Source: an uncultured Candidatus Saccharibacteria bacterium
GTDB taxonomy: Bacteria > Patescibacteriota > Minisyncoccia > Minisyncoccales > CAZBVF01
Assembly: GCA_964553275.1 (NCBI GenBank)
Contig: CAZKKG010000001.1
Coordinates: 36,993-100,992 of the forward strand
Length of the DNA: 64,000 bases
Reading direction: 5' to 3'
Below are positions 1 to 64,000 of this stretch, piece after piece. How positions within the stretch are numbered: the first letter of the stretch is position 1; the number at the start of each line of letters is the position of its first letter. Under the pieces are notes generated by a model. It was not told the origin of the DNA. It worked only from the letters and a program-made list of their open reading frames with translations, and searched no databases. The translations under genes and the position numbers were made by a program.

Positions 1-1153
1 GTAGAAACTTTATCGATCATTTCAAAAATTTCTTCAGGTGTTAAGGTTTTTTCTTCTAAAAGCTCCTGGACTCCATAAAAAGAAGCTAAATTGTCTGACG
101 GCTCAAGGGAAAGAGCCATCTTGCCCTTGATATTATCCTTTGCCTTCTTAAGTTCTATAACAGAAATCTCCTCGCTAAAGATTTTCTCATATTCTTTTAA
201 AATAGCTGAGATTGCTTTTTCTACATTCTTATTGTCAACACCGGCCTGAGTCACTAAAAACCCAGTATCAGGATTAGCATCAACGCTTGTGCTTATATAA
301 TAGCATAAACCCAATTTTTCTCTCAGCTCAACAAACATTCTGGAACTCATCATGCCTCCTAAAATTCTTGCCAAAAGCACCGTTGGATATCTGGCAAGAT
401 GAAACATATTATACGCCCTCACTCCCAGACAAAGATGAGTTTGATCGGTTTTTTTATGATGCAAAAGGAAGTTAGGAGAATTCTGGCTTTCTAAAACCTT
501 TGGTTTCTTTAAGGAAACACCCTTTGATATTTTAGCAAAGGATTTTCTAACTGACTTTACAGCTTCTTTTGAATTTATCTTTCCCGCAACGCAAATTATT
601 GTATTGGAAGACGTATATTGGCTGTTTCTGTAGTCAAATAATCTTTTTCTAGTCATTTTCATCACATTTTCTTTGGTCCCGGCAATATTCCATCCAGCGG
701 GCTGGTCACCATAGAGGAGTTCCTGCCACAAAACCTGAAGATAACTCATAGGATGATCTCTCAACATATTTATTTCTTCAACTATCACTCCCCTTTCTTT
801 CTTGATCTCCTTTTCGGGCAAAGTAGAATTTAAAAAAATATCAGAGACCCAATCTAAGGCAAGTTCGAATTTAGAAGATTCAACCTTAGCAAAGTATCCA
901 GTATATTCTTCCCCCGTAAAAGCATTGTAAACTCCTCCTACTTTATCTAATGTTTCAGCAACCGCAATCGGTGAGGGTCGAAACTTCGTACCCTTAAAAA
1001 ACATATGTTCTAAAAAATGGGAAATTCCATTTGTTTCTTTGTCTTCATATTTAGAACCCGTTTTTACAAGTACTAATACAGTTATTGCTCGGGTGCTTTG
1101 TTGGGAAACGGTAATAATCCTTAAACCGTTATTAAGAACACTTTTTTTATACA
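1..1153 (-). CDS. M16 family zinc peptidase (insulinase-like), 3'-truncated by window edge
   Basis: Minus-strand translation from ATG at ~1153 gives MYKKSVLNNGLRIITVSQQ...GISHFLEHMFFKGT with the inverted zinc-binding HxxEH motif (HFLEH). No stop before position 1. Absent from the ORF track because it runs off the window. Confidence 0.7.
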
Positions 1154-1235
1154 TATTTTTCTTAATTATACTTTAATTTAACGAAAAATAAAACCCGCTC
1201 TTAAAAACAGGTTAAGAAATATTTTAAAGACATTA

Positions 1236-2570
1236 TTACTCTTCCAGTTTTTCTTTCAAAAAATTAACCAGCTTTTTGATTTCTATTCTTTCCTGTTTCA
1301 TGGTATCACGATTTCTAACAGTAACAGTATTATCTTCTAATGTTTCGAAATCGCAAGTAATGCAATACATTGTACCTATTTCATCTTGTCTCCTATATCT
1401 CCTTCCGATAGATCCTGCCTCATCGTACTGACAGGAAAAATGAGAATTTAACAAAGAATAAATCTCTTTTGCTTTTTTAATAAGTTCAGGCTTGTTTTTA
1501 ACCAAAGGAAGAACAGCTATTTTTACAGGGGCTAGTCTTTTATGGAATTTCAACAAAATCTCAACTTCTTTTACTGCTTTTGTAGTTTTGGTCCTAGCAC
1601 CTTTGATTTCACTATAGGCATCAGTTAAAAATGCATAAAAAGATCTGTCTGCTCCGACTGAAGTTTCAATAATATGAGGAAAATATTTTTTCTCTTTTCC
1701 TGAAGAGTCTGTTTCTGAATATCTTAAATCCCTGCCTGAATGTTTGGAATGATTCGAAAGGTCATAATCTCCACGGTTATGAATCCCTTCAATTTCATGC
1801 CAGCCAAAAGGGAAATGATATTCAATATCAACCTGCCTTCTAGCATAATGAGCTCTTTTCTTTTCGGGAACCTCGATAGTTCTTAAATTCTCTTTCTTCA
1901 ATCCTAAATCCAAATACCATTTTATCCTACGGTCTCTCCAATATTCAAAAAACTTATCTGCGTTTTCAGGACGGCAGAACCACTGCATTTCCATTTGTTC
2001 AAATTCCCGAGTCCTGTAAATAAAGTCTTTTGGGGTAATTTCGTTCCTGAAAGATTTGCCAATTTGAGCAATTCCAAAAGGAATCTTAAGCCGCATTGAT
2101 TTCCAAATATTCTCAAAATTAACGTAAATGCCCTGGCAAGTCTCTGCTCTTAAATATGTTTCAGAAGCCTCATCTTCAACCGATCCTACAAATGTCTTCA
2201 TCATTAAATTAAACTTCCGAGATTTGCTTAACTTGCCTCCACATTCAGGACAAGTATCACATTTTATCTCATCCTTTTTAAACCTCTTATTGCACTGCTT
2301 GCATTCTACAAGCTCATCTGCAAAACCGGCGGTCAAATGACCTGACGCCTGCCAAACCTTAGGACTCATTAAAATGGCTGCATCCAAACCTACTATTTCC
2401 TTATCACCCCCCAGCATGCTCTGCCACCATTCCCTTTTAATATTATTCTTTGCTTCGACCCCCAAGGGTCCAAAATCATAACAGGAGCCGAATCCCCCAT
2501 AAATTTCAGACGAAGGAAAAACAAATCCCCTTCTTTTGCACAATGATATAATTTTCGAAAATGTATCCAT
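1236..2570 (-). CDS. glyQS: glycine--tRNA ligase (class II, alpha2 type)
   Basis: 444 aa. N-terminus SLCKRRGFVFPSSEIYGGFGSCYDFGPLG and class II core motifs (FRNEITP, GADRS). Contains a CxxC..CxxC zinc-ribbon insertion (CKQCNK...CDTCPECGG). Confidence 0.9.
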   Translation of the reverse strand: MDTFSKIISLCKRRGFVFPSSEIYGGFGSCYDFGPLGVEAKNNIKREWWQSMLGGDKEIVGLDAAILMSPKVWQASGHLTAGFADELVECKQCNKRFKKDEIKCDTCPECGGKLSKSRKFNLMMKTFVGSVEDEASETYLRAETCQGIYVNFENIWKSMRLKIPFGIAQIGKSFRNEITPKDFIYRTREFEQMEMQWFCRPENADKFFEYWRDRRIKWYLDLGLKKENLRTIEVPEKKRAHYARRQVDIEYHFPFGWHEIEGIHNRGDYDLSNHSKHSGRDLRYSETDSSGKEKKYFPHIIETSVGADRSFYAFLTDAYSEIKGARTKTTKAVKEVEILLKFHKRLAPVKIAVLPLVKNKPELIKKAKEIYSLLNSHFSCQYDEAGSIGRRYRRQDEIGTMYCITCDFETLEDNTVTVRNRDTMKQERIEIKKLVNFLKEKLEE

Positions 2571-2599
2571 AAACGTTTTTTAAATACTTAAATTATATA

Positions 2600-4288
2600 T
2601 CATCTTACTATACCTTGTTCTTCATCCACGTTTTCATCATCAGGTAAGGTAGTATCTATTGCATCGGCCGTGGACTCTAAAATTTGATTTGTCCATTTAT
2701 CTTCTCCTTTTATCTTAGCATCACTGATTATTTCAAGAACCTTGCCCTTGTCTTCTGGTAAGGGCATTAAAGATACTTGAAAAGAAATGTTCTGAGGAGG
2801 GCTTAAAATTCCCTCACCCATATCCATCTCTCCAAGACTCCAAACTATTTCTCTTGATTCTGAGTCAAAGGCAAAATTTTCAATTTCTTCTTCCGGAAAT
2901 ATCTCTCCCGTCAGGTCAACATTTTTAGGCAAAAGGGCCTTTACTTTTACATTCTCAACATCGTTATAATAGTTCTTTGCTTGCCACATTATAGTATAGC
3001 TGGTTTCTTTACCTACTTGCGGAGGAATTGATCCAAAATTACCAAAAACTTCATCTTTAAAGTATCCTTTTTGAACAACTTCTAATTTTGAGTTAATCTT
3101 AGTTTCAAAATTCTGCCAAATTTGGCTTAAATATACCCTATCTTTAATGGTCGGATTTTTATCTGACTCTCCTTGTATTTCCCAATCTTCTTTCAAATTT
3201 ATCCAAAATTCAACTTCTCCCTCTTCTTTGGCAGGCAAGAAGCGCAGATCAGGATTTCTTTTCCAGTCAAAGATAAGAGAATTGTCTCCCAACTCAAAAT
3301 CTCCTTTATCTGATTTCAAACTCATCATATCAAAGGCTTTTCCTTCCAATTTAACCATCAAAAAAAGATTATTCAAGTCCTTGTCGCCAACATTTCTAAA
3401 AGATATTTGATAATGAAGCAAATCTCCAGGCCGAGCAATGTATTCCGGGTTTCCGTTTATCTGCTGGGAAATATATAAAGAAGGTTGAATTATTTCCAGA
3501 CCCCAATTAATCTCTTTCAATAAAACAAATTCTCCCTCTTGCCATATCCCTAGTTTTGCTTCAAATACCTTATTCTCTCCAACCTTTCCGCTTAACTCTC
3601 CATCAATATTAATCCTGCCCCCTTGATTCCTGTTTAAAAGAGGAACTTCCCATTCGTTTTTTTCCAAACCCAAGGGTTCCGATTTCGTAAACTCAAATCC
3701 TGAAGGATAGTCAATTTTAATTCTCAAGTCAGAAAGAGGGTAATTCAGATTAGAATAGTAAATCAATCCAAGCTGAAGATCTCTGCCTGATTCAAGTTTG
3801 GAAGGTAAATCAAATTCAAAACTTATGGGAACCTTTTTTATCACGGTAGTAAAAGTAGTCGAACTTTCATAAAAAGCTTTTAGATTTTTTGGTCTATAGC
3901 TTAGAGAGGCTCGAGCTGTCTTTAATTGACTCTCTTTTCCAAAAAGACGAGCCTTAAAAGAAATAGTTCTCTCTTCTCCGGGATAGATAGCATCCCCCAA
4001 TTGTTTTTCACCCCTTACCTCCTTTATAGAATTTCCTTCTAATGGCAAGGAATTTTCAGGATATTCGAAAATTAATTCCGGATTTTCTAAACGGATGTCG
4101 CCATTATTCTTGTACTTCACAATATATTCAACTTCCTGGGAAAGTTCTGTTTCTGCGGGACCTAAAATTTCCAATTTTAAAACTTCTTTGGAATAGAGGT
4201 TTTCCTGATAGGAAAAATACCCAACTATTATTAAGATAACAGTTAAAATTATTAAGAAAAAGATGAATTTTTTACCTAAAATACTCAT
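2600..4288 (-). CDS. hypothetical membrane-anchored/secreted protein with repeated beta-rich modules
   Basis: 562 aa. N-terminal hydrophobic anchor (IFFLIILTVILIIVGYF), then a long soluble region with repeated modules. No recognisable catalytic motif. Confidence 0.5.
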   Translation of the reverse strand: MSILGKKFIFFLIILTVILIIVGYFSYQENLYSKEVLKLEILGPAETELSQEVEYIVKYKNNGDIRLENPELIFEYPENSLPLEGNSIKEVRGEKQLGDAIYPGEERTISFKARLFGKESQLKTARASLSYRPKNLKAFYESSTTFTTVIKKVPISFEFDLPSKLESGRDLQLGLIYYSNLNYPLSDLRIKIDYPSGFEFTKSEPLGLEKNEWEVPLLNRNQGGRINIDGELSGKVGENKVFEAKLGIWQEGEFVLLKEINWGLEIIQPSLYISQQINGNPEYIARPGDLLHYQISFRNVGDKDLNNLFLMVKLEGKAFDMMSLKSDKGDFELGDNSLIFDWKRNPDLRFLPAKEEGEVEFWINLKEDWEIQGESDKNPTIKDRVYLSQIWQNFETKINSKLEVVQKGYFKDEVFGNFGSIPPQVGKETSYTIMWQAKNYYNDVENVKVKALLPKNVDLTGEIFPEEEIENFAFDSESREIVWSLGEMDMGEGILSPPQNISFQVSLMPLPEDKGKVLEIISDAKIKGEDKWTNQILESTADAIDTTLPDDENVDEEQGIVR

Positions 4289-4297
4289 ATTTATATT

Positions 4298-5050
4298 TTA
4301 AATTTTATTATCAGAAAAATGTCCCAATTCCTGAAGTAAAAAAGAGTAATAATATTCCGAAACCTCTTTTAACTCTTCAAGGTGGTCCTTCTTCATTCTT
4401 ACTTTGTAAAGTAACGCTCTGTCTTTTTTTAAAATTACTCCTAATATTTTAAGAAAATCCAAAGAAACTTTTTTACTTATCTTTTTTTCTCCCCGAGGAA
4501 GGCATTTTTCGCAAATCACTCCTCCTTGTTTGGCATTGAAATACAGAATTCCTGAATTCAATTTTTTCTGGCAAAAAAGGCATTTTTCAGTAGAAGGCCT
4601 AAACCCTACAAAGTCAATAAGATTCCAGAAAAAGTAGTGATATACTTTTAAATCCCGATTCAGCGAATTTCCTTTATTAAGTTCCCGAAAAGTTTTTTCC
4701 AACAAGTTCCAAATATTTTTATCCCTTTCTTGCTCTTCGATTAAATTATCAACTATTTCAGCTGTTTTGTAAGCAATCTTTAACTTTATTAAAGAATCCT
4801 TTATGTTTCTGAAAGATTCAACAGTCTTTGCGTCAGTTAAAGTCTTATGGGTTTTCCCCTGAATAAATTCAATCTCAGTTAGACTAAAAAGATTTAACCC
4901 TCCTCTCAGCTTAGATTTAATCTTTCTTACTGCTTTAGCCAATAAAGCCAGTTTTCCGAATTCTTTGGTATAAATGGTAAAAAATCTATCCGACTCCTTA
5001 AAATCGCGTTCCCCTAAAACAAGTCCCTTCGTTGAATGGTGAATAAACAT
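4298..5050 (-). CDS. recO: DNA repair protein RecO
   Basis: 250 aa. OB-fold N-terminus (KGLVLGERDFKESDRFFTIYTKEFGKL) and C-terminal Cys4 zinc motif (CLFCQKK...CEKC) typical of RecO. Confidence 0.7.
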   Translation of the reverse strand: MFIHHSTKGLVLGERDFKESDRFFTIYTKEFGKLALLAKAVRKIKSKLRGGLNLFSLTEIEFIQGKTHKTLTDAKTVESFRNIKDSLIKLKIAYKTAEIVDNLIEEQERDKNIWNLLEKTFRELNKGNSLNRDLKVYHYFFWNLIDFVGFRPSTEKCLFCQKKLNSGILYFNAKQGGVICEKCLPRGEKKISKKVSLDFLKILGVILKKDRALLYKVRMKKDHLEELKEVSEYYYSFLLQELGHFSDNKI

Positions 5051-5161
5051 ACAAACAAACTAGCGTTTAGCGATTAGCGGTTGGCAAACAATTTTGCTTG
5101 TTGAGGTTTAACCTCGACATCTTAGCGTCGGCCAACTATAGGTTTAACCCCAGCAGATTCT

Positions 5162-8100
5162 CTAAAGTTTTTTAATTGCAATCCAAAGCATTTCCTTGTC
5201 AATATTAACTTCTCTCTCTATATTAAAAACACCACTTTTTCTTTCCTTTAAGATAAATTCCTCCGCCTTGGTTTCCTTTAAAACAAAGTCTTTTGAGTTT
5301 TCTAAAGCTTTATTCAAATTACCGCTTCCAGAATAAACTATTGAAATCTTATCCTTGGGTTTTAGTTTTGCCGCCTTGCGCATTTGCTGAACGTATCTGA
5401 GAACTTCCCTTGCTGTCCCTTCGCGTTTAAGCTCAGGGGTAATTTTTGTATCAAGTTTTACATCTTTTTTGATGGTATTATCAAAAACTATTTCTTTGAC
5501 ATTTATTTCTTCCCTAATCAAGTCCAGCAATTCTTTTTCAAACCCTGCTATTTTCTTCTTAATAATCAACCTCTTTAAAGGTTGGCGTACCTTTATTCCT
5601 GCAGACGATCTCTCAGCTAAACTAAGAGTTATAATTTCCCTTAGTCTTTCCATGTTCTGATTAAGTTTTTTATCAATCAATCTTTTGTCTGCTTTGGGCC
5701 AGTCGCTTAAATGAACGCTCTGCGTTTTATCCTTTGAACTCTTCACTTCCTGAAAGATATATTCGCTCAGAAAAGGAACAAATGGAGCGCTAAGATTGCT
5801 TAGAGTCAAGAGAATAAAGCCTAGAACTTGAGAAGCCTTTTTCAACTCCTGTTCTGTTCTCGGTTTCTGAAACCTTCTCCGGGATCTCCTGATATACCAT
5901 TGAGAAAAATCCTCAACCGTAAACTTCTCAAGGGCTCTGGCAGCAGAAATGATGTCATAACGATTCAACAGCTCGGTAACTTTTTCGGTCAGCTCATTTA
6001 ATTTTGACACAATCCACTTATCCAACAAATCCTTGTCTTTAACATTTATATTTAATCCGATATCTGCCTTCAAAGCAGAAGTCGTGTAGGTCTTAAAAAA
6101 GAAACAGCAGTTCCAAAAAGTCATGATAAATCTTTTCAGGCAATCTTCAACATCTTTATCTTTAAATGATTTACTATCACAAACTTGATTAATGGTATAA
6201 AAATACCAGCGAAGGGCATCGGCCCCATATTTATCAAAGATTTCAGAAGGTCTTACAATATTGCCTTTTGACTTCGACATTTTTTCTCCTTTTTCATCCA
6301 AAACGGGACCGACAGAAACTACATTCCTATACGGAGCATTAAGTCCAAGCAAGGTAGAAATAGCCAACAAAGTGTAATACCAGCCCCGAGTTTGATCAAT
6401 CCCTTCCGAAATAAAATCTGCAGGGAAAGAACGGGGAGGATTAACTTTCCCATCTTTTAAAGAGATGTAACCGTCCTTTGATGTTTTTTTAATTTCTTTG
6501 GCATTAAACGGAAAATGAACTTGAGCAAAAGGCATAGCGCCCGAATCAAACCAACAGTCAATAACATCTGGAACTCTTTTCATTTTTTTTCCGCATTCAG
6601 GACAATTAAATTCTATTTTATCAATGAACGGTCTGTGAAGATCCAAGTCCATATTGTTGTCATAAGGAAGATTTTTAAACTCTATCTTCTCAAATTCTCC
6701 GACATCTAATTTATATTTCTTGCGGAAAGAGAAGAACTCTTCATTTGAAACTCCTTTTACGGCTACCCTGAGCATACTTAAAGGCAATTCATGACTTATT
6801 ATCAAGATATTTTTACCCTTATACTTTTTCTCTATTTCTTTTAAAAAACCATAAACTCTTTTTTTAACATCAGTATAATTTTCCCCTTTAGGAAACCGCT
6901 TTTCAAAAATTTCTTCCAAATATTTACCGTAATATTGATAGGCTAATTTAACCGGTTTACCATTAAAGATCCCTGCATCAAATTCTCTCAATCTTTTATC
7001 AAATTTCGGAGAGATATCAAGCTCTTTTCCAACTATTTCTGCTGTTTGTTTGGTTCTTAATAAATCGGATGAAAAGATAATATCTATTTTTTTGCTCTTA
7101 AATCCTTTTGCTATTTTCTTAACTTGTTCTTTCCCTTTATTAGTTAACGGACATTTATTTTTTTCAGGCCAGCAACAAACAATATTTTTCTGATTTCTCA
7201 AACTATGCCCGTGCCGCAGAATATAGTAAGTGTTTACACTAACCTTTTTAGAGATTAAGTCTTTTATACTGCCCATTATCTCTCCATGTCCGCATTCCTT
7301 ACATTCCCAAATGGGCAAGGGTGTGCCCCAATATCTTTCTCGAGAAAGGGCCCAGTCTTTCAGCTCCCTTAACCACTCTCCAAACCTTCCCTCTTTTAAA
7401 TGACTCGGCACCCAATTTATCTTATTGTTGTTTTCAATAAGCTTCTGTTTTACCTGCTGCATATTAATAAACCAGCCCTGCTTGGCATAATAAAGCAAAG
7501 GAGAATGACACCTCCAACAGAAAGGGTAGTCATGCTCGTATAGTTCCTGAGTAAAAAGAAGGCCTTTATTCTTAAGATAATTTACAATTATAGATTCTGT
7601 TTCCTCGTCTTTCACATATCTTCCGGTAAGTTCTTCTTTAATTCCTTTTATAAACTTCCCTTCTTCGTTAACCGTATGGAAAGTCGGCAATCCTATTTTC
7701 TTGCCCAAAAGGAAATCTTCTTCTCCATACATTACTGCAGTGTGCACAACACCGGTTCCTTCATTGGAAGTAACAAAATCAGCAGGGTAAATTTTATAAG
7801 ATGTTGAAGTTTTTAATTGTTTTATGTCAAACAAAGGTTCGTATTCTAATCCTACCAATTGAGACCCTTTAATGATTTGAATGTTCTTCCATTGTGACTG
7901 AGCACCCTTGAATTTTTGACAGTAATTTTCAGGAAAAACTTTCTTTTTTATCATTTCCTTAAAATTATTCAAACCTAAAATAATACGATGGTTTTTCTTC
8001 TCCGGATCAGGAATGATTATATATTGGGCATTGGAATTAACAGCAAGAGCAACATTGCCGGGCAAGGTCCAGGGAGTAGTAGTCCAGGACAGGATAGAAG

Positions 8101-8746
8101 TGTTTTTCCATTTTGGGTCTGAAGATATTATATTGAAATTGATATAAACCGAATTCTCTTTAACTTTCTTATAACCCATGGCAACCTCATGACTGGAAAG
8201 AGCGGTTCCGCACCTCGCACAATAAGGAACAACTTTATACCCTTTATAAACTAACCCCTTTTGATAAATTTGTTTTAAAATCCACCAGACGGTTTCAATA
8301 TAATCCGTCGTGTAAGTGATGTAAGGATTTTTCATATCCATCCAGAAGCCGGCTCTTTCGGTTACTCTTTCAAAATCTTTTTTGTAAGTCCAGACTGATT
8401 TTCTACATTTTTTATTGAATTTACTAATGCCGTACTTCTCAATATCCTTTTTATTCTTAAGCCCCAATTTCTTTTCTATCTCAAGCTCCACAGGAAGACC
8501 ATGAGTATCCCAACCCGCTTTTCTCTCAACTTTAAATCCTTGCATGGTTTTATACCTGCAGACAAAATCTTTAAAAATCCTAGCCAAAACATGATGTATC
8601 CCGGGTCTGGCATTGGCCGTAGGGGGTCCTTCATAAAAAATAAAATCAGACGCTCCTTTGCGTTGTTTTATGCTCTTTTCAAAGATTTTGTTCTTATTCC
8701 AGAATTTTAAGATATTTTCTTCTGTTTTAGGAAAATTCATTCGCAT
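5162..8746 (-). CDS. ileS: isoleucine--tRNA ligase with embedded histidine-phosphatase-like insertion
   Basis: 1194 aa. HIGH-region (PPTANARPGIHHVLARIFKD), KMSKS (KMSKSKGN), zinc knuckles WECKECG ... CPECG and DCWFDSG. About 190 aa between the zinc-knuckle halves carry RHG (YILRHGHSLRN) and ISHELP motifs of the histidine phosphatase superfamily. Confidence 0.9.
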   Translation of the reverse strand: MRMNFPKTEENILKFWNKNKIFEKSIKQRKGASDFIFYEGPPTANARPGIHHVLARIFKDFVCRYKTMQGFKVERKAGWDTHGLPVELEIEKKLGLKNKKDIEKYGISKFNKKCRKSVWTYKKDFERVTERAGFWMDMKNPYITYTTDYIETVWWILKQIYQKGLVYKGYKVVPYCARCGTALSSHEVAMGYKKVKENSVYINFNIISSDPKWKNTSILSWTTTPWTLPGNVALAVNSNAQYIIIPDPEKKNHRIILGLNNFKEMIKKKVFPENYCQKFKGAQSQWKNIQIIKGSQLVGLEYEPLFDIKQLKTSTSYKIYPADFVTSNEGTGVVHTAVMYGEEDFLLGKKIGLPTFHTVNEEGKFIKGIKEELTGRYVKDEETESIIVNYLKNKGLLFTQELYEHDYPFCWRCHSPLLYYAKQGWFINMQQVKQKLIENNNKINWVPSHLKEGRFGEWLRELKDWALSRERYWGTPLPIWECKECGHGEIMGSIKDLISKKVSVNTYYILRHGHSLRNQKNIVCCWPEKNKCPLTNKGKEQVKKIAKGFKSKKIDIIFSSDLLRTKQTAEIVGKELDISPKFDKRLREFDAGIFNGKPVKLAYQYYGKYLEEIFEKRFPKGENYTDVKKRVYGFLKEIEKKYKGKNILIISHELPLSMLRVAVKGVSNEEFFSFRKKYKLDVGEFEKIEFKNLPYDNNMDLDLHRPFIDKIEFNCPECGKKMKRVPDVIDCWFDSGAMPFAQVHFPFNAKEIKKTSKDGYISLKDGKVNPPRSFPADFISEGIDQTRGWYYTLLAISTLLGLNAPYRNVVSVGPVLDEKGEKMSKSKGNIVRPSEIFDKYGADALRWYFYTINQVCDSKSFKDKDVEDCLKRFIMTFWNCCFFFKTYTTSALKADIGLNINVKDKDLLDKWIVSKLNELTEKVTELLNRYDIISAARALEKFTVEDFSQWYIRRSRRRFQKPRTEQELKKASQVLGFILLTLSNLSAPFVPFLSEYIFQEVKSSKDKTQSVHLSDWPKADKRLIDKKLNQNMERLREIITLSLAERSSAGIKVRQPLKRLIIKKKIAGFEKELLDLIREEINVKEIVFDNTIKKDVKLDTKITPELKREGTAREVLRYVQQMRKAAKLKPKDKISIVYSGSGNLNKALENSKDFVLKETKAEEFILKERKSGVFNIEREVNIDKEMLWIAIKKL

Positions 8747-8887
8747 ATTTTAAGAGAATATCATTTATTCTAAAATGTCAACGACAAAAAGACAAGTTTT
8801 GAACAAAAAGAAAGAAAACGTTTTTCTTTTATTTCTCATGCCTTTCTTGACTCTTCACTAACTTTATTTTAACTTGATAGAAAGGTT

Positions 8888-9382
8888 ATGTCTAATTACT
8901 TATTTGATAAAATTGAATTAAAATATAACTTTCAGGTGGTTGAAAGAAGAAAATTTTACACATCTGCCCAGCCCGGCAAGGAATTTCTCTCTTATCTAAA
9001 AGACAAGTATGGAATAAAAACGATAATTAATTTAAGAAATAAAACTAAAAACTTTGAAAGAAATTTCGCAGAAAGCCAAAAAATCCATTTAGTTCATATT
9101 CCTTTAATACCTTTATTGAAAAACCCAAATCAGAAAAAGATACTTTCTTTCTTGAGGGTGTTCAGGCAGAAAAATGAACTCCCGGTGCTTATGCATTGCC
9201 GGCAAGGCAAGGACAGATCCGGCGTAATGAGAGCGCTTTTTCATCTTTATTGCCAAAAATGGCCTTCTGAAAAGATATTTCAAGAAATGAATCGAAAGAA
9301 TGTTAACCTTTACTGGAAAATATTTACAAAGGTGAATTGGAAAAAATTTAAAGAGATTGAATACTATGAAAATCTTATCTGA
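8888..9382 (+). CDS. protein tyrosine/dual-specificity phosphatase family protein
   Basis: 164 aa. CX5R P-loop HCRQGKDRSG. The 3' end overlaps smpB by 26 nt. Confidence 0.7.
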   Translation: MSNYLFDKIELKYNFQVVERRKFYTSAQPGKEFLSYLKDKYGIKTIINLRNKTKNFERNFAESQKIHLVHIPLIPLLKNPNQKKILSFLRVFRQKNELPVLMHCRQGKDRSGVMRALFHLYCQKWPSEKIFQEMNRKNVNLYWKIFTKVNWKKFKEIEYYENLI

Positions 9383-9812
9383 AAACAAAAAGGCCCTTTT
9401 TAACTTCAAAATTCTAGATAAGTTTGAAGCAGGTATAGTTTTAAAAGGACAGGAAGTAAAATCCATTAAAACCAGAGGGGTCAATCTTGCAGGATCTTAC
9501 GTTGTTATAAAAGAGGATGAAGCTTATTGGATTAATGCCGTAATCTCCCCCTATCAGCCCAAAAACACTCCTTCCGACTATAACCCAAAGAGGAATCGTA
9601 AACTCCTTTTAAAAAAATCTGAGATAAAACATTTAATCGGCAAGTCGAAAGAGAAGGGCTTGACTTTAATACCCTTAAAGGTGTATATTGGAAAGAGAAA
9701 AATTAAGATAGAGTTCGGAATCGCCAAAGCAAAGAAGATGATTAATAAAAAAGAGCTTATCAAGAAAAGGGAAACCGAAAGAGAAATTCAAAGAAAATTG
9801 AAAACAATATAA
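9357..9812 (+). CDS. smpB: SsrA-binding protein SmpB
   Basis: 151 aa. LSENKKALFNFKILDKFEAGIVLKGQEVKSIK ... basic C-terminal tail. Canonical SmpB. Confidence 0.9.
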   Translation: MNTMKILSENKKALFNFKILDKFEAGIVLKGQEVKSIKTRGVNLAGSYVVIKEDEAYWINAVISPYQPKNTPSDYNPKRNRKLLLKKSEIKHLIGKSKEKGLTLIPLKVYIGKRKIKIEFGIAKAKKMINKKELIKKRETEREIQRKLKTI

Positions 9813-9814
9813 AC

Positions 9815-10157
9815 GGGGATGAAATGTTTCGATGGAACGTTTTTTTAAAACAAGCAAGCCGAGCATTATAGGTTATCTCGTTAAACTGCCTATTAACGTA
9901 TAAGTGCTAACTTATTCAAACAACCCGCATTGGCTTACGCATAATGCCGTTCTCTTGCTGATTCTCGATAGGCAAGATGAACGCTATATTTCGAGATAGG
10001 CGATTGTTTTGTCTCAAACAATCGTTGAAAAATAGAGGCAAAGCGCAGAAGAATTTTACCTGTTTTCCTATCCTCTGCTCTTAAATAAAACAGGTTAAGC
10101 TTGTAGATTTGTTTTAAAAATAATTCCAGACGGGGATTCACCTCCCCCATCTCCACC
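9815..10157 (+). ncRNA. ssrA: tmRNA (ssrA), about 343 nt
   Basis: Begins 2 nt after the smpB stop. The 5' GGGGAUG (9815-9821) pairs perfectly, with one G-U, with 3' CAUCUCC (10148-10154), followed by A-CC (CCA not encoded). T-arm GGGGA-UUCACCC-UCCCC (10131-10147). Internal tag ORF 9906-9944: GCU AAC UUA UUC AAA CAA CCC GCA UUG GCU UAC GCA UAA, giving (A)NLFKQPALAYA*. Confidence 0.7.
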
Positions 10158-10667
10158 TTGATTAGAAAACCATTAGCCAACAATCAAATAAGGTCAAGAG
10201 AGGTAAGAGTTGTTGACGAGAACGGAAAGCAATTGGGAGTTTTAAAATTAGAAGATGCGCTCAAAATGTCTTTAGAGCGCGATTTAGATTTAGTTCAGGT
10301 TACAGAAAAAGTTAATCCTCCTGTTTGCAAATTAATGCACTATGGAAAATACTTGTACCAGATAGAAAAAAAAGAAAGGGGAATAAAAAAGAAAAGCGGA
10401 GGGGAAATAAAAGGAATAAGATTAAGTTTCAAAATATCCGACCATGATATGCAGACAAAAGCAAAAAGAACAGTAAAGTTTCTAGAGCAGGAAAATAAGG
10501 TAAGGATAGAATTGCGTTTAAAAGGAAGGGAAAGAGCTTTAGGAGATTTTGCAAAACAAAAAGTAAACAAGTTTCTTGATATCCTAAAGGAATCAACCCC
10601 CTACAGGATTGAGAGAGAATTAAAAAGACAGCCTCGGGGACTGACGGTAATAATATCAAAATCATGA
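10158..10667 (+). CDS. infC: translation initiation factor IF-3
   Basis: 169 aa. IRSREVRVVDENGKQLGVL ... conserved IF3 N and C domains. Non-AUG start: TTG at 10158 immediately followed by ATT at 10161. Begins 1 nt after the tmRNA 3' end. Confidence 0.9.
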   Translation: MIRKPLANNQIRSREVRVVDENGKQLGVLKLEDALKMSLERDLDLVQVTEKVNPPVCKLMHYGKYLYQIEKKERGIKKKSGGEIKGIRLSFKISDHDMQTKAKRTVKFLEQENKVRIELRLKGRERALGDFAKQKVNKFLDILKESTPYRIERELKRQPRGLTVIISKS

Positions 10668-10849
10668 AAACCAGAAAATCAATTACAAAACGTTTTAAAA
10701 TAACTAAAAAAGGGAAAGTCTTGAGAAGAGGCATCGGACAGGACCACGCCAGAGGAAAAAAGTCCGGAAAGAGAATTCGCCAAATAAGAAAGTGGAAAGA
10801 AATGCCTAAAGCTTCAGCAAAAAAAATTAAAAAAATTCTCAACTATTAA
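10664..10849 (+). CDS. rpmI: 50S ribosomal protein L35
   Basis: 61 aa. MKTRKSITKRFKITKKGKVLRR. The 4-nt overlap with infC fits the classic infC-rpmI-rplT operon. Confidence 0.9.
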   Translation: MKTRKSITKRFKITKKGKVLRRGIGQDHARGKKSGKRIRQIRKWKEMPKASAKKIKKILNY

Positions 10850-10884
10850 ATTACTTATCTACTTGAGTACTTATTCACTTAATT

Positions 10885-11259
10885 ATGACAAGAGTAAAGA
10901 GAGGAACAACTGCACATAAACGCCGAAAGCATCTGCTAAAGCATGCCAAGGGTTTTATGTGGGGAAGAAAATCAAAATACAGACAGGCAAAAGAAGCTTT
11001 GTACCACGCATGGACATATGCTTACCGCGACAGAAAAGTTAAAAAAAGAGAGTTCCGAAAGTTGTGGCAGATTCAAATTGGTGCTGCCTGCCGAAATCTT
11101 GGATTATCTTATAATAAATTCATTCATCTGTTGAAGGAAAAAAAGATTGAACTAGATAGAAAGATTTTAGCCCAATTAGCAAAAGAGGAACCAGAGAAGT
11201 TTGAGAAGATTGTAGGAGAGGTAAAACCAATAAAGATTGTAAAAAAGAAAGAAAAATAA
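10885..11259 (+). CDS. rplT: 50S ribosomal protein L20
   Basis: 124 aa. MTRVKRGTTAHKRRKHLLKHAKGF...YRDRKVKKREFRKLWI. Confidence 0.95.
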   Translation: MTRVKRGTTAHKRRKHLLKHAKGFMWGRKSKYRQAKEALYHAWTYAYRDRKVKKREFRKLWQIQIGAACRNLGLSYNKFIHLLKEKKIELDRKILAQLAKEEPEKFEKIVGEVKPIKIVKKKEK

Positions 11260-11305
11260 AGACTGAAATTTAATTTAAGAAAGATATCTTTTTAGGATAT
11301 CTTTT

Positions 11306-12355
11306 TTAGTTATCAGAGATTAATTCTGGTTGAGAATACTCGTTAATTTTTAATTTTTCAGAAAAGATTTCTTGTATTTTTTTATTCTTCACCTTGACCT
11401 TCAAAATAACACTTTCCATGGTTTCTTCAGAAAAGGATTGGTCGAAAACAAAATTACCTAAACTGTAAGCAATCCATCCATCATTATATTTCTCAACTTT
11501 CTGGACAACATGAGGATGGTGGCCAATTACCAAATCCGCTCCATTATTAATACAGCTTTCGGCAAAGAAGATTTGAAAAAGTGTAGGATCTTGCGAATAT
11601 TCCTTACCCGAATGTAAGGAAACAACCAAAATATCAACTATCTTCTTGGACTCTTTAACTTTTTCATTTACCTCATTTATGCCCTCTTGACCTATCCAAG
11701 ACATTCCGGCATATCCATCCCCTGCTCTCCAGTTTTCAGGTCCTAAGTCCGTGTACGCCAGGAAACCAATTTTAGTTTCCGCAATTTCTTTTACTCTAAG
11801 AGAAAATGTTTCTTCTTTATTAAATCCAGCTCCGATATAATCTATACCATTCTTCTCTAAAATATTCATAGTATCTTCTAGGGCTATTCTCTGATAATCA
11901 AGCATATGATTGTTAGCCAAAGATAAAATGTCAAAGCCTGCATAAAGCAAACCATCTACCGTTTCCGGTCCAAATCGAAAAGAATACATACTCCCTACTT
12001 TGATACCTTTGTCCGAAATCGGACCTTCTAAATTACCAAACAAGATATCCGATTTCTTAAGTTCGTCGACAATCTTTAAAAAAGGAAACCTGAAATCTCC
12101 ATTTCCATATTTATCTACATTAATTTCAACTCCTCGGTCTAACATGATGTCGCCTACGAAAAAAAGATTAATTTCAGAATTATTAGAACTCTCTCCCACC
12201 TCTTGCTCGTCAGAATTAATCAAAGTTGTTTGCTTATCGTCTTCTTTTTCTTTTAAATCGAACCCTTTCTCAAAATAAAAAAAGTCTAAAGCAAAATATA
12301 CTAAGCCAAGAATTAAACAACTGAAAAGAATTGTTTTTATGTTTTTAATTTTCAT
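11306..12355 (-). CDS. CapA/PGA_cap family metallophosphatase-like membrane-anchored protein
   Basis: 349 aa. N-terminal TM helix, then motifs FVGDIMLDRG ... GNLEGP ... GADLVIGHHPHVVQ ... SLGNFVFDQ typical of the CapA (poly-gamma-glutamate biosynthesis) family. Confidence 0.75.
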   Translation of the reverse strand: MKIKNIKTILFSCLILGLVYFALDFFYFEKGFDLKEKEDDKQTTLINSDEQEVGESSNNSEINLFFVGDIMLDRGVEINVDKYGNGDFRFPFLKIVDELKKSDILFGNLEGPISDKGIKVGSMYSFRFGPETVDGLLYAGFDILSLANNHMLDYQRIALEDTMNILEKNGIDYIGAGFNKEETFSLRVKEIAETKIGFLAYTDLGPENWRAGDGYAGMSWIGQEGINEVNEKVKESKKIVDILVVSLHSGKEYSQDPTLFQIFFAESCINNGADLVIGHHPHVVQKVEKYNDGWIAYSLGNFVFDQSFSEETMESVILKVKVKNKKIQEIFSEKLKINEYSQPELISDN

Positions 12356-12472
12356 TTTGTATTAAATTATTTCATTATATAACCTTTCCAATTTCTTGTT
12401 CAAAAAAATGACCTACATTATTATAGTAAGTCATTTTCTTTTTAAAGTCTTTTAACAGATTTATCCTGTCTA

Positions 12473-13480
12473 TTATTTCTCTATGTCCAAAATAATTCTT
12501 ACAGGATTGGTCAAGGCATGAAGATAAAATTTAGCATCTTTATTTAAGGCGATAGTATATCCTATGGCTTGATCGTCATAAACTTTGTTACGAACATAAG
12601 AAGCCACGACTTCGTGATCAACCATAATCGGTTTTTCAACCTGATTATCAGTAAGGTCTCTTCGAATACCGTTTATTACCAAACCAATTGTCTTGGCACT
12701 ATGAGCATAAAAAGCTTCAGTAAAAGGTATAACTATATAATTTTCTTCTGAGCCATATTGATCTGTTATATCAAAAACAAACCTATAATAATCCTCATGG
12801 TCAGCACGTCTAATAAGGTTCAATCCCTGTCCATCGGTTGGTTCACCAACTTGTTGTTTATCAAAGGAATAATTCTCTGGCGAGTAAGTATCAGATTCAC
12901 TTACTACTTCAATAAATTTAAAAGTTTTTGCAATTTTCTCCATATGATTTTTATCGACAATCAAAACAAATGTGTAATATTCTGTTCCCGAAATATTAAT
13001 TGATTGAGGAAATGCGGTTATTAACGCCATTGCACCCTCTTCCGATTCTGGTTGATCTTCCGACGGTATAACTAAACAAGCATCTTGGCCTTGAATTTGT
13101 GAACTCTCAATTTTTGGTTGAGAACCGTAGGGATTAAGCTTATGATAAGCTAAATCTTTACAAACTTCATTTATATCTTTCTCGGTTGCCGACATAAATG
13201 AAAAGAATCCCGTCTCACCTCCATATCTATAATATCCTTTATCTTCATCCCCATATCCTTCAATTGGTTGCCAATTTTCTGGATATTTAATTTCAAACCC
13301 GTGCTCTTCATTTCTGTATGTCTCCCAATCAGCAGTTTCGTCTTGAGATTCTCCTGGCTCTCCAGTAGAGGGTTTTTCTCCTGGGGCATAATAATAATTG
13401 TAAACCACAACCCCTCCGGCTATTACCAATAGAGCTATTAGGACACTTAATATCATTGAGATTCCTTTTTGTTGATTCAT
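12473..13480 (-). CDS. hypothetical secreted protein (paralog A)
   Basis: 335 aa. N-terminal signal/anchor MNQQKGISMILSVLIALLVIAGGVV, then STGEPGE..DETADWETYRNEEHGFEIKYPENW, nearly identical to the neighbouring paralog. Confidence 0.55.
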   Translation of the reverse strand: MNQQKGISMILSVLIALLVIAGGVVVYNYYYAPGEKPSTGEPGESQDETADWETYRNEEHGFEIKYPENWQPIEGYGDEDKGYYRYGGETGFFSFMSATEKDINEVCKDLAYHKLNPYGSQPKIESSQIQGQDACLVIPSEDQPESEEGAMALITAFPQSINISGTEYYTFVLIVDKNHMEKIAKTFKFIEVVSESDTYSPENYSFDKQQVGEPTDGQGLNLIRRADHEDYYRFVFDITDQYGSEENYIVIPFTEAFYAHSAKTIGLVINGIRRDLTDNQVEKPIMVDHEVVASYVRNKVYDDQAIGYTIALNKDAKFYLHALTNPVRIILDIEK

Positions 13481-13523
13481 AAAATTATAAATATTATCTA
13501 ATTTTTAGATTAACCTTTATTTA

Positions 13524-14438
13524 TTATTTTATATTTACCGAAGATACCTCTGAATACTCACTTTCATTACCATCTCTATCAGCTGAAGTAATCTTATAGT
13601 AAAGAGTGCCTGTGTCTTCTGGTATATTATAGTCAACAGCAGTATGAGCAGATTGAGGGAATAATTCAATTATCTTCTCCCAAGGACCTCTCTCACTTTC
13701 AGCTCTGTAAACATTAAAATAATCAGCTATCTCATAGTTCCAATTTATCTGAACATAAGGTGTGGCACTATCCCCTAAATATGATAGTACTGGAATATTA
13801 GGAACAAGTAGTTTTACGTCAATTAATTTAAAACTATAGACCATTTGCTCAAAAACTGATGAAAAATCGTCACTGTTTACTGTCTCAGCATAGCTAATTA
13901 CAAAAAACTTATCGCCGTATTTATCATTACTCGAAATAATAACTTCCGGCCAACCAGTTCCAAAACCTACTAATCTTATAATTTTTACAGCATTTAATCC
14001 ATTAATATTTATTTCTTGGAAAGAAAATGTATTTTCGTCTCCATATTTAGGGCCAGTAATAATATCATTTAAGTTAAGCTTCGGTGCAGTATTATCCCAA
14101 ACCTTAAAACTAATTCTTACTCCCTCTTCATCCACACAACCCTCACAAGGACCACCAGTACTTATGTATAATTCACCATCAATATTTTGAAGCTCTATGA
14201 CATCGTTTTCATAATAATGTTTTTCATACCAATCTTCTGGATATTTCACTTCAAATCCATACTCCTCATTTCTGTATGTCTTCCAATCAGCAGTTTCGTC
14301 TTGAGGTTCTCCTGGCTCTCCAGTAGAGGGTTTTTCTTCTAAGGTAGAATAGTAATTGTAAGCTACGACTCCCCCAGCTACTATCAAGAGAGCTAACAAG
14401 ATGCTTAATATTGTTGAGATTCCTTTTTGTTTGTTCAT
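13524..14438 (-). CDS. hypothetical secreted protein (paralog B) with C-terminal FN3-like domain
   Basis: 304 aa. Same N-terminal ~65 aa as paralog A. C-terminus YRAESERGPW...YYKITSADRDGNESEYSEV looks fibronectin-III-like. Confidence 0.55.
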   Translation of the reverse strand: MNKQKGISTILSILLALLIVAGGVVAYNYYSTLEEKPSTGEPGEPQDETADWKTYRNEEYGFEVKYPEDWYEKHYYENDVIELQNIDGELYISTGGPCEGCVDEEGVRISFKVWDNTAPKLNLNDIITGPKYGDENTFSFQEININGLNAVKIIRLVGFGTGWPEVIISSNDKYGDKFFVISYAETVNSDDFSSVFEQMVYSFKLIDVKLLVPNIPVLSYLGDSATPYVQINWNYEIADYFNVYRAESERGPWEKIIELFPQSAHTAVDYNIPEDTGTLYYKITSADRDGNESEYSEVSSVNIK

Positions 14439-14588
14439 AAGATTGACTTAAAGACTTTTGATTAAAACCTTATTATTTTAATTTTGCATTCGTTAAAAAA
14501 CGAAAAACCTCTTATCTCCTTTTAATTAGAATATGACAACCCAACTTAATACCCGAGCCATCACAAGTCTTTTCTCTAATCCAATATC

Positions 14589-17500
14589 CTATCTACCTCT
14601 TAATAATTCCTTTATTCCTTTTACCAATTCCGAGAAAGTCTGAGAGATATTGGCCAGTCGACCTTTTATATTCCTTAATATTAATGGTTCCTCTTGCTCC
14701 TGCTCAGTAATACTAAACTTACCAGACCAATTTCCAACAAGCCCAGTGGAGTTAATAATTACTATTTTATAATCATCTGCAGGGTCAACTGAACCATTTA
14801 AGGAAGTACCTACTTCCCAAGAATACTTACCTAGAGAAGCAGAAACATTCTCTGCTATTGTCTTTCTATCACCTCCTAAATACGGACCTATTGAAATAGT
14901 AATTAGTCCCTCTCCCTCTGCCTGCCATGTAATATCATGAGTATCTCCGATATACCATCTGTCTCCTCCCTTAGGCGAAGTAATATTAACTGAAGTAACA
15001 AAGTCAACTGTAAAATATCCGTTTAGAATATCTTCAACAGCCGTCCTTGTTTCTGTAGAATCTAATACCTCTTTCAGTTTAATCTTGTATTTTACAGGAA
15101 GAGTTGAAAAGGTTGAAAATATATCAGATTGGCTGGGAACCCAAGAAAGACCAGCCGTTCTTTCAGAAACTGTCATTATCTTTTTCCAATCATCAATTTG
15201 GTTTCCATTATTGTCGTAACCTCCAAGAGAAATATCTATTTCACTTCCCGTCCAGTTGCCTTTTTCCCAATCAATATACAAGTATTCGTTTTTAGTTATT
15301 TGTTCTCCTCCTTTAGGCGAGGTAATGATAATAAAGGGAGATTCTTCTATAGAAGGAGGTTCTTCGATAACTTCAACAATAACGGAATCTTTAGTTGTAT
15401 TATCACTCTCATCGGTAACAACGAATTCAATAGTATAAGTCCCTGCTTCACTATAACTATGAGTAAACGTTACAAATATATGGTTATTCGAATCTATTGT
15501 ATATTCATCTGGATTTGCTATCTCAGATACGTCTTCATAACCCCAAGATACTGTACAAGTTAAAGATTCATTTTCCGGATCATGCATTTCAATTATCCAA
15601 GTTCCTTTCTCATTTGTTTCAAGTTGAGCAGGAGACTGAATGCTATCTATGACAGGAGGAAGATTCCCAGGCGGTTCAGATACGATGCTAAAATAGTTAT
15701 CTGAATCATCGCTATAGAAATGAGAGCCTTCTGTGCATCCAACAACAATTTTATAGCGGGCATCCGGATCAATATCGCTTGATATCTCCCAGGAATAAAA
15801 ACCTTGAGAAGCAGAAATATTCGAAACTATCGTTTTTCTCAAACTTAGACCATAGAGATAAATTGTTACCTTATCTAGTCCATTTGATTCCCAAGTAATA
15901 TCGTATGTTTCTCCGATTACCCATTCCTCTCCTCCGTTGGGCGAGATAACGGTAAGAAGGGTTTCAAAATCAATGGTAAAGTAATCATCTGAAACATCTT
16001 CAATAATATCAGTTTCGCCATTTGTTTCTTTTATCTTAATCTTGTATTCATCAGGGAAGGTTGAAAAACTTGAAATTACAGAATCGTTAATACGGGGCAG
16101 CCAAAATATAAATTCTCGATCAGCAGAAACACCTGCTTGAATCACTTTCCAATCATCAATCTGTTTTCCATTCTCATCGTATCCGGCAAGAAGAATATCT
16201 ACTTCTTTTTCCTCCATTTCTACTTGCTCCCAAACAATTCTGGATGATTTTGTCACACGAAATATTCCTCCGTTAGGAGAAACAACGGTTATAGAAGGAG
16301 CAACAACAAAGTCAACTGTAAAATATCCGTCTGAAATGTCTTCGGCAGCCGTCCTTGTCTCTGTAGAATCTAATACCTCTTTTAATTTGATATTGTATTT
16401 TACAGGAAGAGTTGAAAAAGTTGAGAATATGTTAGATTGGCTGGGAACCCAAGAAAGACCGGCTGTTCCTTCAGAAACTGTAATTATTTTTTTCCAATCA
16501 TCAATTTGGTTTCCATTCTCACTATAACCGCCAAGGGAAATGCCTACCTTATTTCCTAACCAATTATATTTTTCCCAATTAATATATAAATACTCATTTT
16601 CAGTTATTTGCTCACCCCCTTTTGGCGAAGTAATAACAATGGAAGGGTCAAAATCAATAGTAAAGTAATCATCTGAAACATCTTCAATAATATCAGTTTC
16701 GCCATTCGTTTCTTTTATCTTAATCTTGTATTTTACAGGAATAGATGAAAAACAAGAAGGTAGATTTAAAGGAGCATTGGATGGTGTCCAGTAGAAATAT
16801 CCTTGTGCCGTAGAAACTTCTGTCTCAATTAACTTCCAATCATCAGTCTGATTTCCATTACTGTCATAACCGCCAATAAAGACATCAAGCTGTGAATATA
16901 TATTGCCTTCTGAAGTCCACAAAATTTTGTGCTTTTCTTTCCCGCTCCATTTTTCTCCTCCATTAGGAGAGATAACAGTAAGAGAATCTTCTACGGGGTA
17001 TAAAAATTCGCCGTAAAAATTAGTATGTCGGGAATCGTGATAAAATACTGGCCACTCATTGTCCTCAGACTTTCCATCCATATCCCAAACCAATAGACTG
17101 CCAGCTGTAGTATATGTCATTAGTTCATTTTTTCCATCGCCATCTATATCACCCATTGGAGAGCCTGTCCCAAAAACAGTCTGGTTTAGTTTTACAGGAA
17201 AATTCTGTACAACAGACCCGTCCGAGCTATAAGCAAAAAGTTCGGACAATTCTCCTCTGGGAACGTTAATATCACCGTCTACAATGGCTATTGAGATTTC
17301 GTTTTCAATGTCTGTATCCAGGTCACCAAGTAAGGGATGACTTGAAGAATCGCCTCCGTCTCGGTAACTGTAATCGCGAATAGGGAACCCATCTGCTTCT
17401 TGCCATCCTTCATCTCTTTTTTCAAACAAGTGCAGACCTTGGCCATAATTTGTTATCATTGCTATTTCTAATTTTCCATCTTTATCAATATCACCTACAC

Positions 17501-20500
17501 TTAAACCATTAATATGCGAAAGATTTGCGATAGGAATAAAATCTAACACAGAACCATCCCAAGAGTAGATATAAATTCCATCTAATGTCCCTAATACTAT
17601 TTCTGTTTCATCATCATCATTCATGTTACCTAAAACACTCTTAACGTATTTTCCATGCGCCTTGGGCCAACCATCAAGAATATTTCCTTTGTGATCCAAT
17701 AAATAGAGCTCATTAAAAAATATTGATATTAACTCTCCGTATCCGTCATTATTTAAATCGGCCACGGCAATTGACTCTTTTGGAAAGGAGCCACCAGGAT
17801 AGGCAGGAAATCCTTCTAAATAATTTCCGTTTACATCTACGGCATACACATACCCTGACAAGTTGTAAAACATCATTTCAAGCTCCCCGTCTTTATTTAT
17901 ATCTTCTATGCTTACTGGACCTATATAGGGATACTTAGAATCAGAGAGTTTTTTGGGCCATCCATCCCAATAAGTTCCATCGTAATTCAGAATATGCAGA
18001 TATCCAGCATTGTCTCCAACTACTATTTCATTGTGCCCGTCTCCATTTAAATCAGCTACAGCCGGTCCCGACTGCATCATCCCGCCCCAAATATTATAGG
18101 GATTTGTTATTTCTCTTGGCCAACCGCTTACATAAGAACCATCATGAGTAAAAACATGAATATTTTTACCATAAGCAATAATTATATTATCTTGTCCGTT
18201 GTTGTTTATATCTGCTAAAGTTGGCTGTCCGTTGAGAGGTAATACATATCCTTCAAACCCTTCTATAGTATCTATTTCTTTTGGCCATCCTTCATGAATA
18301 GCCGGATCAATGTATATTTTAATATCCTCTACTTGCTCCTGCCTGTCTTCAAAATAGACTGTTAATTTTAAATAGTGATACCCGGGATTAGTAAAAGACG
18401 CAACATTCCATTTTCCTAAAACATTTTGATTCACTGGGTAATTTCCATTGTCCGTGAGAATTATTTCTTTGTCAGTACAATTGACATAATTTTCATCACA
18501 CCATTCAATGGTATAATTTTTAAAACCAAAACCCATTACCTTGCCTTCTATATTTATTTCCTCCCAAGTCGGGAGCACTTCTCGAGCCTGTCGAAGCTGC
18601 CAATTAGTCCAATTGGCCTCTCCTCTGATATCTTTAGGATAGGTTATTTTTATGTTATCCAAATTAACGAACCCAAATTCTTCGCTTTCCTCAGTCCCCA
18701 TTTTCGCAATTAATTTCAATGTATATTCCCCATCTTCCAGATATCTGAGATCCCAATTGCACAAAGTATCATCTGTAACAACAGCTAGACCGCTGCATAT
18801 TTCTATCCAATCTTTAGCTTCTGGATCTTTCCCGTTCACGTAATAAAGATTAAAACTATCACCAGCAACGGTTCCCTTGACGTTAAAATTCTCACCATCA
18901 ATTTCTACCGGGTTATATAAAACAGCTACAGAAGGTTTTTCAGCTTGAACTGCTTTTAAGACGTCTATCATGCCATAACCTTGAGTATATATGTCATAAC
19001 CTAAGTCTAAGGCAGTATTTCTTAAAACCATCTTTATTTCTTCCGGACTCCAGTCGGGATGGGCTTGTTTAATTAAAGCTGCTGCTCCGGCTATATGAGG
19101 GGTGGCCATGGAGGTTCCAGAGATGGAAGTATGCTCGTCGTCAAAACATTTCTTATCATTCCAAGCAGAGTCCCACTGAGAAGAACAGATTTCAACACCC
19201 GGGGCAACAACGTCCGGTTTGACTCCTGCAGCAGTGGGCCCTCTAGAACTAAACTTTGCGATTTTATCATCGCAATATGTATGAACCCCCACTTGATCTG
19301 TCATACAAGAAGCTCCTACGGTCAACGCTTTTCTGGCAGTGCCAGGAGAACCTATGGTTTCATACCCGTTACCGGAATTTCCAGCCGCTACTACTGCTAT
19401 GACTCCAGCCTTAACAGCCTCGTCTACAGCTAATGATGGTGGATCATCCTGATGGCAATATACAGGATTAAAACATCCTAAGCTCAAAGAAATAATATCA
19501 GCATGATCTGAATAATCACCATCCTGATTAGGATCAACTGCTATTTCAATGCCTGCTATGACTTGATCAAATGTTCCTGAACCAGAATCATTCAAGACCT
19601 TATATGCCAATAATTTAGCATCGGGCGCAACTCCTTTTAAATTTCCATTACTGGCAGCAATTCCAGCACAATGAGTCCCGTGACCATGATCATCCATTGG
19701 GTCTGAATCATTGTTGATAAAATCATAACCGCCAATCACCTTACATCCGCTCCCCAAACACCCGCCCAAATCAGGATGGGTATAATCTATACCCGTATCT
19801 ATTACAGCAATAGTTATTCCCTCACCTGTATAGCCCAAATCCCAAACTTCATCAGCCCGAATTAATGAAACAGAATCCGTTAACAGAGCTCTGACTTTAT
19901 AGTTTGGAAAGACTTCTTTAATATAATCTAATTTTTCAATCTCTTCTGCTTCTTCCTGAGAAATATCTAAAGCGATACCGTTGAAAACATGTTTAAATTC
20001 TCTTTCAATTTTCTGATCAAATCCAGAAATCTTTGCCTTGAGTTGAGTCTTATAGGATTGAAATGTCAAATTTAAATCACTTCTATAGGAATCAAATTGA
20101 GCACTTTCTTGAACAGAGGTTATTGCCTTCTTTTCTGCTTGATTATGAAGTTCTTGCCACTCACTTATAAGTGATTTCTCTTTAAATTGTATTATATAGC
20201 CTTGGAACTCAGATTCTTCAAGCCCGGCTTCTTCTGGAATAAGTTCCAGAGACTCTTGAGGAATATCCTCAAAAGTTTCATAAACTCCTGCCTCAGCTTT
20301 CTCCGTTAAATATATTCCTGCGTGCTCCCCAGACAGTATAGTCACTTCTTGTTGGGTTTTCTGTTGAGTTTCAGCAGTTTGCGATTCTTGACTCTCGTTT
20401 GCTTCTGGCAATGGTTCTTTCTTTCCTAATGATGCCTCCTCTCCACAGGAAACACATTGATCCTTGTAAAGCTCATTTAGCTTTTTCAAAGTCATGGAAC

Positions 20501-20957
20501 CTACAAACCCAGTAGCTTCTTCTATCTTCCATGGTACTAATATATCTTCTCTGTACTTCTTTTGAAAACGATTCACTGCTTTTTCGGTTAATGGTCCAAA
20601 ATACCCACTCACTATCCCTTCGGGATAGATTTCCGGGTCTTGTTTTAACATCTGTTGAAGTTTTTCGACCTGCTCTCCGCTGTCTCCGTATCTTAACGTT
20701 GATGTCAACGGCTTAATTTCTTGTTCTGGCTTCTCATTGTCCTGAGATTTATTAGAATCTTCCTCGTCTTCACCTACCTCCTTTTGATCCTCCACTGGTT
20801 GCTGCTGGAGCTGATCAAATCTTTGTTGAATTTGAACAATTTGCTCTTTGAGTTCTTCAATTGTAATTGTTTTTGTTGTTGCTTTAACAACATCCGAGAA
20901 AAAGAAGCAAACGACAAGAATTACTAAAAGATAGAGAAAGGTTTTCTTGTTTTTCAT
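14589..20957 (-). CDS. giant secreted subtilisin-like (S8) serine protease with PG-binding, FG-GAP, Kre9/KNH-like and PKD-like repeats
   Basis: 2122 aa. Signal peptide. Peptidoglycan-binding-like segment (LRYGDSGEQVEKLQQML...GYFGPLTEKAV). Subtilase triad (AVIDTGIDYTHPDLGG; HGTHCAGIAAS; GTSMATPHIAGAAAL). Five or more FG-GAP-like DxNxDGxxE repeats. Six ~105-aa repeats with I.SP.GG..W..G....I.W signature. One PKD-like module. Confidence 0.85.
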   Translation of the reverse strand: MKNKKTFLYLLVILVVCFFFSDVVKATTKTITIEELKEQIVQIQQRFDQLQQQPVEDQKEVGEDEEDSNKSQDNEKPEQEIKPLTSTLRYGDSGEQVEKLQQMLKQDPEIYPEGIVSGYFGPLTEKAVNRFQKKYREDILVPWKIEEATGFVGSMTLKKLNELYKDQCVSCGEEASLGKKEPLPEANESQESQTAETQQKTQQEVTILSGEHAGIYLTEKAEAGVYETFEDIPQESLELIPEEAGLEESEFQGYIIQFKEKSLISEWQELHNQAEKKAITSVQESAQFDSYRSDLNLTFQSYKTQLKAKISGFDQKIEREFKHVFNGIALDISQEEAEEIEKLDYIKEVFPNYKVRALLTDSVSLIRADEVWDLGYTGEGITIAVIDTGIDYTHPDLGGCLGSGCKVIGGYDFINNDSDPMDDHGHGTHCAGIAASNGNLKGVAPDAKLLAYKVLNDSGSGTFDQVIAGIEIAVDPNQDGDYSDHADIISLSLGCFNPVYCHQDDPPSLAVDEAVKAGVIAVVAAGNSGNGYETIGSPGTARKALTVGASCMTDQVGVHTYCDDKIAKFSSRGPTAAGVKPDVVAPGVEICSSQWDSAWNDKKCFDDEHTSISGTSMATPHIAGAAALIKQAHPDWSPEEIKMVLRNTALDLGYDIYTQGYGMIDVLKAVQAEKPSVAVLYNPVEIDGENFNVKGTVAGDSFNLYYVNGKDPEAKDWIEICSGLAVVTDDTLCNWDLRYLEDGEYTLKLIAKMGTEESEEFGFVNLDNIKITYPKDIRGEANWTNWQLRQAREVLPTWEEINIEGKVMGFGFKNYTIEWCDENYVNCTDKEIILTDNGNYPVNQNVLGKWNVASFTNPGYHYLKLTVYFEDRQEQVEDIKIYIDPAIHEGWPKEIDTIEGFEGYVLPLNGQPTLADINNNGQDNIIIAYGKNIHVFTHDGSYVSGWPREITNPYNIWGGMMQSGPAVADLNGDGHNEIVVGDNAGYLHILNYDGTYWDGWPKKLSDSKYPYIGPVSIEDINKDGELEMMFYNLSGYVYAVDVNGNYLEGFPAYPGGSFPKESIAVADLNNDGYGELISIFFNELYLLDHKGNILDGWPKAHGKYVKSVLGNMNDDDETEIVLGTLDGIYIYSWDGSVLDFIPIANLSHINGLSVGDIDKDGKLEIAMITNYGQGLHLFEKRDEGWQEADGFPIRDYSYRDGGDSSSHPLLGDLDTDIENEISIAIVDGDINVPRGELSELFAYSSDGSVVQNFPVKLNQTVFGTGSPMGDIDGDGKNELMTYTTAGSLLVWDMDGKSEDNEWPVFYHDSRHTNFYGEFLYPVEDSLTVISPNGGEKWSGKEKHKILWTSEGNIYSQLDVFIGGYDSNGNQTDDWKLIETEVSTAQGYFYWTPSNAPLNLPSCFSSIPVKYKIKIKETNGETDIIEDVSDDYFTIDFDPSIVITSPKGGEQITENEYLYINWEKYNWLGNKVGISLGGYSENGNQIDDWKKIITVSEGTAGLSWVPSQSNIFSTFSTLPVKYNIKLKEVLDSTETRTAAEDISDGYFTVDFVVAPSITVVSPNGGIFRVTKSSRIVWEQVEMEEKEVDILLAGYDENGKQIDDWKVIQAGVSADREFIFWLPRINDSVISSFSTFPDEYKIKIKETNGETDIIEDVSDDYFTIDFETLLTVISPNGGEEWVIGETYDITWESNGLDKVTIYLYGLSLRKTIVSNISASQGFYSWEISSDIDPDARYKIVVGCTEGSHFYSDDSDNYFSIVSEPPGNLPPVIDSIQSPAQLETNEKGTWIIEMHDPENESLTCTVSWGYEDVSEIANPDEYTIDSNNHIFVTFTHSYSEAGTYTIEFVVTDESDNTTKDSVIVEVIEEPPSIEESPFIIITSPKGGEQITKNEYLYIDWEKGNWTGSEIDISLGGYDNNGNQIDDWKKIMTVSERTAGLSWVPSQSDIFSTFSTLPVKYKIKLKEVLDSTETRTAVEDILNGYFTVDFVTSVNITSPKGGDRWYIGDTHDITWQAEGEGLITISIGPYLGGDRKTIAENVSASLGKYSWEVGTSLNGSVDPADDYKIVIINSTGLVGNWSGKFSITEQEQEEPLILRNIKGRLANISQTFSELVKGIKELLRGR

Positions 20958-21044
20958 AATATTATTTATTTCTTGTTAGTTTTTGACAAAAGTTGATAAC
21001 TTGCTTCAATATATAACTTTCTTTCATATATTAAAAGGTAAATC

Positions 21045-22787
21045 TCATATTTCTACCTCCTTTCTCTTCAAAACATTAATTAGTTTTTCTAAAGACAAGG
21101 TATTTATAATATCACCCTTTTCAGCCCATCCCCTTCTTGCTTGAAAAACACCAAATCTCATATTCTCCAACTGGCTAATATGGTGAGCATCTGAATTAAT
21201 AATCATTTTAATTCCCATTTCCTTTGCTATCCTTATATTTCTTTCATTTAAATCTAATCTTTTAGGATGAGCATTTATTTCCAAAACCACTCCGAAATCC
21301 TTAGCTGCTTTAAAAATCTTATCCCAGTCGGCCAAATATTCATCTCTCTGCTTAATTAACCTGCCCGTTGGATGGGCTAATATTTTAACATAGGGGTTTT
21401 TCATAGCTTTGATGATCCTTCTTGTCATTTCTTTTCTAGACATTTTAAAACTTGAATGCACTCCAGCAATAACATAATTAAGTTTTTTTAAAGCTTCATT
21501 CTTTATATCCAGCGAACCATCATTTAAGATGTTTGTTTCTGCCCCTTGTAAAATCTTAAATTTAACATTTGACATTTGAAACTTGGCATTTAACTTGTCT
21601 ATCTCCTTTCTCTGTTGGAAAAGTTCCTTCTCGTTTAATCCATGTTCTATTCTTAGAAACTTAGTATGATCGGAAATTCCTAGATATTGATACCCTATAT
21701 CAATACAGGCTTTTGCTATTTCTATAATATTGTCTGTTCCTCCATCCCACGAAGAATGGGAATGTAAGTCACCTTTTATATCTTCTAACTCTACTAATTC
21801 GGGCAGTTTTCCTTTGAGAGAAGCTTCTATTTCTCCTTTGTCCTCTCTAATTTCAGGAGGGATCCATTGTATGCCCAGAGATTCATAAACTTCTCTTTCG
21901 TTTTTTCCAGCTACCATCTTCTTACCTTTAAAAACTCCGTATTCATTCAACTTCAATCCCTTACTCATGGCTATCTTTCTTGTCCCAATATTATGTTCTT
22001 TGGAACCGGTAAAGTATTGTAAAGCTGCTCCGAAACTCTCTTTAGGGACAACTCTTAAATCAATCTCGAGACCTTGTCTTGTTCTGACAGATGATTTTGT
22101 TTCTCCTTTGCCCCAGATTTTTACAACACCAGGCATAGAAACAAAAAAATCCATTATCTTTTTTGGATTTTTTGTTGATATTAAAAGGTCTACATCGCCT
22201 ATTGTTTCTTTTCTTCTCCTGACAGATCCTGCTTCCGAAATGTTCTCTACTTCCTTTATTCTCTTAAATTCTTCTTTTATCTTTTCAACTTTTGCCAGCA
22301 CGTCTCCTAAAAGAAATCTCCCTTTGCTTTTCTTTAAAAAAGAAATACTCTGTAAAATGTTTTTTTCTGTTTTTTCCCCGAATCCGGGCAATTCTGCAAT
22401 CTTGTGCGACTTAGCTGCTTTTTCCAGGTCTTTTAAATTTCTTACTTTCAGTTTTTCATAAAGTATTTTTGCCATTCTCGGACCCACTCCCTCAACTGAA
22501 ATTAATTCCTCCATTTTGATAGGCGTTTTCTTTTTCAGTTCTTGGTAATATTTAATTTTTCCAGTTCTTAAATATTCTTCAATTTTTTCAGCAATACTTT
22601 CTCCAATTCCGGGAATTTTTTCTAAAGCATCTTTTCCTCCCTGAATATAGATTTTAGAAACATCTTTCTCTAAATTATCCAATTCCAAAGCAGCTTTCCT
22701 ATAAGCATAAGGTCTAAACTTTGCCTCTTCTGTTTTTAGAAGATTGGCAATCTCATAAAAGATTTTAGACAGTTCCTGATTTTTCAT
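21045..22787 (-). CDS. DNA polymerase X family protein with C-terminal PHP domain
   Basis: PolX N-terminus MKNQELSKIFYEIANLL, HhH/pol-beta core (GIGESIAEKI, GDVDLLI), PHP motif GDLHSHSSWDGG. The ORF-track start at 22856 adds 23 aa overlapping the upstream gene, so the start at 22787 is preferred. Confidence 0.8.
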   Translation of the reverse strand: MKNQELSKIFYEIANLLKTEEAKFRPYAYRKAALELDNLEKDVSKIYIQGGKDALEKIPGIGESIAEKIEEYLRTGKIKYYQELKKKTPIKMEELISVEGVGPRMAKILYEKLKVRNLKDLEKAAKSHKIAELPGFGEKTEKNILQSISFLKKSKGRFLLGDVLAKVEKIKEEFKRIKEVENISEAGSVRRRKETIGDVDLLISTKNPKKIMDFFVSMPGVVKIWGKGETKSSVRTRQGLEIDLRVVPKESFGAALQYFTGSKEHNIGTRKIAMSKGLKLNEYGVFKGKKMVAGKNEREVYESLGIQWIPPEIREDKGEIEASLKGKLPELVELEDIKGDLHSHSSWDGGTDNIIEIAKACIDIGYQYLGISDHTKFLRIEHGLNEKELFQQRKEIDKLNAKFQMSNVKFKILQGAETNILNDGSLDIKNEALKKLNYVIAGVHSSFKMSRKEMTRRIIKAMKNPYVKILAHPTGRLIKQRDEYLADWDKIFKAAKDFGVVLEINAHPKRLDLNERNIRIAKEMGIKMIINSDAHHISQLENMRFGVFQARRGWAEKGDIINTLSLEKLINVLKRKEVEI

Positions 22788-23424
22788 TTTCTTCTCCGTT
22801 AAAGATGTTTTTAATATTGATTTTGAAACCTTGGTCAAAAACACCGCTAATATCATTTCTTAAACGGAGGAGTAAAAGAGTACCGATTAACCCTGAAATT
22901 CCAACAGTAATGAAAACGGGGTCAAAACCGAATTTACTTACCGCCCACCCTCCTAAAAGTCCTGTAATTCCAATACCCATTCCGCTTGCAGTATCGCTTA
23001 TGGCCCATTCGGTAGCTTCTTTGCCTCTATCAATATGTCTTGTAAAAATTGCAGACCATCCAGAAAGGCTGACAGCCATAGCTACAGCGTGAACCGTCTG
23101 TAAGGCATAAATATGTGCAGGCGTTCTGGCAAATATGAAGCCGAAAGGAACGAGAGCAGCAATAAATAATCCCGTGGTTACAAACCAGTAGTCATCTTTT
23201 TCCCCTAAGCATTTATCTAAGAACAACCCTATGGGAGTTCTTAGGGCAGATCTCAAAATCCAGTAAATACCTGCTGCTGCTCCAGCAACAAAAACAGAAC
23301 CACCTTCAATTCTTTCTACAATAAAAATGGAAAATATAGGAGTAATTAACCCCCAACCGCTCCAAAAGGCAAGGTCACTTAAAATTAAATATTTGATTAT
23401 ACGACTAACTTTCATCCTAAACAT
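22765..23424 (-). CDS. six-TM membrane protein resembling one half of an MFS transporter (possible gene remnant)
   Basis: 219 aa with six predicted hydrophobic helices and Gly-rich helix faces. No partner half upstream; the upstream gene is divergent rtcA. Confidence 0.45.
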   Translation of the reverse strand: MFRMKVSRIIKYLILSDLAFWSGWGLITPIFSIFIVERIEGGSVFVAGAAAGIYWILRSALRTPIGLFLDKCLGEKDDYWFVTTGLFIAALVPFGFIFARTPAHIYALQTVHAVAMAVSLSGWSAIFTRHIDRGKEATEWAISDTASGMGIGITGLLGGWAVSKFGFDPVFITVGISGLIGTLLLLRLRNDISGVFDQGFKINIKNIFNGEENEKSGTV

Positions 23425-23510
23425 ATTGTCTTCATATTTTACGAGATACGAGAATATATCTAAAACAATTCTATATTTTTATTCTATCATAAATGGGCTA
23501 CAATGAGGTA

Positions 23511-24557
23511 ATGATAGAAATAGACGGTTCTATGGGAGAGGGCGGAGGACAAATATTGCGAACAGCTTGTGCCCTTTCTGCAATAACAAAAAAATCTTGT
23601 CATATTTTCAACATCAGAAATAACCGCAGCAATCCCGGATTAAAAGCCCAGCATCTCTGGGCTATCCGTTCTTTGGCCGAGCTTTCTAAGGCAGAGCTCC
23701 GAGGAGCCGCCATAAACTCAAAGAAAATTTGGTTCTCCCCAGAAGAAATAGAGAGTAGAGACATTAATATAAAAATAGATACCGCAGGAAGCATAACTTT
23801 AATTTTACAAGCACTGATACCTGTTTGCTTGTTCGCTCAAAGCCCCGTTAAAATTTCTTTCAAAGGAGGTGCCACTGATACTTTTTTTTCACCAACTTTT
23901 GATTATTTCAACCATGTTTTCTTAAGAATACTTGAAGGAATTGGAATAAAAGCTGAAACAAAAATTCTAAAAAGAGGATATTATCCTGAAGGCGAAGCTC
24001 AGGTAGAAATAGTTATTTCCCCTTCAAAAATAAAGAAAATTGATTTAACGGAAAGAGGAAATTTAAAAAGAATTTTGGCAATTTCCAGAGCCTCTGAACG
24101 TCTTAAAGAGAAAAAAGTTGTCGAGATGCAATTGGCCGGAGTGAAAGAGGTTCTTGGAAAATTAAACCTTCCTATTGAAGAAAAAAAGGAGTATCACCAG
24201 AGCCGATCCTTGGGAAGTTCTATTTGTTTAGCGGCAGAATTTGAAAATACCATCATCGGAAGTGATAGTTTAGGAAAACTTGGGAAAAGCGCTGAACAGA
24301 TAGGAATAGAAGCAGCTCTCCAGCTGTTAAAAGAGCAGAAATCAAACGCCTGCCTTGATGAGCATTTAGCTGATCAAATCCTACCTTATATGGCCTTGGG
24401 TTTTAAGAAATCAAGGATAACTGTTCCTGAAATAACAGAACATCTTAAAACCAATATTCAGGTAATTGAAAAATTTTTTAAAGGAACTTTTGAAATAAAA
24501 AATTGCCTTGAACAACAAAACAAATTTTTGATAAGTTGGGTTCCCGAGAATAATTAG
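23511..24557 (+). CDS. rtcA: RNA 3'-terminal phosphate cyclase
   Basis: MIEIDGSMGEGGGQILRTACALSAI matches the RtcA N-terminal signature. The ORF-track start at 23493 adds 6 aa. Confidence 0.85.
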   Translation: MIEIDGSMGEGGGQILRTACALSAITKKSCHIFNIRNNRSNPGLKAQHLWAIRSLAELSKAELRGAAINSKKIWFSPEEIESRDINIKIDTAGSITLILQALIPVCLFAQSPVKISFKGGATDTFFSPTFDYFNHVFLRILEGIGIKAETKILKRGYYPEGEAQVEIVISPSKIKKIDLTERGNLKRILAISRASERLKEKKVVEMQLAGVKEVLGKLNLPIEEKKEYHQSRSLGSSICLAAEFENTIIGSDSLGKLGKSAEQIGIEAALQLLKEQKSNACLDEHLADQILPYMALGFKKSRITVPEITEHLKTNIQVIEKFFKGTFEIKNCLEQQNKFLISWVPENN

Positions 24558-24630
24558 TAAACTTTCTATATTGACAAAAAAAACAATAAAAGGTATAATA
24601 ATACATTCTTTAAAAAAAGTTTGAATTAGC

Positions 24631-24741
24631 AAAAAGCCTTCAGCCTTTTGAGAGTCTGCCTCTGCTACCTCCTTTAGAGGCCCCCCTTTCGGGGGATAAC
24701 GATCTTGTATCGAAAGATTCTCAAAAGAATGAAGGCTTTTT
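24631..24741. other. 111-nt extended stem-loop between convergent genes (candidate bidirectional terminator or small structured RNA)
   Basis: aaaaagccttca (24631-42) pairs with tgaaggcttttt (24730-41). cttttgagagtc (24645-56) pairs with gattctcaaaag (24715-26). Inner GC hairpin ggcccccctttcggggg. 3' tail tttttatttcc. Confidence 0.4.
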
Positions 24742-24879
24742 ATTTCCTTTAAAAGCAAACTTTATAAACCGGCTGGGCCTAGAAAATTTCAATCACACTG
24801 GGAAGATGATTTATCAGAAACAAAATAATAATAAAGCAGACTATAACAACGATTAAAATATCAAATTTACTCATATAAT

Positions 24880-25629
24880 TTATTTTTTCATCTTATAGTA
24901 GATCAAACCGAAGTATTCATGGAAAGCTAAGTCGCTCTTTCTCAAATTCTTAGGGTTCGGAAAAAAATCTAAAATGGTTGCAGCTTTTTCCATTTTGAAA
25001 TCAACAGGAAACGGTACAGGATAGAGTCCTTCTTTTTCAAAAGCATAAACCGAACGAGGCATATGGTAAGCCGACGTTACTAAAAGAAAAGGGTCTTTAC
25101 CAACAACACTTTTAAGTTCCTGGGCTGCTTGATAAGTGTTGCGGGAAGAATCCTCAAGAATAATCTTTTCATCAGGAACTCCGAATGATCTTAAAAACTC
25201 AGAGATTACAATTCCATCCCTCACTTCAGGAAGGATAGGACTCGTCCCTGAGATAATAATAGTTGGTATTGCTTCTCTCTTTAAAAAAACTTCGAGTGCT
25301 CCAACCGTTCTATATAAAGTACTTTCATATAGTTTACTGTTCAAAGGATATAAATCCTCTTTTACTCCTCCCGTGAGCAAAACTATTTTAGAAATATTTT
25401 GAAAGGCATCCTCATTTAAAACTTCATACCTTACTTCCAGGGGGTAAATAAGAAGATTAGAAACTGGGGTTATTGAAAAAAAATAATACAGAACAACTGC
25501 CAGAATAATTAAAGACAAACCAATTTTCTTTTTGGAGAAAATTATTAAAAAGACCAAGCCCAATATAAATAAAAATAGAATGAAAACGCTTGGCAAAAGA
25601 AACATTTGAATAGTTTTGAAAAACAACAT
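24880..25629 (-). CDS. DUF218 (SanA/YdcF/ElyC-family) membrane protein
   Basis: 249 aa. Two N-terminal TM helices, then IIISGTSPILPEVRDGIVISEF ... LLVTSAYHMPRS characteristic of DUF218. Confidence 0.7.
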   Translation of the reverse strand: MLFFKTIQMFLLPSVFILFLFILGLVFLIIFSKKKIGLSLIILAVVLYYFFSITPVSNLLIYPLEVRYEVLNEDAFQNISKIVLLTGGVKEDLYPLNSKLYESTLYRTVGALEVFLKREAIPTIIISGTSPILPEVRDGIVISEFLRSFGVPDEKIILEDSSRNTYQAAQELKSVVGKDPFLLVTSAYHMPRSVYAFEKEGLYPVPFPVDFKMEKAATILDFFPNPKNLRKSDLAFHEYFGLIYYKMKK

Positions 25630-25706
25630 ATTTTAAAGAGTGGCGACTACCTTAATAAGCGAAAAACATTTTTCGTTCTTTACAAAAATCAATTTTGATA
25701 ATCCGC

Positions 25707-25973
25707 TTATATTTTGTAAACGTGGTAACCTTCTCTTACCTTCTGGTCGATTTTGAGCCCGAACGCATCCCCTTTTTTAACAGTTTGGACCTTTTCATGC
25801 TCCACTTCTATTGACTCAACTGTCTGTTCAAAGTCAGTATCCTCCCCTCCGACGATTCTAATTTTATCCCCAACTTTAAGAGTACCTGAAACCTCAATTA
25901 CAGCAACTCCGATATGATCAAAGTAATGAGTAACTTTTCCAATTAGTTTTCCTTCCTCAATTTTTTCCGGCAT
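25707..25973 (-). CDS. small EF-Tu domain-2-like beta-barrel protein (translation elongation factor-like)
   Basis: 88 aa. LIGKVTHYFDHIGVAVIEVSGTLKVGDKIRIVGGEDTDFEQTVESIEVEHEKV resembles stand-alone EF-Tu domain-II-like proteins. Confidence 0.5.
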   Translation of the reverse strand: MPEKIEEGKLIGKVTHYFDHIGVAVIEVSGTLKVGDKIRIVGGEDTDFEQTVESIEVEHEKVQTVKKGDAFGLKIDQKVREGYHVYKI

Positions 25974-26082
25974 ATTTTTAACTTCAAAGATTAAATCTCA
26001 AAACTTTTTAAAAAAATTGTATTTGAGATGCAAACTTGAGATATAATGTTAAAATTTAAATACCCGACCTTTATTAAAAACT

Positions 26083-26631
26083 TTAACGTTTCTTTTTCTT
26101 CTTAGTAATCAACTTAACTAATTTTTGAACTAATCTTTTAGGGTCTGAATCGTAAATAATCATTGCCGCTCTTCTATGGGGCAGTTTTATCATTTGTTTA
26201 ATCATGTCGGCCGTTCCTCCCGAATCCGTTAATACTCCGATAGGCTTTTTGTCTTCAAAAGCAATGGTAAATTCATTTAAGGTGCCCATTCTTCCGCAGC
26301 AAATAATTACACCATCAGCAGCTCTGGTCATTAAAAGATTTCTCCCTGAATAATCGAATCCCGTATAGATCATGACATCAAAATAATCCAAAGGAAGGCG
26401 ATAAACTTTTTTATGAGCTATCTCTGAGGCGGCCGGAGAAAATCCAATACTAATTCCGCCCTCTTGTTTGCATCCTTGAGCAGAATAAAAAGGAGCTCCG
26501 GTCGTGGCACCCGTAACCAGAATGCAATTCTGCCGAACAATTTCTTTTCCGATTTCTCTTGAAGTCTCTTTAATGTTTATTGCGCAGTGCTCGATTTTAG
26601 AAGCACCGCTCACAGCAATTTTGTATCTCAT
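26083..26631 (-). CDS. TIGR00725/LOG-like (SLOG) Rossmann-fold protein
   Basis: 182 aa. VSGASKIEHCA ... ILVTGATTGAPFYSAQG ... IICCGRMGTLNEFTIA pattern of the LOG/DprA-like SLOG superfamily. Confidence 0.6.
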   Translation of the reverse strand: MRYKIAVSGASKIEHCAINIKETSREIGKEIVRQNCILVTGATTGAPFYSAQGCKQEGGISIGFSPAASEIAHKKVYRLPLDYFDVMIYTGFDYSGRNLLMTRAADGVIICCGRMGTLNEFTIAFEDKKPIGVLTDSGGTADMIKQMIKLPHRRAAMIIYDSDPKRLVQKLVKLITKKKKKR

Positions 26632-26671
26632 ACCTATATCTTATCATAAAAGAGAATAAATTTGAAAAGTG

Positions 26672-26743
26672 TGTCCCTACTCCGATTCGAACGGAGATCC
26701 CGGCCTCCGGAGGGCCATACTTTGTCCATTAAGCTATAGGGAC
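26672..26743 (-). tRNA. tRNA-Arg (anticodon CCG)
   Basis: Minus strand read GTCCCTA-TA-GCTT-AATGGACA-AAGT-A-TGGCC-CTCCGGA-GGCCG-GGAT-CTCCG-TTCGAAT-CGGAG-TAGGGAC-A. 7-bp acceptor, U33, anticodon CCG, canonical T-loop. CCA not encoded. Confidence 0.85.
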
Positions 26744-26748
26744 AAATC

Positions 26749-27459
26749 CTATACCTTCTCTGCTATGATATATATGTTATGGCGATTCCCTTTTTCATTT
26801 CTTACAGTACCTGCATTTTTGACGGAAAAGCCAGCTTCTCTAAAAAGGTCGACTAGTTCTTTTTTAGAAAAAAAATGATAGTACCTGTTAAAACGAACAT
26901 TATCCTTGCTTTCTTTCCAGGGCAGAAATATATCTTTAAAATCAAGTTTTGATAAAAAAAGCAATTTTAAAAGAGTGAATTTCAAAAGAGACGATCTTAA
27001 TCTTTTCTCTCTAGCTTTCCAAACTGTCAAAACACACAATCCTTTTGGTTTTAAAACTCTCTTAATTTCTTTTAAAAACTTCAAACGCAATCTTTTTGAA
27101 GGAATATGATGTAAAACGGCAATGCTGTAGATTTTATCAAAACAGTTTTCAGAAAAAGGAAGATTAAAAGCATCAGCTGTTTTAAAGTCGGCATAAGGGT
27201 ATTTTTCTCTTGCTATCCCTATAAGGCTCTTACAATTATCTACTCCAATATAGTTTTCCGTATAATTTTTGATGACCTCGTAAAATCTTCCATTACCGCA
27301 CCCCAAGTCTAAAATCTTGTCATTAGGCTTAATATATTTTTCAAATAAAAATTTGATTTCAGGCCAAACCCTATTTCTGGTTGCTGAAAAATGTTCCACA
27401 ATCAGGTTATACCCTTTTAAGTTCTCTTTTAATAATTCGTCTGCGTATTCTTGTTTCAT
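26749..27459 (-). CDS. class I SAM-dependent methyltransferase
   Basis: 236 aa. Motif I ILDLGCGNGRF and methyltransferase type-11-like spacing. Confidence 0.75.
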   Translation of the reverse strand: MKQEYADELLKENLKGYNLIVEHFSATRNRVWPEIKFLFEKYIKPNDKILDLGCGNGRFYEVIKNYTENYIGVDNCKSLIGIAREKYPYADFKTADAFNLPFSENCFDKIYSIAVLHHIPSKRLRLKFLKEIKRVLKPKGLCVLTVWKAREKRLRSSLLKFTLLKLLFLSKLDFKDIFLPWKESKDNVRFNRYYHFFSKKELVDLFREAGFSVKNAGTVRNEKGNRHNIYIIAEKV

Positions 27460-27515
27460 TATTTTTCATTTTCAGAGTCTTTTAAAATATTCTAAAATGT
27501 AATAATATATCATCT

Positions 27516-29129
27516 ATGAATTCCAAAGAAATAAATAAAACAATTGTTAGAAGATTAATATCATCGAAAGCATGTTCTCAAAAAGATCTGGCTTGTATGA
27601 AAAGACGAGCAGCAAAAGAATATGAGGTTTCATTTCCTTCCAATGCTGAATTACTAAAAGCTTATCATAAATTACTCGGCTATAAAAGAATAAAACCTTC
27701 AAAAACAATTGAAAGTCTATTGCGTACCCGACCAGTGCGTTCTCTTTCGGGAATAATTAATGTTTCTGTTTTGACAAAATCATATCCTTGCACAGGTAAG
27801 TGCATCTACTGTCCAAGCCAGAAAGGAATTCCTAAAAGCTACCTTGATTCTGAACCGGCAGTGATGAGAGCCGTCTTAAATAAATATCACCCGTACAAAC
27901 AAGTTCGGATGCGCCTAAGGGCTTTAAAAAATAACGGACATCCTATTGATAAAGTAGAGCTTAGGATAATTGGAGGCACTTGGAGTTACTATCCAAAACA
28001 GTATCAAACTTGGTTCGTAAAAGAATGTTTCCGTGCCTGTAACGATTTCGGCAAGAAAACAGGAAAAAGACAGATTTTAACCCAACTGCAAGAGAAAAAC
28101 GAAAAAGCAAAATCAAGAATAGTAGGTCTCTCAATTGAAACAAGACCTGATTCTATTACAAAAATAGAAATTAAGAGAATGAGAAAGTTAGGCATAACAA
28201 TGGTAGAGATGGGAGTTCAGAGCATCTACGATAATATTTTAAAAACAATTAAAAGGGGTCATTATGTAAAGGAAACCATACAAGCAACAAAACTTTTAAA
28301 GGATGCAGGATTTAAAATCTGCTATCAGATGATGCCGAACCTGCCTGGTTCCGATTTGAAAAAGGATAAAAAAATGTTTAAGGAACTCTTTTCAAATCCT
28401 AATTTCCAGCCCGATTTCTTGAAAATCTACCCCACTGCGATTATAAAGAATACCGAACTTTATAAACTTTGGAAAGAAAAGAAATATAAGCCATACTCTG
28501 AAAAAGAACTTATAAAACTCATAAAAGACATTAAAAAAGAAATCCCCTATTATGTACGCATCCAAAGGATTACAAGAGACATTCCCTCTAAAAAAATTGT
28601 CGCAGGCCCCGCCAAGATTTCAAATTTAAGGCAATTTATTGCAGAAGAAGCAAAAAAAGAAAAATGGAGATGCAAGTGCATCAGATGCCGCGAAGCCAGA
28701 GAAAAAACTTTTAACTTAGAAAAATTAAAGATATTCCGACAAGATTACAAAGCTTCCGGAGGAAAAGAGATATTCTTGAGTTTCGAAGACAAAAAACGGG
28801 AAAATATCTATAGCCTTCTAAGGTTAAGAATTCCTTCCCCTCATTCTTCTGAAAATACTTTTCTTTGTTTAAGGAATTCAGCGATAATAAGGGAAGTCCA
28901 TACTTACGGTCAGCTCCGTCCAATCCATAAAAAACACTCTTCTAAAAAATCTCTCCAACATAAAGGTCTCGGTAAAAGGTTGATAAAGGAAGCAGAAAAA
29001 ATAGCCAAAAAAGAATTTGGCTTCAATAAAATTGCCGTAATTTCCGGAATAGGAGTAAGAAAATATTATTCTTCTAAACTGGGATATCGTTTAAAGGATT
29101 CCTATATGATAAAAGAATTTGGGAATTAA
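27516..29129 (+). CDS. Elp3-like radical SAM plus GNAT protein (tRNA wobble-uridine modifying acetyltransferase homolog)
   Basis: 537 aa. CTGKCIYCPSQKGIPKSYLDSEPAVMRAVLNKYHPYKQVRMRLRALKNNGHPIDKVELRIIGGTW is the Elp3 radical-SAM signature. C-terminal GNAT fold (QHKGLGKRLIKEAEKIAK). Confidence 0.8.
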   Translation: MNSKEINKTIVRRLISSKACSQKDLACMKRRAAKEYEVSFPSNAELLKAYHKLLGYKRIKPSKTIESLLRTRPVRSLSGIINVSVLTKSYPCTGKCIYCPSQKGIPKSYLDSEPAVMRAVLNKYHPYKQVRMRLRALKNNGHPIDKVELRIIGGTWSYYPKQYQTWFVKECFRACNDFGKKTGKRQILTQLQEKNEKAKSRIVGLSIETRPDSITKIEIKRMRKLGITMVEMGVQSIYDNILKTIKRGHYVKETIQATKLLKDAGFKICYQMMPNLPGSDLKKDKKMFKELFSNPNFQPDFLKIYPTAIIKNTELYKLWKEKKYKPYSEKELIKLIKDIKKEIPYYVRIQRITRDIPSKKIVAGPAKISNLRQFIAEEAKKEKWRCKCIRCREAREKTFNLEKLKIFRQDYKASGGKEIFLSFEDKKRENIYSLLRLRIPSPHSSENTFLCLRNSAIIREVHTYGQLRPIHKKHSSKKSLQHKGLGKRLIKEAEKIAKKEFGFNKIAVISGIGVRKYYSSKLGYRLKDSYMIKEFGN

Positions 29130-29185
29130 GAATCTGGCTTCGTCGGAACCTTGATTCGCTAAGGTATAGATATATATCTTGAATT

Positions 29186-29213
29186 AAAAAACTGCCTTTA
29201 AAAAGCAGTTTTC
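29186..29213. terminator. intrinsic terminator hairpin
   Basis: aaaaaactgcc-tttaaaaa-ggcagtttt(c) between convergent genes. Confidence 0.5.
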
Positions 29214-29222
29214 TTATCTCTG

Positions 29223-30110
29223 TTAATTAAATAAGAGCGTAAGAAAGTAGCCAATAATTGAGAAAAAAGCTATCGGAGGGAGCGCAGGCATCGGCTTTCT
29301 CAATTTTTGAGAGATAAATATCAAAAAACTGACCGAAAGCCCTATAAGAGAAAAAACAGCTACAATTAAAGCATTCGCAACTCCCGAAGAGAGAAGACTA
29401 ACGCAAAAAACCAAAGGGAAAACAATGTCCCCGCCCCCTAACATTAGAAATTCTCCGCCCGGCTTTGTTTCTTCTAAAGACTTTTTAAAATCAACTATCT
29501 CTTTTGGGATAATAAAGGCTAAAACTGCTCTGTGTCTCGCCATCTCTTTTGCCATCTTCTGCATGTGCTTTGTTTTGTAAACAGCAATAAAGTCATAAAC
29601 TGAAAAAAGCAGAAGCAGTAATATCATTGTTTTAGGATTAATATTCATTCCTAAAATAGCTCCGACTCCCGCCAATCCCAAAACCATACAAAGATTATGG
29701 TTAAAAACATTAGGCTTTTTCCAGCGCCATAGAATTAAAAGCCCCATTAAAGATAAGGCCGCGATATCAAACAACCATACGGAAATCAGGCTTGCTCCTG
29801 TCCACCAAATAGTAACGACAAACAGAGTTCTGTAAATTGCTCCCTTGCCTTTTTTAATAATCGGAGAAAATGAAACGAAGAGAATAAATAAAGTGGCAAT
29901 AGAGAATGCCAGAATAAAGTTCCAAAAAGAGATCTCAGGCAATACAATTTCTTGGAGCTCTAAAGTTTTTCCGAGCCTTACGGCGCTTACAAGACCAATA
30001 AAAAATGTCAGACAAAATAAAAAAACTTCCCAAATAAAAGTTTTTAAACGGCTCTTTAAATTTAAATGCTCTACTTTCTCTTGTTTTTCGTTTTCTCTGT
30101 TTCCTGGCAT
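29223..30110 (-). CDS. presenilin/signal-peptide-peptidase-like (A22) intramembrane aspartyl protease homolog
   Basis: 295 aa, polytopic. Ordered motifs YD (SVYDFIAVY), GxGD (LMLGGGDIVFP) and PAL (KPMPALPP) with spacing typical of presenilin/SPP homologs. Confidence 0.6.
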   Translation of the reverse strand: MPGNRENEKQEKVEHLNLKSRLKTFIWEVFLFCLTFFIGLVSAVRLGKTLELQEIVLPEISFWNFILAFSIATLFILFVSFSPIIKKGKGAIYRTLFVVTIWWTGASLISVWLFDIAALSLMGLLILWRWKKPNVFNHNLCMVLGLAGVGAILGMNINPKTMILLLLLFSVYDFIAVYKTKHMQKMAKEMARHRAVLAFIIPKEIVDFKKSLEETKPGGEFLMLGGGDIVFPLVFCVSLLSSGVANALIVAVFSLIGLSVSFLIFISQKLRKPMPALPPIAFFSIIGYFLTLLFN

Positions 30111-30198
30111 TTTTTATAGACAAAACGGCTCGGGGTACGATAGGCCACTTTACCTTTTTTAGCAGGCTTTGAAGAATATTTCTTCATTTAGGCTTTTT

Positions 30199-31143
30199 TT
30201 AAGTCCTTTTTACCCTGGTCAATCCAGAGCAGGGAATAATTTCTATTCCTTGTTTCTCCAACTCATCCAAAAACAAGTTTACTCCTAAAGAATCGGAAGA
30301 CATGTGCCCTGCTATAACGACGTTCAAATTCTCAGTCTCAGCTTCTTTTTTATGCTCTTCCGAAATGTGCATTCCTATCACAGTGCCTATTCCTGCCTGA
30401 GCTAATTTAGGATAAAGTTTTGCAGAACCTTCCGTCCCGCCCGTAATTTCACTTAGAGCAATTTTGCCACAGCGATTTTCTTCAGCACCAACAAAGATTT
30501 TCGGACCAACTCCAATTTTCATGGCCTCTTTATACTCCGGAATGCTTTTCAGCAAATCAATTATTTCCCCCACTGTTTCTGGATTCTTTTGTTCTATTTC
30601 CTTTCTCAAAAAATTTGCCGCAAGATTATCGCAAGGAGTATGAAAATTAACAAGGTTTACTTTTAATATCCTGGCAGCATCAACTGTTCTTTGGTGATTA
30701 AGCTTATTAGTGCCTCTGGCCACTTCACTAATTCTTGGTTTCATAAGACCTTCGGCAATATTGATAGGAACTCCGTAGTAATTTAAAACATCGCATTGCA
30801 AATCCATGACATCGGAAAGATGCGCCAATCCTTTTCCCAAAGGATGATGAGCAATAATCAAATCTATACCGCCGATTTCTTTCGCCATCAGAATTTCAGC
30901 AGGCCCAATATCAATACCGACCATTACTTTCTTTATTTCTTTATCTTCAGAAATATTGTAGATCCTTGAATCTAAATAAGGATTGGTTAAAGCTTCTGTG
31001 TCAAACTCTTCCTTCTTTTCGCCTGTCAACTTATTATATTTTTCTTTCTTCTTCCCTAAAAATTTATCAATCTGATCTTTGCTTCGAAAATCAGCTTCGA
31101 TTCCCATTTTTATCGCTAAATTGTAAATATCTTTAACGGTCAT
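30199..31143 (-). CDS. Nif3-family dinuclear-metal-centre protein
   Basis: 314 aa. DLIIAHHPL, NFHTPCDNL, VIAGHMSSDSLG match the Nif3 (YqfO/YbgI) motif order. Confidence 0.6.
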   Translation of the reverse strand: MTVKDIYNLAIKMGIEADFRSKDQIDKFLGKKKEKYNKLTGEKKEEFDTEALTNPYLDSRIYNISEDKEIKKVMVGIDIGPAEILMAKEIGGIDLIIAHHPLGKGLAHLSDVMDLQCDVLNYYGVPINIAEGLMKPRISEVARGTNKLNHQRTVDAARILKVNLVNFHTPCDNLAANFLRKEIEQKNPETVGEIIDLLKSIPEYKEAMKIGVGPKIFVGAEENRCGKIALSEITGGTEGSAKLYPKLAQAGIGTVIGMHISEEHKKEAETENLNVVIAGHMSSDSLGVNLFLDELEKQGIEIIPCSGLTRVKRT

Positions 31144-31150
31144 ATGTTTT

Positions 31151-31336
31151 TTATTTTTTTACCTCCTTCTTTATCTTTACCTCTCCGACTTTTTCCTTCT
31201 GATTATTTAAAATACTGCTGTAAATATTATCAATTAGTTCGTTTTGCTCCTTCAACCCTAAAACCCCCCTTCTAATGCGGGCTTTTTCTTTACGAATATA
31301 TTTCTTTATTGAATTGGGAAATTTCTTTTCACTCAT
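31151..31336 (-). CDS. small basic hypothetical protein
   Basis: 61 aa, Lys/Arg-rich. Sits between the Nif3 gene and rtcB in the same orientation. Confidence 0.3.
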   Translation of the reverse strand: MSEKKFPNSIKKYIRKEKARIRRGVLGLKEQNELIDNIYSSILNNQKEKVGEVKIKKEVKK

Positions 31337-31402
31337 AGGATTGTTTTTCTCAAATAAGGGTCAAAATAAAAAATGCCGAAACGCAAGCTAATCTTACCTT
31401 TA

Positions 31403-32839
31403 TTATTCTCCTTTGGCAACAGCTAAGGGTACTAATCGCGCTACTTTTTCAGCTAAACCTGCATTGCAGACAATTTTAATAACGTCGTCAATGTTTTTGT
31501 AAGCCATTGGCGCTTCCTCTGCAATCCCCCTCATAGAATGAGATTTAATAATTATTCCTTTACGTTTTAATTCTTCTATAACCTCATTGCCTGAAATTTG
31601 TCTAATTGCTTGTTTTCTTGACATGATTCTGCCTGCTCCGTGGTTTACAGTATGCCATGCTTCTCCTGATTTTGTACACCCTGCCAAAACAAAAGAAGAT
31701 GTTCCCATGCTTCCGGGTATTAAGACGGGTTGTCCGACCAAACGATATTTTTCAGGAATGTCCGCGTGTCCAGGAGGAAAAGCACGAGTTGCCCCTTTCC
31801 TGTGAATTATCAATTTCTTTTTAACTCCATCGACCTCATGCTCTTCGATTTTGGCAATATTATGAGCAACATCATAGAGAAGTTCAAGTTTTGCTTCGTT
31901 CCCAAAAATCTTTTTCCAAATTTCTCTGATATAGAAAGCAATCATTTGTCTGTTTGCCCAGGCAAAATTACAGGCAGCACACATAGCTTTAAAGAATCTC
32001 TGCCCTTCCGGGGAGTTAAAAGGCATACAGGCCATTTCCCTGTCAGGAATATCTATTTTATACTTTTTCAAAGCCTCCCCTGCTGTTTTTAAATAATCCG
32101 TACAGTTTTGATGCCCAAGGCCTCTGGAACCGGTATGTATCATAATTACCACCTGATTCTCAAAAAGTCCGAAAGCTTTTGCTTTTTGATCGTCAAATAT
32201 CTCTTCAACTTTCTGAATTTCTAAAAAATGATTCCCTGAACCTAGGGTTCCCACTTGATTCCTTCCTCGGGATTTTGCTCTTTCTGAAACGCAGGAAGCA
32301 TCGGCCCCTTCCATTTTCCCCCCTTCTTCACAATTCTCAATATCATCCTTTGTCCCATAACCTTTTTTAATCAAACCAACTACCCCTTCTTCCAAAACTT
32401 CATCCACTTCTTTAAAAGAAAGCTTAGTTTCCCTTGCTTCACCCAACCCCGAAGGAATTTCTTCTTGGATTCTAGTAATCAATTTATCCAAATGTGGACG
32501 AATTTCTTTTTCAATATATTCTGATTTTAATAATCTGACTCCGCAATTTTGATCAAAACCGACGAAGCCGGGCGAGATAACGCCTTGGGTAAAATCTACC
32601 GCCCCCACTCCTCCTATGGGAGGACCGTAACCTGAATGAATGTCGGGCATCCCAATGGCATATTTTACAATTCCGGGCAGGGTAGTAATATTTATCAGCT
32701 GTTTCAAGGCATTTTCTTCTATCAATGGGAGCATCTTTTCAGAACTGTAAATTCGTGCAGGCACTTTCATACCCCTGCTTAGGTCTTTCGGGACTTCCCA
32801 TAACCAGTCACTAATTTTTACTAAACTATTTTTATCCAT
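31403..32839 (-). CDS. rtcB: RNA-splicing ligase RtcB
   Basis: 478 aa. GMPDIHSGYG ... GAGR ... hallmark His/Cys metal ligands of RtcB. Confidence 0.9.
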   Translation of the reverse strand: MDKNSLVKISDWLWEVPKDLSRGMKVPARIYSSEKMLPLIEENALKQLINITTLPGIVKYAIGMPDIHSGYGPPIGGVGAVDFTQGVISPGFVGFDQNCGVRLLKSEYIEKEIRPHLDKLITRIQEEIPSGLGEARETKLSFKEVDEVLEEGVVGLIKKGYGTKDDIENCEEGGKMEGADASCVSERAKSRGRNQVGTLGSGNHFLEIQKVEEIFDDQKAKAFGLFENQVVIMIHTGSRGLGHQNCTDYLKTAGEALKKYKIDIPDREMACMPFNSPEGQRFFKAMCAACNFAWANRQMIAFYIREIWKKIFGNEAKLELLYDVAHNIAKIEEHEVDGVKKKLIIHRKGATRAFPPGHADIPEKYRLVGQPVLIPGSMGTSSFVLAGCTKSGEAWHTVNHGAGRIMSRKQAIRQISGNEVIEELKRKGIIIKSHSMRGIAEEAPMAYKNIDDVIKIVCNAGLAEKVARLVPLAVAKGE

Positions 32840-32871
32840 ATTCTCTTTTATTTTATCAGGACTGCTCTATT

Positions 32872-33183
32872 TTAATTCGGTATTGGTTCTTTCACTAGCT
32901 CAAGAATTTTTTCAAAGTTATCCTCGGGAGAAGATTTTACCCTATGTTCATGGCCGCACTTTTCACATCGATAATAGATAATATAACCCTCGCCCTTAAC
33001 TTCTGCTGCTATCGGCTTCATCAATCCACCGCATCCTGATTTTCTGTCTCCGGGATTAACGTCTACATGTTTTGACCATAAACACTCAGAACAGTGATCG
33101 GTATATCCTGTACCTCTGGTAAATTTACCGCAGTGCTCACAAACAAAACCTTCTTTTTTCCTTTGAAATCTTTTCTCCTGCAT
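32872..33183 (-). CDS. RNHCP-domain zinc-ribbon protein
   Basis: 103 aa. CEHCGK...YTDHCSECLW...CEKCGHEH. The TDHCSEC segment matches the RNHCP signature. Confidence 0.6.
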   Translation of the reverse strand: MQEKRFQRKKEGFVCEHCGKFTRGTGYTDHCSECLWSKHVDVNPGDRKSGCGGLMKPIAAEVKGEGYIIYYRCEKCGHEHRVKSSPEDNFEKILELVKEPIPN

Positions 33184-33264
33184 ACTATATTTACCCTTAA
33201 GGCTTACTGATCTCGGGGGTCAACAGTTTCTGTGTTGAGATTTAACCTCAACCGATTTTCCGTT

Positions 33265-33690
33265 TTACCTCAGTCCCAGCTCTTCACTTACTTTTTCGTC
33301 GAGATTGGTTGTAATAAGGTTTTTAATATCTTCTTTCTTAACCCATCTAATTTCAGCCACTTCATGGGGTTCTATTGGTTCAGCAATGGGTTTCTCTATT
33401 TTCAGCTCGCAAAGATGGTAAACAATAAATACTAAAATCTGAGGATGAACTCGCAAAGATATTTCTTTCACTGATTTAATGTCATAACCCGTTTCATCTA
33501 AAACCTCCCTTTCAACACATTTGCTTCTGCTTTCGTCAAACCGCTGTTTACCGCCTGGAAAAGCCCATTCCAAGACTGAACTGTCTTTGCCAATTTCTTT
33601 TTTCACCCGGCGAATCATCAAAACCTCGCCTTTATCGTTAACAATTATCCCTAGATTAATAAAATCTTTTGATTCTTTTTTGTCATCCAT
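33265..33690 (-). CDS. NUDIX hydrolase
   Basis: 141 aa. Nudix box GGKQRFDESRSKCVEREVLDETG. Confidence 0.8.
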   Translation of the reverse strand: MDDKKESKDFINLGIIVNDKGEVLMIRRVKKEIGKDSSVLEWAFPGGKQRFDESRSKCVEREVLDETGYDIKSVKEISLRVHPQILVFIVYHLCELKIEKPIAEPIEPHEVAEIRWVKKEDIKNLITTNLDEKVSEELGLR

Positions 33691-33802
33691 GATTTTGATT
33701 TATTTCATTATTTTACAAATCGTTTAATATCTTTTTATACCTTTCATTGTAACAACCTCAAGATTGTCTATAATTTAAAACTGGCAGTTTCCCTATCTTT
33801 TA

Positions 33803-35104
33803 TTATTGAAAAAACATTTTTTCAAATTTCTCCTTCGCTATTTTGCGGTCATCCCATGGAATCTTTCTGCCATTGGAAATACACATCCAAGATTCCGAAC
33901 CCTTCCCGCTAATGATAGCTGTGTCTGAAGGATGGGCTAATCTTAATGATTTTTCTATCGCTTTTTCTCTATCTAGAATCTCAAAAACTTCTAATCCTTC
34001 CCTTTCAATAACGCCCCTCCTTATTTGCTCTATTATTTCTTTTGGGTCCTCGTCGTAAGGGTCTTCGTTTGTCAAAATGATTTTGTCGCAGCATTCTGAA
34101 GCAATTTTACCAAGCTCGGGCCTCTTCCATTTATCACGGCCCCCCCCGCAAGAACCCAAAACACATATCATTTTTGATTTCTTGATTTTAAATTCTAAAG
34201 CAGTTTGATATAGATTTTGGAGGGCGTCAGGAGTGTGAGCATAATCAACAATAACATTAAAAGGTTTTTTAATAACAATTTCCAATCTGCCCGGGATCTC
34301 TTCGATTCTCTCTAAAGCTTTTTTGCAAACTCTCAAATCAATACTTTGGGAAATTCCTACACAGATAGAAGCCAAAGCATTGTAAATATTAAATTTGCCC
34401 AATAATTTCAAATTAAATTCTGTATTGCCTACAAAAAACTTTGTTTGCTTAGATGACAATTGACAACTTTCAGCTTTCGTTAGTCTTAGATTTTGGCCTC
34501 TATCTTTACCTTTTAACTTCTTAGTTTGAAACTTTATTGCATATCCATACTTTTCTTTTGCTAAAAATCCTAAAAAGTATTCTGCATTTTTATCATCCAA
34601 ATTTATAACATGAATTCTTTTTGCGCTTTTGAAAAGCCTGCCTTTTGCTTTTTTATAGTTCTCAAATCCTTTATGTGATTCTATATGCTCGGGGGTTAAA
34701 TTAGTGAAGACAGCTGTACCAAAATTAATAAATTTATGGCGGCATTGCTTTATCCCCTCTGAAGTCACTTCTATCACCGCATAATCGCATTTTTCAATCA
34801 AAGCCTGTTTTAAAAATTTCTGGAGAGCAAATCTTCCAGGCATTGTCATCTTCAAATCATTCTGCCATTCTTTGCTACCAATCTTAAACCTAATTGAAGA
34901 TATCGAGGCAACCTTATGCCCGGACTCTTTTAAGATTTCAGATATCATTTCGACCACAGTTGATTTTCCATTAGTACCGGTAACGCCAATCACGTTAATC
35001 TTCTTTGAGGGAAATCCATAAAAAATAGCTCCTAAAAGAGCAAGGGAAAAATGGTACAAACTTATAATAAAACCAGGTACAAGTTTTTTAATTATTTTCT
35101 TCAT
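33803..35104 (-). CDS. Mur ligase family protein (MurE-like)
   Basis: 433 aa. N-terminal TM, P-loop GVTGTNGKSTV, DYAHTPDAL. Lacks a separate N-terminal Mur domain 1. Confidence 0.7.
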   Translation of the reverse strand: MKKIIKKLVPGFIISLYHFSLALLGAIFYGFPSKKINVIGVTGTNGKSTVVEMISEILKESGHKVASISSIRFKIGSKEWQNDLKMTMPGRFALQKFLKQALIEKCDYAVIEVTSEGIKQCRHKFINFGTAVFTNLTPEHIESHKGFENYKKAKGRLFKSAKRIHVINLDDKNAEYFLGFLAKEKYGYAIKFQTKKLKGKDRGQNLRLTKAESCQLSSKQTKFFVGNTEFNLKLLGKFNIYNALASICVGISQSIDLRVCKKALERIEEIPGRLEIVIKKPFNVIVDYAHTPDALQNLYQTALEFKIKKSKMICVLGSCGGGRDKWKRPELGKIASECCDKIILTNEDPYDEDPKEIIEQIRRGVIEREGLEVFEILDREKAIEKSLRLAHPSDTAIISGKGSESWMCISNGRKIPWDDRKIAKEKFEKMFFQ

Positions 35105-35655
35105 TTACCAAGCATTTTTAAAGCCGCTTTGACTCTTTGTTTGCTGTCTTCGATTTCTTTAGGTAGTTTACCGAGAACTTCTCTTGCCTCTCTTCTGGAA
35201 AAGCCCAGAGAAACCAGGGTTTCAAGAACTTCGTCCTGTTCTTCTTTTTCTTTTTTTGAGATCTCTTCAATTTTGCCAGTCAATTCTAAAATTATCTTCT
35301 GCATCTTTTTCTTGCCAATCCCCTTAATCTTACGATGGAAATCCTCTTTTTCCATCTCTACTCTTAAGCTCTCCAGAGAGCCGAAAGAAGAAAGATCTAA
35401 AGCAGTCTTAGGTCCAACGCCGGAAATACTTTTTAATGTTTCAAAAAGTTCAAGTTCTTCCAGTGTTAAAAATCCGTAAAGTTCAACTCTTTCTTCTTTA
35501 AAATAAAGGAAGGTGAATATTTCACAATCCTGCCCCAGTTTAATCTCTCCCATTACTTTATCGGAACAGAAAACCTTAAAACCAATGCCTTGATTTTCAA
35601 GAATCAAAGACTTATCATTCTTATATATAACTCTGCCTTTTAAATAGTTAATCAT
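35101..35655 (-). CDS. ruvA: Holliday junction DNA helicase RuvA
   Basis: MINYLKGRVIYKNDKSLILENQGIGFKV... matches the RuvA N-terminus. The ORF-track start at 35742 adds 29 aa not found in RuvA homologs. Confidence 0.85.
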   Translation of the reverse strand: MINYLKGRVIYKNDKSLILENQGIGFKVFCSDKVMGEIKLGQDCEIFTFLYFKEERVELYGFLTLEELELFETLKSISGVGPKTALDLSSFGSLESLRVEMEKEDFHRKIKGIGKKKMQKIILELTGKIEEISKKEKEEQDEVLETLVSLGFSRREAREVLGKLPKEIEDSKQRVKAALKMLGK

Positions 35656-35698
35656 TGCCTTATTATACCATTTTTTCTTTAGAATATAAGATGCGTTT

Positions 35699-37687
35699 AT
35701 GAAGCAAAGTCTAAGAAAATTCAAGATCCGCTCCAGCTTCAAGCCTACCGAATGCCAGTTTCAAGCTGCAGAAAAAATAACCAAAAATATTAAATCTGGA
35801 AAGAAAAATCAGGTTCTTTTGGGCGTTACGGGAAGCGGGAAAACTATGACTATGGCTTCAATTATTGAGAAAATGCAGAAACCGGCTCTTGTTATAAGCC
35901 CAAACAAAACCCTCTGCGCTCAGCTTTATCAAGAATTTAAAGGCTTTTTTCCCGAAGCAGGAGTCCATTATTTCGTCAGCTATTACGACTATTATCAGCC
36001 AGAAGCATATATTCCCCAAACCGACACCTATATTGAAAAAGACGCTAACATTAATGAAGAAATTAACAAATTAAGACACGCTGCAGTGCAAGACATTTTA
36101 AAAAGAAAGGACGTTATCGTAATTGCCTCCGTCTCTTGCATCTACAATCTTGGTTCTCCCGAAAACTACCAGGAGGTTTCTTTACAAATTGAAAGAGGGC
36201 AAAGAATTGAAAGAAAGGAGCTGATGAAACATCTTGTCGATCTCCAATACCAGAGAAATGACATTGATTTCAAACCGGGCACTTTCAGGGCAAGAGGTGA
36301 AATAGTTGATATCTTTTTAATAACTGGAAATGAAATTGTAAGGGTGGAGTTCCTGGGAAGAAAAATAGGAAATATCTCGAAAGCAAAATCTTCTGCAAAT
36401 CCTGCTTTTAATTCTCAAATCCCTGATTTGAAAATATTCCCTGCTCATTTTTGGACAGCTCCTGAGAGAAAACTAGACATTGCTATTGAAAATATCAAAA
36501 GCGAACTTCAGCAAAGAGTTAAAGAATTAAAAAAAGAGAAAAAGCTGCTCCAAATACAAAGGTTGACCCAAAGAACGAATCATGATCTTGAGATGTTAAA
36601 AGAAACAGGATTCTGCCACGGAATTGAAAATTACTCAAGACATTTAGAATTTAGAGATCCGGGATCCCCTCCTTTTGCCCTTCTTGACTATCTTGAATCT
36701 GGAAACAAAAACTCTTCAAAAAAAGAATCCTCATACATTACCTTTATCGACGAGTCACATATGAGCATACCTCAGTTAAATGCCATGTATAATACGGACC
36801 GTTCGAGAAAAAATGTTCTAATTGAATATGGATTCCGTCTAAAATCAGCTTTAGACAACCGCCCCTTAAGCTTTGAAGAGTTCGAAGAAAAAATTGGGCA
36901 GACAGTATTTATTTCGGCCACCCCAGGGCCTTATGAAATGTCAAAAATTAAAAGCAATAGAGATTCTCTGCTCGCAGAACAGTTAATAAGACCAACCGGA
37001 CTTTTAGAGCCTTCCGTCGAAATAAGACCCATAAGAAATCAGGTTTCAGATCTTGTAAAAGAAATTAAAAAAAGAGCTGAAAACAAAGAAAGAACATTGG
37101 CTATAACGCTGACCAAAAGAACGGCTGAAGATTTATCCGAATATCTGTCAGAAAAGAATATTAAAAACCACTATCTCCATTCTGAAATTAAAACTTTGGA
37201 AAGACCTCAAATCTTAAACGATTTAAGGAGGGGAAAATATGATGCTGTCGTAGGCATAAACCTTTTAAGAGAGGGGTTGGACCTGCCCGAAGTTTCTCTT
37301 ATCGCTATTCTTGACGCCGATAAAGAAGGTTTTTTAAGAAATAAAACAACCTTAATCCAGACCATGGGAAGGGCATCGAGAAATATAAAAGGACATGTAA
37401 TTCTTTATGCCGACAAATTAACGAAATCAATCAAGGAAGCCATGGATGAGGTTGAAAGAAGAAGAAAAATTCAAATAAAATTTAACAAAACTCACGGCAT
37501 AACCCCAAAACCCATTACAAAAGAAATCAAAAACTGGCCCTTTGCTTCAAAAGAGAGAACGGTGGGTCTTGAGTTCTGGATGATAAAAGATAAGAAACTT
37601 CTGGAAAAAGAAATGAAAAAGGCAGCAAGAACTCTTGATTTTGAAAGAGCGGCTAAAATCCGCGATTTGATAAAATCTTTAAATTAA
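35699..37687 (+). CDS. uvrB: excinuclease ABC subunit B
   Basis: 662 aa. FKIRSSFKPTECQFQA, Walker A GVTGSGKT, helicase motifs, C-terminal UVR motif. Confidence 0.95.
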   Translation: MKQSLRKFKIRSSFKPTECQFQAAEKITKNIKSGKKNQVLLGVTGSGKTMTMASIIEKMQKPALVISPNKTLCAQLYQEFKGFFPEAGVHYFVSYYDYYQPEAYIPQTDTYIEKDANINEEINKLRHAAVQDILKRKDVIVIASVSCIYNLGSPENYQEVSLQIERGQRIERKELMKHLVDLQYQRNDIDFKPGTFRARGEIVDIFLITGNEIVRVEFLGRKIGNISKAKSSANPAFNSQIPDLKIFPAHFWTAPERKLDIAIENIKSELQQRVKELKKEKKLLQIQRLTQRTNHDLEMLKETGFCHGIENYSRHLEFRDPGSPPFALLDYLESGNKNSSKKESSYITFIDESHMSIPQLNAMYNTDRSRKNVLIEYGFRLKSALDNRPLSFEEFEEKIGQTVFISATPGPYEMSKIKSNRDSLLAEQLIRPTGLLEPSVEIRPIRNQVSDLVKEIKKRAENKERTLAITLTKRTAEDLSEYLSEKNIKNHYLHSEIKTLERPQILNDLRRGKYDAVVGINLLREGLDLPEVSLIAILDADKEGFLRNKTTLIQTMGRASRNIKGHVILYADKLTKSIKEAMDEVERRRKIQIKFNKTHGITPKPITKEIKNWPFASKERTVGLEFWMIKDKKLLEKEMKKAARTLDFERAAKIRDLIKSLN

Positions 37688-37746
37688 TAAGGTTCTTAAA
37701 TAAAAATAGTTGAAAAAAAAGTAAAAGATGCTAACATATTTATAAT

Positions 37747-38022
37747 ATGTCTCCAATAATAAAATCAGCAAAAAAAGCTTTAAGACAAAATCCAAAAAGA
37801 AAGATTAGAAATATACGCAGGAAGAAAAGAATAAAAAGCCTTTTCAAAAAGGCAGATGTTTTGATTTCTCAAGGCAAGATAGAAGAAGTAAAATCTCTCC
37901 TCCCCCAAATTTATAAGAGCTTAGACAAGGCCGCTAAGACCGGGGTAATTAAAAAGAACAAGGCCTCAAGAAAGAAATCAAACATAGCCGAGAAGGTTAA
38001 TAAAACTCAGAAGAAAAGCTAA
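37747..38022 (+). CDS. rpsT: 30S ribosomal protein S20
   Basis: 91 aa. MSPIIKSAKKALRQNPKRKIRNIRRK. Confidence 0.9.
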   Translation: MSPIIKSAKKALRQNPKRKIRNIRRKKRIKSLFKKADVLISQGKIEEVKSLLPQIYKSLDKAAKTGVIKKNKASRKKSNIAEKVNKTQKKS

Positions 38023-39068
38023 ATCTGGGCAATTAAGATATCAAGCGCCGTTTGAGGTTCAATCTTTCCTGTTTTAATATTAAAATCTACCTTAAAAATA
38101 TCTTGGTAGATTTTTTTTAATTCTTCCTTGCTAAATTTTCTAGCAAGGTTGCAGCTTTTTCTAACCACAAAAGGATGGAGTTTAGTTTTTCTTAAGATAT
38201 CACTATAAGAAATATTCTTTTCCATCATATCTTTAACAATAACAATATTTCTAAACTGAAAATTTATCATTGAAAGGATTAAAAGAGGATAATCTCCCTT
38301 TTCTAAATGGCCACGAATCAGTTTGAGAGCTTGCTTTTTATTCCTCAGAGCTATAGCATCAATAGTTTTAAAAATATCTACATCAATTTTCGGCTCAATT
38401 AAAGTTTCAATATCCTGATTGCTGACGCTTCCTTTACGTTTAAAGCTAATGATCTTCTTAATTTCATTAGACATGCGCCAGAGATTGTTGCCGACAAAAT
38501 CAATTAATTTTTTCAATGCTTCAGGCTCAATATCAACTTGAGAATCCTTAAATTGCCTTTTAACCCAGCTTCTTAATTTTTCTGTTTCTAAGGGTTCAAA
38601 CTCACATATTTTTACATTCTTACTTTTTTTCAGGAATTTTAATAAAGCATCGTTCGAAGGTATCTTTCCTTCTTGGAAAAGAAGAATTATGTCTTCGCTT
38701 TCGAGAAAAATCTTTGCGTTCTCAAGGAACCCTTCCTTAAGCTCCTTATTATCAAACATATCTTTTACGATAAAAAGCTTTTTCTCCTTGAACATGGAAG
38801 ATTGTTGAAAATCATTTTTTAAATCTTCAATCGCAATCATTTTTTGCCCGGACGTTCCCGACGAAGCTTCATTATCAAAACATTGCAAATCTAAAGAATT
38901 TTTATGCTTTTGCCGATAAAGATTTTTAATCTCATTTAATTTTTGATTCAGCCTGTATGTACAAACTCCGTAAAGTAGAATAATCATATCTTTTGACATT
39001 TTGGGCAAAAATAGGAAGACCTGCTGCCCAATTTTATTCTCTTTAAAATACTGCCGCAGCGAAAGCAT
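38019..39068 (-). CDS. holA: DNA polymerase III delta subunit-like
   Basis: 349 aa. Length, position and conserved blocks consistent with HolA, weaker than other calls. Confidence 0.55.
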   Translation of the reverse strand: MLSLRQYFKENKIGQQVFLFLPKMSKDMIILLYGVCTYRLNQKLNEIKNLYRQKHKNSLDLQCFDNEASSGTSGQKMIAIEDLKNDFQQSSMFKEKKLFIVKDMFDNKELKEGFLENAKIFLESEDIILLFQEGKIPSNDALLKFLKKSKNVKICEFEPLETEKLRSWVKRQFKDSQVDIEPEALKKLIDFVGNNLWRMSNEIKKIISFKRKGSVSNQDIETLIEPKIDVDIFKTIDAIALRNKKQALKLIRGHLEKGDYPLLILSMINFQFRNIVIVKDMMEKNISYSDILRKTKLHPFVVRKSCNLARKFSKEELKKIYQDIFKVDFNIKTGKIEPQTALDILIAQI

Positions 39069-39862
39069 CTTTCTCCTTCCCTGCGATAAACTTTTCTCAA
39101 AATATCAAAACTTCCTTTTTCTCCAGTGACCGTTCTAAAATCAGATATTGATTCTCCTTTAAGATTAATGGATTCTTTCAGGGTTTTAATCAGCATTAAA
39201 TAGATTTTCTCAAGTTCCGATTCTTTCAGCCTTGGAACCTCTTTTAGGGGATGAACTTCTGCTCTCCATAAAATTTCGTCTGAATAGATATTCCCTACTC
39301 CCGCTAATACCTCCTGATCCATTAAAACTTTTTTAATCTTGCTCTTTTTCTTGCCAACGCACTCTTTAAACTTTTCGAATGTGAATGCTTTATCTAGTGG
39401 CTCCGGTCCCAAACTCTTAAACTTCTCGGAATCCAACAAGACGGACTTGTCCCAAAGCTCAACTTTTGCAAACTTTCTAAGGTCTGAAAGGGCAAGCATC
39501 TTTCCGTTATCAAGCCAAAATATTAAATGTAAAAATCTGTTTGCAGGATCGGCTAAGAGAGAATTCTTCGTTTTGGGAGTCCAATTTCCTTCTCTGAAAA
39601 TCCAATTACCTAAAAGAAAGTGTCCGGTCATCTTTTGGTGAACAAGCATAGTTTTCCCCCGGGACAGGTCAATAAGAATATTCTTGGCCCTGCGCCAAAC
39701 CTTGATAATCTTTCTTCCAATAAGCTCTTTTTTAAAAGCATTAAAAGTACAAGGATTTTTTACCATTTTTTCAACATCAGTCCAAACATCCTCGATCTTT
39801 CGACCGAGGATTTCTTTTTTTAAACCATTTACTGTAGTTTCCACTTCGGGAAGTTCAGGCAT
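38984..39862 (-). CDS. fpg: formamidopyrimidine-DNA glycosylase
   Basis: MPELPEVETTV N-terminus. C-terminal zinc finger CFRCGS...CPKCQ. Confidence 0.85.
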   Translation of the reverse strand: MPELPEVETTVNGLKKEILGRKIEDVWTDVEKMVKNPCTFNAFKKELIGRKIIKVWRRAKNILIDLSRGKTMLVHQKMTGHFLLGNWIFREGNWTPKTKNSLLADPANRFLHLIFWLDNGKMLALSDLRKFAKVELWDKSVLLDSEKFKSLGPEPLDKAFTFEKFKECVGKKKSKIKKVLMDQEVLAGVGNIYSDEILWRAEVHPLKEVPRLKESELEKIYLMLIKTLKESINLKGESISDFRTVTGEKGSFDILRKVYRREGERCFRCGSILKRIKLGSRSSYFCPKCQKI

Positions 39863-39906
39863 AATTCTATTTGAAATTTCTTAGATTACTTCTTGATTCA
39901 AATTTT

Positions 39907-40308
39907 CTATTTTAAAACTGTTTTAATCTTCTCTGTAATCTCACCCGGTGTGAAGTGAGCTTTTATCATATAATCGACTGCCCCCATCTTTAAACCTTTT
40001 TCCACCTCTTCCCTCTGCCCGAGGTTGGAAAGAATAATTACGGGGATAGAAGACAAGACGACATCCTCTTTTATCTTTGACAGAACCTCAAAGCCGTCTA
40101 TGCCCGGTAATATCAAATCTAGCAAAATTAAGTCAGGATTTTCTTTTTTAACTTTTTCCAAACCCTCTTCTCCATCAACCGCCCCAAACGCTTCATATCC
40201 TTCATTATTCAGTTTTTTGATGATCAATTCTCTTAAGAATTTATCATCTTCAATAATTAAAATTCTTTTCTCCATAAACCCTTGTAGGGCATTAGAACAT
40301 ACCAACAT
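39907..40308 (-). CDS. stand-alone response-regulator receiver (CheY-like) protein
   Basis: 133 aa. ILIIEDD...DLILLDLILPGIDG...K signature of REC domains. Confidence 0.8.
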   Translation of the reverse strand: MLVCSNALQGFMEKRILIIEDDKFLRELIIKKLNNEGYEAFGAVDGEEGLEKVKKENPDLILLDLILPGIDGFEVLSKIKEDVVLSSIPVIILSNLGQREEVEKGLKMGAVDYMIKAHFTPGEITEKIKTVLK

Positions 40309-40337
40309 TTTAAAAATGTTAAAACGTTAAAACACCC

Positions 40338-40712
40338 TTATTTATTCACTAATTGATTATTAACCTTGTCTATTACCTCTTGAGGGTCAAATTCGGTTTT
40401 GATCAGCCAGTCCTTCGCCCCCAATTTCTGGGCCCTGTCTAATTCTACGGGTTGGCCAGAATTAGAAACCACAATCACATTAATTTTCTTTAAGTCAGGA
40501 TCTTTTTGCATCTCTTCCATCACTTCCAATCCTCCCATCTTAGGCATGATAATATCAAGCAGAATAAGATCGGGGGATATTTCCTTCATTGCTTTAAGGC
40601 CTGCTTCCCCGTCTTTAGCTACATGAACCTCATATCCTTCTTCAGTTAACTTCCTCTGGAGAAGGTCTATTATGATTTGTTCATCTTCTATTAATAAGAT
40701 TTTCTTTTCCAT
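40338..40712 (-). CDS. stand-alone response-regulator receiver (CheY-like) protein
   Basis: 124 aa. ILLIEDE...DLILLDIIMPKMGG. Confidence 0.8.
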   Translation of the reverse strand: MEKKILLIEDEQIIIDLLQRKLTEEGYEVHVAKDGEAGLKAMKEISPDLILLDIIMPKMGGLEVMEEMQKDPDLKKINVIVVSNSGQPVELDRAQKLGAKDWLIKTEFDPQEVIDKVNNQLVNK

Positions 40713-40797
40713 AATTTAAATTATAAATAAGGAATTATTTTCGACTTAATTATCTTCTTTTATTTTAAAGCCTTTTTAAGAAATCTTCAATAGATTG

Positions 40798-42420
40798 CTA
40801 GTTATTTGCTGCAGGCAGAGTGAAATAAAAGGTGCTCCCCTTACCTTCTTCTGACTTAAACCAAATTTTTCCTCCGTGAGCTTCTATAACGTTTTTAGTG
40901 ATATAAAGGCCTAATCCTGTCCCCGTTGTTTCCTTTCTAACGGCATTATTCCCCCTGAAAAATTTAGTAAAGACGCGTTCTTGCTCGTCTTTGGAAATCC
41001 CAATACCATTATCGGAAACTCTAAACTCTACCTCCTCTTTATTATTTTTGAGAGAGACTGTAACTTTTCCTCCAACGTGAGTATATGAAATAGCGTTATT
41101 TATAAGATTATGAATTGCCAGCCTTATCTTTTCCACATCTACCTTTGCTTTTGGCAGCTTCTTCTTGAGTCTTGTAAACACTACCTTAACTTTTCTTTTT
41201 TCTACCTTCTCCTTAAGAGAGTTTATTACGAAATCTATTACAGGCTCGATATCGATTAGCACTGGCTTGTAAAGGTATCTTCCTTCTTCAATTCTGGTAA
41301 CGTTTAAAAGATCATTAACTAGGGATATCATTCTTTCGTTAGACTGATAAGTTCTTTCAACATATTCTCTCTGCTCTTTCCCGATTTCTCCCAAGTCCCC
41401 ATCCAAAAGCATTTTCAGAGTCCATTTAATTGCTGATAAAGGAGTTCTTAACTGATGAGCAGCAAGCGATACAAATTCAGTCTTTAGTTTTTCTACAACT
41501 TTTTCTCTGGAAACATCATGTAAAACAACTAAAATTCCGCTTTCCTGCTTTCCCTCTTCGGGGAAAATGGTAGAGATTTCAAAAATAGATTCTTTACCCA
41601 GGGCAAGTTCCTGCCTATACATTCTTTTAATTTTAGAACTTTTAGAGTCTGTTATACATTCTATTATCTTTTTAAAAGCAGGGACATTAATGATCTCCGA
41701 GATATTTTGCCCAATCATTTTCTTAATATCAATATTAAGATACTTTTCTGCTTGAAAATTTGCTAAGGATAAATTATCTGCTTTATCAAAAAGCAAAAGT
41801 CCGTCAGAGAAATTCGTAATAATAGTTAGCGTTTTTTCTCTTTCGTTTTCCGCTGTCTTACGCGCTTCCCCAACATCTTCAAGAATATTCATCAGAGCTA
41901 ATCGTGACTCTGCTATTTCTTCCGTACGTATTTCTAAATCTTTCGTTCTTTCTTTAACCTTTTTCTCCAGACCTTTTCTCAGTTCTTCAAAACGACTTAC
42001 ATCAAAAAGAGCTACAAAATATCCTATGACCTCTTTATCTTCACCTCTTCTTGTTGCAATCGAAACGCTTACTGGAACCTCTTCCTTCCTTTTTGTTACA
42101 AGACGCATTTCTTTGCTTATCTTCCCTTCTTCCTTGAGCTCCCTGCTGGAAAGTAAGTTTCTGAATTTCTCCTTGTCAAGGAACAGTATTTCTACCTTTC
42201 CTCCAATAATTTCCGATTCTTTAAAACCGGTAAACGTTTGAAAGGCCAGATTAACAGTAATGACCAACCCGAAAGGATTAATAGCACAGAAAGCTAAAGG
42301 CAAAAAAGTCGAAAGTTCTTGGATGTATAAGTCAAGATCTCGTAAATCGTCTATTGCCATTTGAAGCAATTGATCTTTTTGGTCTTCCTCTCCTAATTTT
42401 TCCTCTATTTGTTTTGGCAT
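40798..42420 (-). CDS. cytoplasmic PAS-domain sensor histidine kinase
   Basis: 540 aa. H-box AAHQLRTPLSAI, N/G boxes (NLINNAISYT; GTGLGLYITKNVIEAHGG). No TM segment. Confidence 0.85.
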   Translation of the reverse strand: MPKQIEEKLGEEDQKDQLLQMAIDDLRDLDLYIQELSTFLPLAFCAINPFGLVITVNLAFQTFTGFKESEIIGGKVEILFLDKEKFRNLLSSRELKEEGKISKEMRLVTKRKEEVPVSVSIATRRGEDKEVIGYFVALFDVSRFEELRKGLEKKVKERTKDLEIRTEEIAESRLALMNILEDVGEARKTAENEREKTLTIITNFSDGLLLFDKADNLSLANFQAEKYLNIDIKKMIGQNISEIINVPAFKKIIECITDSKSSKIKRMYRQELALGKESIFEISTIFPEEGKQESGILVVLHDVSREKVVEKLKTEFVSLAAHQLRTPLSAIKWTLKMLLDGDLGEIGKEQREYVERTYQSNERMISLVNDLLNVTRIEEGRYLYKPVLIDIEPVIDFVINSLKEKVEKRKVKVVFTRLKKKLPKAKVDVEKIRLAIHNLINNAISYTHVGGKVTVSLKNNKEEVEFRVSDNGIGISKDEQERVFTKFFRGNNAVRKETTGTGLGLYITKNVIEAHGGKIWFKSEEGKGSTFYFTLPAANN

Positions 42421-42432
42421 TTAGATATAGAT

Positions 42433-43029
42433 TTACCAGGTTATTTTGAATCTGAAAGTGTTTTTCTTCCCCGCTGGCGTTTCTTCAATCTTCAGCTTGC
42501 TGGACAATATAACAAGAGATACGATTTGGGAAAAATATCCTTCAAGATAACGATAATGAATCGGCACTACAAGAAAATCTCTAATTTCCACAGTGCCGCA
42601 TCGATTTCTATCATCAAAATTAACTGTAAGAAATCCTTGAGTATAGTATTTTCTCCAAAACCTAGTGGCAACCCCAGCCCTTTCAAATTTCTTCTTAGAA
42701 ATAAAAAACTTTGCCATTATTTTTGCCAGAAAGTGGGTCTTTGCCGCCCAGCACCCCCATTTTCTCATCATCTTGTCATTCCAATGAAATGTCTTTTTTG
42801 CCACCAGAAGAAAGAGAGAATCAAGCTGAACAGGATACCATTTATAGTCTTTTATTTGTTCACATTTTAACGAATAACCAAATTTTTCCATTTCTTCTTC
42901 AACTTTCTTAAGTCCTTCTTCTCCTTTCCTTTCTAAAACAAACTCCCTGTCTTTTTTTAAAGACATTCCAATTATTTGTCCCTTTTTTTCATTTATTAAT
43001 TCAACTTCTTCTTTAAATGTTAACGACAT
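42433..43029 (-). CDS. hypothetical protein co-operonic with sensor kinase
   Basis: 198 aa, Trp/Lys-rich, no recognisable catalytic motif. Confidence 0.4.
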   Translation of the reverse strand: MSLTFKEEVELINEKKGQIIGMSLKKDREFVLERKGEEGLKKVEEEMEKFGYSLKCEQIKDYKWYPVQLDSLFLLVAKKTFHWNDKMMRKWGCWAAKTHFLAKIMAKFFISKKKFERAGVATRFWRKYYTQGFLTVNFDDRNRCGTVEIRDFLVVPIHYRYLEGYFSQIVSLVILSSKLKIEETPAGKKNTFRFKITW

Positions 43030-43038
43030 ATTTCTGAA

Positions 43039-43992
43039 CTATTTTTTACTTGATTTTTTCTTTATCTTTCTCAGCTCTTTTTTAAGTTCTATCATTTTTA
43101 ATTCCCTGCCTATGGTTAGTTTATGAAATTTCTCAAGCTCTTTTATTCTAGTTTCCAGTTCTTTTGTCCTTTCTTTAACTTTCTCTTCCAAATTTCCCGC
43201 TAGTTCTCTCAATTCTCTGGTTCGTGCCGCAACCTTTATCCGCAAAACCATTTCTGACTCTTCTAAAGCTTCTTTTGACCCTTTGAGTCTTTCAACTGTT
43301 TGGTTAAAGATATCGGCAAACTCACCTATTTCTGTTTTGGAAGAAATTTTTATTCGCGCATTAAGACGACCCTTTTTAACTTCTTCACAAACCCTAACTA
43401 TCTCTTTAATTGGCACGATAATATTATGTTCGATAACCAAGAATAAAGATAGAATTAGAACAAGAAGTCCTCCCCATGTTACTGTTAAGTCCCTAATCCA
43501 CATCCATTTCACTTCTCCCTTAACGCCTTCTAAAGAAAACCCGATCCAAACCGTTCTATTTTGATAACCGGGGTAAATTATCACTTTTATTTCCTCCCCT
43601 TTGAATATTTGATCTTTTACTTTTTCCTTGCCCGTTCTTGCCACCGTAAAAATATCGGGATCTTCGATAGTCTCACCCCATTCGCTTTCGATATTGCTCC
43701 TGTAAATAGTACCGTCTTGATTAACAATTCTAATGTAAATTACATCTTTAAAGCTTGCCATTTCGTTTAAAAAAGCTTTCTCCATGCCGGGGACCAAGGC
43801 CAACCTATATATCCAAATAGGCGAAGCCATTGTTTCGTTAATAGTTTCAGCCAGATTTATCTTCTCTTCAATAGTAGCCATGATTAGCTCTTCTCTGTGC
43901 TGACTAATAAAAAAATAGACGAGAGCAGATATGCTAACTCCTACAATCAGTAGAGTAATTAAAATAATTGTTCTTAGAGAATACTTCTTCAT
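43039..43992 (-). CDS. membrane sensor protein (periplasmic domain, TM, HAMP, coiled coil) lacking kinase core
   Basis: 317 aa. N-terminal TM, about 140-aa extracytoplasmic region, second TM, HAMP-like segment. Coiled coil shares the motif EEKVKERTKELETR with the downstream kinase (EKKVKERTKDLEIR). Confidence 0.6.
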   Translation of the reverse strand: MKKYSLRTIILITLLIVGVSISALVYFFISQHREELIMATIEEKINLAETINETMASPIWIYRLALVPGMEKAFLNEMASFKDVIYIRIVNQDGTIYRSNIESEWGETIEDPDIFTVARTGKEKVKDQIFKGEEIKVIIYPGYQNRTVWIGFSLEGVKGEVKWMWIRDLTVTWGGLLVLILSLFLVIEHNIIVPIKEIVRVCEEVKKGRLNARIKISSKTEIGEFADIFNQTVERLKGSKEALEESEMVLRIKVAARTRELRELAGNLEEKVKERTKELETRIKELEKFHKLTIGRELKMIELKKELRKIKKKSSKK

Positions 43993-44015
43993 AACTATTT
44001 TCAGAATAAACTTCT

Positions 44016-44960
44016 TTATTCCGGAGTAACTGAAGAACTGTGCGACGCAGGAACAACTCTTATTATAAGGTCACCCATTCTCTCTAAGTCTTCATCCTTT
44101 AGCGCCATTTTCCTCAATTCGTCTTTTGTAATTTTGGCTCCTTTGTCAACGGGGATAATCTTGTAGATGGGGAAATACGATTTCAGCCAAACCCCGATCT
44201 CATATGGAGTAATGAAGATAGGATTAAAAAGTTGTCCCCATTTTTTAATATCCGAAAGGACCATGCTGTCAAAATGACCATTGGTAATTAAAATCAAGTC
44301 AATCTCATTTAATTGAGTTAATTGCTGATATTTTTGAGGAAAACTGGGATTGTAATTAACTGCGGGGTCAATCAATATTCTTGTTCCTTCGGAACTTTCA
44401 AGAAGCCAGTGATTGTGCCCTAGCCATTCCACTTTAATACCCATTATTTCCTTTTGCTCTCCCGGTTCAAATTCAAGAGGTGAAGCTCTTAAATTATACT
44501 TTTTAAGTTCTTGGAAAAAGTTTTCTGCGCTCTCTTCCAATTCGGAAAAGCTTCCGTAATGGGTAGGAATAATATAGTCGCTTGGATCAATTAAACTTGC
44601 TGCATAAGCAGCTGCCTCCGAATCAAGAGTATATATGTTCCCGATAGGAAGAAAGACAACGTTAGGATTGTAGTAATCTCCTATTAACTTAAGATCTGCG
44701 CTTAACCCCGTATCTCCCGTAAAATAAAAACGGGCTCCGTTTTTAAAGTCAATAATATATCCCTGAGACTGCCCCGTATAAATATAAGGAGCCGTTCTTT
44801 TATTAAGCAAGGAAATCTCCCTGTTTATCTTTTTAACTTCCGCGTCCAACTCCTCTATTTCTCGCGTTAAAATTTTCGGAGTTGTCTCAGAAATGTAGAT
44901 ACTGACACTGGAAATCACTAAAGCAATGATTGCAAAAATAAGAATAGTTTTTTTATTCAT
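44016..44960 (-). CDS. membrane-anchored metallo-beta-lactamase-fold protein (UPF0173-like, apparently permuted or degenerate)
   Basis: 314 aa. GDTGL...LPIGN...THYG block precedes WLGHNHWLLE...RILIDP...LILITNGHFDS block. Confidence 0.45.
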   Translation of the reverse strand: MNKKTILIFAIIALVISSVSIYISETTPKILTREIEELDAEVKKINREISLLNKRTAPYIYTGQSQGYIIDFKNGARFYFTGDTGLSADLKLIGDYYNPNVVFLPIGNIYTLDSEAAAYAASLIDPSDYIIPTHYGSFSELEESAENFFQELKKYNLRASPLEFEPGEQKEIMGIKVEWLGHNHWLLESSEGTRILIDPAVNYNPSFPQKYQQLTQLNEIDLILITNGHFDSMVLSDIKKWGQLFNPIFITPYEIGVWLKSYFPIYKIIPVDKGAKITKDELRKMALKDEDLERMGDLIIRVVPASHSSSVTPE

Positions 44961-45084
44961 AGTTTTATTTTAAAAAATACCTCTACCTTTATTTTAGCAA
45001 ATTTTAGAAGATAGAAAAACCCGGCATTGGTCCGAGTATTTCTTCAAGAAATTCTTTCAGGAATTTATCTCCTTGTCTGCAATT

Positions 45085-46023
45085 TTACCACAACCTCAAC
45101 TCTCCCCCAGCATTATTTTCCCCCGCTTCTGGCAAATGTTTAATAATACTCTCAAAACCAAAATCCTTTAAGGCTTCCGCTGCCTGCTCTCTGTTGCATC
45201 CTCGCCACCGGCAGTCATTTAAATTAAACTTCAAGGGTACATTCAACTCTATCTGAGCAAGTTCTCTGCTGAACAAGACTTGGTCCTTAGATTTAATTAG
45301 GATTTCTTTCAGTTTCGGCTTTAAAGATTGTGCCTCCTTGCTGTCTCTTTCCAAATGCTCGTAAAGTTCATCAACGGTAGCAAATTTCTTAATTAAATCC
45401 ACAGCTGTCTTTTCCCCTATTCCCGGAGCTCCGGGAATGCTATCAGAAGGATCTCCTCTCAATGCTTTGTAATCAATCATTTGTTCGGGATCAAAGCCGT
45501 ATTTTTCCTTCACGGCTTTTTTGTCGTAAAGAGTTGCTTCGCTCACTCCTTTCTTCAAACTGCAAACTCTTGTGTTTTCGTTAATCAACTGCAGAACATC
45601 TGAATCACTGCTTAAGATAATGGTTTCTATCTCGGGAAATACTTGTTTTAAAGAAAATTTATGGCCCAAAGTCCCAATTAAGTCATCTGCTTCAAATCCT
45701 TCCTTTTCAAAAACAGAAACAGAAAGAGATTCCAGTACCTGTTTCACTTTTAGAATTTGATCATAAAGTTCTTTTGGTGCCCGAGGCCTTTTATCCTTAT
45801 ACTTCTTATATTTCTTGTGGCGGAAGGTGGGAGCAGGAAAATCGAAACAAGCCACAATAAAGTCAGGATTTAATTCTCTAATTGTTTTGAAAAAAACCAT
45901 GAAAAACCCATAGACAGCATTGGAAAGATTTCCTTTTTTATCGGTCAACGGGGGAAGGGCATGAAAGGCCCTGTGTATTACAGAATTGCTGTCAATTATT
46001 ACCAAACGTTTTTTCTTATTCAT
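45085..46023 (-). CDS. stand-alone 5'-3' exonuclease (FEN/Pol I N-terminal domain family)
   Basis: 312 aa. LVIIDSNSVIHRAFHALP, conserved acidic clusters, HhH GIPGIGEKTA. Confidence 0.8.
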   Translation of the reverse strand: MNKKKRLVIIDSNSVIHRAFHALPPLTDKKGNLSNAVYGFFMVFFKTIRELNPDFIVACFDFPAPTFRHKKYKKYKDKRPRAPKELYDQILKVKQVLESLSVSVFEKEGFEADDLIGTLGHKFSLKQVFPEIETIILSSDSDVLQLINENTRVCSLKKGVSEATLYDKKAVKEKYGFDPEQMIDYKALRGDPSDSIPGAPGIGEKTAVDLIKKFATVDELYEHLERDSKEAQSLKPKLKEILIKSKDQVLFSRELAQIELNVPLKFNLNDCRWRGCNREQAAEALKDFGFESIIKHLPEAGENNAGGELRLW

Positions 46024-46505
46024 TTTAAAATTAAATCTTTAAATTTTTTAGAGTTTATCTTGATTTTCCTTGTCTTTTTATCTTCAAAAATAAAGTTTAT
46101 CAAAATCGGTTTTCCAGGCATGTTTTTCCCCATCTTTTCTGCCCATTCAACAAATACAATATTTCCAGGATTGCTTAAAATCTTCTCAAGCCCCAAGTCT
46201 AAAAGTTCTTTTGGTTTCTTAATCCTGTAGCAGTCAATATGATAGAAGTTTCTAAAAGATGATTTCCCGGCAATTTCTTTAGAAACCTTGAATCTCTTTA
46301 TTATAACAAAAGTAGGGCTTAATATCTTCTTTCTGATGCCGAGTCCCTTCGAAACCCCCTGGATAAAAGTTGTTTTCCCTCCCCCTAAATCGCCTAAAAG
46401 CCCCACAAAAAGGGCTTTCCTGCTTTTTATCTCAATCATTCTTTGGGCAAAGAGCTTCCCCAGTTCTTTTGTCTCGAGAGGCCCGGAGGTTGAATATTGA
46501 CTCAT
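46020..46505 (-). CDS. tsaE: tRNA threonylcarbamoyladenosine biosynthesis protein TsaE
   Basis: 161 aa. P-loop GDLGGGKTTF, YHIDCYR. Confidence 0.8.
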   Translation of the reverse strand: MSQYSTSGPLETKELGKLFAQRMIEIKSRKALFVGLLGDLGGGKTTFIQGVSKGLGIRKKILSPTFVIIKRFKVSKEIAGKSSFRNFYHIDCYRIKKPKELLDLGLEKILSNPGNIVFVEWAEKMGKNMPGKPILINFIFEDKKTRKIKINSKKFKDLILK

Positions 46506-46582
46506 AAGATGAAATAGGTTAATTTAAAGGAATCAAATTGCAATCATAAACGGCAATGCAATTCGTTAACTTTCTCTTTTAA

Positions 46583-47698
46583 TTGTACAACATGTTTCAA
46601 GAAGCTAAAAATCTAATTGAAAAATATCAAAATATCTGCATTTTTCTACCCGAAAAGCGCGAGCTTGCTTTAATGGAGGGAGATGTTTTTTGCGCCGGGA
46701 GCGCTCTTTTTTATACTCTAGAAAAACTTGGGAAAAAAACAAGTTTATTTTTCGAAAAGGTTCCAAAAAGATTTCAGTTTATATCAAGCAATAAATCTGT
46801 TATTTCCATTAAAACAAAAGATATTGACGAACTCTCTTATGAAAAGAATCAGTATGGCTTAAAGATTTTTTTAACATCTATCAAGGGACAAATTTCTCCC
46901 AAAGAAGTTTCTTTTACCCCTCAGAACTCTTTTCAAAATTGCCAAGAAGAACCGGAACTTATAATTGTATTGGGAGCGAAAAATTTAGAAGAAGTGGGGA
47001 AGAATTTCAGCAAAAATCCAGAAGTTTTTTACAAAACACCTATTTTGAACATAGACAACCGCACTTTTAATGAAAACTTCGGAGAGGTTAATTTGGTAGA
47101 GATTAAATCGTGTTCTTTGTGCGAAGTTGTGTTTGACTTAATCAAGGAGTTTGACGAAGGTCTTATAGATAAAAACATCTCTACCGCTCTCTTAACGGGA
47201 ATTGTCTGGACTTCAGAAAATTTCAGGACAGCCAGGACTAGGCCGGAAACATTCAAAAAGGCAAGCTCCCTTATCAAGAGAGGAGCCGACCATCAAAAAA
47301 TAATCCAACATCTTTACAAAACAAAAACCCTGGCTCAAATAAAACTTCTAGGCAGGGTTTTAGAAAAGCTGACTTTTAATTCTGAAAAAGAACTGTATTA
47401 CACCAGATTAACGGAAAAGGATTTTAAAGAACACGATGCTACTTCAAAAGACTTAGCAGAAGTTCTTCAGGAGCTAAAGTTCAATTTCGGAAATCAGATA
47501 TTTGCAAACCTCTTGTTATTATGGGAAAGCCATAATTCCCCTTCCGTGATCAAGGGGATTTTCTATTCGCTCCAAGAAAACTTAATTGAAAAAGTTCTAA
47601 AGTACTTTGAGGGAACTTCTAGGGGGAAAACAGCTCTTTTCTTAATTAGAGAAGAAGGTCTCGACAAAGCTTATCAAAAGTTTTTAGAATTAATATAA
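46583..47698 (+). CDS. DHH-family (NrnA-like) protein with degenerate catalytic motifs
   Basis: 371 aa. DHH/DHHA1-like block order (GDVFCAGSAL; NIDNRTF where DHH is expected; TALLTGIVWTSENF). Confidence 0.45.
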   Translation: MYNMFQEAKNLIEKYQNICIFLPEKRELALMEGDVFCAGSALFYTLEKLGKKTSLFFEKVPKRFQFISSNKSVISIKTKDIDELSYEKNQYGLKIFLTSIKGQISPKEVSFTPQNSFQNCQEEPELIIVLGAKNLEEVGKNFSKNPEVFYKTPILNIDNRTFNENFGEVNLVEIKSCSLCEVVFDLIKEFDEGLIDKNISTALLTGIVWTSENFRTARTRPETFKKASSLIKRGADHQKIIQHLYKTKTLAQIKLLGRVLEKLTFNSEKELYYTRLTEKDFKEHDATSKDLAEVLQELKFNFGNQIFANLLLLWESHNSPSVIKGIFYSLQENLIEKVLKYFEGTSRGKTALFLIREEGLDKAYQKFLELI

Positions 47699-47700
47699 AG

Positions 47701-48978
47701 ATGATCGTAAATATTCCCACTTCAATTCTAAAAGAGATAAAAGATATTCCTGACCTCAAAAGGAAAATAGAAAAGAATTTAAAGTCTTCTATTACTGAAC
47801 TATTGGAAATTATACTTGGGGGTGCGGTTGCTTTAAAAGCATCCGATTTACATTTCGAACCCCAAAAAGACCAAACAAAAATTCGCTTAAGGGTTGATGG
47901 TTTTTTGCAAGATATTACATTTTTAAACAACGACATTTATCAGAATGTTCTGTCTCGAGTTAAAATTCTTTCTAAAATTAAATTAAATATCACGGGCCGC
48001 CCTCAGCCGGGTCGTTTCACTATTTTCTTTAAAGACAAAGAAAAGGAAAATATTGAAGTAAGGGCCTCAACCCTGCCAACCGAAAACGGAGAGTCAATAG
48101 TACTGAGAATTTTAGACCCAAAGATGTTGATTGAAACAGAAAATCTCGGGCTAAGAAAAGACCTTTTAGATTTGTTTGAAAAAGAAATTCAACGACCTAA
48201 CGGGATGATAATCATTACCGGCCCCACAGGTTCTGGAAAAACTACCACCCTATATGCCTTTTTAAAAAAGATTCAGAAACCGGGGATTAAAATCATCACT
48301 ATTGAAGACCCTCCGGAGTATCAGCTTGAAGGAATTACCCAAACACAGGTAGATCAGTCTAAAAAATATACTTTTGCTTCAGGGTTGCAATCAATTATGC
48401 GCCAAGATCCCGATGTAATATTAGTTGGAGAAATCAGAGACTCTGAAACAGCGAAAATCGCTATTCAGGCTGCCCTTACCGGACATTTGGTCTTAACCAC
48501 CCTTCACACCAATGATGCTCCAGGCACCATAGCAAGGTTGGTAAGCTTAGAGGCAGAACCCGTAAACATAGGGCCTGCAATAAATATAGCAATTGCTCAA
48601 AGGTTAGTAAGAAAATTATGCCCCAAGTGCCGCCAAGTAAAAGAAGCCACCCCTGAAGAGATAAAAAGAATAAAGGATAGCTTAAAAAATATTCCAAAAG
48701 AGATAGGTGCCCCGGAGATTAAGGAAGGATTAAAGCTCCCTAAGGCAAAAGGATGTAAATACTGCAACTTTACTGGTTACAGGGAAAGAATAGGTATTTT
48801 TGAATCTTTCCTCGTGGATGAGGAAATAGAAAAGTTCATACTAAACAATCCTTCCATATCTTCATTAAGAGAAAAAGTTATTAAAAAAGGTATGGTAAAA
48901 ATGAAACAGGACGGATTAATCAAGGTTCTTAAGCAAGATACCACATTGGAAGAAATAGAAAGAGTGACCGGAAAATAA
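47701..48978 (+). CDS. GspE/PilB-type secretion/pilus ATPase (short form)
   Basis: 425 aa. Walker A GPTGSGKTTT, Asp/His boxes, tetracysteine CPKC...CKYC typical of GspE/PilB rather than PilT. Confidence 0.8.
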   Translation: MIVNIPTSILKEIKDIPDLKRKIEKNLKSSITELLEIILGGAVALKASDLHFEPQKDQTKIRLRVDGFLQDITFLNNDIYQNVLSRVKILSKIKLNITGRPQPGRFTIFFKDKEKENIEVRASTLPTENGESIVLRILDPKMLIETENLGLRKDLLDLFEKEIQRPNGMIIITGPTGSGKTTTLYAFLKKIQKPGIKIITIEDPPEYQLEGITQTQVDQSKKYTFASGLQSIMRQDPDVILVGEIRDSETAKIAIQAALTGHLVLTTLHTNDAPGTIARLVSLEAEPVNIGPAINIAIAQRLVRKLCPKCRQVKEATPEEIKRIKDSLKNIPKEIGAPEIKEGLKLPKAKGCKYCNFTGYRERIGIFESFLVDEEIEKFILNNPSISSLREKVIKKGMVKMKQDGLIKVLKQDTTLEEIERVTGK

Positions 48979-49040
48979 GAACCTGCCTCGCTGACGCTCG
49001 ACAGAATCTTGATTCGCCAAGGGATAAACATATATTCTTG

Positions 49041-49187
49041 AAATAAAACAGCCCCGGAGCTGGGGGGGAATGCTCTAGCTTTGGGATCTAAAGTTTAGAA
49101 TTTTTCTGAGGAGTGGCCTCGTCTATAAAACCAGGACATCCAGCTAAGAAAAACTCCTAAACCCCCAGCTCTGGAACTGTTTTATTT
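49041..49187. repeat. 147-nt element bounded by 26-bp inverted repeats
   Basis: L arm aaataaaacagccccggagctggggg (49041-68) pairs with R arm cccccagctctggaactgttttattt (49162-87): 24 of 26 positions pair. Confidence 0.45.
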
Positions 49188-49243
49188 AAACAATGATAGA
49201 GTATTATAGCAAAGTAAAATAACCTTGTCAAGCACCCTAAACT

Positions 49244-50248
49244 ATGGAAACCTACCCTGAACCAATTAAAGAAGAAAATACGTTAGAGTCAACCCTACGG
49301 CCTGGTAGCTGGCAGGAATACATAGGTCAGGATAGGGTAAAAAAGAATATTAGGATAATTATTACAGCAGCAAAGCAAAGAAGAGAAATGCCGGAACATC
49401 TGCTTTTATACGGAAATAGCGGCCTAGGAAAAACTACCCTGGCTTATTTAATTGCAAAAGAAATGGGCGCTAGTATTCGAGTGACTTCCGGACCCTCTAT
49501 TGAAAGAGCGGGAGATCTAGCGGCAATTCTTACCAATCTTTCCCCCGGAGACATCCTCTTTATAGATGAGCTCCATCGCCTTAATAAGTTTTGTGAGGAA
49601 ATAATCTATCCTGCGATGGAAGATGCTAGACTAAACCTCATTCTCGGCAGAGGACCGATGGCAAGAACAATAAATCTGGAACTGCCTCCGTTCACCTTAA
49701 TCGGAGCCACAACTAAGATAGCCCTCTTGTCCCCACCTCTGCGCAACAGGTTCGGAGCAACTTTCCAACTTAACCTCTATACTCAAGAAAATATTGAAAG
49801 AATAATATCAAGGTCTGCAGGAATCTTGAAAGTAAAGACTTCTCCCGAAGCGACTAAGACAATTGCCGAAAGGTCTCGTTCCAATCCAAGGATAGCAAAC
49901 CGCCTCCTTAAAAGAGTCAGAGATTTTGCCCAAATTGAAGGCAAGGGCGTAATTGATTCCGATATATCTAAAAAAGCATTAGAATTTCTGGAGATAGATG
50001 ACTTCGGACTAGAACCGGCAGACCGTAGAATAATTGAAACGATTATTAAAAAATTTGAAGGCGGACCGGTAGGAATTCAGGCGCTGGCAGCAGCAACATC
50101 GGAGGAACAAGATGCTATTTTAGACATTTATGAGCCCTATTTAATGCAGCTCGGTTTTATTGAAAGGACTCCGCGCGGGAGAACAGCAACGAAATCGGCT
50201 TATCAGCACCTGGGAGTGAAGTACAGGGGAAAACAAACCTTACTTTAA
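49244..50248 (+). CDS. ruvB: Holliday junction DNA helicase RuvB
   Basis: 334 aa. LLYGNSGLGKTTLA, sensor motifs, C-terminal winged helix. Confidence 0.95.
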   Translation: METYPEPIKEENTLESTLRPGSWQEYIGQDRVKKNIRIIITAAKQRREMPEHLLLYGNSGLGKTTLAYLIAKEMGASIRVTSGPSIERAGDLAAILTNLSPGDILFIDELHRLNKFCEEIIYPAMEDARLNLILGRGPMARTINLELPPFTLIGATTKIALLSPPLRNRFGATFQLNLYTQENIERIISRSAGILKVKTSPEATKTIAERSRSNPRIANRLLKRVRDFAQIEGKGVIDSDISKKALEFLEIDDFGLEPADRRIIETIIKKFEGGPVGIQALAAATSEEQDAILDIYEPYLMQLGFIERTPRGRTATKSAYQHLGVKYRGKQTLL

Positions 50249-51039
50249 TGAAGGTTCTTAATTCAAGACCACATATTCATTCCTTAACGAATCAAGGTTC
50301 TCGAGCAGAGCGAGAGGTTCTTAAAAAAATCTGGCTTCCTTTGCTTATACTGACTGAATTAATATCAGCCGATTTTATTTCAGCAGATAACCCCTGCTTA
50401 GTCATTAATGAAATAGCTTGGATGGGAAACGCCTATTCCTACGCCGATGAATGGATAGAGCTTTACAACTGCAGTTCCTACGATATAAATGTTGAAGGAT
50501 GGATATTAAAAGCCCAAGACGGATCCCCTAATATAGGACTGCAAGGGATTATTCCTCCAAAAGGTTTTTACCTGCTCGAAAGGACAAACGACGAGACGTT
50601 GCCAGACATTACAGCTGATCTAATTTATTCCGGAGCGCTGGGAAATGAAGGCGAAACCTTGGAGCTTTATGACAATTGGAAAAATCCAATTGATAAAGTG
50701 AACTGTTCTTCGGGATGGTTCAAAGGAGACAATAAAAGTAAAAAGACTATGGAGAGAAAAGATGTTCAGAAAGGAGAGGCTTCTGCTAAAGACTGGCAGA
50801 CAAGCGAGATTATTGGAGGCACTCCAAAACAAAAGAACAGCGTTCCCGTTCAGAAACTAGAAATATTAAAAAATCAGGAAGAGAATCTCAAGGAGGATAA
50901 AGCGGTTGTTCTGCCTTTGGAAAAAGAGAGCTCTCCTTTTAAATATCTTATTCCCGCCTTGTTTTGCGCATTTTTTTCTTCAATAATAATATTAATTCTT
51001 AAAAAAACCGTTAAAAAAGTGTATAATAATCATATATGA
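50248..51039 (+). CDS. lamin-tail-domain (LTD) protein with C-terminal membrane anchor
   Basis: 263 aa. LVINEIAWMG...EWIELYN...DINVEGWIL matches LTD signature. C-terminal hydrophobic helix. Confidence 0.55.
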   Translation: MKVLNSRPHIHSLTNQGSRAEREVLKKIWLPLLILTELISADFISADNPCLVINEIAWMGNAYSYADEWIELYNCSSYDINVEGWILKAQDGSPNIGLQGIIPPKGFYLLERTNDETLPDITADLIYSGALGNEGETLELYDNWKNPIDKVNCSSGWFKGDNKSKKTMERKDVQKGEASAKDWQTSEIIGGTPKQKNSVPVQKLEILKNQEENLKEDKAVVLPLEKESSPFKYLIPALFCAFFSSIIILILKKTVKKVYNNHI

Positions 51040-51755
51040 GCGGACACTCACACTGGAGTTCAATAAAATATCAGAAAAGCGCAACCGACGCTAAAAAAAG
51101 CAAGGCGTTTTCAAAATTAGCCCGTCTTATTGCTGTTGCCGCAAGAGAGAAAGGAGGGGATCCTAATTTTAATCCTAACTTAAGGATTGCCATTGAAAAG
51201 GCTCACTCTTTCAATATGCCCAAAGAAAAAATAGAGAATGCAATTAAGAAGGGTACCGGAGAACTTGAAGGAGTTTCGTTTGAAGAATTCACCTTTGAAG
51301 CTTACGGTCCCGGGGGGATAGCCATAATTATCGAGGGAATTACCGATAATAGAAACCGCTCTATAGGGGAAATAAAGCAAATCTTAGCTAAACACGGAGG
51401 AAAGTTAGCGGAAGAAGGATCCGTAAAATGGATGTTTGAAAGAAAAGGGTGTACTATTGTTAATACTCAAGAGCAAGATAAAGAAGACCTGGAACTAAAA
51501 GTAATCGAGGCAGGAGCGGAAGATACTTGCTGGGAAAAAGATTCCCTTGCAGTTTACATAAAAGTTGAAGATTTAGAAAAAGTTAAGAAAGAACTAGAAA
51601 ACAAGGGTCTTAAAATTGAGTCCTCCTCTCTTGAATGGGCAGCAAAGGAAAATATAGAGATCGACGAAAAGAATAAACAATCCTGCTATGAGCTATTTGA
51701 ACTTTTAGATGAGAATGATTCCGTGCAGGAAATATATTCAAACTTTTCATTTTAA
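51036..51755 (+). CDS. yebC: YebC/PmpR family DNA-binding regulator
   Basis: 239 aa. MSGHSHWSSIKYQK... Confidence 0.9.
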   Translation: MSGHSHWSSIKYQKSATDAKKSKAFSKLARLIAVAAREKGGDPNFNPNLRIAIEKAHSFNMPKEKIENAIKKGTGELEGVSFEEFTFEAYGPGGIAIIIEGITDNRNRSIGEIKQILAKHGGKLAEEGSVKWMFERKGCTIVNTQEQDKEDLELKVIEAGAEDTCWEKDSLAVYIKVEDLEKVKKELENKGLKIESSSLEWAAKENIEIDEKNKQSCYELFELLDENDSVQEIYSNFSF

Positions 51756-51808
51756 TGTTTGCTCGCCAAAATTCTTGAAACAAAACTTAGGCGAGCCCAG
51801 ATGTTTAC

Positions 51809-52303
51809 ATGATTATTATAGGCATTGATCCTGGCACAGCCATTACCGGATATGGAATTATCGAGAAAGACAAAAAATATCTTAAATGTCTGGAATATGG
51901 CTGTATTAGAACAGAACCCACCCTTCCGCAAGGAGAACGTCTTAAAAAAATAAATAGCGAGCTAAATAAGCTTATTAGAAAGCACCGTCCTGAAGTTATG
52001 GCAGTAGAGAATATCTATTTTTTTAAGAATCTCAAAACGGCAATGCCCGTAAGCCAGTCTAAGGGCATTATTTTATTCACGGCAGCAAAAAAGAAAATAC
52101 CGGTCTATGAATTTACTCCCCTTCAAGTAAAGATGACTGTAACCGGATTCGGAAGAGCGAGCAAAAAACAAGTGCAGGAAATGATAAAAGTTATTTTTAA
52201 ACTAGAAAAAATCCCCAAACCCGATGATGCTGCCGATGCCCTTGGTATAGCAATTTGTTGCGCAAACGCTCTTAATTATAAAGAGAGCATAAGGAGGGGT
52301 TGA
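51809..52303 (+). CDS. ruvC: crossover junction endodeoxyribonuclease RuvC
   Basis: 164 aa. IIGIDPGTAITGYGII. Confidence 0.9.
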   Translation: MIIIGIDPGTAITGYGIIEKDKKYLKCLEYGCIRTEPTLPQGERLKKINSELNKLIRKHRPEVMAVENIYFFKNLKTAMPVSQSKGIILFTAAKKKIPVYEFTPLQVKMTVTGFGRASKKQVQEMIKVIFKLEKIPKPDDAADALGIAICCANALNYKESIRRG

Positions 52304-52386
52304 CCCCGTAGTGAAAATTTGACATCCGCTCTTTCGGCGGAAAATAAATTTATGAAGCAAATTTCAGTCAAATTTCTACTACGGGG

Positions 52387-52416
52387 TTGACATTATCTTT
52401 AAATAGACATTATAAT
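52387..52416 (+). promoter_or_regulatory. near-consensus sigma70-type promoter
   Basis: TTGACA (52387-92), 18-nt spacer, TATAAT (52411-16), oriented toward the ORF at 52495. The -35 lies in the right arm of a 25-bp inverted repeat (52299-52323 / 52367-52392). Confidence 0.45.
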
Positions 52417-52494
52417 GGTTCTTGTAGATATCTTTTAACAATTCGTTAAAGTTAAAGGTCGAGAATAAAAAAAGAAAATATCATAGACAAAGTT

Positions 52495-52722
52495 ATGTTT
52501 TTAAACCAATTAGATAATTTCCCAGGCGACACTGAAGAGACTCCTGAAAAGACTCCCGAGACCCCGGAGGAAGAAACAGAAGAAGCTTCAACCGAAGAAG
52601 AGTCTCCTGAAAAAGAAACAGAAGAATCATCTGAAGAGGAAGAAGAAGACGATGGTGATGACGAAAAAGAGGAGAAGGAAAAAGAAGAAGAAGAGCCAGA
52701 AGAAGAAAGTGAAACTCTATAA
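52495..52722 (+). CDS. small highly acidic (Glu-rich) protein
   Basis: 75 aa, more than 50% Glu/Asp. Consensus promoter upstream, strong terminator downstream. Could still be a low-complexity artefact. Confidence 0.35.
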   Translation: MFLNQLDNFPGDTEETPEKTPETPEEETEEASTEEESPEKETEESSEEEEEDDGDDEKEEKEKEEEEPEEESETL

Positions 52723-52726
52723 AATT

Positions 52727-52752
52727 AAACCCCCGTCTTTCGGGGGTTTTAA
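52727..52752. terminator. bidirectional intrinsic terminator
   Basis: aaaccccc-gtctttc-gggggtttt between the convergent acidic ORF and tyrS. Confidence 0.7.
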
Positions 52753-52778
52753 CTTATATTAAAGTAAAACGACTTAAT

Positions 52779-53972
52779 TTATTTTATTTGAACAAATCTT
52801 CTCTTCCCTACTTGAACAACTTGACCTTTTTTTATCTTAATCTTTTCCTTCCAATCATTTTTAACCTTCCCGTCTATTTTTACTCCTCCTTGTAATATTA
52901 AGCGCCTAGCCTCTGTTTTAGAAGGGGCTAGATTTATTTTGACCAGAAGAGAACAAGTATCTATAACTGAATCTTTCACCATAGCCAGTCGTATTTTTGA
53001 GGGAATCTTTTTTTCTCTAAAAACTCTACTAAATTCCTTCTCTGCTTTTTGAGCTGCATTCTCTGAGTGATAGTCTTTAACTATTCCAAAAGCAAGCTTT
53101 CTTTTGAGTTCTATAGGATTAATTTTCTTTAGCCTCAACCTTTCTTTGTACTCTTTTACTTTTTTGGAAGGGACGTCAGTAAAAAGTTCAAAATATGAAA
53201 TAATTAAATTGTCGGATATAGACATCACTTTGCCAAACATCTCGTTTGGAGAATCCAAAATCCAAATACAATTGCCCGATGTCTTGCTCATTTGCCTGCC
53301 GTCGGTCCCCAAGGCCATGGGCACGGTTATTATAAACTTCTCTCTATCGTTCATTTTCCTCTGAAGTTCTCTTCCTATGAGCATATTGAAAACTTGGTCC
53401 GTTCCTCCAATTTCAAGGTCAACATCCATAACCACCGAATCATATCCTTGAAGTAATGGATATAAAGTCTCATGGACAAATACAGTGTCTCCGCTTTTTA
53501 CCCTCCTCTGGAACATTTCCCTTTGAAAAAGCTTTATTGCCGATATATTAGAAGCAATATTAATAATGTCTTTTAATTTTAACTTTAAGAGCCAATCTCC
53601 GTTGTGCTTTATCTTCACTTTTGAAAAATCTAAAATCTTTCCTGCTTGTTTTTTCCATCCTTTAATATTTTCCCTTACCTCTTTTTCCGTAATATCGGCT
53701 CTTTTTGACGACCTTAAAGAAGGATCCCCCGTAAGCACCGTTCCCGTACCGATTAATAGGATGACGTCGTGACCCAGGTCGGCAAACTCCTGAAGCTTTT
53801 TCAATGGAATTGCGTGGCCTAAGTGTAAATTCCCTCCCGTAGGGTCTATTCCCAGGTAAACCTTTATTTTCTTTTTCATTAGACTCGCAAGTTCTTTTTT
53901 ACCGGGTATGACTTCGGCAACCCTGCGAGTTAATGTTCCTTCAATTTTTTTCGGATTTTTATTTATCCTCAT
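52779..53972 (-). CDS. tyrS: tyrosine--tRNA ligase
   Basis: HIGH (GNLHLGH), KMSKS (KMSKTSGN), C-terminal S4 domain. Start moved to Met13 (MRINKNPKK); the ORF-track start at 54008 adds 12 aa. Confidence 0.9.
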   Translation of the reverse strand: MRINKNPKKIEGTLTRRVAEVIPGKKELASLMKKKIKVYLGIDPTGGNLHLGHAIPLKKLQEFADLGHDVILLIGTGTVLTGDPSLRSSKRADITEKEVRENIKGWKKQAGKILDFSKVKIKHNGDWLLKLKLKDIINIASNISAIKLFQREMFQRRVKSGDTVFVHETLYPLLQGYDSVVMDVDLEIGGTDQVFNMLIGRELQRKMNDREKFIITVPMALGTDGRQMSKTSGNCIWILDSPNEMFGKVMSISDNLIISYFELFTDVPSKKVKEYKERLRLKKINPIELKRKLAFGIVKDYHSENAAQKAEKEFSRVFREKKIPSKIRLAMVKDSVIDTCSLLVKINLAPSKTEARRLILQGGVKIDGKVKNDWKEKIKIKKGQVVQVGKRRFVQIK

Positions 53973-54098
53973 AAAGATAATTAAAGTTATATACCTTAAA
54001 TTTAGCATTTGTTATTTTTAAAATCAACTCATCTTTCTTATTGCTTGCTGCCTGCTGAGTGGTATGATAAAATAAATTCCTCTAAAATAATATTTATT

Positions 54099-56213
54099 AT
54101 GGCGGTTAGAAAATTCCATAGAAAAACATTAAAAGAACCAAAGACAAAAAAGAAGTTTTCCAGGTTACTAATGTTTTTTTTAATAGTGTTTTTTACTTTA
54201 TTATTAACCGGTTTTTTTCTCTTTATTTACTATGGCAGAGACTTACCACGCCCCGAAAAGTTTACAGAAAAACAGCTTTTTCAACCAACCGGGATATATG
54301 ACCGAACCGGAGAAGTCCTCTTATATCAAATTTACGGTGAGGAAAAAAGAGAATGGGTGGATTTTGAACAAATCCCAGAACAGATGAAACAGGCAGTTAT
54401 ATCGACCGAAGACAGTAATTTCTACAATCATTTTGGAATAGATATCAGAGGAATTGCTAGAGCCATCTTGACCGATTTAAGAATAAGAAAGCCAACTCAT
54501 GGGGGATCAACCATCACTCAGCAATTAATACGATCTTCTTTCTTGAGTAATGAGAAAACCATAGAAAGGAAAATCAAGGAAATCATATTGACATTTGATA
54601 TTGAAAGAAAATTTTCTAAAGATCAAATTTTAGAATTCTATTTGAATCAAGTGCCTTTTGGGCAAAACTGTTACGGAGTACAATCGGCGTCCAAGGCCTA
54701 TTTCGGAAAGCCTATTTCTGAAGCTTCCTTACCGGAGATAGCAATTCTTACCTCTCTCATCCAAGCTCCGAGCTATCTTTCTCCTTACGGAGAACATTTA
54801 GACGAACTCCTTATAAGGAAGGATTACGTTATAGACAGAATGGTAAAAAATGATTTCATAGACGAAGAAGGGGCAAATCAATTTAAAGAAGAAAAAATAA
54901 CATTCACCCCAAAGGAAGATATTAATCAGGTTTTAGCCCCTCATTTTGTTTTAGAAATAAAAGAATATTTAATAAAGAATTATGGTGAAAATTATTTAAC
55001 CAGAAATGGGCTAAAGGTCTACTCCACCCTTGATTGGGAGCTTCAAGAATCAATAGAAACGATAGTTAAACAAAAGTCAGAATTTAATAAAGCCTATAAT
55101 GCCAATAACACTGCTTTGGTGGCATTAGATCCCTGGACGGGTGAAATATTAGCAATGGTTGGGTCCAAAGGCTACTTTGAGGAAGCCTATCCCGAGGGAT
55201 GTAATTCCGAAAAAAATGAATGCCTATTCTCCCCTCAATACAATGCAGCCACACAGGGAGAAAGGCAGCCCGGGTCAGCATTCAAACCCTTTGCTTATCT
55301 AACCGCATTTGAAAAGAAATTTTGCCCCGAAACTATTTTATGGAATGCTGAAACTAACTTCGGCACGAAAGAACAGGAATATATCCCCCAGAATTATAAC
55401 GGGAAGTTCACGGGCCCCATCACTTTTAGAAATGCATTAGCACAATCAATAAACGTGCCATCAATCAAGGTCCTTTATTTAGCGGGAGGAGAAGAAACAT
55501 TGAATAATGCTCGAAAAATGGGTATTACCACTTTAAATAAACCTTTTAGTTACTACAGTCTTCCCCTGGTTTTAGGGGGAGGGGAAGTAAAGCTTATGGA
55601 AATGGTTTCTGCTTACGGAGTTTTTGCTACGGAAGGATATTTCATTAACTCTGTAAATATATTAAAAATCGAAGACATAAAAGGTAATATCATTCAAGAG
55701 AATAAAAATCAATTAAGAAGAATTTTAGACAACCAGCCCTGTAGACTGGTTAATGATATTTTATCCGACAATGAAGCCCGTGCCCCCTTGTTTGGATGGA
55801 ATTCCAACCTTTATTTTAAGGATTACGAAGTTTGTGCAAAAACGGGAACCACTCAAAACTATAATGATGCCTGGGCTATCGGTTACACCCCAAATATTGT
55901 GATAGGAGTATGGGTAGGAAATAACAATAATGCCCCAATGGATAAAAAGCCGGGAGTGGCTTTGGCCGGTCCAATCTTCCATGAATCACTGGAAAAAGCT
56001 TTGGAAATTTATCCCTATGAAGGAGAATTTAAAAAACCAGACCCATATATAGGGGTGCATACAGAAACAGATTTAGAAGATCCTCATTCAATCCTTCATT
56101 ATCTAAAAAAGGAGGACCCCTTAGGACCTCCCCCTCAATTTCCCGCAGATGACCCGCAATATTTAAAGTGGGAAAGGGGAATTGAAATGTATCTTGAGAA
56201 TTCTAAAAAATAA
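54099..56213 (+). CDS. class A penicillin-binding protein (glycosyltransferase plus transpeptidase)
   Basis: GT51 motifs (EDSNFYNHFGID; GGSTITQQL), transpeptidase SAFKP, SxN, KTGTT. Start moved to Met31 (MAVRKF) just before the TM anchor. Confidence 0.85.
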   Translation: MAVRKFHRKTLKEPKTKKKFSRLLMFFLIVFFTLLLTGFFLFIYYGRDLPRPEKFTEKQLFQPTGIYDRTGEVLLYQIYGEEKREWVDFEQIPEQMKQAVISTEDSNFYNHFGIDIRGIARAILTDLRIRKPTHGGSTITQQLIRSSFLSNEKTIERKIKEIILTFDIERKFSKDQILEFYLNQVPFGQNCYGVQSASKAYFGKPISEASLPEIAILTSLIQAPSYLSPYGEHLDELLIRKDYVIDRMVKNDFIDEEGANQFKEEKITFTPKEDINQVLAPHFVLEIKEYLIKNYGENYLTRNGLKVYSTLDWELQESIETIVKQKSEFNKAYNANNTALVALDPWTGEILAMVGSKGYFEEAYPEGCNSEKNECLFSPQYNAATQGERQPGSAFKPFAYLTAFEKKFCPETILWNAETNFGTKEQEYIPQNYNGKFTGPITFRNALAQSINVPSIKVLYLAGGEETLNNARKMGITTLNKPFSYYSLPLVLGGGEVKLMEMVSAYGVFATEGYFINSVNILKIEDIKGNIIQENKNQLRRILDNQPCRLVNDILSDNEARAPLFGWNSNLYFKDYEVCAKTGTTQNYNDAWAIGYTPNIVIGVWVGNNNNAPMDKKPGVALAGPIFHESLEKALEIYPYEGEFKKPDPYIGVHTETDLEDPHSILHYLKKEDPLGPPPQFPADDPQYLKWERGIEMYLENSKK

Positions 56214-56214
56214 A

Positions 56215-57363
56215 CTAGGACTTAATTGGCATTAAAATGTAAATATAACCCGTGTCCTTTGTTGATTTCAGCAGGGCTGGTCCATCTTCACCGTTAAGTT
56301 CGAAAATAACAGAGCCATCTTCCAGGTTTGATATACCATCTATTAAAAATTTGAAATTAAAAGAAATGTCTGCTTTCTCGCCGCCTATCTTTCCATCCAT
56401 AGATGATTTATGTTCCCCTATGTCCGGGTCTTGTGCAAAAAAAGTAATTAAATTCTTGCTAGGATCTACTTTTAAGTTTACCTTGTTTGTTCTGCCGCTA
56501 AAAAGAGAAGCGGTTTTAATTTTATTTAGAAAATCTTCTTTATTCAAAATAATCTGGGTTTTATAGTCTTTGGGAATTATTTCTTGATAATTTGGAAATA
56601 CACCCTCGATTAAACGCGAGGTCAGACAGAACTGAGGAAAGGAAAAATCCTCAGATAAGAATTCAAAAAATAACTGATTTGGTTCAAAATATATTTTTGT
56701 TTTAAATTCTTTTTTTGTTTGAGAGCTTACTTCAGAGATAATATTAGCCACCTCTTTCACCGCTTTTTGGGGAAGAATAAAAGAATAACCTTTATTAATT
56801 TTATTTTCATAATACATATCCTTTTTAGCTAATCTAAAACTGTCGGTACTCACCATTTCCATTTTCTCTTTCTGAATATTGAAATACACTCCGCATAATT
56901 CAGGATGGGTCTGTCCCTGACTGCAAAAATCCAAAACTTTTAATACTCCATTTAAGAAGGGGGTGCTATTTATCTCTATAAAATCTTTTTCGTTTTTAAC
57001 CTTAGGGATTATAGGAAAATCATCCGGAGAAAGTCCTTTTATATAAGACTTAAAGTCTTTTCCCGATACGATAAGGGTATCGTCTTTCCCTTTTAATTCG
57101 ATTTGCATGTCTTCATCTACTAAAGAATTAATAAGACTGGAGAAGGGTTTGGCGGGGATGGAAATCTGACCCTCTTGTTCCATTTTAATTAATGTTCGAT
57201 ATTCCATTCCTATCTCTAAATCCGTACCGACTAAAGTAAGGAAGTTTTGTTTTACTTTAATTAAAATATTATTTAACACGGGGAGTGTGGGGTTTTTTCC
57301 GGTTACTCTTTCAATAATATTTAAACCCTTCTTTAAATTATTCTTTATTATTATTAGTTTCAT
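56215..57363 (-). CDS. dnaN: DNA polymerase III beta sliding clamp
   Basis: 382 aa. MKLIIIKNNLKKGLNIIERVTGKNPTLPVLNNILI. Confidence 0.9.
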   Translation of the reverse strand: MKLIIIKNNLKKGLNIIERVTGKNPTLPVLNNILIKVKQNFLTLVGTDLEIGMEYRTLIKMEQEGQISIPAKPFSSLINSLVDEDMQIELKGKDDTLIVSGKDFKSYIKGLSPDDFPIIPKVKNEKDFIEINSTPFLNGVLKVLDFCSQGQTHPELCGVYFNIQKEKMEMVSTDSFRLAKKDMYYENKINKGYSFILPQKAVKEVANIISEVSSQTKKEFKTKIYFEPNQLFFEFLSEDFSFPQFCLTSRLIEGVFPNYQEIIPKDYKTQIILNKEDFLNKIKTASLFSGRTNKVNLKVDPSKNLITFFAQDPDIGEHKSSMDGKIGGEKADISFNFKFLIDGISNLEDGSVIFELNGEDGPALLKSTKDTGYIYILMPIKS

Positions 57364-57545
57364 GATTTTTTTATTGTTTTAGGTTCAATTTAATTGGGGA
57401 GAAATGGTGAATGAATTCGAATAAAAGAATGTGGAAAAAATATGAATAACAAAAATGGGTTGATTTTTCAAGAATTTACTAATTGTTTTTTAGTAGATTA
57501 TTCTATAGATTTTTATACAGGGTTATAAACAGAACCTTAACAAGA

Positions 57546-58892
57546 TTAAATCCTTGAAATCGTCTGTTTTATGATATCAATTTCTTCTCTCAATTGGTTG
57601 TTTTCTTCTATTTCTTTTGAAATTTTTTGAACCGCATAAATAGCAGTGGTGTGATCTCTGCCTCCAAAATTTCTTCCTATAAAAGGAAAGGAGCTTTTTA
57701 GTTCTTTTCTTAAAATATACATAGCAACTTGACGCGGCCTTACGATTTCTTTCTTTCTTGACGAATTTATTAAATCAACCTCTTTTATGGAATAAAATTC
57801 TGCCACTTCTTTAATTATTCTCTTAGGAGTAACTCTTTTATACGGAGAGGATATAATGTTTTTTAATAAAGCCTTAACTTCATTTTCATTAACAATACAA
57901 TTATTAACTTTTTGATAAACTATAACCTGATTTAAGGCACCCTCTAATTCTCTGATATTCCTTTTTATATTTGAAGCTATATATTCTATAATTTTCAAAG
58001 AAATATCTATTTGTTTTTCTTGAAGTTTTGTTTTGAGAATGGCTATTCTTGTCTCAACATCGGGTAGGCTTATGTCTGTTATCATCCCTCCCTCAAAACG
58101 TGAACGCAGTCTTTCTTCTAAGGCGGAAATTGCATTGGGGGGGCGATCGGAAGAAAGAATCACTTGCTTATTTCTCTCGTGTAAAGTATTAAATGTGTGA
58201 AAGAATTCTTCCTGAGTTTTTTCTTTCCCAGCAATAAATTGAATATCGTCAATTATTAAGACGTCAAAGGACCTATAGTTTTCTTTAAGCTTTTCAATGC
58301 TTTTATTCTTAATTGAATTTACAACTTCGGAGGTAAACTTCTCGGAAGGCAAATATTTAATCTTCTTTTTTGGAAACTTTTTATCAATCTCGTTGCCGAT
58401 CGCTTGAATTAAGTGAGTTTTTCCCAATCCCACTCCTCCGTATATGAATAAAGGGTTATAGGATGATCCCGGACTTTTACAAACAGCCTGAGCCGCTGCA
58501 TAGGCAAGTTCGTTAAAAGGTCCCACCACAAAATTATCAAATGTATAGCGGGGATTTAGATTAGTATCTTTATTGATTTTAAATTGTTGAAAGTTAAGCT
58601 GGCTTGTTTCTATTCTGGTAGGAGAATAGATTTTAACATTTAATCTTGGGTTTGAAACTTCATATTTCACAACCCTGACATCTTGATCCAAGGCTCTTAC
58701 CGTTTTCAAAATAAGCTTGTTGTATTTATTCTCCAGCCATTCTTTTGAAAAATTGTTAGGAACAGAAACGACAATTTCATTTTCTTTTTTATTTACAATT
58801 TTTGTATTTTTGAACCAAGTGGCAAAATTAGCTGGAGAAATATTAAATTGAATTTGCGCTAGCAGAGTCTGCCATAAATCTTCTTTTTTCAT
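57546..58892 (-). CDS. dnaA: chromosomal replication initiator DnaA
   Basis: 448 aa. Walker A GGVGLGKTHL, sensor/box VII, C-terminal DNA-binding domain. Confidence 0.95.
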   Translation of the reverse strand: MKKEDLWQTLLAQIQFNISPANFATWFKNTKIVNKKENEIVVSVPNNFSKEWLENKYNKLILKTVRALDQDVRVVKYEVSNPRLNVKIYSPTRIETSQLNFQQFKINKDTNLNPRYTFDNFVVGPFNELAYAAAQAVCKSPGSSYNPLFIYGGVGLGKTHLIQAIGNEIDKKFPKKKIKYLPSEKFTSEVVNSIKNKSIEKLKENYRSFDVLIIDDIQFIAGKEKTQEEFFHTFNTLHERNKQVILSSDRPPNAISALEERLRSRFEGGMITDISLPDVETRIAILKTKLQEKQIDISLKIIEYIASNIKRNIRELEGALNQVIVYQKVNNCIVNENEVKALLKNIISSPYKRVTPKRIIKEVAEFYSIKEVDLINSSRKKEIVRPRQVAMYILRKELKSSFPFIGRNFGGRDHTTAIYAVQKISKEIEENNQLREEIDIIKQTISRI

Positions 58893-59158
58893 GAAATGTA
58901 ATTATTTTTTTAAAAGCTTTTCCAAAAAATAACTTAAAATTTAACACTATTTTTTTTAGTTCAATCGTATTATAGCATAGCACAAATAGAATAAAAATAA
59001 AGGGGAAATACGTTAAAACGTGAACAAACTGTTTATAATTTGTTAAGAAATTCGAGATATTTTTAATGCCTATATTTTCTATTTATTACATATAAAGAGT
59101 TTGTCCTTTTGATTATGTTATGTTAGAATGCTAGTATATTTCATCGTAATATATCGTT
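58893..59158. other. candidate oriC/promoter region between divergent dnaA and rpmH
   Basis: 266-bp AT-rich intergenic region with degenerate DnaA-box-like 9-mers (tgtttataa, ttttccaaa). Second AT-rich spacer 57364-57545 contains tgtggaaaa (1 mismatch to TGTGGATAA). Confidence 0.4.
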
Positions 59159-59293
59159 ATGAGCATTACCTATAATCCCAAAAAGAGAAAAAGGAAAAAA
59201 GCACATGGATTTAGAATTAGAATGAGCACAAAGGCAGGGAGAAGCGTTCTAAGCAACAGGAGGAAGAAAAAAAGAAAGCAGCTTACTGTTTAG
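59159..59293 (+). CDS. rpmH: 50S ribosomal protein L34
   Basis: Hand-translated 44 aa: [44 protein letters not shown]. Below the ORF-track size cutoff. Confidence 0.9.
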
Positions 59294-59330
59294 CTCTTTT
59301 AGAAAGGCGCTTTTTAAATTTTATAAAAAG

Positions 59331-59675
59331 GTGTTTCCGAAAAGAAAAAGATTAAAAAAGAAAAAAGATTTTGATAAAGTTTTTCATGAAGGTGCAAGTT
59401 TTAAGGAAGACTTTTTATTTCTAAAGATTTTTAAGAATGACCTGGGGACTAATCGTTTCGGAGTAGCGGTTGGAAAAAAGACTTTCAATAAGGCAACAGA
59501 AAGAAATAGAATTAAGAGAAGAATAAATGAGTTGTTAAGATCTGAATTGCCCGAACTGAAAAAAGGATGGGACATTATAGTAATTATCAGCGGCAACATT
59601 AAAAACGAAAGTCATGGAGAATTAAAAGACAAAATTAATAAACTTTTCGAAAAAGCAAAATTAATTCTCGATTAA
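59331..59675 (+). CDS. rnpA: ribonuclease P protein component
   Basis: 114 aa. RLKKKKDF...NRFGVAVGKK...RNRIKRRI. Confidence 0.85.
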   Translation: MFPKRKRLKKKKDFDKVFHEGASFKEDFLFLKIFKNDLGTNRFGVAVGKKTFNKATERNRIKRRINELLRSELPELKKGWDIIVIISGNIKNESHGELKDKINKLFEKAKLILD

Positions 59676-59686
59676 CTTTATTATTC

Positions 59687-59896
59687 ATGGGAAAGAACAT
59701 TGTGCTTAAAGTAATAAAATTCTACCAATTCTTTATTTCGGCTAATTTTGGACGACATTGCAGATTTTATCCAACTTGTTCTGCCTATACCTATCAAGCT
59801 GTTGAAAAATATGGAATTTTCAAAGGTGTATTCAAGGGTTTTTGGAGAATCCTAAAATGTGGTCCATGGTCTCGAGGAGGAGTAGATTTACCATAA
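59687..59896 (+). CDS. yidD: membrane protein insertion efficiency factor YidD
   Basis: 69 aa. CRFYPTCSAYTYQAVEKYG. Confidence 0.85.
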   Translation: MGKNIVLKVIKFYQFFISANFGRHCRFYPTCSAYTYQAVEKYGIFKGVFKGFWRILKCGPWSRGGVDLP

Positions 59897-59899
59897 TTT

Positions 59900-60655
59900 A
59901 TGGAATTTTTAATTAACATTTTTAATGTAATTCTATATCAGCCGCTTTTCAATATTCTGATTGTGTTCTACCAATATCTGCCGGGGCATGATTTTGGAAT
60001 AGCGGTCATAGCATTAACCCTTTTTGTCAGAATAATCTTGTATCCTGTAATGATGCACTCCATCAAGTCCCAGAAGAAGATTCAGGATATTCAGCCCAAG
60101 ATTCAGGAGATTCAGGAAAAATATAAGGACGACAAGGAAAAACAGGCAAAGGCGGTAATGGAAGTTTACAAAGAATCAAAGGTTAACCCTTTTGGGGGAT
60201 GTCTTCCCCTACTCCTTCAGCTTCCGATTCTAATTGCGCTATACCGCGTATTTTGGAATAGTTTTCAAATAGATCCAACGCTTGTTTACAGTTTTATCCC
60301 GCCCCCGGAAGCACTTAACCCTCTTTTTCTGGGGATAATAGACTTGTCTCGGCCCAATATCATTTTTGCCATACTTGCAGGAATAGGACAATATTTTCAA
60401 GCAAAAACTTCCTTTGCAAAAGTTCCTAAAAGAAAAAAGAAGGGAGAAAATCAGATGAGTCAGTTTTCCGGTATGATGCAGAAACAAATGCTTTATTTCT
60501 TTCCCGCGTTTACTTTCTTCATCCTTTTAAGACTTCCTGCGGCTCTCGGTTTATACTGGATGATAAACATCCTATTTTCGATTTTTCAACAACATTCAAT
60601 TTATAAATCAGATAAACCAAAAGAAGAACCCAACCATGGCACAATCAAATCCTGA
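59900..60655 (+). CDS. yidC: membrane protein insertase YidC (short form)
   Basis: 251 aa, multi-TM. LNILIVFYQ...GIAVIALT...QKKIQDIQPKIQEIQEKYKDD. Confidence 0.85.
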   Translation: MEFLINIFNVILYQPLFNILIVFYQYLPGHDFGIAVIALTLFVRIILYPVMMHSIKSQKKIQDIQPKIQEIQEKYKDDKEKQAKAVMEVYKESKVNPFGGCLPLLLQLPILIALYRVFWNSFQIDPTLVYSFIPPPEALNPLFLGIIDLSRPNIIFAILAGIGQYFQAKTSFAKVPKRKKKGENQMSQFSGMMQKQMLYFFPAFTFFILLRLPAALGLYWMINILFSIFQQHSIYKSDKPKEEPNHGTIKS

Positions 60656-61100
60656 AAAAATTAAAGAAATCATAGAAGAATTCTTTCAGAAAATGGGTTT
60701 TGGGGTTGAGGTAGAGATAAGAATACCTCAAGACCTGACTATTCCTATTGATATTAAAACCTTCGAACCACAGATTTTAATCGGTAAAAACGGAGAAACC
60801 TTAACAGAAATACAGCGCTTATTAAAAATAATCCTTAAAAGAAAAATTGCTCCAGAGAAGAGCTTTTACATTGATTTAGATATAAATGACTATAAAAAGA
60901 AGAAGGTGGAATATTTAAGGGAGATGGCAAGAGATGCTGCCAATGAAGTTTCCCTTTCAAAGAAAGAAAGAAAACTGGCTTCGATGCCAGCTTACGAAAG
61001 AAGAGTTATTCATCTGGAGTTAGTAGACAGAGAGGATATTACAACAGAAAGCGTGGGAGAGGAACCCGAGAGAAGCATTGTCATAAAACCCGCTCTTTAA
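60636..61100 (+). CDS. jag: Jag/KhpB-like RNA-binding protein (KH plus R3H)
   Basis: 154 aa. KH-like ILIGKNGETL and C-terminal R3H (YERRVIHLEL). Confidence 0.75.
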   Translation: MAQSNPEKIKEIIEEFFQKMGFGVEVEIRIPQDLTIPIDIKTFEPQILIGKNGETLTEIQRLLKIILKRKIAPEKSFYIDLDINDYKKKKVEYLREMARDAANEVSLSKKERKLASMPAYERRVIHLELVDREDITTESVGEEPERSIVIKPAL

Positions 61101-61125
61101 TTGATATTAAATAAAGAATTCTCAA

Positions 61126-61150
61126 GAAGCCCCCTTCGGGGCTTTTTTAA
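61126..61150. terminator. bidirectional intrinsic terminator
   Basis: gaagcccc-ttcg-gggcttttttaa between convergent jag and the 61147 gene. Confidence 0.7.
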
Positions 61151-62637
61151 TCTCCTTTTATAATCTTTCCCTTAAATACTTGTAGAACTTCGATGCATGG
61201 TTGTCTATTCCACCACCAAAATCCTTGAGTACAAAAAGTTCCGACAAAATCATCTTCTAAGTTTCTATCGCTCTTGTCAAACACTTCGCAGGGTTTTGCA
61301 TTGTCTATGCTGCCGATTTCAATTTGTCCTACCGACCAACTAGCCTCTGGCGAGCCGTAAGCTATGGCAACCCAGTTTTCTTCTTTGTCTACTTTAATTG
61401 AATAACAAGGATTCATGTTAACTGTTTTATTGCTTTTGATATTCTTTATTTCTTTTTTTGATTCACCCGGTTCAAGATCCTCGTTGAAATCTCGATGATC
61501 ATAAATACTAATGCCTTCACCTTCGGCCACTTCCTCTATCATGAAAGGAGTAACCGAACGAAATTCAAAATTTAGCAATTTTTTATCTTCTGTCGCGGTC
61601 ACGCAATCTCCGTCAAATCCATCTCCTTTATGCATAACTAATCCATATTCATAGTCTTCGTTTTCATCGGGAATTAGATAAACTTGTTTAACCTTTCCCT
61701 TAAACTCTTCAATCACAGGACTTTTAACTGATAATTTGTAGCAATTTTCTTTAATTTTCTCTAACATTTCATCTTCTGCGTCCTTATCTAAATTAGCAGA
61801 ACCTTGCATAAAAGACACAAAGCCATCGATTGGTTCCTTACAAAGCCAGATCCCGGAACCAACTGAGATTGCCGGTTTAATATCCTGAGGGCTTATTACT
61901 GCCGAATCAAATTTAATCTGGTTTAAGATTGTAATAGAAGAAATCAAAATTAATACTCCTAATATGGCATAGAGTATTTGGTTTGTAGCATCGGATTTGA
62001 GTCCGGGATTTTCACCGGAAATTAAATATTTTACCCCGGCTATAACTAGTACTCCAAAAGCAACAATTCCCACTATCCAAAGGGCGAAGTTAAAGATGTA
62101 TTTTACATACTTATCTAAGGGGGTAGAGACCTTCTCTGGTGTTTCGGCTCCCCTAATGTTGGGGTAATCTATTTCCAAATCCCTTCCTCCTCCATTGTCT
62201 TGGGCAAAAGCAAAATTAAAAGTTGATTGGTCGGCAGGGCCGGTAGAAGGTTCAGAAAGTATAAGGAGTTCGGGGTTTATTTCGCTCAAGACTAATACGG
62301 AGAGAAGCAAAATCATTATTCCTATCAGAGCCGAAGAGGCTTGATTCTTTGCATCCTTTTGGATTGAAGCATTTCCCGTAGATGTTAAGTATCTTATTCC
62401 TGCAAAAGCCAGTACTCCAAAAGCGACAATTCCCACTATCCAAAGGGCGAAGTTAAAGATGTATTTTACATATTCTGGCAAAGGAATTGAAGTTTCCTCA
62501 GGATGAATTTCCATCAGTTTTGGGTAATCAATTTCAAGACTCCTTGAAAAAACAGAGAAAGCAGAGCTGCCGGATAAAAGGATAGCTGTCAGAAGGATAA
62601 GGCCGATTTTTATAAATTTAGTATGTTTCTTTGCCAT
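61147..62637 (-). CDS. secreted protein with two tandem T4SS-pilin-like (TrbC/VirB2-like) helix-pair modules and Cys-containing C-terminal domain
   Basis: 496 aa. Signal peptide, then twice LEIDYP...YVKYIFNFALWIVGIVAFGVL..AG.(R/K)YL.S.(G/E)N...K.DA.NQ. The two copies are about 90% identical at nucleotide level (62050-62110 vs 62412-62472). Confidence 0.5.
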   Translation of the reverse strand: MAKKHTKFIKIGLILLTAILLSGSSAFSVFSRSLEIDYPKLMEIHPEETSIPLPEYVKYIFNFALWIVGIVAFGVLAFAGIRYLTSTGNASIQKDAKNQASSALIGIMILLLSVLVLSEINPELLILSEPSTGPADQSTFNFAFAQDNGGGRDLEIDYPNIRGAETPEKVSTPLDKYVKYIFNFALWIVGIVAFGVLVIAGVKYLISGENPGLKSDATNQILYAILGVLILISSITILNQIKFDSAVISPQDIKPAISVGSGIWLCKEPIDGFVSFMQGSANLDKDAEDEMLEKIKENCYKLSVKSPVIEEFKGKVKQVYLIPDENEDYEYGLVMHKGDGFDGDCVTATEDKKLLNFEFRSVTPFMIEEVAEGEGISIYDHRDFNEDLEPGESKKEIKNIKSNKTVNMNPCYSIKVDKEENWVAIAYGSPEASWSVGQIEIGSIDNAKPCEVFDKSDRNLEDDFVGTFCTQGFWWWNRQPCIEVLQVFKGKIIKGD

Positions 62638-62640
62638 AAC

Positions 62641-63699
62641 TTAATTGAGGATAGCTATAATTTGATTGCAAGCGCAGCCTGCCGCGTTTTGAAGTTCTTC
62701 AACCTCCTTTATTTTATCTTCCATCTCTGAGACAGGGCAGGGATTTCCTTTTTTTGGCTTTAACGGAGAGCAGGGCATTGAGTCACCGCAATCATAATGG
62801 CACACTCCTTCGCATTGGGCTGTGCATTTCTCTGCTGTAAGGCATTCGTTTGGAAGCTCTGCTATCTCTTGGGAAATAGTTGCTATTTCTTCCATCGGGG
62901 CTAAAATTTCTTCTAAATACTTTTTTAGATTTTCAGCTTGTGACTCTGTTAATCTTCCCCAATATATAAAATGTTCAAGCTCAGAATCAATATCTTCTCT
63001 CTCGGAGTCTATCCTATTTCTATAGTACAACAATTCGGCTGCCGCTAAAACAATCTCTTTCTGTTTTTCAATGATCTCTTCTCTATTGGGGCAGGGATCG
63101 CCATAGCAGCGGATAGCTTGACAACTCCATCCAACACAATCGCATTCAGAAAATGTAGAGCAGCAACAGCATTCTTTAATCAATTCTAACAGCTCCTTGT
63201 CTCTATTTATCAGATTGGGAATGATAGTATCCCTAACCTTTTTAACCAAGTCTTTTATTCTGACTAAGGGGTCTTGAGAGACTGGAGCCGTTGGAGAGGG
63301 AGATGGGCCGACTTCGGCTTCTTCTAAGTCCTGTTTTTCTAATATAACCAAATCCGGGTTGATAGTGTTTAGAATGAAGACGGATCCCAGAAGTATTGCC
63401 ATTCCTAAAATAACAGCAGTTATTTGGTCCTTAGCGCCTTTAACGGCTGAAGGGCTGCCAACAGAGGTTAGATAACGTAATCCTGCCCAAACCAGGCATC
63501 CAAAAGCTATAATTCCCAATATCCATATTGAGAAATCAAAAAGATATTTTACATATTGAAATATGGAAGTTGAGGTACCGGGAGCTTCGGATCCTCCCGG
63601 GATGTCGGGATAATCAACATCTAATGCTCTTTCTGCCAACAAAATGGTTGTTGGCAAGAATATAAGGATTAAGATTGTCAATAAAATCTTTTTTATCAT
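62641..63699 (-). CDS. secreted protein with one T4SS-pilin-like module plus Cys-rich domain
   Basis: 352 aa. LDVDYP...YVKYLFDFSIWILGIIAFGCLVWAGLRYLTSVG...KGAKDQ, then clusters CCCCSTFSECDCVGWSCQAIRCYGDPCP and CTAQCEGVCHYDCGDSMPCSP. Confidence 0.5.
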   Translation of the reverse strand: MIKKILLTILILIFLPTTILLAERALDVDYPDIPGGSEAPGTSTSIFQYVKYLFDFSIWILGIIAFGCLVWAGLRYLTSVGSPSAVKGAKDQITAVILGMAILLGSVFILNTINPDLVILEKQDLEEAEVGPSPSPTAPVSQDPLVRIKDLVKKVRDTIIPNLINRDKELLELIKECCCCSTFSECDCVGWSCQAIRCYGDPCPNREEIIEKQKEIVLAAAELLYYRNRIDSEREDIDSELEHFIYWGRLTESQAENLKKYLEEILAPMEEIATISQEIAELPNECLTAEKCTAQCEGVCHYDCGDSMPCSPLKPKKGNPCPVSEMEDKIKEVEELQNAAGCACNQIIAILN

Positions 63700-63703
63700 A
63701 GTT

Positions 63704-64000
63704 TTAATCTTTTACCCTGCAACAGAAGAAGTTGTATTCATAACATTCTTCAATTACCTTGCATTCCTTATGGTTTTTTACAAGATGTTCAAATTCTTCT
63801 TTGCATTCGTCGATATCGAAACATTCACAATCTCCGAATAGTCCTTCCTGGTATTCATCTGCCAAAGATGAGAGGTTTGAAAAAAGATTATCTATATCTA
63901 CGCTGCCGCCGCTTGCACCCAGTATTTCACCATCAGGACCTATCGCTCCCATGCTTCTCTCGCAATTCAAGAAAAGCCATCCCGGAGCAATCTCTTCGGG
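63704..64000 (-). CDS. Cys-rich protein C-terminus (5'-truncated by window edge)
   Basis: Minus-strand reading frame stays open to the window end. C-terminal CECFDIDECKEE...KECKVIEECYEYNFFCC. The ORF-track Met at 63970 is probably internal. Confidence 0.4.
   Translation of the reverse strand, partial: PEEIAPGWLFLNCERSMGAIGPDGEILGASGGSVDIDNLFSNLSSLADEYQEGLFGDCECFDIDECKEEFEHLVKNHKECKVIEECYEYNFFCCRVKD

What the first reader, a model, noticed from the sequence alone, without database searches (positions are those of the whole stretch)
6679..7249. Isoleucyl-tRNA synthetase carries an internal histidine-phosphatase (PGAM-like) domain
The 1194-aa IleRS is unusually long for a bacterial IleRS. Between the conserved WECKECG zinc knuckle and the DLHRPFID...CPECG...DCWFDSG block sits a ~190-aa insert: YILRHGHSLRNQKN ... 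DLLRTKQTAEI ... ILIISHELPLSML. RHG then an R about 60 aa later then a second His in xSHE is the motif order of branch-1 histidine phosphatases (phosphoglycerate mutase/SixA-like). No intein splicing motifs (C/S...HN) flank the insert, so it is not an intein and would be translated in-frame as part of the synthetase. Such a fusion is not a known IleRS feature. It could add a regulatory or editing-like phosphatase activity, or be a structural decoration specific to this lineage.
Basis: partly seen in the sequence, partly recalled or inferred. Interest (0 to 1): 0.7.

Follow-up and report, generated by a model that had tools for sequence, protein, structure and literature searches.

The report
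Phosphatase domain nested inside isoleucyl-tRNA synthetase
The isoleucyl-tRNA synthetase of this tiny-genome (Patescibacteria) bacterium really does carry a complete, apparently active histidine-phosphatase enzyme inside one of its surface loops; related bacteria either have the same nested form or keep the phosphatase as a separate gene right next to the synthetase gene, which points to an undescribed working partnership.

Summary
The ORF at window 5162-8746 (-) is a complete type-2 IleRS of 1194 aa (TIGR00392, 903 bits). About 190 aa (residues 505-690, window 6677-7234) match Pfam His_Phos_1 at E = 2e-35 and fold as a PhoE/PspA/CobC-like phosphatase (pLDDT 92.5).

The domain replaces an ~8-aa loop between the two Cys pairs of the CP3 zinc hairpin. 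The catalytic set Arg511-His512, Arg564, Glu588 and His652 is kept in 120-121 of 121 homologues (Glu588 is Glu or Asp). It is neither an intein nor a misassembly: the identical protein is on 14 independently assembled contigs.

New findings:
- In 25 of 26 informative cases, close stand-alone homologues lie directly upstream of an insert-less ileS, mostly as argS-hisphos-ileS-recO. Fused genomes have argS-ileS[insert]-recO.
- Other CPR lineages carry different His_Phos subclades at three further IleRS sites.
- Single examples are fused to ValRS, ArgRS, TsaC and a QueC-like enzyme. All these partners split ATP into AMP and PPi.

My best inference, not shown, is a tethered phosphatase that removes a product of adenylate formation (PPi or AMP). 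No paper describing this was found. I rate it a new variant of a known kind, interest about 0.7.

The parts
5162..8746 (-). ileS: complete type-2 isoleucyl-tRNA synthetase with a nested domain, 1194 aa (public gene calls start at the second Met, giving 1192 aa)
   Evidence: ORF. TIGR00392 at 902.9 bits against cutoff 621.4. Full-length AF2 model has pLDDT 84.3 and pTM 0.74. It superposes on P. megaterium IleRS2 8C8V (TMt 0.80) and T. thermophilus 1ILE (TMt 0.87).
6677..7234 (-). Nested histidine-phosphatase (His_Phos_1) domain, residues 505-690 (Pfam match 508-675 = window 6722-7225)
   Evidence: Pfam E = 2e-35. AF2 pLDDT 92.5, pTM 0.89. Foldseek top hits are PspA 4IJ6 (TM 0.82), PhoE 1H2E/1EBB and CobC 6E4B/6NRU. 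Boundaries match those of the stand-alone homologues.
7208..7216 (-). Arg511-His512-Gly513: the RHG motif, with His512 the predicted phospho-accepting nucleophile
   Evidence: R 121/121, H 121/121, G 119/121 in the homologue alignment. Coordinates checked.
7055..7057 (-). Arg564, second phosphate-pocket arginine (SSDLLRT motif)
   Evidence: 121/121 conserved.
6983..6985 (-). Glu588, predicted general acid/proton donor (LRE motif)
   Evidence: E in 104 and D in 17 of 121.
6791..6793 (-). His652, second catalytic histidine (SHE motif)
   Evidence: 120/121 conserved.
7163..7174 (-). Cys525-Trp526-Pro527-Glu528: clade-specific pocket motif that replaces the usual 'QG..D' of PhoE/CobC-type enzymes
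   Evidence: P527 and E528 121/121, W526 105/121. The WPE core of the motif is also present in stand-alone, ArgRS-fused and TsaC-fused relatives.
7289..7309 (-). First half of the CP3 zinc hairpin, W480-E-C482-K-E-C485-G (equivalent to T. thermophilus Cys461/Cys464)
   Evidence: Alignment to 1ILE. C482 and C485 are invariant. CP3 and its zinc motif in T. thermophilus IleRS are described in PMC7191050.
6593..6643 (-). Second half of the CP3 zinc hairpin: DLHRPFID (702-709) and C715-P-E-C718 (equivalent to T. thermophilus Cys502/Cys504)
   Evidence: C715 and C718 are invariant.
7328..7360 (-). CP2-CP3 linker KDWALSRERYW (463-473), which in yeast IleRS lines the pocket for the tRNA CCA end and reveromycin. 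It ends 8 residues before Cys482.
   Evidence: Sequence. The homologous yeast segment ARDWNVSRNRYWG is described in PMC7955072. Spatial closeness of the insert to this pocket is inferred, not measured.
8591..8602 (-). Class I signature motif in its non-canonical form GIHH (GXHH instead of HXGH)
   Evidence: Sequence. G49 and H51 are invariant and H52 nearly invariant in 43 homologues. The meaning of GXHH is taken from bioRxiv 10.1101/2023.01.31.526100.
6269..6283 (-). KMSKS motif (822-826), intact
   Evidence: Invariant.
7715..8086 (-). CP1 editing-domain signature motifs, WTTTPWTLPGN (221-231) and GTGVVHTAVMYGEED (330-344), intact
   Evidence: Conserved columns.

Best explanation
SHOWN. The segment is a complete histidine phosphatase of the PhoE/PspA/CobC type. 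It is nested in frame in the distal loop of the CP3 zinc hairpin of an otherwise intact type-2 IleRS. It has its own active site: His512 as nucleophile, Arg511, Arg564 and His652 holding the phosphate, and Glu588 as proton donor. That site has been kept under selection in over a hundred diverged homologues.

It is the fused form of a partner gene. In sister Paceibacteria the orthologous ~190-aa phosphatase is a separate gene, mostly wedged between argS and ileS and often abutting or overlapping ileS. In fused genomes that slot is empty and the domain sits inside ileS.

Other CPR lineages have inserted other His_Phos subclades at three further IleRS sites. Close relatives are also fused to ValRS, ArgRS, TsaC/Sua5 and a QueC-like PP-loop enzyme.

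INFERRED. Every fusion partner is an enzyme that splits ATP into AMP and PPi through an adenylate. The phosphatase therefore most likely hydrolyses a phosphate-bearing co-product of that chemistry. PPi is the physiologically sensible candidate, because its removal pulls activation forward. AMP is the closest in chemistry to the CobC substrate alpha-ribazole-5'-phosphate. Tethering the domain next to the synthetic site would raise its local efficiency.

Sub-confidences: real and catalytically competent nested phosphatase, about 0.95. Dedicated partner of IleRS and other adenylate-forming enzymes, about 0.7. Product removal (PPi or AMP) as the job, about 0.35.
For: Identity and fold.

Conserved catalytic residues: R511, H512 and R564 in 121/121, H652 in 120/121, E588 as E or D in 121/121.

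Insertion point between the zinc ligand pairs.

Intact host enzyme.

Not an artefact: 14 contigs, four sources; 120/120 homologues with PF00300; at least 435 GTDB species genomes with a relative, including the complete genome CP179889.1.

Gene neighbour versus nested domain: of 80 GTDB loci, 61 have the insert inside ileS and 19 have a stand-alone gene immediately upstream of an insert-less ileS. Six more stand-alone homologues, down to 34% identity, show the same arrangement.

Synteny: argS-(gap of at most 24 nt)-hisphos-ileS-recO against argS-(8-145 nt)-ileS[insert]-recO.

Independent insertions: sites A, B, C and D with distinct subclades only 24-37% identical to the window domain, all retaining RHG, R, E and H.

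Other partners: ValRS P0133; ArgRS P0141, in two assemblies and with ileS absent from the locus; TsaC P0159 and QueC-like P0217, neither next to ileS.

The CP2-CP3 linker just upstream of the insert lines the tRNA-CCA pocket in yeast IleRS.
Against: - No substrate has been tested. No member of the histidine-phosphatase superfamily is known to me as an inorganic pyrophosphatase. Branch-2 relatives do cleave inositol pyrophosphates (own knowledge).
- I could not obtain model coordinates, so the distance and orientation between the two active sites are unknown.
- The ValRS, ArgRS, TsaC and QueC fusions are single cluster representatives from short metagenomic contigs, except ArgRS, which is on a 70-kb contig in two assemblies. 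The ArgRS fusion could be a trivial read-through with the upstream neighbour.
- I could not test whether these genomes lack a canonical pyrophosphatase. No family-I PPase signature occurs in the window or in the held loci, but that covers only a small part of each genome.
- The cap region of the domain (residues ~598-620) is variable and has indels. That fits a small common ligand or broad specificity, but does not point to one.
- The domain is very basic (net charge +18, pI 9.8), which could equally suit an RNA substrate.
Confidence: 0.4

Rival explanations
1. Hitch-hiking housekeeping phosphatase. The domain is an ordinary metabolic phosphatase (for example a phosphoserine or sugar-phosphate phosphatase) whose gene lay in the argS-ileS operon and was captured in tolerant surface loops. 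The fusion secures co-expression in a streamlined genome but has no mechanistic link to aminoacylation.
For: The best structural matches are generalist or metabolic enzymes: PspA, PhoE, CobC and the riboflavin HFP. No NCBIfam equivalog cutoff is reached. Tandem arrays of 2-4 copies occur, which argues against a strict geometric requirement. The ArgRS fusion can be explained by loss of a stop codon between neighbours. Conserved gene order alone need not mean functional coupling; ribF-ileS in proteobacteria is an example (own knowledge).
Against: Insertion into internal loops cannot arise by simple read-through, yet it happened at four or more sites with different His_Phos subclades in different CPR lineages. 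Among the 150 closest cluster representatives, every recognisable fusion partner is an adenylate-forming enzyme, and two of them are not near ileS. The stand-alone gene stays glued to ileS down to 34% identity.
Confidence: 0.25
2. Macromolecule-directed phosphatase. The domain dephosphorylates the tRNA 3' end (3'-phosphate, or the 3'-pyrophosphate left by RelA-SpoT-type toxins) or the synthetase itself after attack by a HipA-like kinase toxin, and so restores charging.
For: The domain is strongly basic (net +18 over 188 aa, pI 9.8; the stand-alone form has pI 10), more so per residue than the rest of IleRS. CP3 follows directly after the linker that lines the tRNA-CCA pocket. The superfamily includes protein phosphatases such as SixA, Sts-1 and PGAM5. 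Toxins that pyrophosphorylate tRNA ends or phosphorylate aaRSs exist (own knowledge).
Against: TsaC and QueC-type partners do not bind tRNA ends (own knowledge). Such toxins are not specific to IleRS. The domain has a PhoE-sized cap rather than the open SixA-like site. There is no hit to defence-system models. A Lys-rich composition is common in low-GC CPR proteomes.
Confidence: 0.15
3. Built-in immunity module. The phosphatase, like the GNAT domains found in some IleRSs, inactivates a phosphorylated natural inhibitor or antimetabolite aimed at the IleRS active site.
For: The host enzyme carries the GXHH motif linked to mupirocin hyper-resistance, which suggests a history of inhibitor pressure. 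One relative has a GNAT inserted at site C beside a His_Phos. NCBIfam has a family of GNAT-containing IleRS (NF040702). GNATs such as MccE detoxify aminoacyl-adenylate mimics (own knowledge).
Against: No phosphomonoester inhibitor of IleRS is known to me. The conserved pocket binds a terminal phosphate, not the phosphodiester or phosphoramidate of adenylate mimics. The trait is near-universal and ancient in a whole class, unlike typical resistance genes. There is no PADLOC hit.
Confidence: 0.1
4. Non-catalytic decoration. The fold is kept as a structural, tRNA-binding or regulatory module and the phosphatase chemistry is irrelevant.
For: Some inserted copies in other lineages deviate: RHA instead of RHG in P0174, and 1 of 121 homologues lacks His652. 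The domain evolves faster than the core: mean pairwise identity 0.54 against 0.71 (N part) and 0.65 (C part).
Against: All four or five catalytic positions are essentially invariant across 121 sequences at ~55% overall identity, and also across the independently inserted subclades.
Confidence: 0.04
5. Artefact: a chimeric assembly, an intein or a mobile-element remnant.
For: GC content is slightly lower over the insert (0.29-0.31 against 0.33-0.41 in the flanks).
Against: The identical protein lies on 14 contigs from four independent sources. The architecture is conserved in at least hundreds of species and in one complete genome. There is no Hint/intein profile hit and there are no flanking repeats. 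The reading frame is continuous.
Confidence: 0.01

Closest known systems
Small broad-specificity branch-1 histidine phosphatases: G. stearothermophilus PhoE/YhfR (1H2E, 1EBB), Hydrogenobacter metal-independent phosphoserine phosphatase PspA (4IJ5/4IJ6), CobC alpha-ribazole-5'-phosphate phosphatase (6E4B, 6NRU)
   Same: Same fold (TM 0.75-0.83, rmsd 2.0-2.7 A). Same catalytic set RHG / Arg / Glu / His. Similar size of about 185-210 aa. The expected chemistry is a phospho-histidine intermediate on a terminal phosphate.
   Different: Only 21-27% identical. No equivalog cutoff is reached: CobC 97 against 163, PspA 89 against 350, archaeal dPGM 90 against 225. The 'QG..D' pocket loop is replaced by a clade-specific C-W-P-E motif. 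The domain is very basic. It is either nested inside an aaRS or encoded next to one. The substrate is unknown.
IleRS with an added N-acetyltransferase domain (NCBIfam NF040702, ileS_w_GNAT)
   Same: A precedent for an IleRS that carries an extra, unrelated catalytic domain. One relative of the window protein (P0268) has a GNAT in the site-C loop in addition to a His_Phos.
   Different: The window protein scores 325 bits against a cutoff of 1999, so it is not a member. The extra domain belongs to a different superfamily. I could not inspect where the GNAT sits in NF040702 members.
CP1 editing domain of class Ia synthetases (IleRS, ValRS, LeuRS)
   Same: A second hydrolytic active site nested in the Rossmann fold through an insertion in the connective polypeptide region, so that one polypeptide has two catalytic centres.
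   Different: CP1 is universal and ancient, acts on mis-acylated tRNA, and has an unrelated fold. The His_Phos insert is lineage-specific, sits in CP3 (or in three other loops), also exists as a free-standing gene, and performs phosphoryl rather than acyl transfer.
Type-2 IleRS with the non-canonical GXHH signature motif (Brkic et al., bioRxiv 10.1101/2023.01.31.526100; PDB 8C8U-8C8W)
   Same: The host enzyme is an IleRS2 with GIHH and with the ARD3/DUF5915 C-terminal domain. The best structural match is P. megaterium IleRS2.
   Different: Described IleRS2 enzymes have a short CP3 loop and no phosphatase. A 2026 survey of 96,219 IleRS domain architectures does not contain the word phosphatase.
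Bifunctional RNase H / CobC-like acid phosphatase (M. tuberculosis Rv2228c type, NCBIfam NF005567)
   Same: A precedent for a branch-1 histidine phosphatase fused to a nucleic-acid enzyme. The window domain hits the phosphatase half of that model (73.9 bits).
   Different: That is an end-to-end fusion rather than a nested insertion. The partner is a different enzyme. The score is below the cutoff (326).

Membership tests
Histidine phosphatase superfamily, branch 1 (Pfam PF00300 His_Phos_1) | Profile match above the curated gathering score | tested here: met
   122.6 bits against 21.7, E = 2e-35, residues 508-675 covering profile positions 2-170 of 194.
Histidine phosphatase superfamily, branch 1 (Pfam PF00300 His_Phos_1) | RHG motif with the nucleophilic His, a second Arg, an acidic proton donor and a second His, in that order | tested here: met
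   R511-H512-G513, R564, E588 and H652 are present and conserved in 120-121 of 121 homologues, with E588 as Glu or Asp.
Histidine phosphatase superfamily, branch 1 (Pfam PF00300 His_Phos_1) | Alpha/beta fold of the dPGM/PhoE type | tested here: met
   AF2 pLDDT 92.5. Foldseek probability 1.00 and TM 0.75-0.83 to PspA, PhoE and CobC.
Histidine phosphatase superfamily, branch 1 (Pfam PF00300 His_Phos_1) | Phosphatase or mutase activity through a phospho-histidine intermediate | not testable with these tools
   This needs an enzyme assay with wild-type and H512A proteins.
Cofactor-dependent phosphoglycerate mutase (dPGM; GpmA, GpmB, archaeal dPGM) | Equivalog-level profile score | tested here: not met
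   NF038349 89.7 against 225; NF002901 (GpmB) 68.6 against 261; NF002339 38.2 against 316. True dPGMs align with lower TM (0.70-0.75) and are 230-250 aa long. 'PGAM-like' therefore describes the fold only.
Alpha-ribazole phosphatase CobC (TIGR03162) | Equivalog-level profile score | tested here: not met
   97.1 against 162.9 for the window domain. The site-D domain of another lineage (P0174) does exceed the cutoff, at 198.7.
Metal-independent phosphoserine phosphatase PspA (NF045917) | Equivalog-level profile score | tested here: not met
   89.3 against 350, although PspA is the best structural match.
Isoleucyl-tRNA synthetase (TIGR00392), type 2 | Equivalog-level profile score over both halves | tested here: met
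   902.9 against 621.4. 1ILE E = 2.7e-237 in two segments, 3-500 and 701-1051.
Isoleucyl-tRNA synthetase (TIGR00392), type 2 | Class I signature motifs HIGH and KMSKS | tested here: met
   KMSKS at 822-826. HIGH is present in the documented IleRS2 variant GXHH (GIHH, 49-52).
Isoleucyl-tRNA synthetase (TIGR00392), type 2 | CP1 editing domain motifs; type-2 C-terminal domain | tested here: met
   WTTTPWTLPGN and GTGVVH...D are present and conserved. Anticodon_1 and DUF5915 hits. Structural match to IleRS2 8C8V.
Isoleucyl-tRNA synthetase (TIGR00392), type 2 | Isoleucine-specific aminoacylation activity | not testable with these tools
   Inferred from the equivalog score and intact motifs only.
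Mupirocin-resistance IleRS MupA / MupB (NF000257, NF000258) | Exception-level profile score | tested here: not met
   806 and 768 bits against a cutoff of 1900.
IleRS with GNAT domain (NF040702) | Exception-level profile score and presence of a GNAT domain | tested here: not met
   325 against 1999. No acetyltransferase Pfam hit in the window protein.
Intein | Hint/intein domain, Cys/Ser/Thr at the N-junction, and His-Asn followed by Cys/Ser/Thr at the C-junction | tested here: not met
   No Hint or intein family among the Pfam hits. The junctions read ...VSVN|TYYILRHG and ...KIEFKNLPYDNNMD|LDLHRP, with no HN-C/S/T.

The most novel reading that the evidence does not exclude
CPR bacteria have repeatedly and independently wired a histidine phosphatase onto IleRS2, and occasionally onto ValRS, ArgRS, TsaC and PP-loop enzymes, as a local product-clearing site. 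This would be a tethered pyrophosphatase (or AMP phosphatase) that drives adenylate formation in cells with minimal metabolism. It would give aminoacyl-tRNA synthetases a previously unrecognised accessory activity, and give the histidine-phosphatase superfamily a new biochemical role.
Probability: 0.25. Interest if true: 0.85.

Novelty: new variant of a known kind. Interest (0 to 1): 0.7.

Why it matters
Aminoacyl-tRNA synthetases are among the most studied enzymes, and their lineage-specific added domains usually mark new functions. In this case a second enzyme has joined IleRS in three ways: as a translationally coupled neighbour, as a nested domain at four different sites, and from different phosphatase subclades. 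That is the signature of strong selection for physical coupling.

If the coupling serves product removal, tRNA repair or inhibitor defence, it reveals a constraint on translation in ultra-small symbiotic bacteria that is not seen in model organisms. It also assigns a context, and a testable function, to a large unannotated family of 'histidine phosphatase family proteins' in Patescibacteria.

It is of practical use too. It gives a natural map of loops in a class Ia synthetase that tolerate insertion of a whole domain: CP3, the loop after HYPF, and the start of the anticodon-binding domain.

Tried and rejected
- **Assembly chimera.** Rejected: the identical protein is on 14 contigs from four sources, and the architecture is conserved.
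- **Intein or mobile element.** Rejected: no Hint profile, no junction residues, and no flanking direct or inverted repeats beyond chance-level 12-22-mers.
- **True phosphoglycerate mutase, CobC, PspA or SixA.** None reaches its equivalog cutoff.
- **Ordinary CP3 variant.** Rejected by the alignment to 1ILE: ~200 aa stand in place of ~8 aa.
- **Anti-phage defence module.** No PADLOC hit for the insert or for the neighbouring PTP-like gene.
- **A second copy of the phosphatase in the window.** None found with a clade-specific HMM.
- **Canonical pyrophosphatase.** The family-I PPase signature is absent from the window and from all held loci. This is uninformative because only fragments of genomes are held.
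- **Split ileS at the insertion site as an evolutionary intermediate.** The one split gene seen (L093) is a frameshift downstream of CP3.
- **NJ trees to count transitions between fused and unfused states.** The states are interleaved, but the trees are unsupported and the short domain gives only weak congruence (Spearman 0.25). The number and direction of events are therefore left open.
- **Literature.** Eight searches and several full-text look-ups found no description of an IleRS-phosphatase fusion. A ninth attempt returned only a syntax error and searched nothing.
- **Taxon names for the site B-D proteins.** The cluster look-ups carried none.
- **Geometry between the two active sites.** Could not be measured, because model coordinates are not returned.
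Full report
**1. What is there**

The finding lies inside one ORF, window 5162..8746 on the minus strand, 1194 aa. Pfam splits the class I synthetase core (tRNA-synt_1) into two stretches around a His_Phos_1 match at residues 508-675. That match has E = 2e-35 and scores 122.6 bits against a cutoff of 21.7. Anticodon_1 and DUF5915 follow.

NCBIfam identifies the host as ileS (TIGR00392, 902.9 bits against a cutoff of 621.4). Composition over the insert is a little more AT-rich than the flanks, and there are no flanking repeats.

**2. Exact insertion point**

Against T. thermophilus IleRS (1ILE), query 416-500 aligns with residues 395-479 and query 701 onward with 488 onward. About 200 aa therefore replace an ~8-aa loop.

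The loop lies between Cys482/Cys485 and Cys715/Cys718, which correspond to T. thermophilus Cys461/464 and Cys502/504. PMC7191050 describes this region as the CP3 subdomain. CP3 connects CP2 to the second half of the Rossmann fold and carries a zinc motif in the Thermus enzyme. All four cysteines are invariant in the homologues.

The CP2-CP3 linker (DWALSRERYW in the query) ends 8 residues before Cys482. In yeast IleRS the same linker forms part of the pocket for reveromycin and the tRNA CCA end (PMC7955072). That the insert sits near the entrance of the synthetic site is an inference.

**3. The host enzyme is intact**

- KMSKS, the CP1 editing motifs and both zinc sites are present and conserved.
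- The HIGH motif is GIHH, the non-canonical GXHH form. bioRxiv 10.1101/2023.01.31.526100 links that form to mupirocin hyper-resistance in IleRS2.
- The full-length AF2 model (pLDDT 84.3, pTM 0.74) superposes on P. megaterium IleRS2 (TMt 0.80) and on 1ILE (TMt 0.87).

**4. The insert is a competent-looking phosphatase**

Modelled alone with 30 homologues, it has pLDDT 92.5 and pTM 0.89. It matches PspA (4IJ6, TM 0.82), PhoE/YhfR, CobC and a riboflavin-pathway histidine-family phosphatase. True phosphoglycerate mutases match less well.

No NCBIfam equivalog cutoff is reached, so it belongs to the superfamily but to no characterised subfamily.

In 121 IleRS sequences at 54-67% identity:

| Position | Conservation (of 121) |
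|---|---|
| R511, H512, R564 | 121 |
| G513 | 119 |
| H652 | 120 |
| E588 | Glu 104, Asp 17 |
| G621-E622 | 121 |

A clade-specific C-W-P-E motif replaces the usual QG..D loop. Mean pairwise identity is 0.54 for the insert, 0.71 for the N-terminal part of IleRS and 0.65 for the C-terminal part. The domain is very basic, with net charge +18 and pI 9.8.

**5. Not an artefact and not rare**

- The identical protein is on 14 contigs from Logan, JGI, ENA and NCBI assemblies.
- All 120 best database homologues carry PF00300. Those that are named come from Patescibacteria, Parcubacteria, Paceibacterota or Nealsonbacteria.
- A scan of one genome per GTDB species found at least 435 genomes with a relative of the insert. 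The named lineages include Wildermuth-, Nealson-, Staskawicz-, Portnoy-, Jorgensen-, Wolfe-, Yanofsky- and Colwellbacteria, and one hit is in a complete 647-kb genome.

**6. The key new result: the same gene is either a neighbour or a nested domain**

I mapped the N part, the insert and the C part of the window protein on the 80 retained loci.

- 61 loci have the insert inside ileS.
- 19 loci have a free-standing gene of 187-237 aa. It lies on the same strand, upstream of an ileS whose N and C parts are contiguous.
- In most of these 19 the two genes abut or overlap.

The free-standing proteins share the clade motifs (NNKYYILRHG, WPE, TGELRKL) and the domain boundaries of the insert. Six more free-standing homologues, down to 34% identity, are also directly upstream of an insert-less ileS. 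One of them, L093, has ileS broken by a frameshift. One homologue on a short contig is not next to ileS, and one contig is too short to tell. That gives 25 of 26 informative cases.

The wider synteny is the same in both states:

- Unfused: argS-(at most 24 nt)-hisphos-ileS-recO, in 15 of the 18 loci where argS is seen.
- Fused: argS-(8-145 nt)-ileS[insert]-recO, in 26 of 39.

The window itself has smpB, a PTP-like gene, ileS[insert], recO and a DUF7619 protein. In rough NJ trees the two states are interleaved, and both occur among 'Nealsonbacteria'. This means either more than one transition or gene transfer. I leave the direction open.

**7. Recurrent, independent fusions**

Among the closest cluster representatives, and among homologues of one variant (P0188), His_Phos domains sit at four IleRS sites:

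| Site | Position in IleRS | Examples |
|---|---|---|
| A | Between the two CP3 Cys pairs | The window protein |
| B | After the second Cys pair, before RVPDV.DCWF | P0494, named Peregrinibacteria; P0193 |
| C | After HYPF | P0188, P0392-P0394, P0425; the window protein has a 25-aa low-confidence loop here |
| D | Start of the anticodon-binding domain | Second copies in P0174, P0469, P0485, P0495 |

The domains at sites B, D and 'A2' are 27-31% identical to the window domain. That is as distant as PspA or PhoE. They carry the classical RHGET..N...RWQG motif. The site-C domains are 36-37% identical. All keep the catalytic residues.

Other fusion partners within the same clade are:

- A ValRS with four copies (P0133).
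- An ArgRS with a C-terminal copy, on a 70-kb contig in two assemblies, where ileS is absent from the locus (P0141).
- A TsaC/Sua5 protein (P0159) and a QueC-like PP-loop enzyme (P0217). Neither lies next to ileS.

Except for ArgRS, these are single representatives on short contigs and need confirmation.

**8. How it most likely works**

Shown: there are two complete catalytic centres in one polypeptide, and there is strong, repeated selection for keeping this phosphatase physically or genetically attached to IleRS.

Inferred: all partners (IleRS, ValRS, ArgRS, TsaC, PP-loop enzyme) split ATP into AMP and PPi through an adenylate. The simplest common denominator is therefore a product of that reaction.

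- PPi hydrolysis would pull activation forward and is the physiologically sensible role.
- AMP resembles the CobC substrate.
- The tRNA-end repair idea does not fit TsaC or QueC.
- The hitch-hiker idea does not explain internal insertions at four sites from different subclades.
- The inhibitor-defence idea has only circumstantial support (the GXHH motif, and a GNAT at site C in P0268).

None of these is tested. My confidence in product removal is about one in three.

**9. Comparison with what is known**

The domain is a member of the histidine phosphatase superfamily, and every testable defining feature is met. It is not a dPGM, CobC or PspA by curated cutoffs. The host is an IleRS2.

Precedents for extra catalytic domains in or beside such enzymes are the CP1 editing domain, the NCBIfam family of GNAT-containing IleRS, and the RNase H/CobC-like fusion of mycobacteria.

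I found no paper describing a phosphatase in an aaRS. A 2026 preprint that annotated domain architectures of 96,219 IleRS sequences does not contain the word phosphatase, nor does the AARS Online description.

**10. Verdict**

This is a new variant of a known kind: a synthetase with an added catalytic module. Its evolutionary pattern is unusually informative and its function is unknown but testable. Interest 0.7.

Noticed in passing
window 8591-8602 (-), residues 49-52 of IleRS: The class I HIGH motif is GIHH, the non-canonical GXHH form reported to give IleRS2 hyper-resistance to mupirocin. G49 and H51 are invariant in 43 homologues and H52 is nearly invariant.
   Followed up: partly
window 8888-9382 (+): A 164-aa protein with the HCxxGxxRS signature of PTP/dual-specificity phosphatases (Y_phosphatase2, PTP-NADK, E ~6e-14). 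It is divergent from ileS and overlaps the start of smpB. It occupies the position where relatives have argS (and hisphos). No PADLOC hit.
   Followed up: partly
window 6440-6520 (-), residues 743-769: An extra ~25-aa loop after 'HFPF' with pLDDT below 50. It is absent from T. thermophilus IleRS. It coincides with 'site C', where other lineages carry a whole His_Phos or GNAT domain.
   Followed up: partly
P0268 (1066 aa, JGI, 11-kb contig): An IleRS relative with an IS200-like Y1 transposase domain (residues 340-461) inside the CP1 region, a His_Phos in CP3 and a GNAT after HYPF. The protein is probably cut off by the contig end.
   Followed up: no
P0178 / P0391 (1030 aa): An IleRS-like protein in which the CP1 editing domain appears to be missing (N-part profile positions 190-384 absent), while a His_Phos sits in CP3. 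It scores below the ileS cutoff (296 bits).
   Followed up: no
P0133 (1161 aa, ENA, 2 contigs): A ValRS N-terminal fragment with four His_Phos copies: one after the QWF motif and three after IPVWY.
   Followed up: partly
L096 / L097 (70-kb contigs), gene 5001-7070: An ArgRS with a C-terminal His_Phos of the window clade. The locus reads smpB | argS::hisphos - recO - DUF7619, so ileS is missing from its usual place.
   Followed up: partly
L083 313-4853: In one relative, a bAvd + reverse transcriptase pair (like a diversity-generating retroelement) and a 1015-aa protein lie directly upstream of hisphos-ileS.
   Followed up: no
L093 2384-5275: ileS is split into 554-aa and 381-aa ORFs by a frameshift downstream of CP3. 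This is either a sequencing error or a pseudogene.
   Followed up: yes
window 14592-20975 (-): A 2128-aa ORF, the largest in the window. Not examined.
   Followed up: no
record titles: Many Paceibacteria-like loci from one TPA assembly project are titled 'uncultured Candidatus Saccharibacteria bacterium' or 'Gammaproteobacteria'. These are probably generic or mislabelled names, so taxon labels from that source should not be trusted.
   Followed up: no

Follow-up and report, generated by a model that had tools for sequence, protein, structure and literature searches.

A putative wall-associated pre-pro-subtilase of a Patescibacterium that appears to combine two protein families

Overall architecture and lineage

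A 2122-residue protein encoded in the window (the whole 64-kb stretch of DNA analysed here) is probably a Sec-exported, cell-wall-associated pre-pro-subtilase of a Patescibacteria (Parcubacteria-like) bacterium, which would act in extracellular proteolysis or surface remodelling. Its two ends appear to come from one protein family and its middle from another, indicating that the gene is a chimera. The single ORF called in the initial annotation is indeed present, on the minus strand.

14589..20957, minus strand: whole ORF, 2122-residue pre-pro-subtilase (ORF call; product identical to P0126)
20958..21044, minus strand: upstream intergenic region, with a promoter-like site at 20989-20961 and a 17-nt direct repeat (2.1 copies, 20996-21031)
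14532..14565, minus strand: terminator-like hairpin directly 3' of the stop codon, from a consensus scan only

The terminator-like hairpin after the stop codon suggests that the gene is monocistronic. As the window also encodes a tmRNA, it is bacterial. The named relatives of its IleRS are Patescibacteria/Parcubacteria, except for generic "bacterium" labels and one unplaced "Humimicrobiaceae", in agreement with the CPR origin proposed initially. In addition, genes for a Mur ligase and a class A PBP are present in the window, so that the cell makes a wall.

N-terminal region and protease core

The N-terminal half of the protein comprises a secretion and wall-binding region, a propeptide, the catalytic domain and a β-propeller.

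20880..20957, minus strand: predicted Sec-type signal peptide, residues 1-26 (MKNKK, a hydrophobic core, then VKA followed by TT), read from the sequence
20802..20876, minus strand: heptad (coiled-coil-like) helix, residues 28-52, from sequence and heptad pattern
20463..20681, minus strand: PG_binding_1, residues 93-165 (Pfam)
19890..20198, minus strand: Inhibitor_I9 propeptide, residues 254-356 (Pfam, 34.9 bits)
18963..19889, minus strand: Peptidase_S8 catalytic domain, residues 357-665 (Pfam)
18288..18962, minus strand: two β-sandwich domains C-terminal to S8, residues 666-890 (AF2)
16998..18287, minus strand: FG-GAP β-propeller region of eight repeats, residues 891-1320 (Pfam and AF2)

The layout of the signal peptide agrees with the N-termini of P0163, P0188 and P0200, and the heptad helix is followed by an acidic linker (residues 53-92). 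PG_binding_1 scores 30.8 bits in the whole protein (residues 93-136) and 34.6 bits as an isolated segment, against a cut-off of 23. The earlier assignment of a signal peptide and a peptidoglycan-binding module is borne out. The Inhibitor_I9 propeptide is an extra domain that was absent from that annotation. Between I9 and S8, residues 105-111 of the AF2 model (residues 354-360 of the protein) have a pLDDT below 50, and the model points to a predicted autoprocessing loop at about these positions, with a putative cleavage site.

The S8 domain, previously described as having an intact D/H/S triad, matches Pfam with 215 bits (residues 378-662) and does retain its catalytic motifs, namely D387 (DTG), H426 (HGTH) and S616 (GTSMA), in addition to the oxyanion residue N527. 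Structural similarity search using Foldseek gave a target TM-score of 0.9 against subtilisin BPN', with an rmsd of 2.2 Å and 38% identity, and a match to Bacillus Vpr with an E-value of 9.5e-38. Among PDB sequence matches, Vpr (8jmw) ranked best (E 1.3e-63) and Tk-SP (3afg) second. The strands of the two β-sandwich domains lie at residues 428-524 and 551-634 of the core model, with a pLDDT of ~90 (87.8 for the whole core model). A Pfam scan of residues 666-890 returned no match; the region is conserved in the S8+FG-GAP family and was recovered by tblastn in 13 related loci.

The run of FG-GAP calcium-binding repeats noted earlier is confirmed by Pfam scores of 69.5 bits (FG-GAP_3) and 54.7 bits (FG-GAP). 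Each repeat carries a Dx[DN]xDG-like loop and a GWP-like motif, with the loops at residues 916 (by eye), 969, 1019, 1067, 1111, 1156, 1212 and 1270. The pLDDT of this region is mostly 85-97, and the number eight refers to sequence repeats, not to blades counted in the coordinates.

None of the NCBIfam models attains its own cut-off against the protein, the best match being the T7SS mycosin (162 bits; cut-off 278.75). This top match would fit a dedicated maturation protease which, like mycosins and other secretion-associated subtilases, acts on particular envelope or pilus precursors made by its own cell instead of degrading proteins in bulk. The propeller could provide a narrow substrate choice, and directly downstream of the gene lie the coding sequences of two membrane-anchored PsbP_2-like proteins. 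However, the mycosin score is far under the cut-off, no T7SS genes were seen among the ORFs scanned, the terminator-like hairpin stands between the gene and its downstream neighbours, and no neighbours or partner genes are conserved beside the homologues in 81 related loci. Such a maturation role is thus improbable.

Repeat tail

The tail contains six repeats, R1 to R6, that each open with [IV]xSPxGG, in addition to a PKD-like module and a terminal helix.

16644..16985, minus strand: R1, long Kre9_KNH-like repeat (R1-like type), residues 1325-1438, its C-terminal 27 residues converted from R3
16296..16643, minus strand: R2, long repeat (R2/R5 type), residues 1439-1554, paralogue of R5
15954..16295, minus strand: R3, long repeat (R3-like type), residues 1555-1668, probable donor of the conversion tract
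15666..15953, minus strand: R4, short canonical Kre9_KNH repeat, residues 1669-1764 (Pfam, 38.7 bits scanned alone)
15336..15665, minus strand: borderline PKD-like module, residues 1765-1874 (PKD_4)
14994..15335, minus strand: R5, long repeat (R2/R5 type), residues 1875-1988, within the stretch colinear with P0163
14682..14993, minus strand: R6, short canonical Kre9_KNH repeat, residues 1989-2092 (Pfam, 38.3 bits scanned alone)
14592..14681, minus strand: conserved C-terminal amphipathic/heptad helix, residues 2093-2122 (AF2 helix, model residues 772-801)

Kre9_KNH scores 68 bits in the whole protein. The six Kre9/KNH-like units reported initially are all present, but R4 and R6 alone pass Pfam singly; the long repeats R1, R2, R3 and R5, scanned one by one, gave no Pfam match. 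Profile-profile comparison with hhalign links the long and short types with 99.7% probability (E 1e-25), and the long repeats are a divergent Kre9_KNH subtype. Altogether, the six Ig-like repeats fall into three long subtypes and one short subtype. The PKD-like module is a borderline case: the isolated segment (27.4 bits) exceeds the PKD_4 cut-off of 27, but in the whole protein it stays below it (24.6 bits), and its pLDDT is only 34-65, compared with 80 for the tail model. Structural matches of the tail are generic strings of Ig or macroglobulin domains.

The initial annotation regarded Kre9_KNH as normally fungal. This does not hold: a search of a metagenome-derived library with just the short repeat yields 3995 representative proteins at E<=0.001, in arrays of up to 54 matched stretches, and those matches that bear names are bacterial or archaeal. 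R4 and R6 exceed the threshold of the model (PF10342) for the N-terminal Ig-like domain of fungal Kre9/Knh1 and Ser/Thr-rich GPI proteins; this is a common fold module only, and the present protein has neither a Ser/Thr-rich region nor a GPI signal. The fungal family name is therefore uninformative on the function of these repeats. The C-terminal helix motif occurs once in the window, and its HMM matches the protein's own 90% cluster (13 sequences) and 17 other proteins, all at the extreme C-terminus. Other helix-bearing proteins have Kre9 repeats, one also has a PG-binding domain, and none has a protease.

Two parent families

Judged by homology, the N-terminal 170 and C-terminal 800 residues are assigned to a short Patescibacteria wall-protein family. 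P0163 aligns through its residues 2-175 with residues 3-172 (33% identity) and through its residues 294-540 with residues 1874-2120, covering R5, R6 and the helix (74% identity). Like the present protein, members of this PGB-Kre9_KNH-helix family (P0163, P0164/P0174, P0192, P0213, P0222, P0227, P0231 and P0465) have a signal peptide, a heptad helix, PG_binding_1, long and short Kre9-like repeats, with or without PKD, and the conserved C-terminal helix; they differ in having only 275-1500 residues and lacking both protease and propeller.

The middle, comprising I9, S8, the two β-sandwiches and the eight FG-GAP repeats, is likewise assigned to the large S8+FG-GAP family. The core search returned more than 2600 matches, the best non-self match covering at most 57% of the query. 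Full-length relatives are known from Woesearchaeota and Pacearchaeota (38-40%), Berkelbacteria (35%), Levyibacteriota, Saccharibacteria and Omnitrophota, and a 47% relative, P0005, has a bacterial gene context. Members of the family are found in both CPR bacteria and DPANN archaea, with tails that vary between proteins. The "S8 family serine peptidase" proteins P0002, P0005, P0047 (Buchananbacteria), P0011/P0082 (Woesearchaeota) and P0103 (Aenigmatarchaeota) share the core of ~1000 residues at 37-54% identity, with the triad and calcium-loop aspartates invariant, but carry different tails or anchors: a TM helix, dockerin, CARDB, PKD, β-helix or C-terminal PG-binding domain. The last arrangement, seen in P0070, is the more conventional layout. 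Among the matches listed outside the protein's own 90% cluster, no relative combines a coiled coil, a PG-binding domain, a six-repeat Kre9 tail and the C-terminal helix. We propose that the gene was built by insertion of a protease and propeller cassette into a wall-binding Ig-repeat protein. All activities in both families are putative.

Internal duplications and gene conversion

Two pairs of DNA repeats lie within the tail.

14997..15296: DNA repeat copy in R5, paired with 16305-16604
16305..16604: DNA repeat copy in R2, paired with 14997-15296
15964..16074: gene-conversion tract, R3 copy, paired with 16648-16758
16648..16758: gene-conversion tract, R1 copy, paired with 15964-16074

Repeat search gave 84% identity over 300 nt for R2/R5 and 90% over 111 nt for R1/R3; in register, the values are 88% over 221 nt (offset 1308) and 94% over 90 nt (offset 684). 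The repeats are therefore real, but the initial annotation placed them 1-2 nt off, where identity is 27-31%. Its phrase "nearly identical in DNA" was also overstated, since exact matches extend to no more than 29 and 47 nt, the latter in the R1/R3 tract.

The R1/R3 block, reported as identical over ~30 residues, is genuine but 27 residues long. It contains two DNA differences, both synonymous, against a background identity of ~45-50%, and joins repeats of two different subtypes. It is a short gene-conversion tract of ~90-110 nt running from R3, the probable donor, to R1, and the earlier suggestion of gene conversion holds for this pair. R2 and R5 share 82.5% protein identity across the whole unit, less than the ~90% first estimated. 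R2, R5 and the matching P0163 repeat lie at equal distances from one another, sharing 94, 93 and 93 of 114 residues with site patterns of 9:8:8, so that the duplication is about as old as the split from the P0163 lineage. By this comparison R2/R5 is an old duplication, and the recent origin first described is not supported. Ordinary unequal recombination and gene conversion, not a programmed variation system, account for the evolution of the repeats.

Population variation

The eleven full-length variants, which come from different contigs, share a length of exactly 2122 residues, with 17 variable sites, no indels and at most 13 amino acid differences, although they may come from related samples and are probably short-read assemblies, in which rare within-population length variants would be missed. 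The sampled population shows a single, fixed architecture. Between two strains, 23 codons differ synonymously and 7 nonsynonymously.

Assembly of metagenomes from short reads can collapse or mis-join similar repeats, and a length difference of such a kind exists in a relative (P0164 vs P0174); on this reading, mis-assembly would have created the repeats or joined the protease to the tail. Against this, the same product is found on at least 11 contigs of 24-138 kb from ENA, JGI and NCBI, and L001 is colinear with the window across 9.4 kb, in which the two show 35 differences but not a single indel. Moreover, the repeats are only 83-90% identical and share no exact run longer than 47 nt, which makes them too divergent for assembly collapse. 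The chance of an artefact is negligible.

The initial annotation suggested a phase- or antigen-variable surface organelle, in which near-identical intragenic repeats would drive repeat-number change or cassette exchange. The gene does contain intragenic repeats of 84-90% DNA identity and one demonstrable conversion tract, and half of its few amino acid polymorphisms (9 of 17) sit in the tail. In a related PGB-Kre9 locus, two metagenomes differ by one 639-nt pair of long and short repeats (P0164 vs P0174; L082 vs L083), the two copies being 99.7% identical; no such copy-number polymorphism is seen in the present gene. The uniform length of the variants, the 23:7 codon ratio and the age of the R2/R5 duplicate all speak against variation. 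Neither simple-sequence repeats nor long homopolymers occur in the gene or upstream region, no convincing promoter-flanking inverted repeats above chance length were found, and the 64-kb window holds no extra or silent repeat cassettes. There is also no DGR-type adenine bias, the 41 transitions and 6 transversions being even over the four bases. We consider a phase- or antigen-variable role very unlikely.

Proposed function

We propose that, after export, the PG-binding domain would tether the zymogen to the cell's own peptidoglycan, and that I9 would fold, inhibit S8 and then be cut at about residues 354-360. The calcium-loop propeller may place protein or glycan ligands beside the active site, the ~800-residue string of Ig repeats may serve as a spacer or stalk, and the terminal helices may keep the mature enzyme attached or oligomerised. 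Because the PG-binding domain is N-terminal to the propeptide, canonical autoprocessing would sever the mature enzyme from its sole recognisable wall anchor; retention via the terminal helices is a speculation. The likely role would be proteolysis outside the cell for peptide or amino acid uptake, or remodelling of its own or host surface proteins.

A related reading, which overlaps this proposal and differs in the target alone, is that the protein is an episymbiosis effector displayed for host contact, in which the PG-binding domain and/or propeller would attach to the host envelope and the protease would breach the host surface layer. Many CPR and DPANN lineages are epibionts. The organism is a Patescibacterium, the core family is found in CPR and DPANN lineages, and the tail, modelled as a string of separate β-sandwich domains, would suit reach away from the cell. 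There is also a precedent hypothesis in SPEARE of Nanohaloarchaeota, a giant extracytoplasmic episymbiont protein with a serine-protease region and adhesion domains that was proposed to breach the host surface (PMC6642349). The likeness is one of concept: SPEARE is defined by a cytoplasmic restriction-endonuclease domain, a TM anchor and laminin-G, and has a toxin-like region as well (PMC6642349), all missing here. In addition, the core family also occurs under labels such as Omnitrophota and Polyangia, the related loci revealed no conserved partner genes, and the population data indicate purifying selection, not an arms-race signature. A host-directed effector is accordingly a tentative, less probable alternative to the proposal above.

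Comparison with known proteases

Bacillus Vpr is the best solved-structure match for I9 and S8. Vpr is reported to form fibrils (PMC10657474), and nothing suggests the same for the present protein. Tk-SP of Thermococcus kodakarensis (PDB 3afg, 9ues) resembles it in having S8, an N-terminal propeptide and a C-terminal domain, a β-jelly-roll. However, Tk-SP is an archaeal protein of ~660 residues without propeller, repeat stalk or wall anchor.

In streptococcal and lactococcal cell-envelope proteinases and in C5a peptidase, the domain architecture includes a PA insert, Fn3 domains and, at the C-terminus, an LPXTG sortase signal. For the present protein Pfam reported neither PA nor Fn3 domains, and an LPXTG motif or C-terminal TM segment is absent from its sequence. 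These enzymes (PDB 7edd, 5xyr) are among the Foldseek matches, and the working likeness is that of a large wall-anchored S8 enzyme on an Ig/Fn3-like stalk.

Similar to the present protein, the extracellular or wall-associated Bacillus subtilases Vpr and WprA are secreted pre-pro-enzymes with C-terminal β domains; unlike it, they lack the FG-GAP propeller, Kre9 repeats and PG_binding_1. In WprA, a propeptide-derived fragment remains wall-bound after processing, so that an anchor placed N-terminal to the cleavage site has a precedent.

Domain architecture and predicted structure of the protease

The following features were assigned to the protease from its reading frame and from Pfam profiles (bit scores are for the whole protein unless stated).

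Features of the protease
14589-20957, minus strand: uninterrupted ORF of 2122 codons, read from the sequence
aa 93-136: PG_binding_1, 30.8 bits (34.6 bits for the isolated segment; cut-off 23)
aa 254-356: Inhibitor_I9 (PF05922), immediately N-terminal to S8, 34.9 bits (cut-off 21.2)
aa 378-662: Peptidase_S8 (PF00082), 215.1 bits (cut-off 21.8)
FG-GAP_3, 69.5 bits, and FG-GAP, 54.7 bits
Kre9_KNH, 68 bits

The catalytic residues D387 (DTG), H426 (HGTH) and S616 (GTSMA) and the oxyanion residue N527 are intact, and their columns are invariant in a family alignment of 58 sequences. The combined S8, PG-binding and FG-GAP architecture with a complete D/H/S triad, as proposed in the initial annotation, is thus borne out. 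Profile, ordered triad with oxyanion Asn and modelled subtilisin fold agree in placing the protein in peptidase family S8, as predicted from sequence and model. The N-terminus (MKNKK, a hydrophobic stretch, and VKA followed by TT) reads as a Sec signal peptide, and relatives share the same layout. Calcium loops of the Dx[DN]xDG type are found as seven regular-expression matches plus one degenerate copy, 44-58 aa apart; the eight repeats suggest a propeller of eight blades.

The core (aa 250-1324) was modelled by AF2 with a 58-sequence alignment as input, yielding a mean pLDDT of 87.8 and a pTM of 0.73. In the model, the I9 domain (pLDDT ~80-94) is packed ahead of S8, and a disordered loop of residues 354-360 is located where processing is expected. 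S8 is followed by two β-sandwich domains (about aa 677-773 and 800-883), beyond which a confidently predicted all-β region contains eight FG-GAP/GWP repeats. Foldseek search of the core model against the PDB revealed similarity to Vpr (8jmw), Tk-SP (3afg, 9ues) and the classical subtilisins, with a target TM-score of 0.90-0.91 and an RMSD of 2.2 Å for subtilisin BPN'. No PDB entry spanning S8 plus the propeller was found by sequence search or Foldseek. The AF2 model of the tail, with a mean pLDDT of 80 and values near 90 for repeats R1-R4, is a string of β-sandwiches that ends in a 30-residue helix. Only generic Ig/macroglobulin-domain chains were among its Foldseek matches, so the tail fold offers no specific functional lead.

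Both termini of the protease contain heptad helices, and its C-terminus, ending in ...ELVKGIKELLRGR, has neither an LPXTG motif nor a transmembrane segment. These features set it apart from two known groups of surface proteins. The fungal Kre9/Knh1/GPI proteins have a Ser/Thr-rich region and a GPI signal in a eukaryotic context, whereas the protease ends in an amphipathic helix and is encoded in a bacterial window, and so does not belong with them. The sortase-anchored proteases CEP and ScpA have LPXTG, a hydrophobic segment and a charged tail, in addition to PA and Fn3 domains, for neither of which does the protease have a Pfam match.

A chimera of two protein families

The full-length protease was searched against 5.8 billion proteins, which returned its own close variants (the 90% cluster), followed by over 2600 proteins whose alignments span only the I9-to-propeller stretch, roughly half the query. 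Named members of this S8+FG-GAP family come from Woesearchaeota, Nanoarchaeota, Aenigmatarchaeota and Buchananbacteria, in addition to entries labelled simply 'archaeon' or 'bacterium'. Among GTDB representatives, the full-length matches are to Woesearchaeota and Pacearchaeota (38-40% identity), followed by Berkelbacteria (35%), Patescibacteria (33%), Levyibacteriota (28%), and Saccharibacteria and Omnitrophota (26%). One member, P0005, with 47% identity, is encoded in a bacterial context (LigA, gatC, the protease gene, gatA and bacterial PheRS). At this locus (L084, 9685-15327), the protease gene is inserted between gatC and a gatA-like amidase gene, splitting a usually adjacent pair. The tails of the family vary, comprising transmembrane helices, dockerin, CARDB, PKD or β-helix domains and, in member P0070, a C-terminal PG-binding domain.

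A search with R1-R4 found another family, whose closest members (P0163, P0164, P0174, P0188, P0194 and P0200; 275-760 aa) consist of a signal peptide, a QLQQQ-type heptad helix, PG_binding_1, long and short Kre9-like repeats and sometimes a PKD domain. Many of the R1-R4 relatives also have a conserved C-terminal helix, IENQLASISEAISxLxExIKELLxR. Residues 294-540 of P0163 share 74% identity with residues 1874-2120 of the protease, and its residues 2-175 share 33% identity with residues 3-172. An HMM of the C-terminal helix, applied to 282 collected proteins, gave 17 matches outside the 90% cluster, each of them at the very C-terminus; among the S8+FG-GAP hits, it matched strongly only the 90% cluster and weakly P0091. 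When R6 together with the helix was scanned against 1.84 billion representatives, it revealed further helix-bearing proteins with Kre9 repeats, one of them with a PG-binding domain and none with a protease. For the protease as well as for these PGB-Kre9 relatives, no curated NCBIfam cut-off was reached.

As separate families match the core and the ends, the gene is a chimera: according to these alignments, its PG-binding head and repeat tail are those of a PGB-Kre9-helix protein and flank the I9-S8-propeller cassette. The GC3 values of all segments (0.18-0.34) fall inside the range of the sampled window genes (0.24-0.34) or just under it, and gave no sign of a recent fusion or transfer. The protease is therefore a new domain-architecture variant of the modular wall-associated subtilase, built from two abundant and unstudied source families, and no new kind of system. 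It represents a clear case of ultrasmall CPR bacteria assembling large surface enzymes through domain shuffling, in which a protease-propeller cassette that occurs in CPR bacteria as well as in DPANN archaea has been inserted into a wall-binding scaffold of repeats specific to the lineage.

In the literature on FG-GAP, subtilisin, DPANN, CPR and Kre9, neither family was found described, and the only parallel, SPEARE of Nanohaloarchaeota, is conceptual. SPEARE combines a cytoplasmic type III restriction-enzyme domain, a transmembrane anchor and laminin-G domains (PMC6642349), features that are absent from the Pfam scan of the protease.

Six homologous Ig-like repeats in the tail

The tail has six units that open with [IV]xSPxGG, in the following order.

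Repeat units of the tail
aa 1325-1438: R1
aa 1439-1554: R2
aa 1555-1668: R3
aa 1669-1764: R4, followed by a PKD-like segment
aa 1875-1988: R5
aa 1989-2092: R6

R1, R2, R3 and R5 are of a long type of ~114 aa, and R4 and R6 of a short type of ~100 aa. All six had been annotated as Kre9/KNH repeats; when scanned singly, R4 (38.7 bits) and R6 (38.3 bits) alone pass the Kre9_KNH threshold, whereas R1, R2, R3 and R5 have no Pfam match. Nevertheless, a profile of 13 long repeats aligned with one of 19 short repeats in hhalign with a probability of 99.7% (E 1e-25), which indicates that all six are homologous Ig-like modules. Compared to the short type, the long type has two insertions, GGYDxNGNQIDDWK and a PxxxxxSxFSxxP loop, and by this profile comparison it is a divergent subtype of the Kre9_KNH-like module. 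Alignment with relatives divides the long repeats into three subtypes, each with counterparts in other proteins: the R1-like subtype in P0188, P0194, P0200 and P0184, the R2/R5 subtype in repeat b of P0163, and the R3-like subtype in repeat a of P0163 and in P0164. The PKD-like module of the initial annotation is borderline: the isolated segment is just at the PKD_4 threshold (27.4 bits; cut-off 27), and in the whole protein the score is below it (24.6 bits). The match to PKD (PF00801) is likewise below its threshold, and the segment is the sole poorly modelled part of the tail, with low AF2 confidence.

Despite the fungal name of the family, tandem arrays of Kre9_KNH-like repeats abound in the protein library derived from metagenomes. 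The representative library contains giants of 2,800-6,500 aa (P0403-P0415) with up to 54 stretches matching the short repeat.

An old duplication and a short conversion tract

The repeats in the protease gene are real and well beyond chance. The positions first annotated for them were 1-2 nt out of register, giving 27-31% identity as they stood. In register, R5 and R2 (offset 1308 nt) share 88% DNA identity over 221 nt, and R3 and R1 (offset 684 nt) 94% over 90 nt, for which 'nearly identical in DNA' was too strong a description; a DNA repeat search extends them to 84% over 300 nt and 90% over 111 nt, respectively. Over the whole unit, R2 and R5 are 82.5% identical in protein, lower than the ~90% first reported, and 83% in DNA.

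R2, R5 and repeat b of P0163 are mutually equidistant, with 94, 93 and 93 identical residues out of 114 and site patterns of 9:8:8. The R2/R5 duplication accordingly dates from about the time at which the P0163 lineage diverged, and its annotation as recent does not hold. Of the 47 R2/R5 mismatches over 300 nt, 41 are transitions and 6 are transversions, and no base is favoured; from this ratio and the even spread over the four bases, mutagenic retrohoming by a DGR was rejected.

The identical C-terminal block of R1 and R3 was confirmed at 27 residues; its DNA has two differences, both synonymous, and an exact match of 47 nt. It joins two different subtypes, and the surrounding sequence is 45-50% identical, which upholds the earlier suggestion of gene conversion. 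The YFTIDF ending is common to the R3-like repeats of P0163 and P0164 and is not found in the R1-like repeats of other proteins, a pattern that points to R3 as the likely donor and R1 as the recipient. Altogether, the block is likely a conversion tract of ~90-110 nt copied from R3 to R1.

A length difference was observed at a related PGB-Kre9 locus, at which P0164 (741 aa; L082, 1557-2854) has P0174 (528 aa; L083) as its counterpart. In two metagenomes, this orthologous locus adjoins cas2-cas1-rpsT, and its two versions share 97-99.9% identity. P0164 and P0174 differ by one 639-nt tandem pair of a long and a short repeat, the two copies of which are 99.7% identical over 659 nt, reflecting either copy-number polymorphism or an assembly difference. 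In L082, a 122-nt tandem duplication is also located just upstream of the PGB-Kre9 gene. Together with its relative, the protease gene provides a dated case of intragenic repeat evolution, which includes a duplication of considerable age, one short tract of conversion and, in the relative, an apparent change in copy number.

Constant length among strain variants

The 90% cluster comprises 13 sequences, located on ENA, JGI and NCBI contigs of 1.6-138 kb. The 11 complete variants, from contigs of 24-138 kb, share a length of 2122 aa, with 17 variable sites altogether and at most 13 residues differing between any pair. The window is colinear over 9.4 kb with locus L001, which has nearly the same protease gene, with 31 substitutions; by codon, 23 are synonymous versus 7 nonsynonymous. 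Twenty of the 31 substitutions, nearly all synonymous, are clustered within S8 codons 482-564 (about 19265-19515 of the window, ~250 nt), and elsewhere most of the gene is identical. Judged from this clustering, the patch looks like an import by recombination from a more divergent strain. With 11 complete variants of one length and a colinear L001, an assembly artefact is ruled out for practical purposes.

The initial annotation had regarded the gene as plausibly phase- or antigen-variable. A simple-sequence or homopolymer switch was rejected, as TRF found just a 2-copy 8-mer and a 2.1-copy 17-mer in the gene and 340 nt upstream, and in the gene and its upstream region all A/T runs are shorter than 8 nt and all G/C runs shorter than 6 nt. 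An invertible promoter was rejected as well: the inverted repeats are short (16-25 nt), imperfect, scattered and at chance level, and none brackets the promoter. Silent cassettes were also rejected, since tblastn with the tail and its relatives against the 64-kb window returned only the gene itself. Given the constant length and the lack of simple-sequence repeats, promoter-flanking inverted repeats and cassettes in the window, programmed phase or antigenic variation is unsupported. Altogether, the initial observation was confirmed with corrections, and its interpretation in part.

Proposed function and attachment of the protease

In the working model, Sec would export the protein, and the PG-binding domain would hold the zymogen on peptidoglycan. 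The I9 domain would chaperone and inhibit S8 before being cleaved off near residues 354-360, the calcium-loop propeller might bind a ligand or substrate, and the Ig string of ~800 aa might serve as a stalk. The enzyme could then supply peptides, or trim surface proteins of its own cell or of a host. A putative host-directed role would be compatible with all the observations, with the SPEARE proteins as its conceptual parallel. The S8+FG-GAP and PGB-Kre9-helix families are reasonable targets for studies of peptide acquisition and host surfaces in CPR bacteria.

Since the sole recognisable wall anchor precedes the propeptide, the enzyme would be freed on canonical maturation. The heptad helices at both termini, of which the C-terminal one is conserved in the scaffold family, led us to propose, with low confidence, that the terminal helices might leave the enzyme attached after maturation, or oligomerise it. 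A broader reading, which we consider improbable, is that the PGB-Kre9-helix proteins form an undescribed display scaffold of Patescibacteria with a new C-terminal anchoring helix, and that this scaffold captured the S8+FG-GAP cassette shared by CPR and DPANN. Its layout would be signal peptide, heptad helix, PG_binding_1, Kre9-like repeats and conserved C-terminal helix. The N- and C-terminal helices would pair or oligomerise, keeping the cargo wall-attached, and the C-terminal helix would tether the mature protease after loss of the propeptide and PG-binding domain. If so, the C-terminal helix would be a new anchoring or sorting signal, and the cassette a mobile 'surface-processing' module in ultrasmall episymbionts of both domains.

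Genomic neighbourhood and source organism

Additional features of the window are listed below.

Other features of the window
5162-8746, minus strand: IleRS, 1194 aa, with a histidine phosphatase domain (His_Phos_1, PF00300) at aa 508-675 inside the catalytic tRNA-synt_1 domain
9815-10158, plus strand: full-length tmRNA (Rfam, 107 bits; unreported by ARAGORN)
12473-13480 and 13524-14438, minus strand: PsbP_2-like pair with N-terminal transmembrane anchors, directly downstream of the protease gene
20996-21031: direct repeat of 17 nt, with 2.1 copies matching at 84%, within the intergenic stretch of 88 nt that precedes the protease gene
22765-23424, minus strand: 219-aa ORF with only the first half of MFS_1, overlapping the start of the PolX ORF by ~90 nt
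61147-62637 and 57546-58892, minus strand: 496-aa protein with two T4SS_pilin stretches, and nearby dnaA

The tmRNA gene identifies the window as bacterial. The closest named relatives of the IleRS are labelled 'Patescibacteria group', Parcubacteria, Paceibacterota, Pacebacteria and Nealsonbacteria, beyond which are generic 'bacterium' labels and one 'Humimicrobiaceae'; the annotated CPR origin agrees with this largely Patescibacteria/Parcubacteria set. The best 120 relatives, the named ones mostly Patescibacteria, all have the PF00300 domain, which indicates that the insertion in IleRS is lineage-wide rather than a local oddity. Other window genes encode L20, PolX, RtcA/RtcB, UvrB, DnaA, a Mur ligase and a class A PBP, the last two indicating that the cell makes peptidoglycan.

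The protease gene is immediately flanked by a promoter-like site on its 5' side and a terminator-like hairpin on its 3' side, and the 17-nt direct repeat could be a regulator-binding site. The neighbours of the protease gene encode two membrane-anchored PsbP_2-like paralogues, PGA_cap and PolX. In a tblastn search of 81 related loci, they were found only in the same-strain locus L001, and conserved operon partnership was therefore rejected. The first ~70 residues of the PsbP_2-like proteins are almost identical and the remainder is divergent; from this pattern, the two genes are a tandem paralogue pair with a seemingly homogenised 5' end. The 219-aa ORF may be a truncated transporter gene, and with dnaA at hand the window is probably close to the replication origin.

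Follow-up and report, generated by a model that had tools for sequence, protein, structure and literature searches.

Large ectodomains on VirB2-like hairpins: three origin-proximal genes that probably close a type IV secretion operon in a patescibacterium

Three close-packed minus-strand ORFs beside the origin of an uncultured Candidatus Saccharibacteria bacterium, here called G3, G2 and G1 in that order, are probably the last three genes of a Patescibacteria-type, MPF-FATA-related type IV secretion system (T4SS) operon. We posit that their products are anchored by a pilin-like helical hairpin and display their ectodomains outside the cell, probably in an epibiotic role rather than in conjugation. 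This type of T4SS has already been published, and the window, the 64,000-nucleotide stretch analyzed here, is by itself one more example. G3, G2 and G1 are nonetheless three conserved families in fixed order, each with a large ectodomain, and ectodomains are not discussed in the analyses of Patescibacteria T4SS published as PMC12102498 and PMC10633639.

The ORFs and their neighbors bear out the initial annotation of three consecutive minus-strand genes beside the origin. G1 (61147-62637, minus strand) encodes 496 aa: behind a signal peptide come two VirB2-like hairpin modules in tandem and then 242 aa of beta-rich ectodomain; G2 (62641-63699, minus strand) encodes 352 aa, in which a signal peptide precedes a single hairpin module (aa 24-120) and a helical ectodomain bearing two Cys knobs. 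The window holds, by translation, the C-terminal 98 codons of G3 (63704-64000, minus strand), which runs on for another ~1.7 kb outside it. The full gene (L001:8014-9996, 660 aa) comes from contig L001, a sequence 99.96% identical to the window (5 differences in 11,360 nt) that also supplies the genes past the window end. The spacers between the ORFs are 3-4 nt. On the other side of G1 lie dnaN(-), dnaA(-), rpmH, rnpA, yidD, yidC and jag(+) (56215-61100, mixed strands), window ORFs with Pfam labels from the near-identical contig; the dnaA start codon is ~2.3 kb from the G1 stop codon. Where the jag and G1 stops converge, direct reading of the sequence shows a GC-rich hairpin (61125-61148; AAGCCCC-CTTC-GGGGCTT and then a T run) that is probably the operon terminator; a consensus terminator scan did not list it, and promoter and terminator scans within the genes returned nothing above shuffled expectation. 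The gene order ending at jag-yidC-rnpA-dnaA-dnaN is kept in relatives, with proteins 34-82% identical, and this neighborhood recurs in contigs L007 and L008, where the related clusters also sit beside jag/yidC.

Past the window end the order is TrbL/VirB6-like, PrgI/VirB3-like, TrsD-like, VirB4 and a small membrane protein, then G3, G2 and G1. VirB4 ends ~2.1 kb beyond the edge in the same operon, with the TrsD-, PrgI/VirB3- and TrbL/VirB6-like genes upstream of it. The initial annotation, finding neither VirB4 nor VirD4 in the window, had supposed a T4SS or pilus elsewhere while pointing to the sequence beyond as the place to look for VirB4 and VirB6: VirB4 is indeed missing from the window, but by virtue of the window edge alone, and both VirB4 and a TrbL/VirB6-like gene lie where it had pointed. 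VirB4 scores 325.1 bits against NF045971 (conju_CD1110; cutoff 325) and 225.6 bits against a mycoplasma-type VirB4 model, and a 667-aa intein interrupts it. TrsD (29.2 bits, cutoff 200) and PrgI (26.7 bits, cutoff 27) both match weakly, with order and size fitting; the TraC-like and TrbL_3 labels in the operon are precomputed. Linkage to VirB4 is kept in four lineages, and the arrangement is found in L007, L008 and L009. Neither a relaxase nor a coupling protein turned up in the upstream 10 kb of L001 and of L007, or among the window ORFs scanned, a set made up of those with at least ~300 aa and some chosen shorter ones. Patescibacteria T4SS are related to single-membrane conjugation systems (PMC12102498, PMC10633639) and have arrays of 2-11 VirB2-like pilin genes near dnaA, dnaN, rnpA and rpmH, usually without a relaxase (PMC12102498). 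Both the origin-side location (dnaA, dnaN, rnpA, rpmH) and a tandem pilin array are present here, the latter as three genes with four modules.

Sequence models and conserved motifs support the assignment of the N-terminal module as a T4SS (VirB2-like) pilin module. All three proteins begin with a predicted, presumably cleaved Sec-type signal sequence. In G1 and G2 a hydrophobic signal-like N terminus is followed by an LEIDYP or LDVDYP box and by two hydrophobic helices with a short basic loop between them; the full G3 opens with a signal peptide, DLEVDYP and YVKYIFNF, and the box across all three is an acidic L(E/D)(I/V)xYP. The module had first been ascribed to all three genes, a description that the window bears out for G1 and G2 and that for G3, whose N terminus lies outside it, holds through the 660-aa protein on L001. 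PF18895 (T4SS_pilin; gathering cutoff 26.6 bits) matches G1 at 57.8 bits in two stretches (E = 1.2e-15), far beyond chance, G2 at 27.4 bits, marginally over the cutoff, and G3 at 25.0 bits, just under it; the G3 module is 41% identical to that of G2, and most G3 orthologs carry a precomputed PF18895 annotation. The best NCBIfam match of all three is NF045849, a mycoplasma ICE pilin-like model, at 38.4, 17.7 and 17.4 bits for G1, G2 and G3 against a cutoff of 40. The classical TrbC/VirB2 model PF04956 (cutoff 27.9 bits) reaches only 10.2 bits with G2 (E = 0.95) and does not match G1 or G3. The modeled hairpin superposes on the Aeropyrum conjugation pilin 8dfu (prob 0.87, TMt 0.65, rmsd 2.2 Å over 66 columns, 17% sequence identity), which is weak evidence because a two-helix hydrophobic hairpin is a simple fold. 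With PF18895 above its gathering cutoff for G1 and G2, the weaker NF045849 scores and this superposition, the original view of the helix pairs as T4SS-pilin-like stands; the narrower TrbC/VirB2-type label stands as far as PF18895 goes and fails with the classical TrbC model. Hydropathy, charge distribution and AF2 helices together describe a VirB2-like two-helix hairpin behind a predicted cleavable signal: the regions flanking the hairpin are acidic (net 0 to -7), and the end of helix 1 and the loop are basic. As to size, mature pilins of this kind have ~70-130 aa and classical VirB2 is small, whereas the proteins here have 352, 496 and 660 aa with C-terminal domains of 228-531 aa; the Pfam score is below the cutoff for G3 and marginal for G2.

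The same segments weakly match many unrelated transmembrane families, as they would if these were generic membrane proteins that hit PF18895 spuriously. This explanation is effectively refuted by an E value of about 1e-15 spread over two copies, by the retention of VirB4 linkage in four lineages, and by the conservation of motifs that are not hydrophobic: among 100 diverse proteins Y31, P32, S76 and G78 are each at least 90% conserved. Of 100 close representative proteins, 91 match PF18895.

An orphan GspE/PilB-type ATPase at 47701 had been suggested as a possible partner, in which case G1-G3 would be substrates of a machine like a type IV pilus or type II secretion system (T2SS). The ATPase is present in the window and is of that type, scoring 427 and 410 bits against GspE/PilB-type models versus 64 bits against VirB11. 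It lies 12 kb off amid the housekeeping genes tsaE, a 5'-3' exonuclease, nrnA-like and ruvB, whereas the trio belongs to the VirB4 operon, and we reject the link on these grounds. Type IV pilins carry a class III signal, processed by prepilin peptidase, and a single N-terminal helix; G1-G3 combine Sec-type signals with a two-helix hairpin. A role for this ATPase is disfavored to the point of being scarcely credible.

G1 contains two pilin-like modules in tandem, as initially annotated. Its signal peptide (aa 1-31, 62545-62637, minus strand), hydrophobic over aa 8-31, ends in AFSVFS before RSLEIDYP, aligns with the signal peptides of single-module homologs and is presumably cleaved. Module 1 (aa 32-125, 62263-62544, minus strand) comprises the LEIDYP box, helix 1 (YVKYIFNFALWIVGIVAFGVL...), a basic loop and helix 2, with AF2 helices at 53-85 and 90-120; module 2 (aa 152-246, 61900-62184, minus strand) contains the best Pfam stretch (aa 181-239) and AF2 helices at 174-206 and 211-240. 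The modules are 53% identical. At an offset of 363 nt, 62050-62110 (helix 1 of module 2) and 62413-62473 (helix 1 of module 1) match at 59 of 61 positions, 47 of them in one unbroken stretch. They belong to a 132-nt repeat with 77% identity, and the G2 module is a third copy of it at 62%. The near-identity had been recognized from the start, with the second coordinate one nucleotide off (62412-62472), and had been attributed to a recent internal duplication. We reject that attribution: orthologs at 43-53% identity share the double-module layout, so the duplication is not recent, and the codons are the same at 19 of 21 conserved residues within the patch as against 8 of 22 in the flanks. In the relative P0003 the pattern recurs: its two modules share synonymous states that are specific to that lineage. 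Judged by this codon usage, the patch is a gene-conversion tract.

The two modules are joined by a linker that contains NFAFAQ (aa 141-146, 62200-62217, minus strand), a retained signal-peptide c-region with an A-x-A-like site. The motif N[FYL][AV][FL]A occurs in 8/8 double-module orthologs and also closes the signal peptide of single-module homologs; A145 is invariant in the family alignment. We hypothesize that signal peptidase may cleave this linker. G1 would then be a precursor that frees module 1 as a ~115-aa pilin and leaves module 2 on the ectodomain, and ectodomains in general could be removable pro-domains from which proteolysis liberates hairpins. The pilin TrbC of RP4 is trimmed at its C terminus, multi-hairpin “polypilins” with 6-11 modules exist, and the A-F-A|Q-like motif persists despite variable flanks. 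The site, however, falls ~27 residues past helix 2, distant from the membrane for signal peptidase I, and the conserved ectodomains with invariant Cys residues point to a function of their own. We consider such processing unlikely.

The G1 ectodomain (aa 255-496, 61150-61875, minus strand) is beta-rich, and its AF2 model reaches pLDDT 85-90 over about residues 260-430. A weak likeness to beta-gamma-crystallins is suggested by the top Foldseek PDB match, 5z6e (prob 0.96, E = 0.075, TMt 0.60), and by hhalign against the crystallin-bearing pilin fusion P0074 (prob 32%, pairwise E = 5e-4). A Pfam scan of 15 G1-family members found no Crystall (PF00030) match and no domain in the ectodomain, and when homologs were sought with just the ectodomain as query, the one protein recovered was already known. 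The ectodomains of G2 and G3 form helical hairpins with Cys-knob caps that end in G(D/N)PCP. In G2, knob 1 (aa 177-204, CCCCSTFSECDCVGWSCQAIRCYGDPCP, 63088-63171, minus strand) aligns with the G3 knob at aa 463-492, and knob 2 spans aa 286-322 (CLTAEKCTAQCEGVCHYDCGDSMPC...GNPCP, 62734-62844, minus strand). At 42-81% identity, G2 has orthologs in the corresponding place of L007, L008 and L009; the G3 family has 23 full-length members, and the AF2 model of G3 has pLDDT 73.8 and pTM 0.64. The initial description of the cluster as Cys-rich holds for G2 (19 Cys, 5.4%) and G3 (33, 5.0%) against a background of 1.06%; the Cys strings that it quoted are all present, and G1, with 7 Cys (1.4%), 6 of them invariant in its family, is not Cys-rich. 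PDB sequences searched with a G3-family profile gave noise alone, and a likeness of the G3 helical bundle to IpaD, XaxA/YaxA and NheA was rejected as insignificant (E > 1, TM 0.1-0.3). As no significant structural or sequence relatives of the G1-G3 ectodomains were found, a role in adhesion or contact is inferred from their location only.

Large proteins are the rule among the matches listed: the 150 closest representative clusters include 143 new ids, of which 129 reach 300 aa or more and just 6 fall short of 200 aa. The C-terminal domains identifiable in the family include SLT, NlpC/P60, C39-like peptidase, crystallin and dockerin, and some members fuse the pilin-like hairpin to wall hydrolases; together with the predicted topology, this fusion pattern fits the early suggestion of pilin-anchored surface proteins. 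Could the hairpins nevertheless polymerize, like VirB2 and TraA, into a lipid-containing helical filament with an ectodomain outside on every subunit, comparable to giant flagellins, and with G3, G2 and G1 co-assembling or taking specific positions? The family match, the pilin-like modeled hairpin and the predicted outside location of the termini would suit such a decorated pilus, reviews speculate on a pilus (PMC12857230), and elsewhere the same subfamily includes small pilins that stand alone (P0141, 130 aa; P0209, 133 aa). The operon described here has no small major pilin, however; the operons of single-module relatives, L007 for example, have no small stand-alone pilin either, and a conventional pilus is questionable for that reason; polymerization seems unnecessary where the hairpin is fused to a wall hydrolase; and a trio whose order is conserved is more suggestive of a defined complex than of a homopolymer. 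We regard a true filament as a possibility to be entertained with some doubt.

Compared with the described Patescibacteria T4SS (Quinonero-Coronel et al. 2025, PMC12102498; Southlakia epibionticum SEML1_0006-0019, Wang et al. 2023, PMC10633639), the locus shares a VirB4 of a family (CD1110) from single-membrane conjugation systems, tandem PF18895 genes adjoining virB4 and the origin-side position. Its candidate TrsD-, PrgI- and VirB6-like genes would agree with that system as well, and no relaxase or coupling protein was seen in the 10 kb examined. It differs in the size of the trio (352-660 aa), with large conserved ectodomains and two hairpins in one protein, in an intein-split VirB4, and in that its genes are orthologous families in fixed order, whereas the published arrays are highly variable, with a mean identity of 25% (PMC12102498). 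VirB2, TrbC and TraA (Agrobacterium Ti, RP4, F) likewise have a signal peptide, two helices with a basic loop and a VirB4-containing operon, but they are ~70-120 aa when mature, lack an ectodomain, belong to double-membrane bacteria and are represented by PF04956. The Mbov_0395 family (NF045849) of mycoplasma ICEs also serves T4SS of single-membrane bacteria; its model spans 80 positions without an ectodomain, and G1-G3 score under its cutoff. Archaeal Ced/Ted pilins, as in the Aeropyrum pernix pilus 8dfu, share the hairpin fold, the only feature compared, and lack ectodomains. The trio resembles PrgB, a surface adhesin of Gram-positive T4SS, and VirB5-type minor pilins or tip adhesins in the target-contacting extracellular role proposed here and, for G3, in an elongated helical ectodomain; there is no sequence or significant structural similarity, and the anchor here is a VirB2-like hairpin. 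Bartonella and Anaplasma also carry several tandem VirB2 paralogs in a T4SS locus, but these are small variable pilins thought to provide antigenic or host-range variation (as cited in PMC12102498), in contrast to the conserved orthologous families with distinct ectodomains described here.

In the preferred reading, that of ectodomains anchored by hairpins and displayed by the T4SS, export and signal-peptide removal would leave the hairpin inserted in the cytoplasmic membrane, its two ends facing out and its loop facing in, like VirB2 and TraA. The hairpin would be the portion handled by the VirB4/VirB6/VirB3 machine, and the C-terminal domains would thereby be displayed outside as the host-facing part, whether decorated subunits build up a short fibre or collar or the proteins act as docked anchors. 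Rigidity and contact could come from the helical, Cys-stapled stalks in G2 and G3 together with the beta-rich head that G1 contributes, and the system would serve adhesion, or uptake or exchange with the host cell. A bolder version, which we think improbable, is that the patescibacterial hairpin is less a “pilin” than a general module, coupled to the T4SS, that anchors and exports large outer domains, VirB1-like wall hydrolases included; the trio would then be a previously undescribed host-contact structure with Cys-knob stalks from G3 and G2 and a crystallin-like head from G1, itself a tandem polyprotein whose cleavage at AFA|Q would yield the sole free pilin.

Among secretion machines, only the T4SS has been shown to be essential in a cultivated patescibacterium: in Southlakia epibionticum both the T4SS and its pilin genes are essential (PMC10633639; PMC12857230). 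The locus and the family survey indicate that many genes counted as “VirB2-like pilins” encode large ectodomain proteins, with Cys-stapled stalks, wall hydrolases or crystallin-like heads on a hairpin. The structure to be expected at the contact between epibiont and host changes accordingly, and G1, G2 and G3 are concrete proteins to localize or delete.

Three tandem minus-strand genes, separated by only 3-4 nt, lie at the window end: G3, which runs from 63704 to beyond the end and has its last 98 codons inside; G2 (62641-63699; 352 aa); and G1 (61147-62637; 496 aa). G1 is directly adjoined by the dnaN, dnaA, rpmH, rnpA, yidD, yidC, jag block, and a GC-rich hairpin with a T run (61125-61148) sits between the convergent stops of jag and G1 in DNA of ~35% G+C. 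G1 and G2 begin with a signal-like segment, basic and hydrophobic, followed by an acidic stretch carrying LEIDYP or LDVDYP, a hydrophobic helix 1 (YVKY.F.F..WI.GI.AFG.L), a short basic loop (RYLTS.G....AK.Q), and a hydrophobic helix 2. An exact-protein look-up with G2 returned 17 contigs, and L001, a 59-kb JGI contig, differs from the window by 5 mismatches in 11,360 overlapping bases and can therefore stand in for the sequence past position 64000. The helix-loop-helix N-terminal design described in the initial annotation is present in G1 and G2, and full-length G3 (660 aa on L001) starts alike, with a signal peptide, DLEVDYP, and YVKYIFNF. The description of the proteins as Cys-rich holds for G2 (19 Cys, 5.4%) and G3 (33 Cys, 5.0%), against a background of 1.06% in the 39 other window ORFs, but not for G1, which has only 7 Cys.

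Read outward (upstream) from G3, and on its strand except where stated, L001 encodes a small membrane protein (L001:7626-7994; 122 aa), a VirB4-like ATPase (L001:3836-7624, virtual window coordinates ~66076-69864; 1262 aa), a TrsD/TraC-like protein (210 aa), a PrgI(VirB3)-like protein (134 aa), a 132-aa protein, an opposite-strand Band_7 gene and, outermost of these, a TrbL_3 (VirB6-like) protein of 735 aa. VirB4 scores 325.1 bits with the NCBIfam CD1110 model of single-membrane conjugation systems (cutoff 325); the TrsD and PrgI matches score under their model cutoffs. The earlier statement that the window holds no VirB4 is literally correct but reflects an edge effect, because the gene ends ~2.1 kb past the window end, and the search beyond that end, as the first reading advised, yielded the G3 start, VirB4, and the VirB6-like gene. 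An intein of ~667 aa, which includes a LAGLIDADG homing-endonuclease domain, interrupts the VirB4 Walker A P-loop. Its junctions read GVAGSGK|TIHGNEPV...MFVHN|SYAIKLE, as compared with GVAGSGK|SYAIKLE in the intein-less orthologs of two relatives (L007, L008), and residue 1 is apparently Thr, which is unusual; the VirB4 of the 82% relative (L009) shares the intein. The 122-aa ORF between VirB4 and G3 has an acidic, Pro-rich N-terminus and keeps its position in L007, L008, and L009 (113-151 aa); it had no family match in the domain-model scan and may be an unrecognized T4SS component.

The initial annotation had suggested, as a possibility, that the trio uses the GspE/PilB-type ATPase at 47701-48978 (plus strand; 425 aa). 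We reject this motor, since the protein is of GspE/PilB and not VirB11 type (427 and 410 bits with the GspE and PilB models vs 64 with VirB11) and sits among housekeeping genes (tsaE, a 5'-3' exonuclease, an nrnA-like gene, and ruvB), between the last two. The long N-terminal region that full PilB/GspE has is missing here, with model matches beginning at position 89-168; no pilin, PilC, or PilD genes were found near it, and no further secretion genes among the window ORFs scanned.

T4SSs are widespread in Patescibacteria, with a VirB4 related to the MPF-FATA class and accompanying TrsD, PrgI/VirB3, and VirB6 homologues; they mostly lack relaxases and usually neighbor dnaA, dnaN, rnpA, and rpmH, and 1,948 assemblies carry VirB2-like pilins (found with PF18895 and PF04956), with pilin gene arrays (n = 441) of 2-11 genes each (Quinonero-Coronel et al. 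2025, PMC12102498). In Southlakia epibionticum the T4SS genes, a row of predicted pilins among them, proved essential (Wang et al. 2023, PMC10633639), and a 2025 review treats a possible pilus as an open question (PMC12857230). These descriptions match, and the G1-G3 locus is thus an instance of this already known system; the accounts cited here do not cover a trio in fixed order with ectodomains, a doubled module bearing a conversion tract, or a VirB4 split by an intein.

The T4SS_pilin family (PF18895; cutoff 26.6 bits) matches G1 over two stretches (57.8 bits, E = 1.2e-15) and G2 (27.4 bits), with G3 at 25.0 bits, below the cutoff. The pilin assignment made at first reading therefore stands for PF18895 and fails for the classical TrbC/VirB2 model, which gave no match (E = 0.95). 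The top NCBIfam match, the mycoplasma ICE "Mbov_0395 pilin-like conjugal transfer protein," scores 38.4 bits, below its cutoff of 40. The AF2 hairpin of G3 aligns structurally with 8dfu, a conjugation pilin from Aeropyrum pernix (prob 0.87, TMt 0.65, rmsd 2.2 Å, 66 columns), which is weak evidence because the two-helix fold is simple. Segments on either side of the hairpin are acidic (net charge 0 to -7), with basic residues at the helix 1 end and in the loop; this distribution agrees with VirB2/TraA topology and fits a prediction that both hairpin termini are extracellular and the loop is inside the cell.

In relatives the order is VirB6-like, PrgI-like, TrsD-like, VirB4, small membrane protein, G3-like, G2-like, G1-like. 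The trio is followed by jag, yidC, rnpA, dnaA, and dnaN in L007 (G3 homolog 34% identical; G3-, G2-, and G1-like proteins of 648, 346, and 356 aa) and L008 (G1 homolog 43% identical; 674, 775, and 491 aa), so that adjacency to jag and yidC, raised at first reading, recurs in these two; the L009 contig (657, 370, and 496 aa) stops inside jag. G2 orthologs in the middle position are 42-81% identical. That of L008 (L008:7672-9999; 775 aa) carries a ~420-aa low-complexity insert rich in Ser, Glu, Ile, Leu, and Asn, located after the first Cys knob and before the remaining ectodomain. At least 23 full-length G3 relatives, down to 26% identity, keep ~20 Cys invariant or nearly so, and the G1 ectodomain family has 6 invariant Cys. 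G1, G2, and G3 are three separate orthologous families, unlike a fast-varying pilin array.

G1 contains two modules (aa 32-125 and 152-246) that are 53% identical. The near-identical DNA reported at first reading was confirmed: 62050-62110 and 62413-62473, which lie 363 nt apart, agree at 59/61 positions, with a 47-nt exact run, nested in a 132-nt repeat of 77% identity. The recent duplication read from it did not survive comparison with homologs: both modules occur in eight, at identities as low as 43%, and seven more pair a single module with the same ectodomain. Like-numbered modules are closer between species than the two modules within one protein (84-96% vs 53% in close relatives, 55-62% vs 42-46% in distant ones), so the duplication is old. 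The near-identical patch is limited to helix 1, with the same codon at 19/21 conserved residues inside it vs 8/22 in the flanks; the 82% relative has a similar patch with its own synonymous states common to both modules, and codon comparison found none in the 43% relative. Such a patch marks local gene conversion and not a recent duplication. The inter-module linker retains N[FYL][AV][FL]A (NFAFAQ in G1, aa 141-146), ~27 residues from helix 2. Since this motif ends the signal peptide of single-module homologs, internal cleavage at this putative site is possible; that the pilins are released by proteolysis is, by our estimate, unlikely.

The AF2 model of G3 (23-sequence alignment; pLDDT 73.8, pTM 0.64) has long helices (173-205, 262-310, 442-461, 493-521) linked by Cys-rich beta hairpins; its ectodomain had no significant match among PDB and viral structures, nor did the family's sequence profile in the PDB. 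Both Cys knobs of G2 align with the G3 knob at 463-492, and all three terminate in G(D/N)PCP with a helix after it. Among 143 related representatives the motif is found 16 times, spread over 13 of them, vs 0.04 expected from composition. The G1 ectodomain is modeled confidently (pLDDT 85-90 over approximately residues 260-430), with a beta-gamma-crystallin domain (5z6e; E = 0.075, prob 0.96) as its top PDB match. Its hhalign comparison with a pilin fusion bearing Pfam Crystall is weak (prob 32%), and no G1-family member matches Crystall directly; we take the crystallin likeness as no more than a lead.

Other window genes encode a class I tRNA synthetase (5162-8746, minus strand; 1194 aa; Anticodon_1 and DUF5915 domains) with a complete His_Phos_1 (histidine-phosphatase) domain inserted mid-catalytic domain (residues 508-675); a giant predicted surface protease (14589-20957, minus; 2122 aa) with PG_binding_1, Inhibitor_I9, subtilase S8, FG-GAP repeats, Kre9/KNH-like Ig, and PKD domains; the RNA repair proteins RtcA (RNA 3'-phosphate cyclase; 23493-24557, plus) and RtcB (RNA ligase; 31403-32839, minus), whose loci are 7 kb apart; and a presenilin/signal-peptide-peptidase-type intramembrane aspartyl protease (PF06550; 29223-30110, minus), for which membrane hairpins or signal peptides are conceivable substrates.

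Searching 1.84 billion representative proteins with a profile built from the three window modules yielded 21,219 clusters at E <= 1e-3, of which 3,052 reach E <= 1e-10. Length and motif figures come from the 143 new top-ranked clusters; the ranking favors close and multi-module relatives, so the fractions describe the G1-G3 subfamily, not all PF18895 proteins. Median length is 445 aa (6 under 200 aa, 129 of at least 300 aa), 90 have the LExxYP box, and median tail Cys content is 3.3%. Among 100 scanned proteins, 91 match PF18895, and the tails mostly match nothing else in Pfam; the domains identified in the rest are SLT (5), Peptidase_C39_2 (3), Peptidase_C39 (2), NlpC/P60 (2), Crystall (2), dockerin (1), and a metallopeptidase (1). 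Fusions of the hairpin to the peptidoglycan hydrolase domains SLT and NlpC/P60 and to C39-like peptidases (aligned database proteins, also P0078 and P0079) may deliver VirB1-like activity as a VirB2-like fusion. "Polypilins" (P0083, P0088, P0092, P0193) string 6-11 VirB2-like hairpins in tandem (e.g., 6 in 552 aa, 11 in 1147 aa), and P0080 (891 aa) combines three modules with two G1-type ectodomains; the T4SS accounts cited here give arrays of pilin genes instead of such multi-module proteins.

The analysis establishes the family match, operon context, conserved synteny, domain architecture, and gene-conversion tract. We propose that G1-G3 would be exported by Sec, lose their signal peptides, and place a hairpin with both termini extracellular, to be handled by the VirB4/VirB6/VirB3 machine. 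The hairpins could (i) polymerize into a decorated fiber, to which we give somewhat less than an even chance, or (ii) serve as docked anchors. The ectodomains would be on display, forming the side of the apparatus that faces the host, and the family-wide pattern of tails argues that the hairpin often anchors extracellular domains in association with the T4SS, VirB1-like wall hydrolases included.
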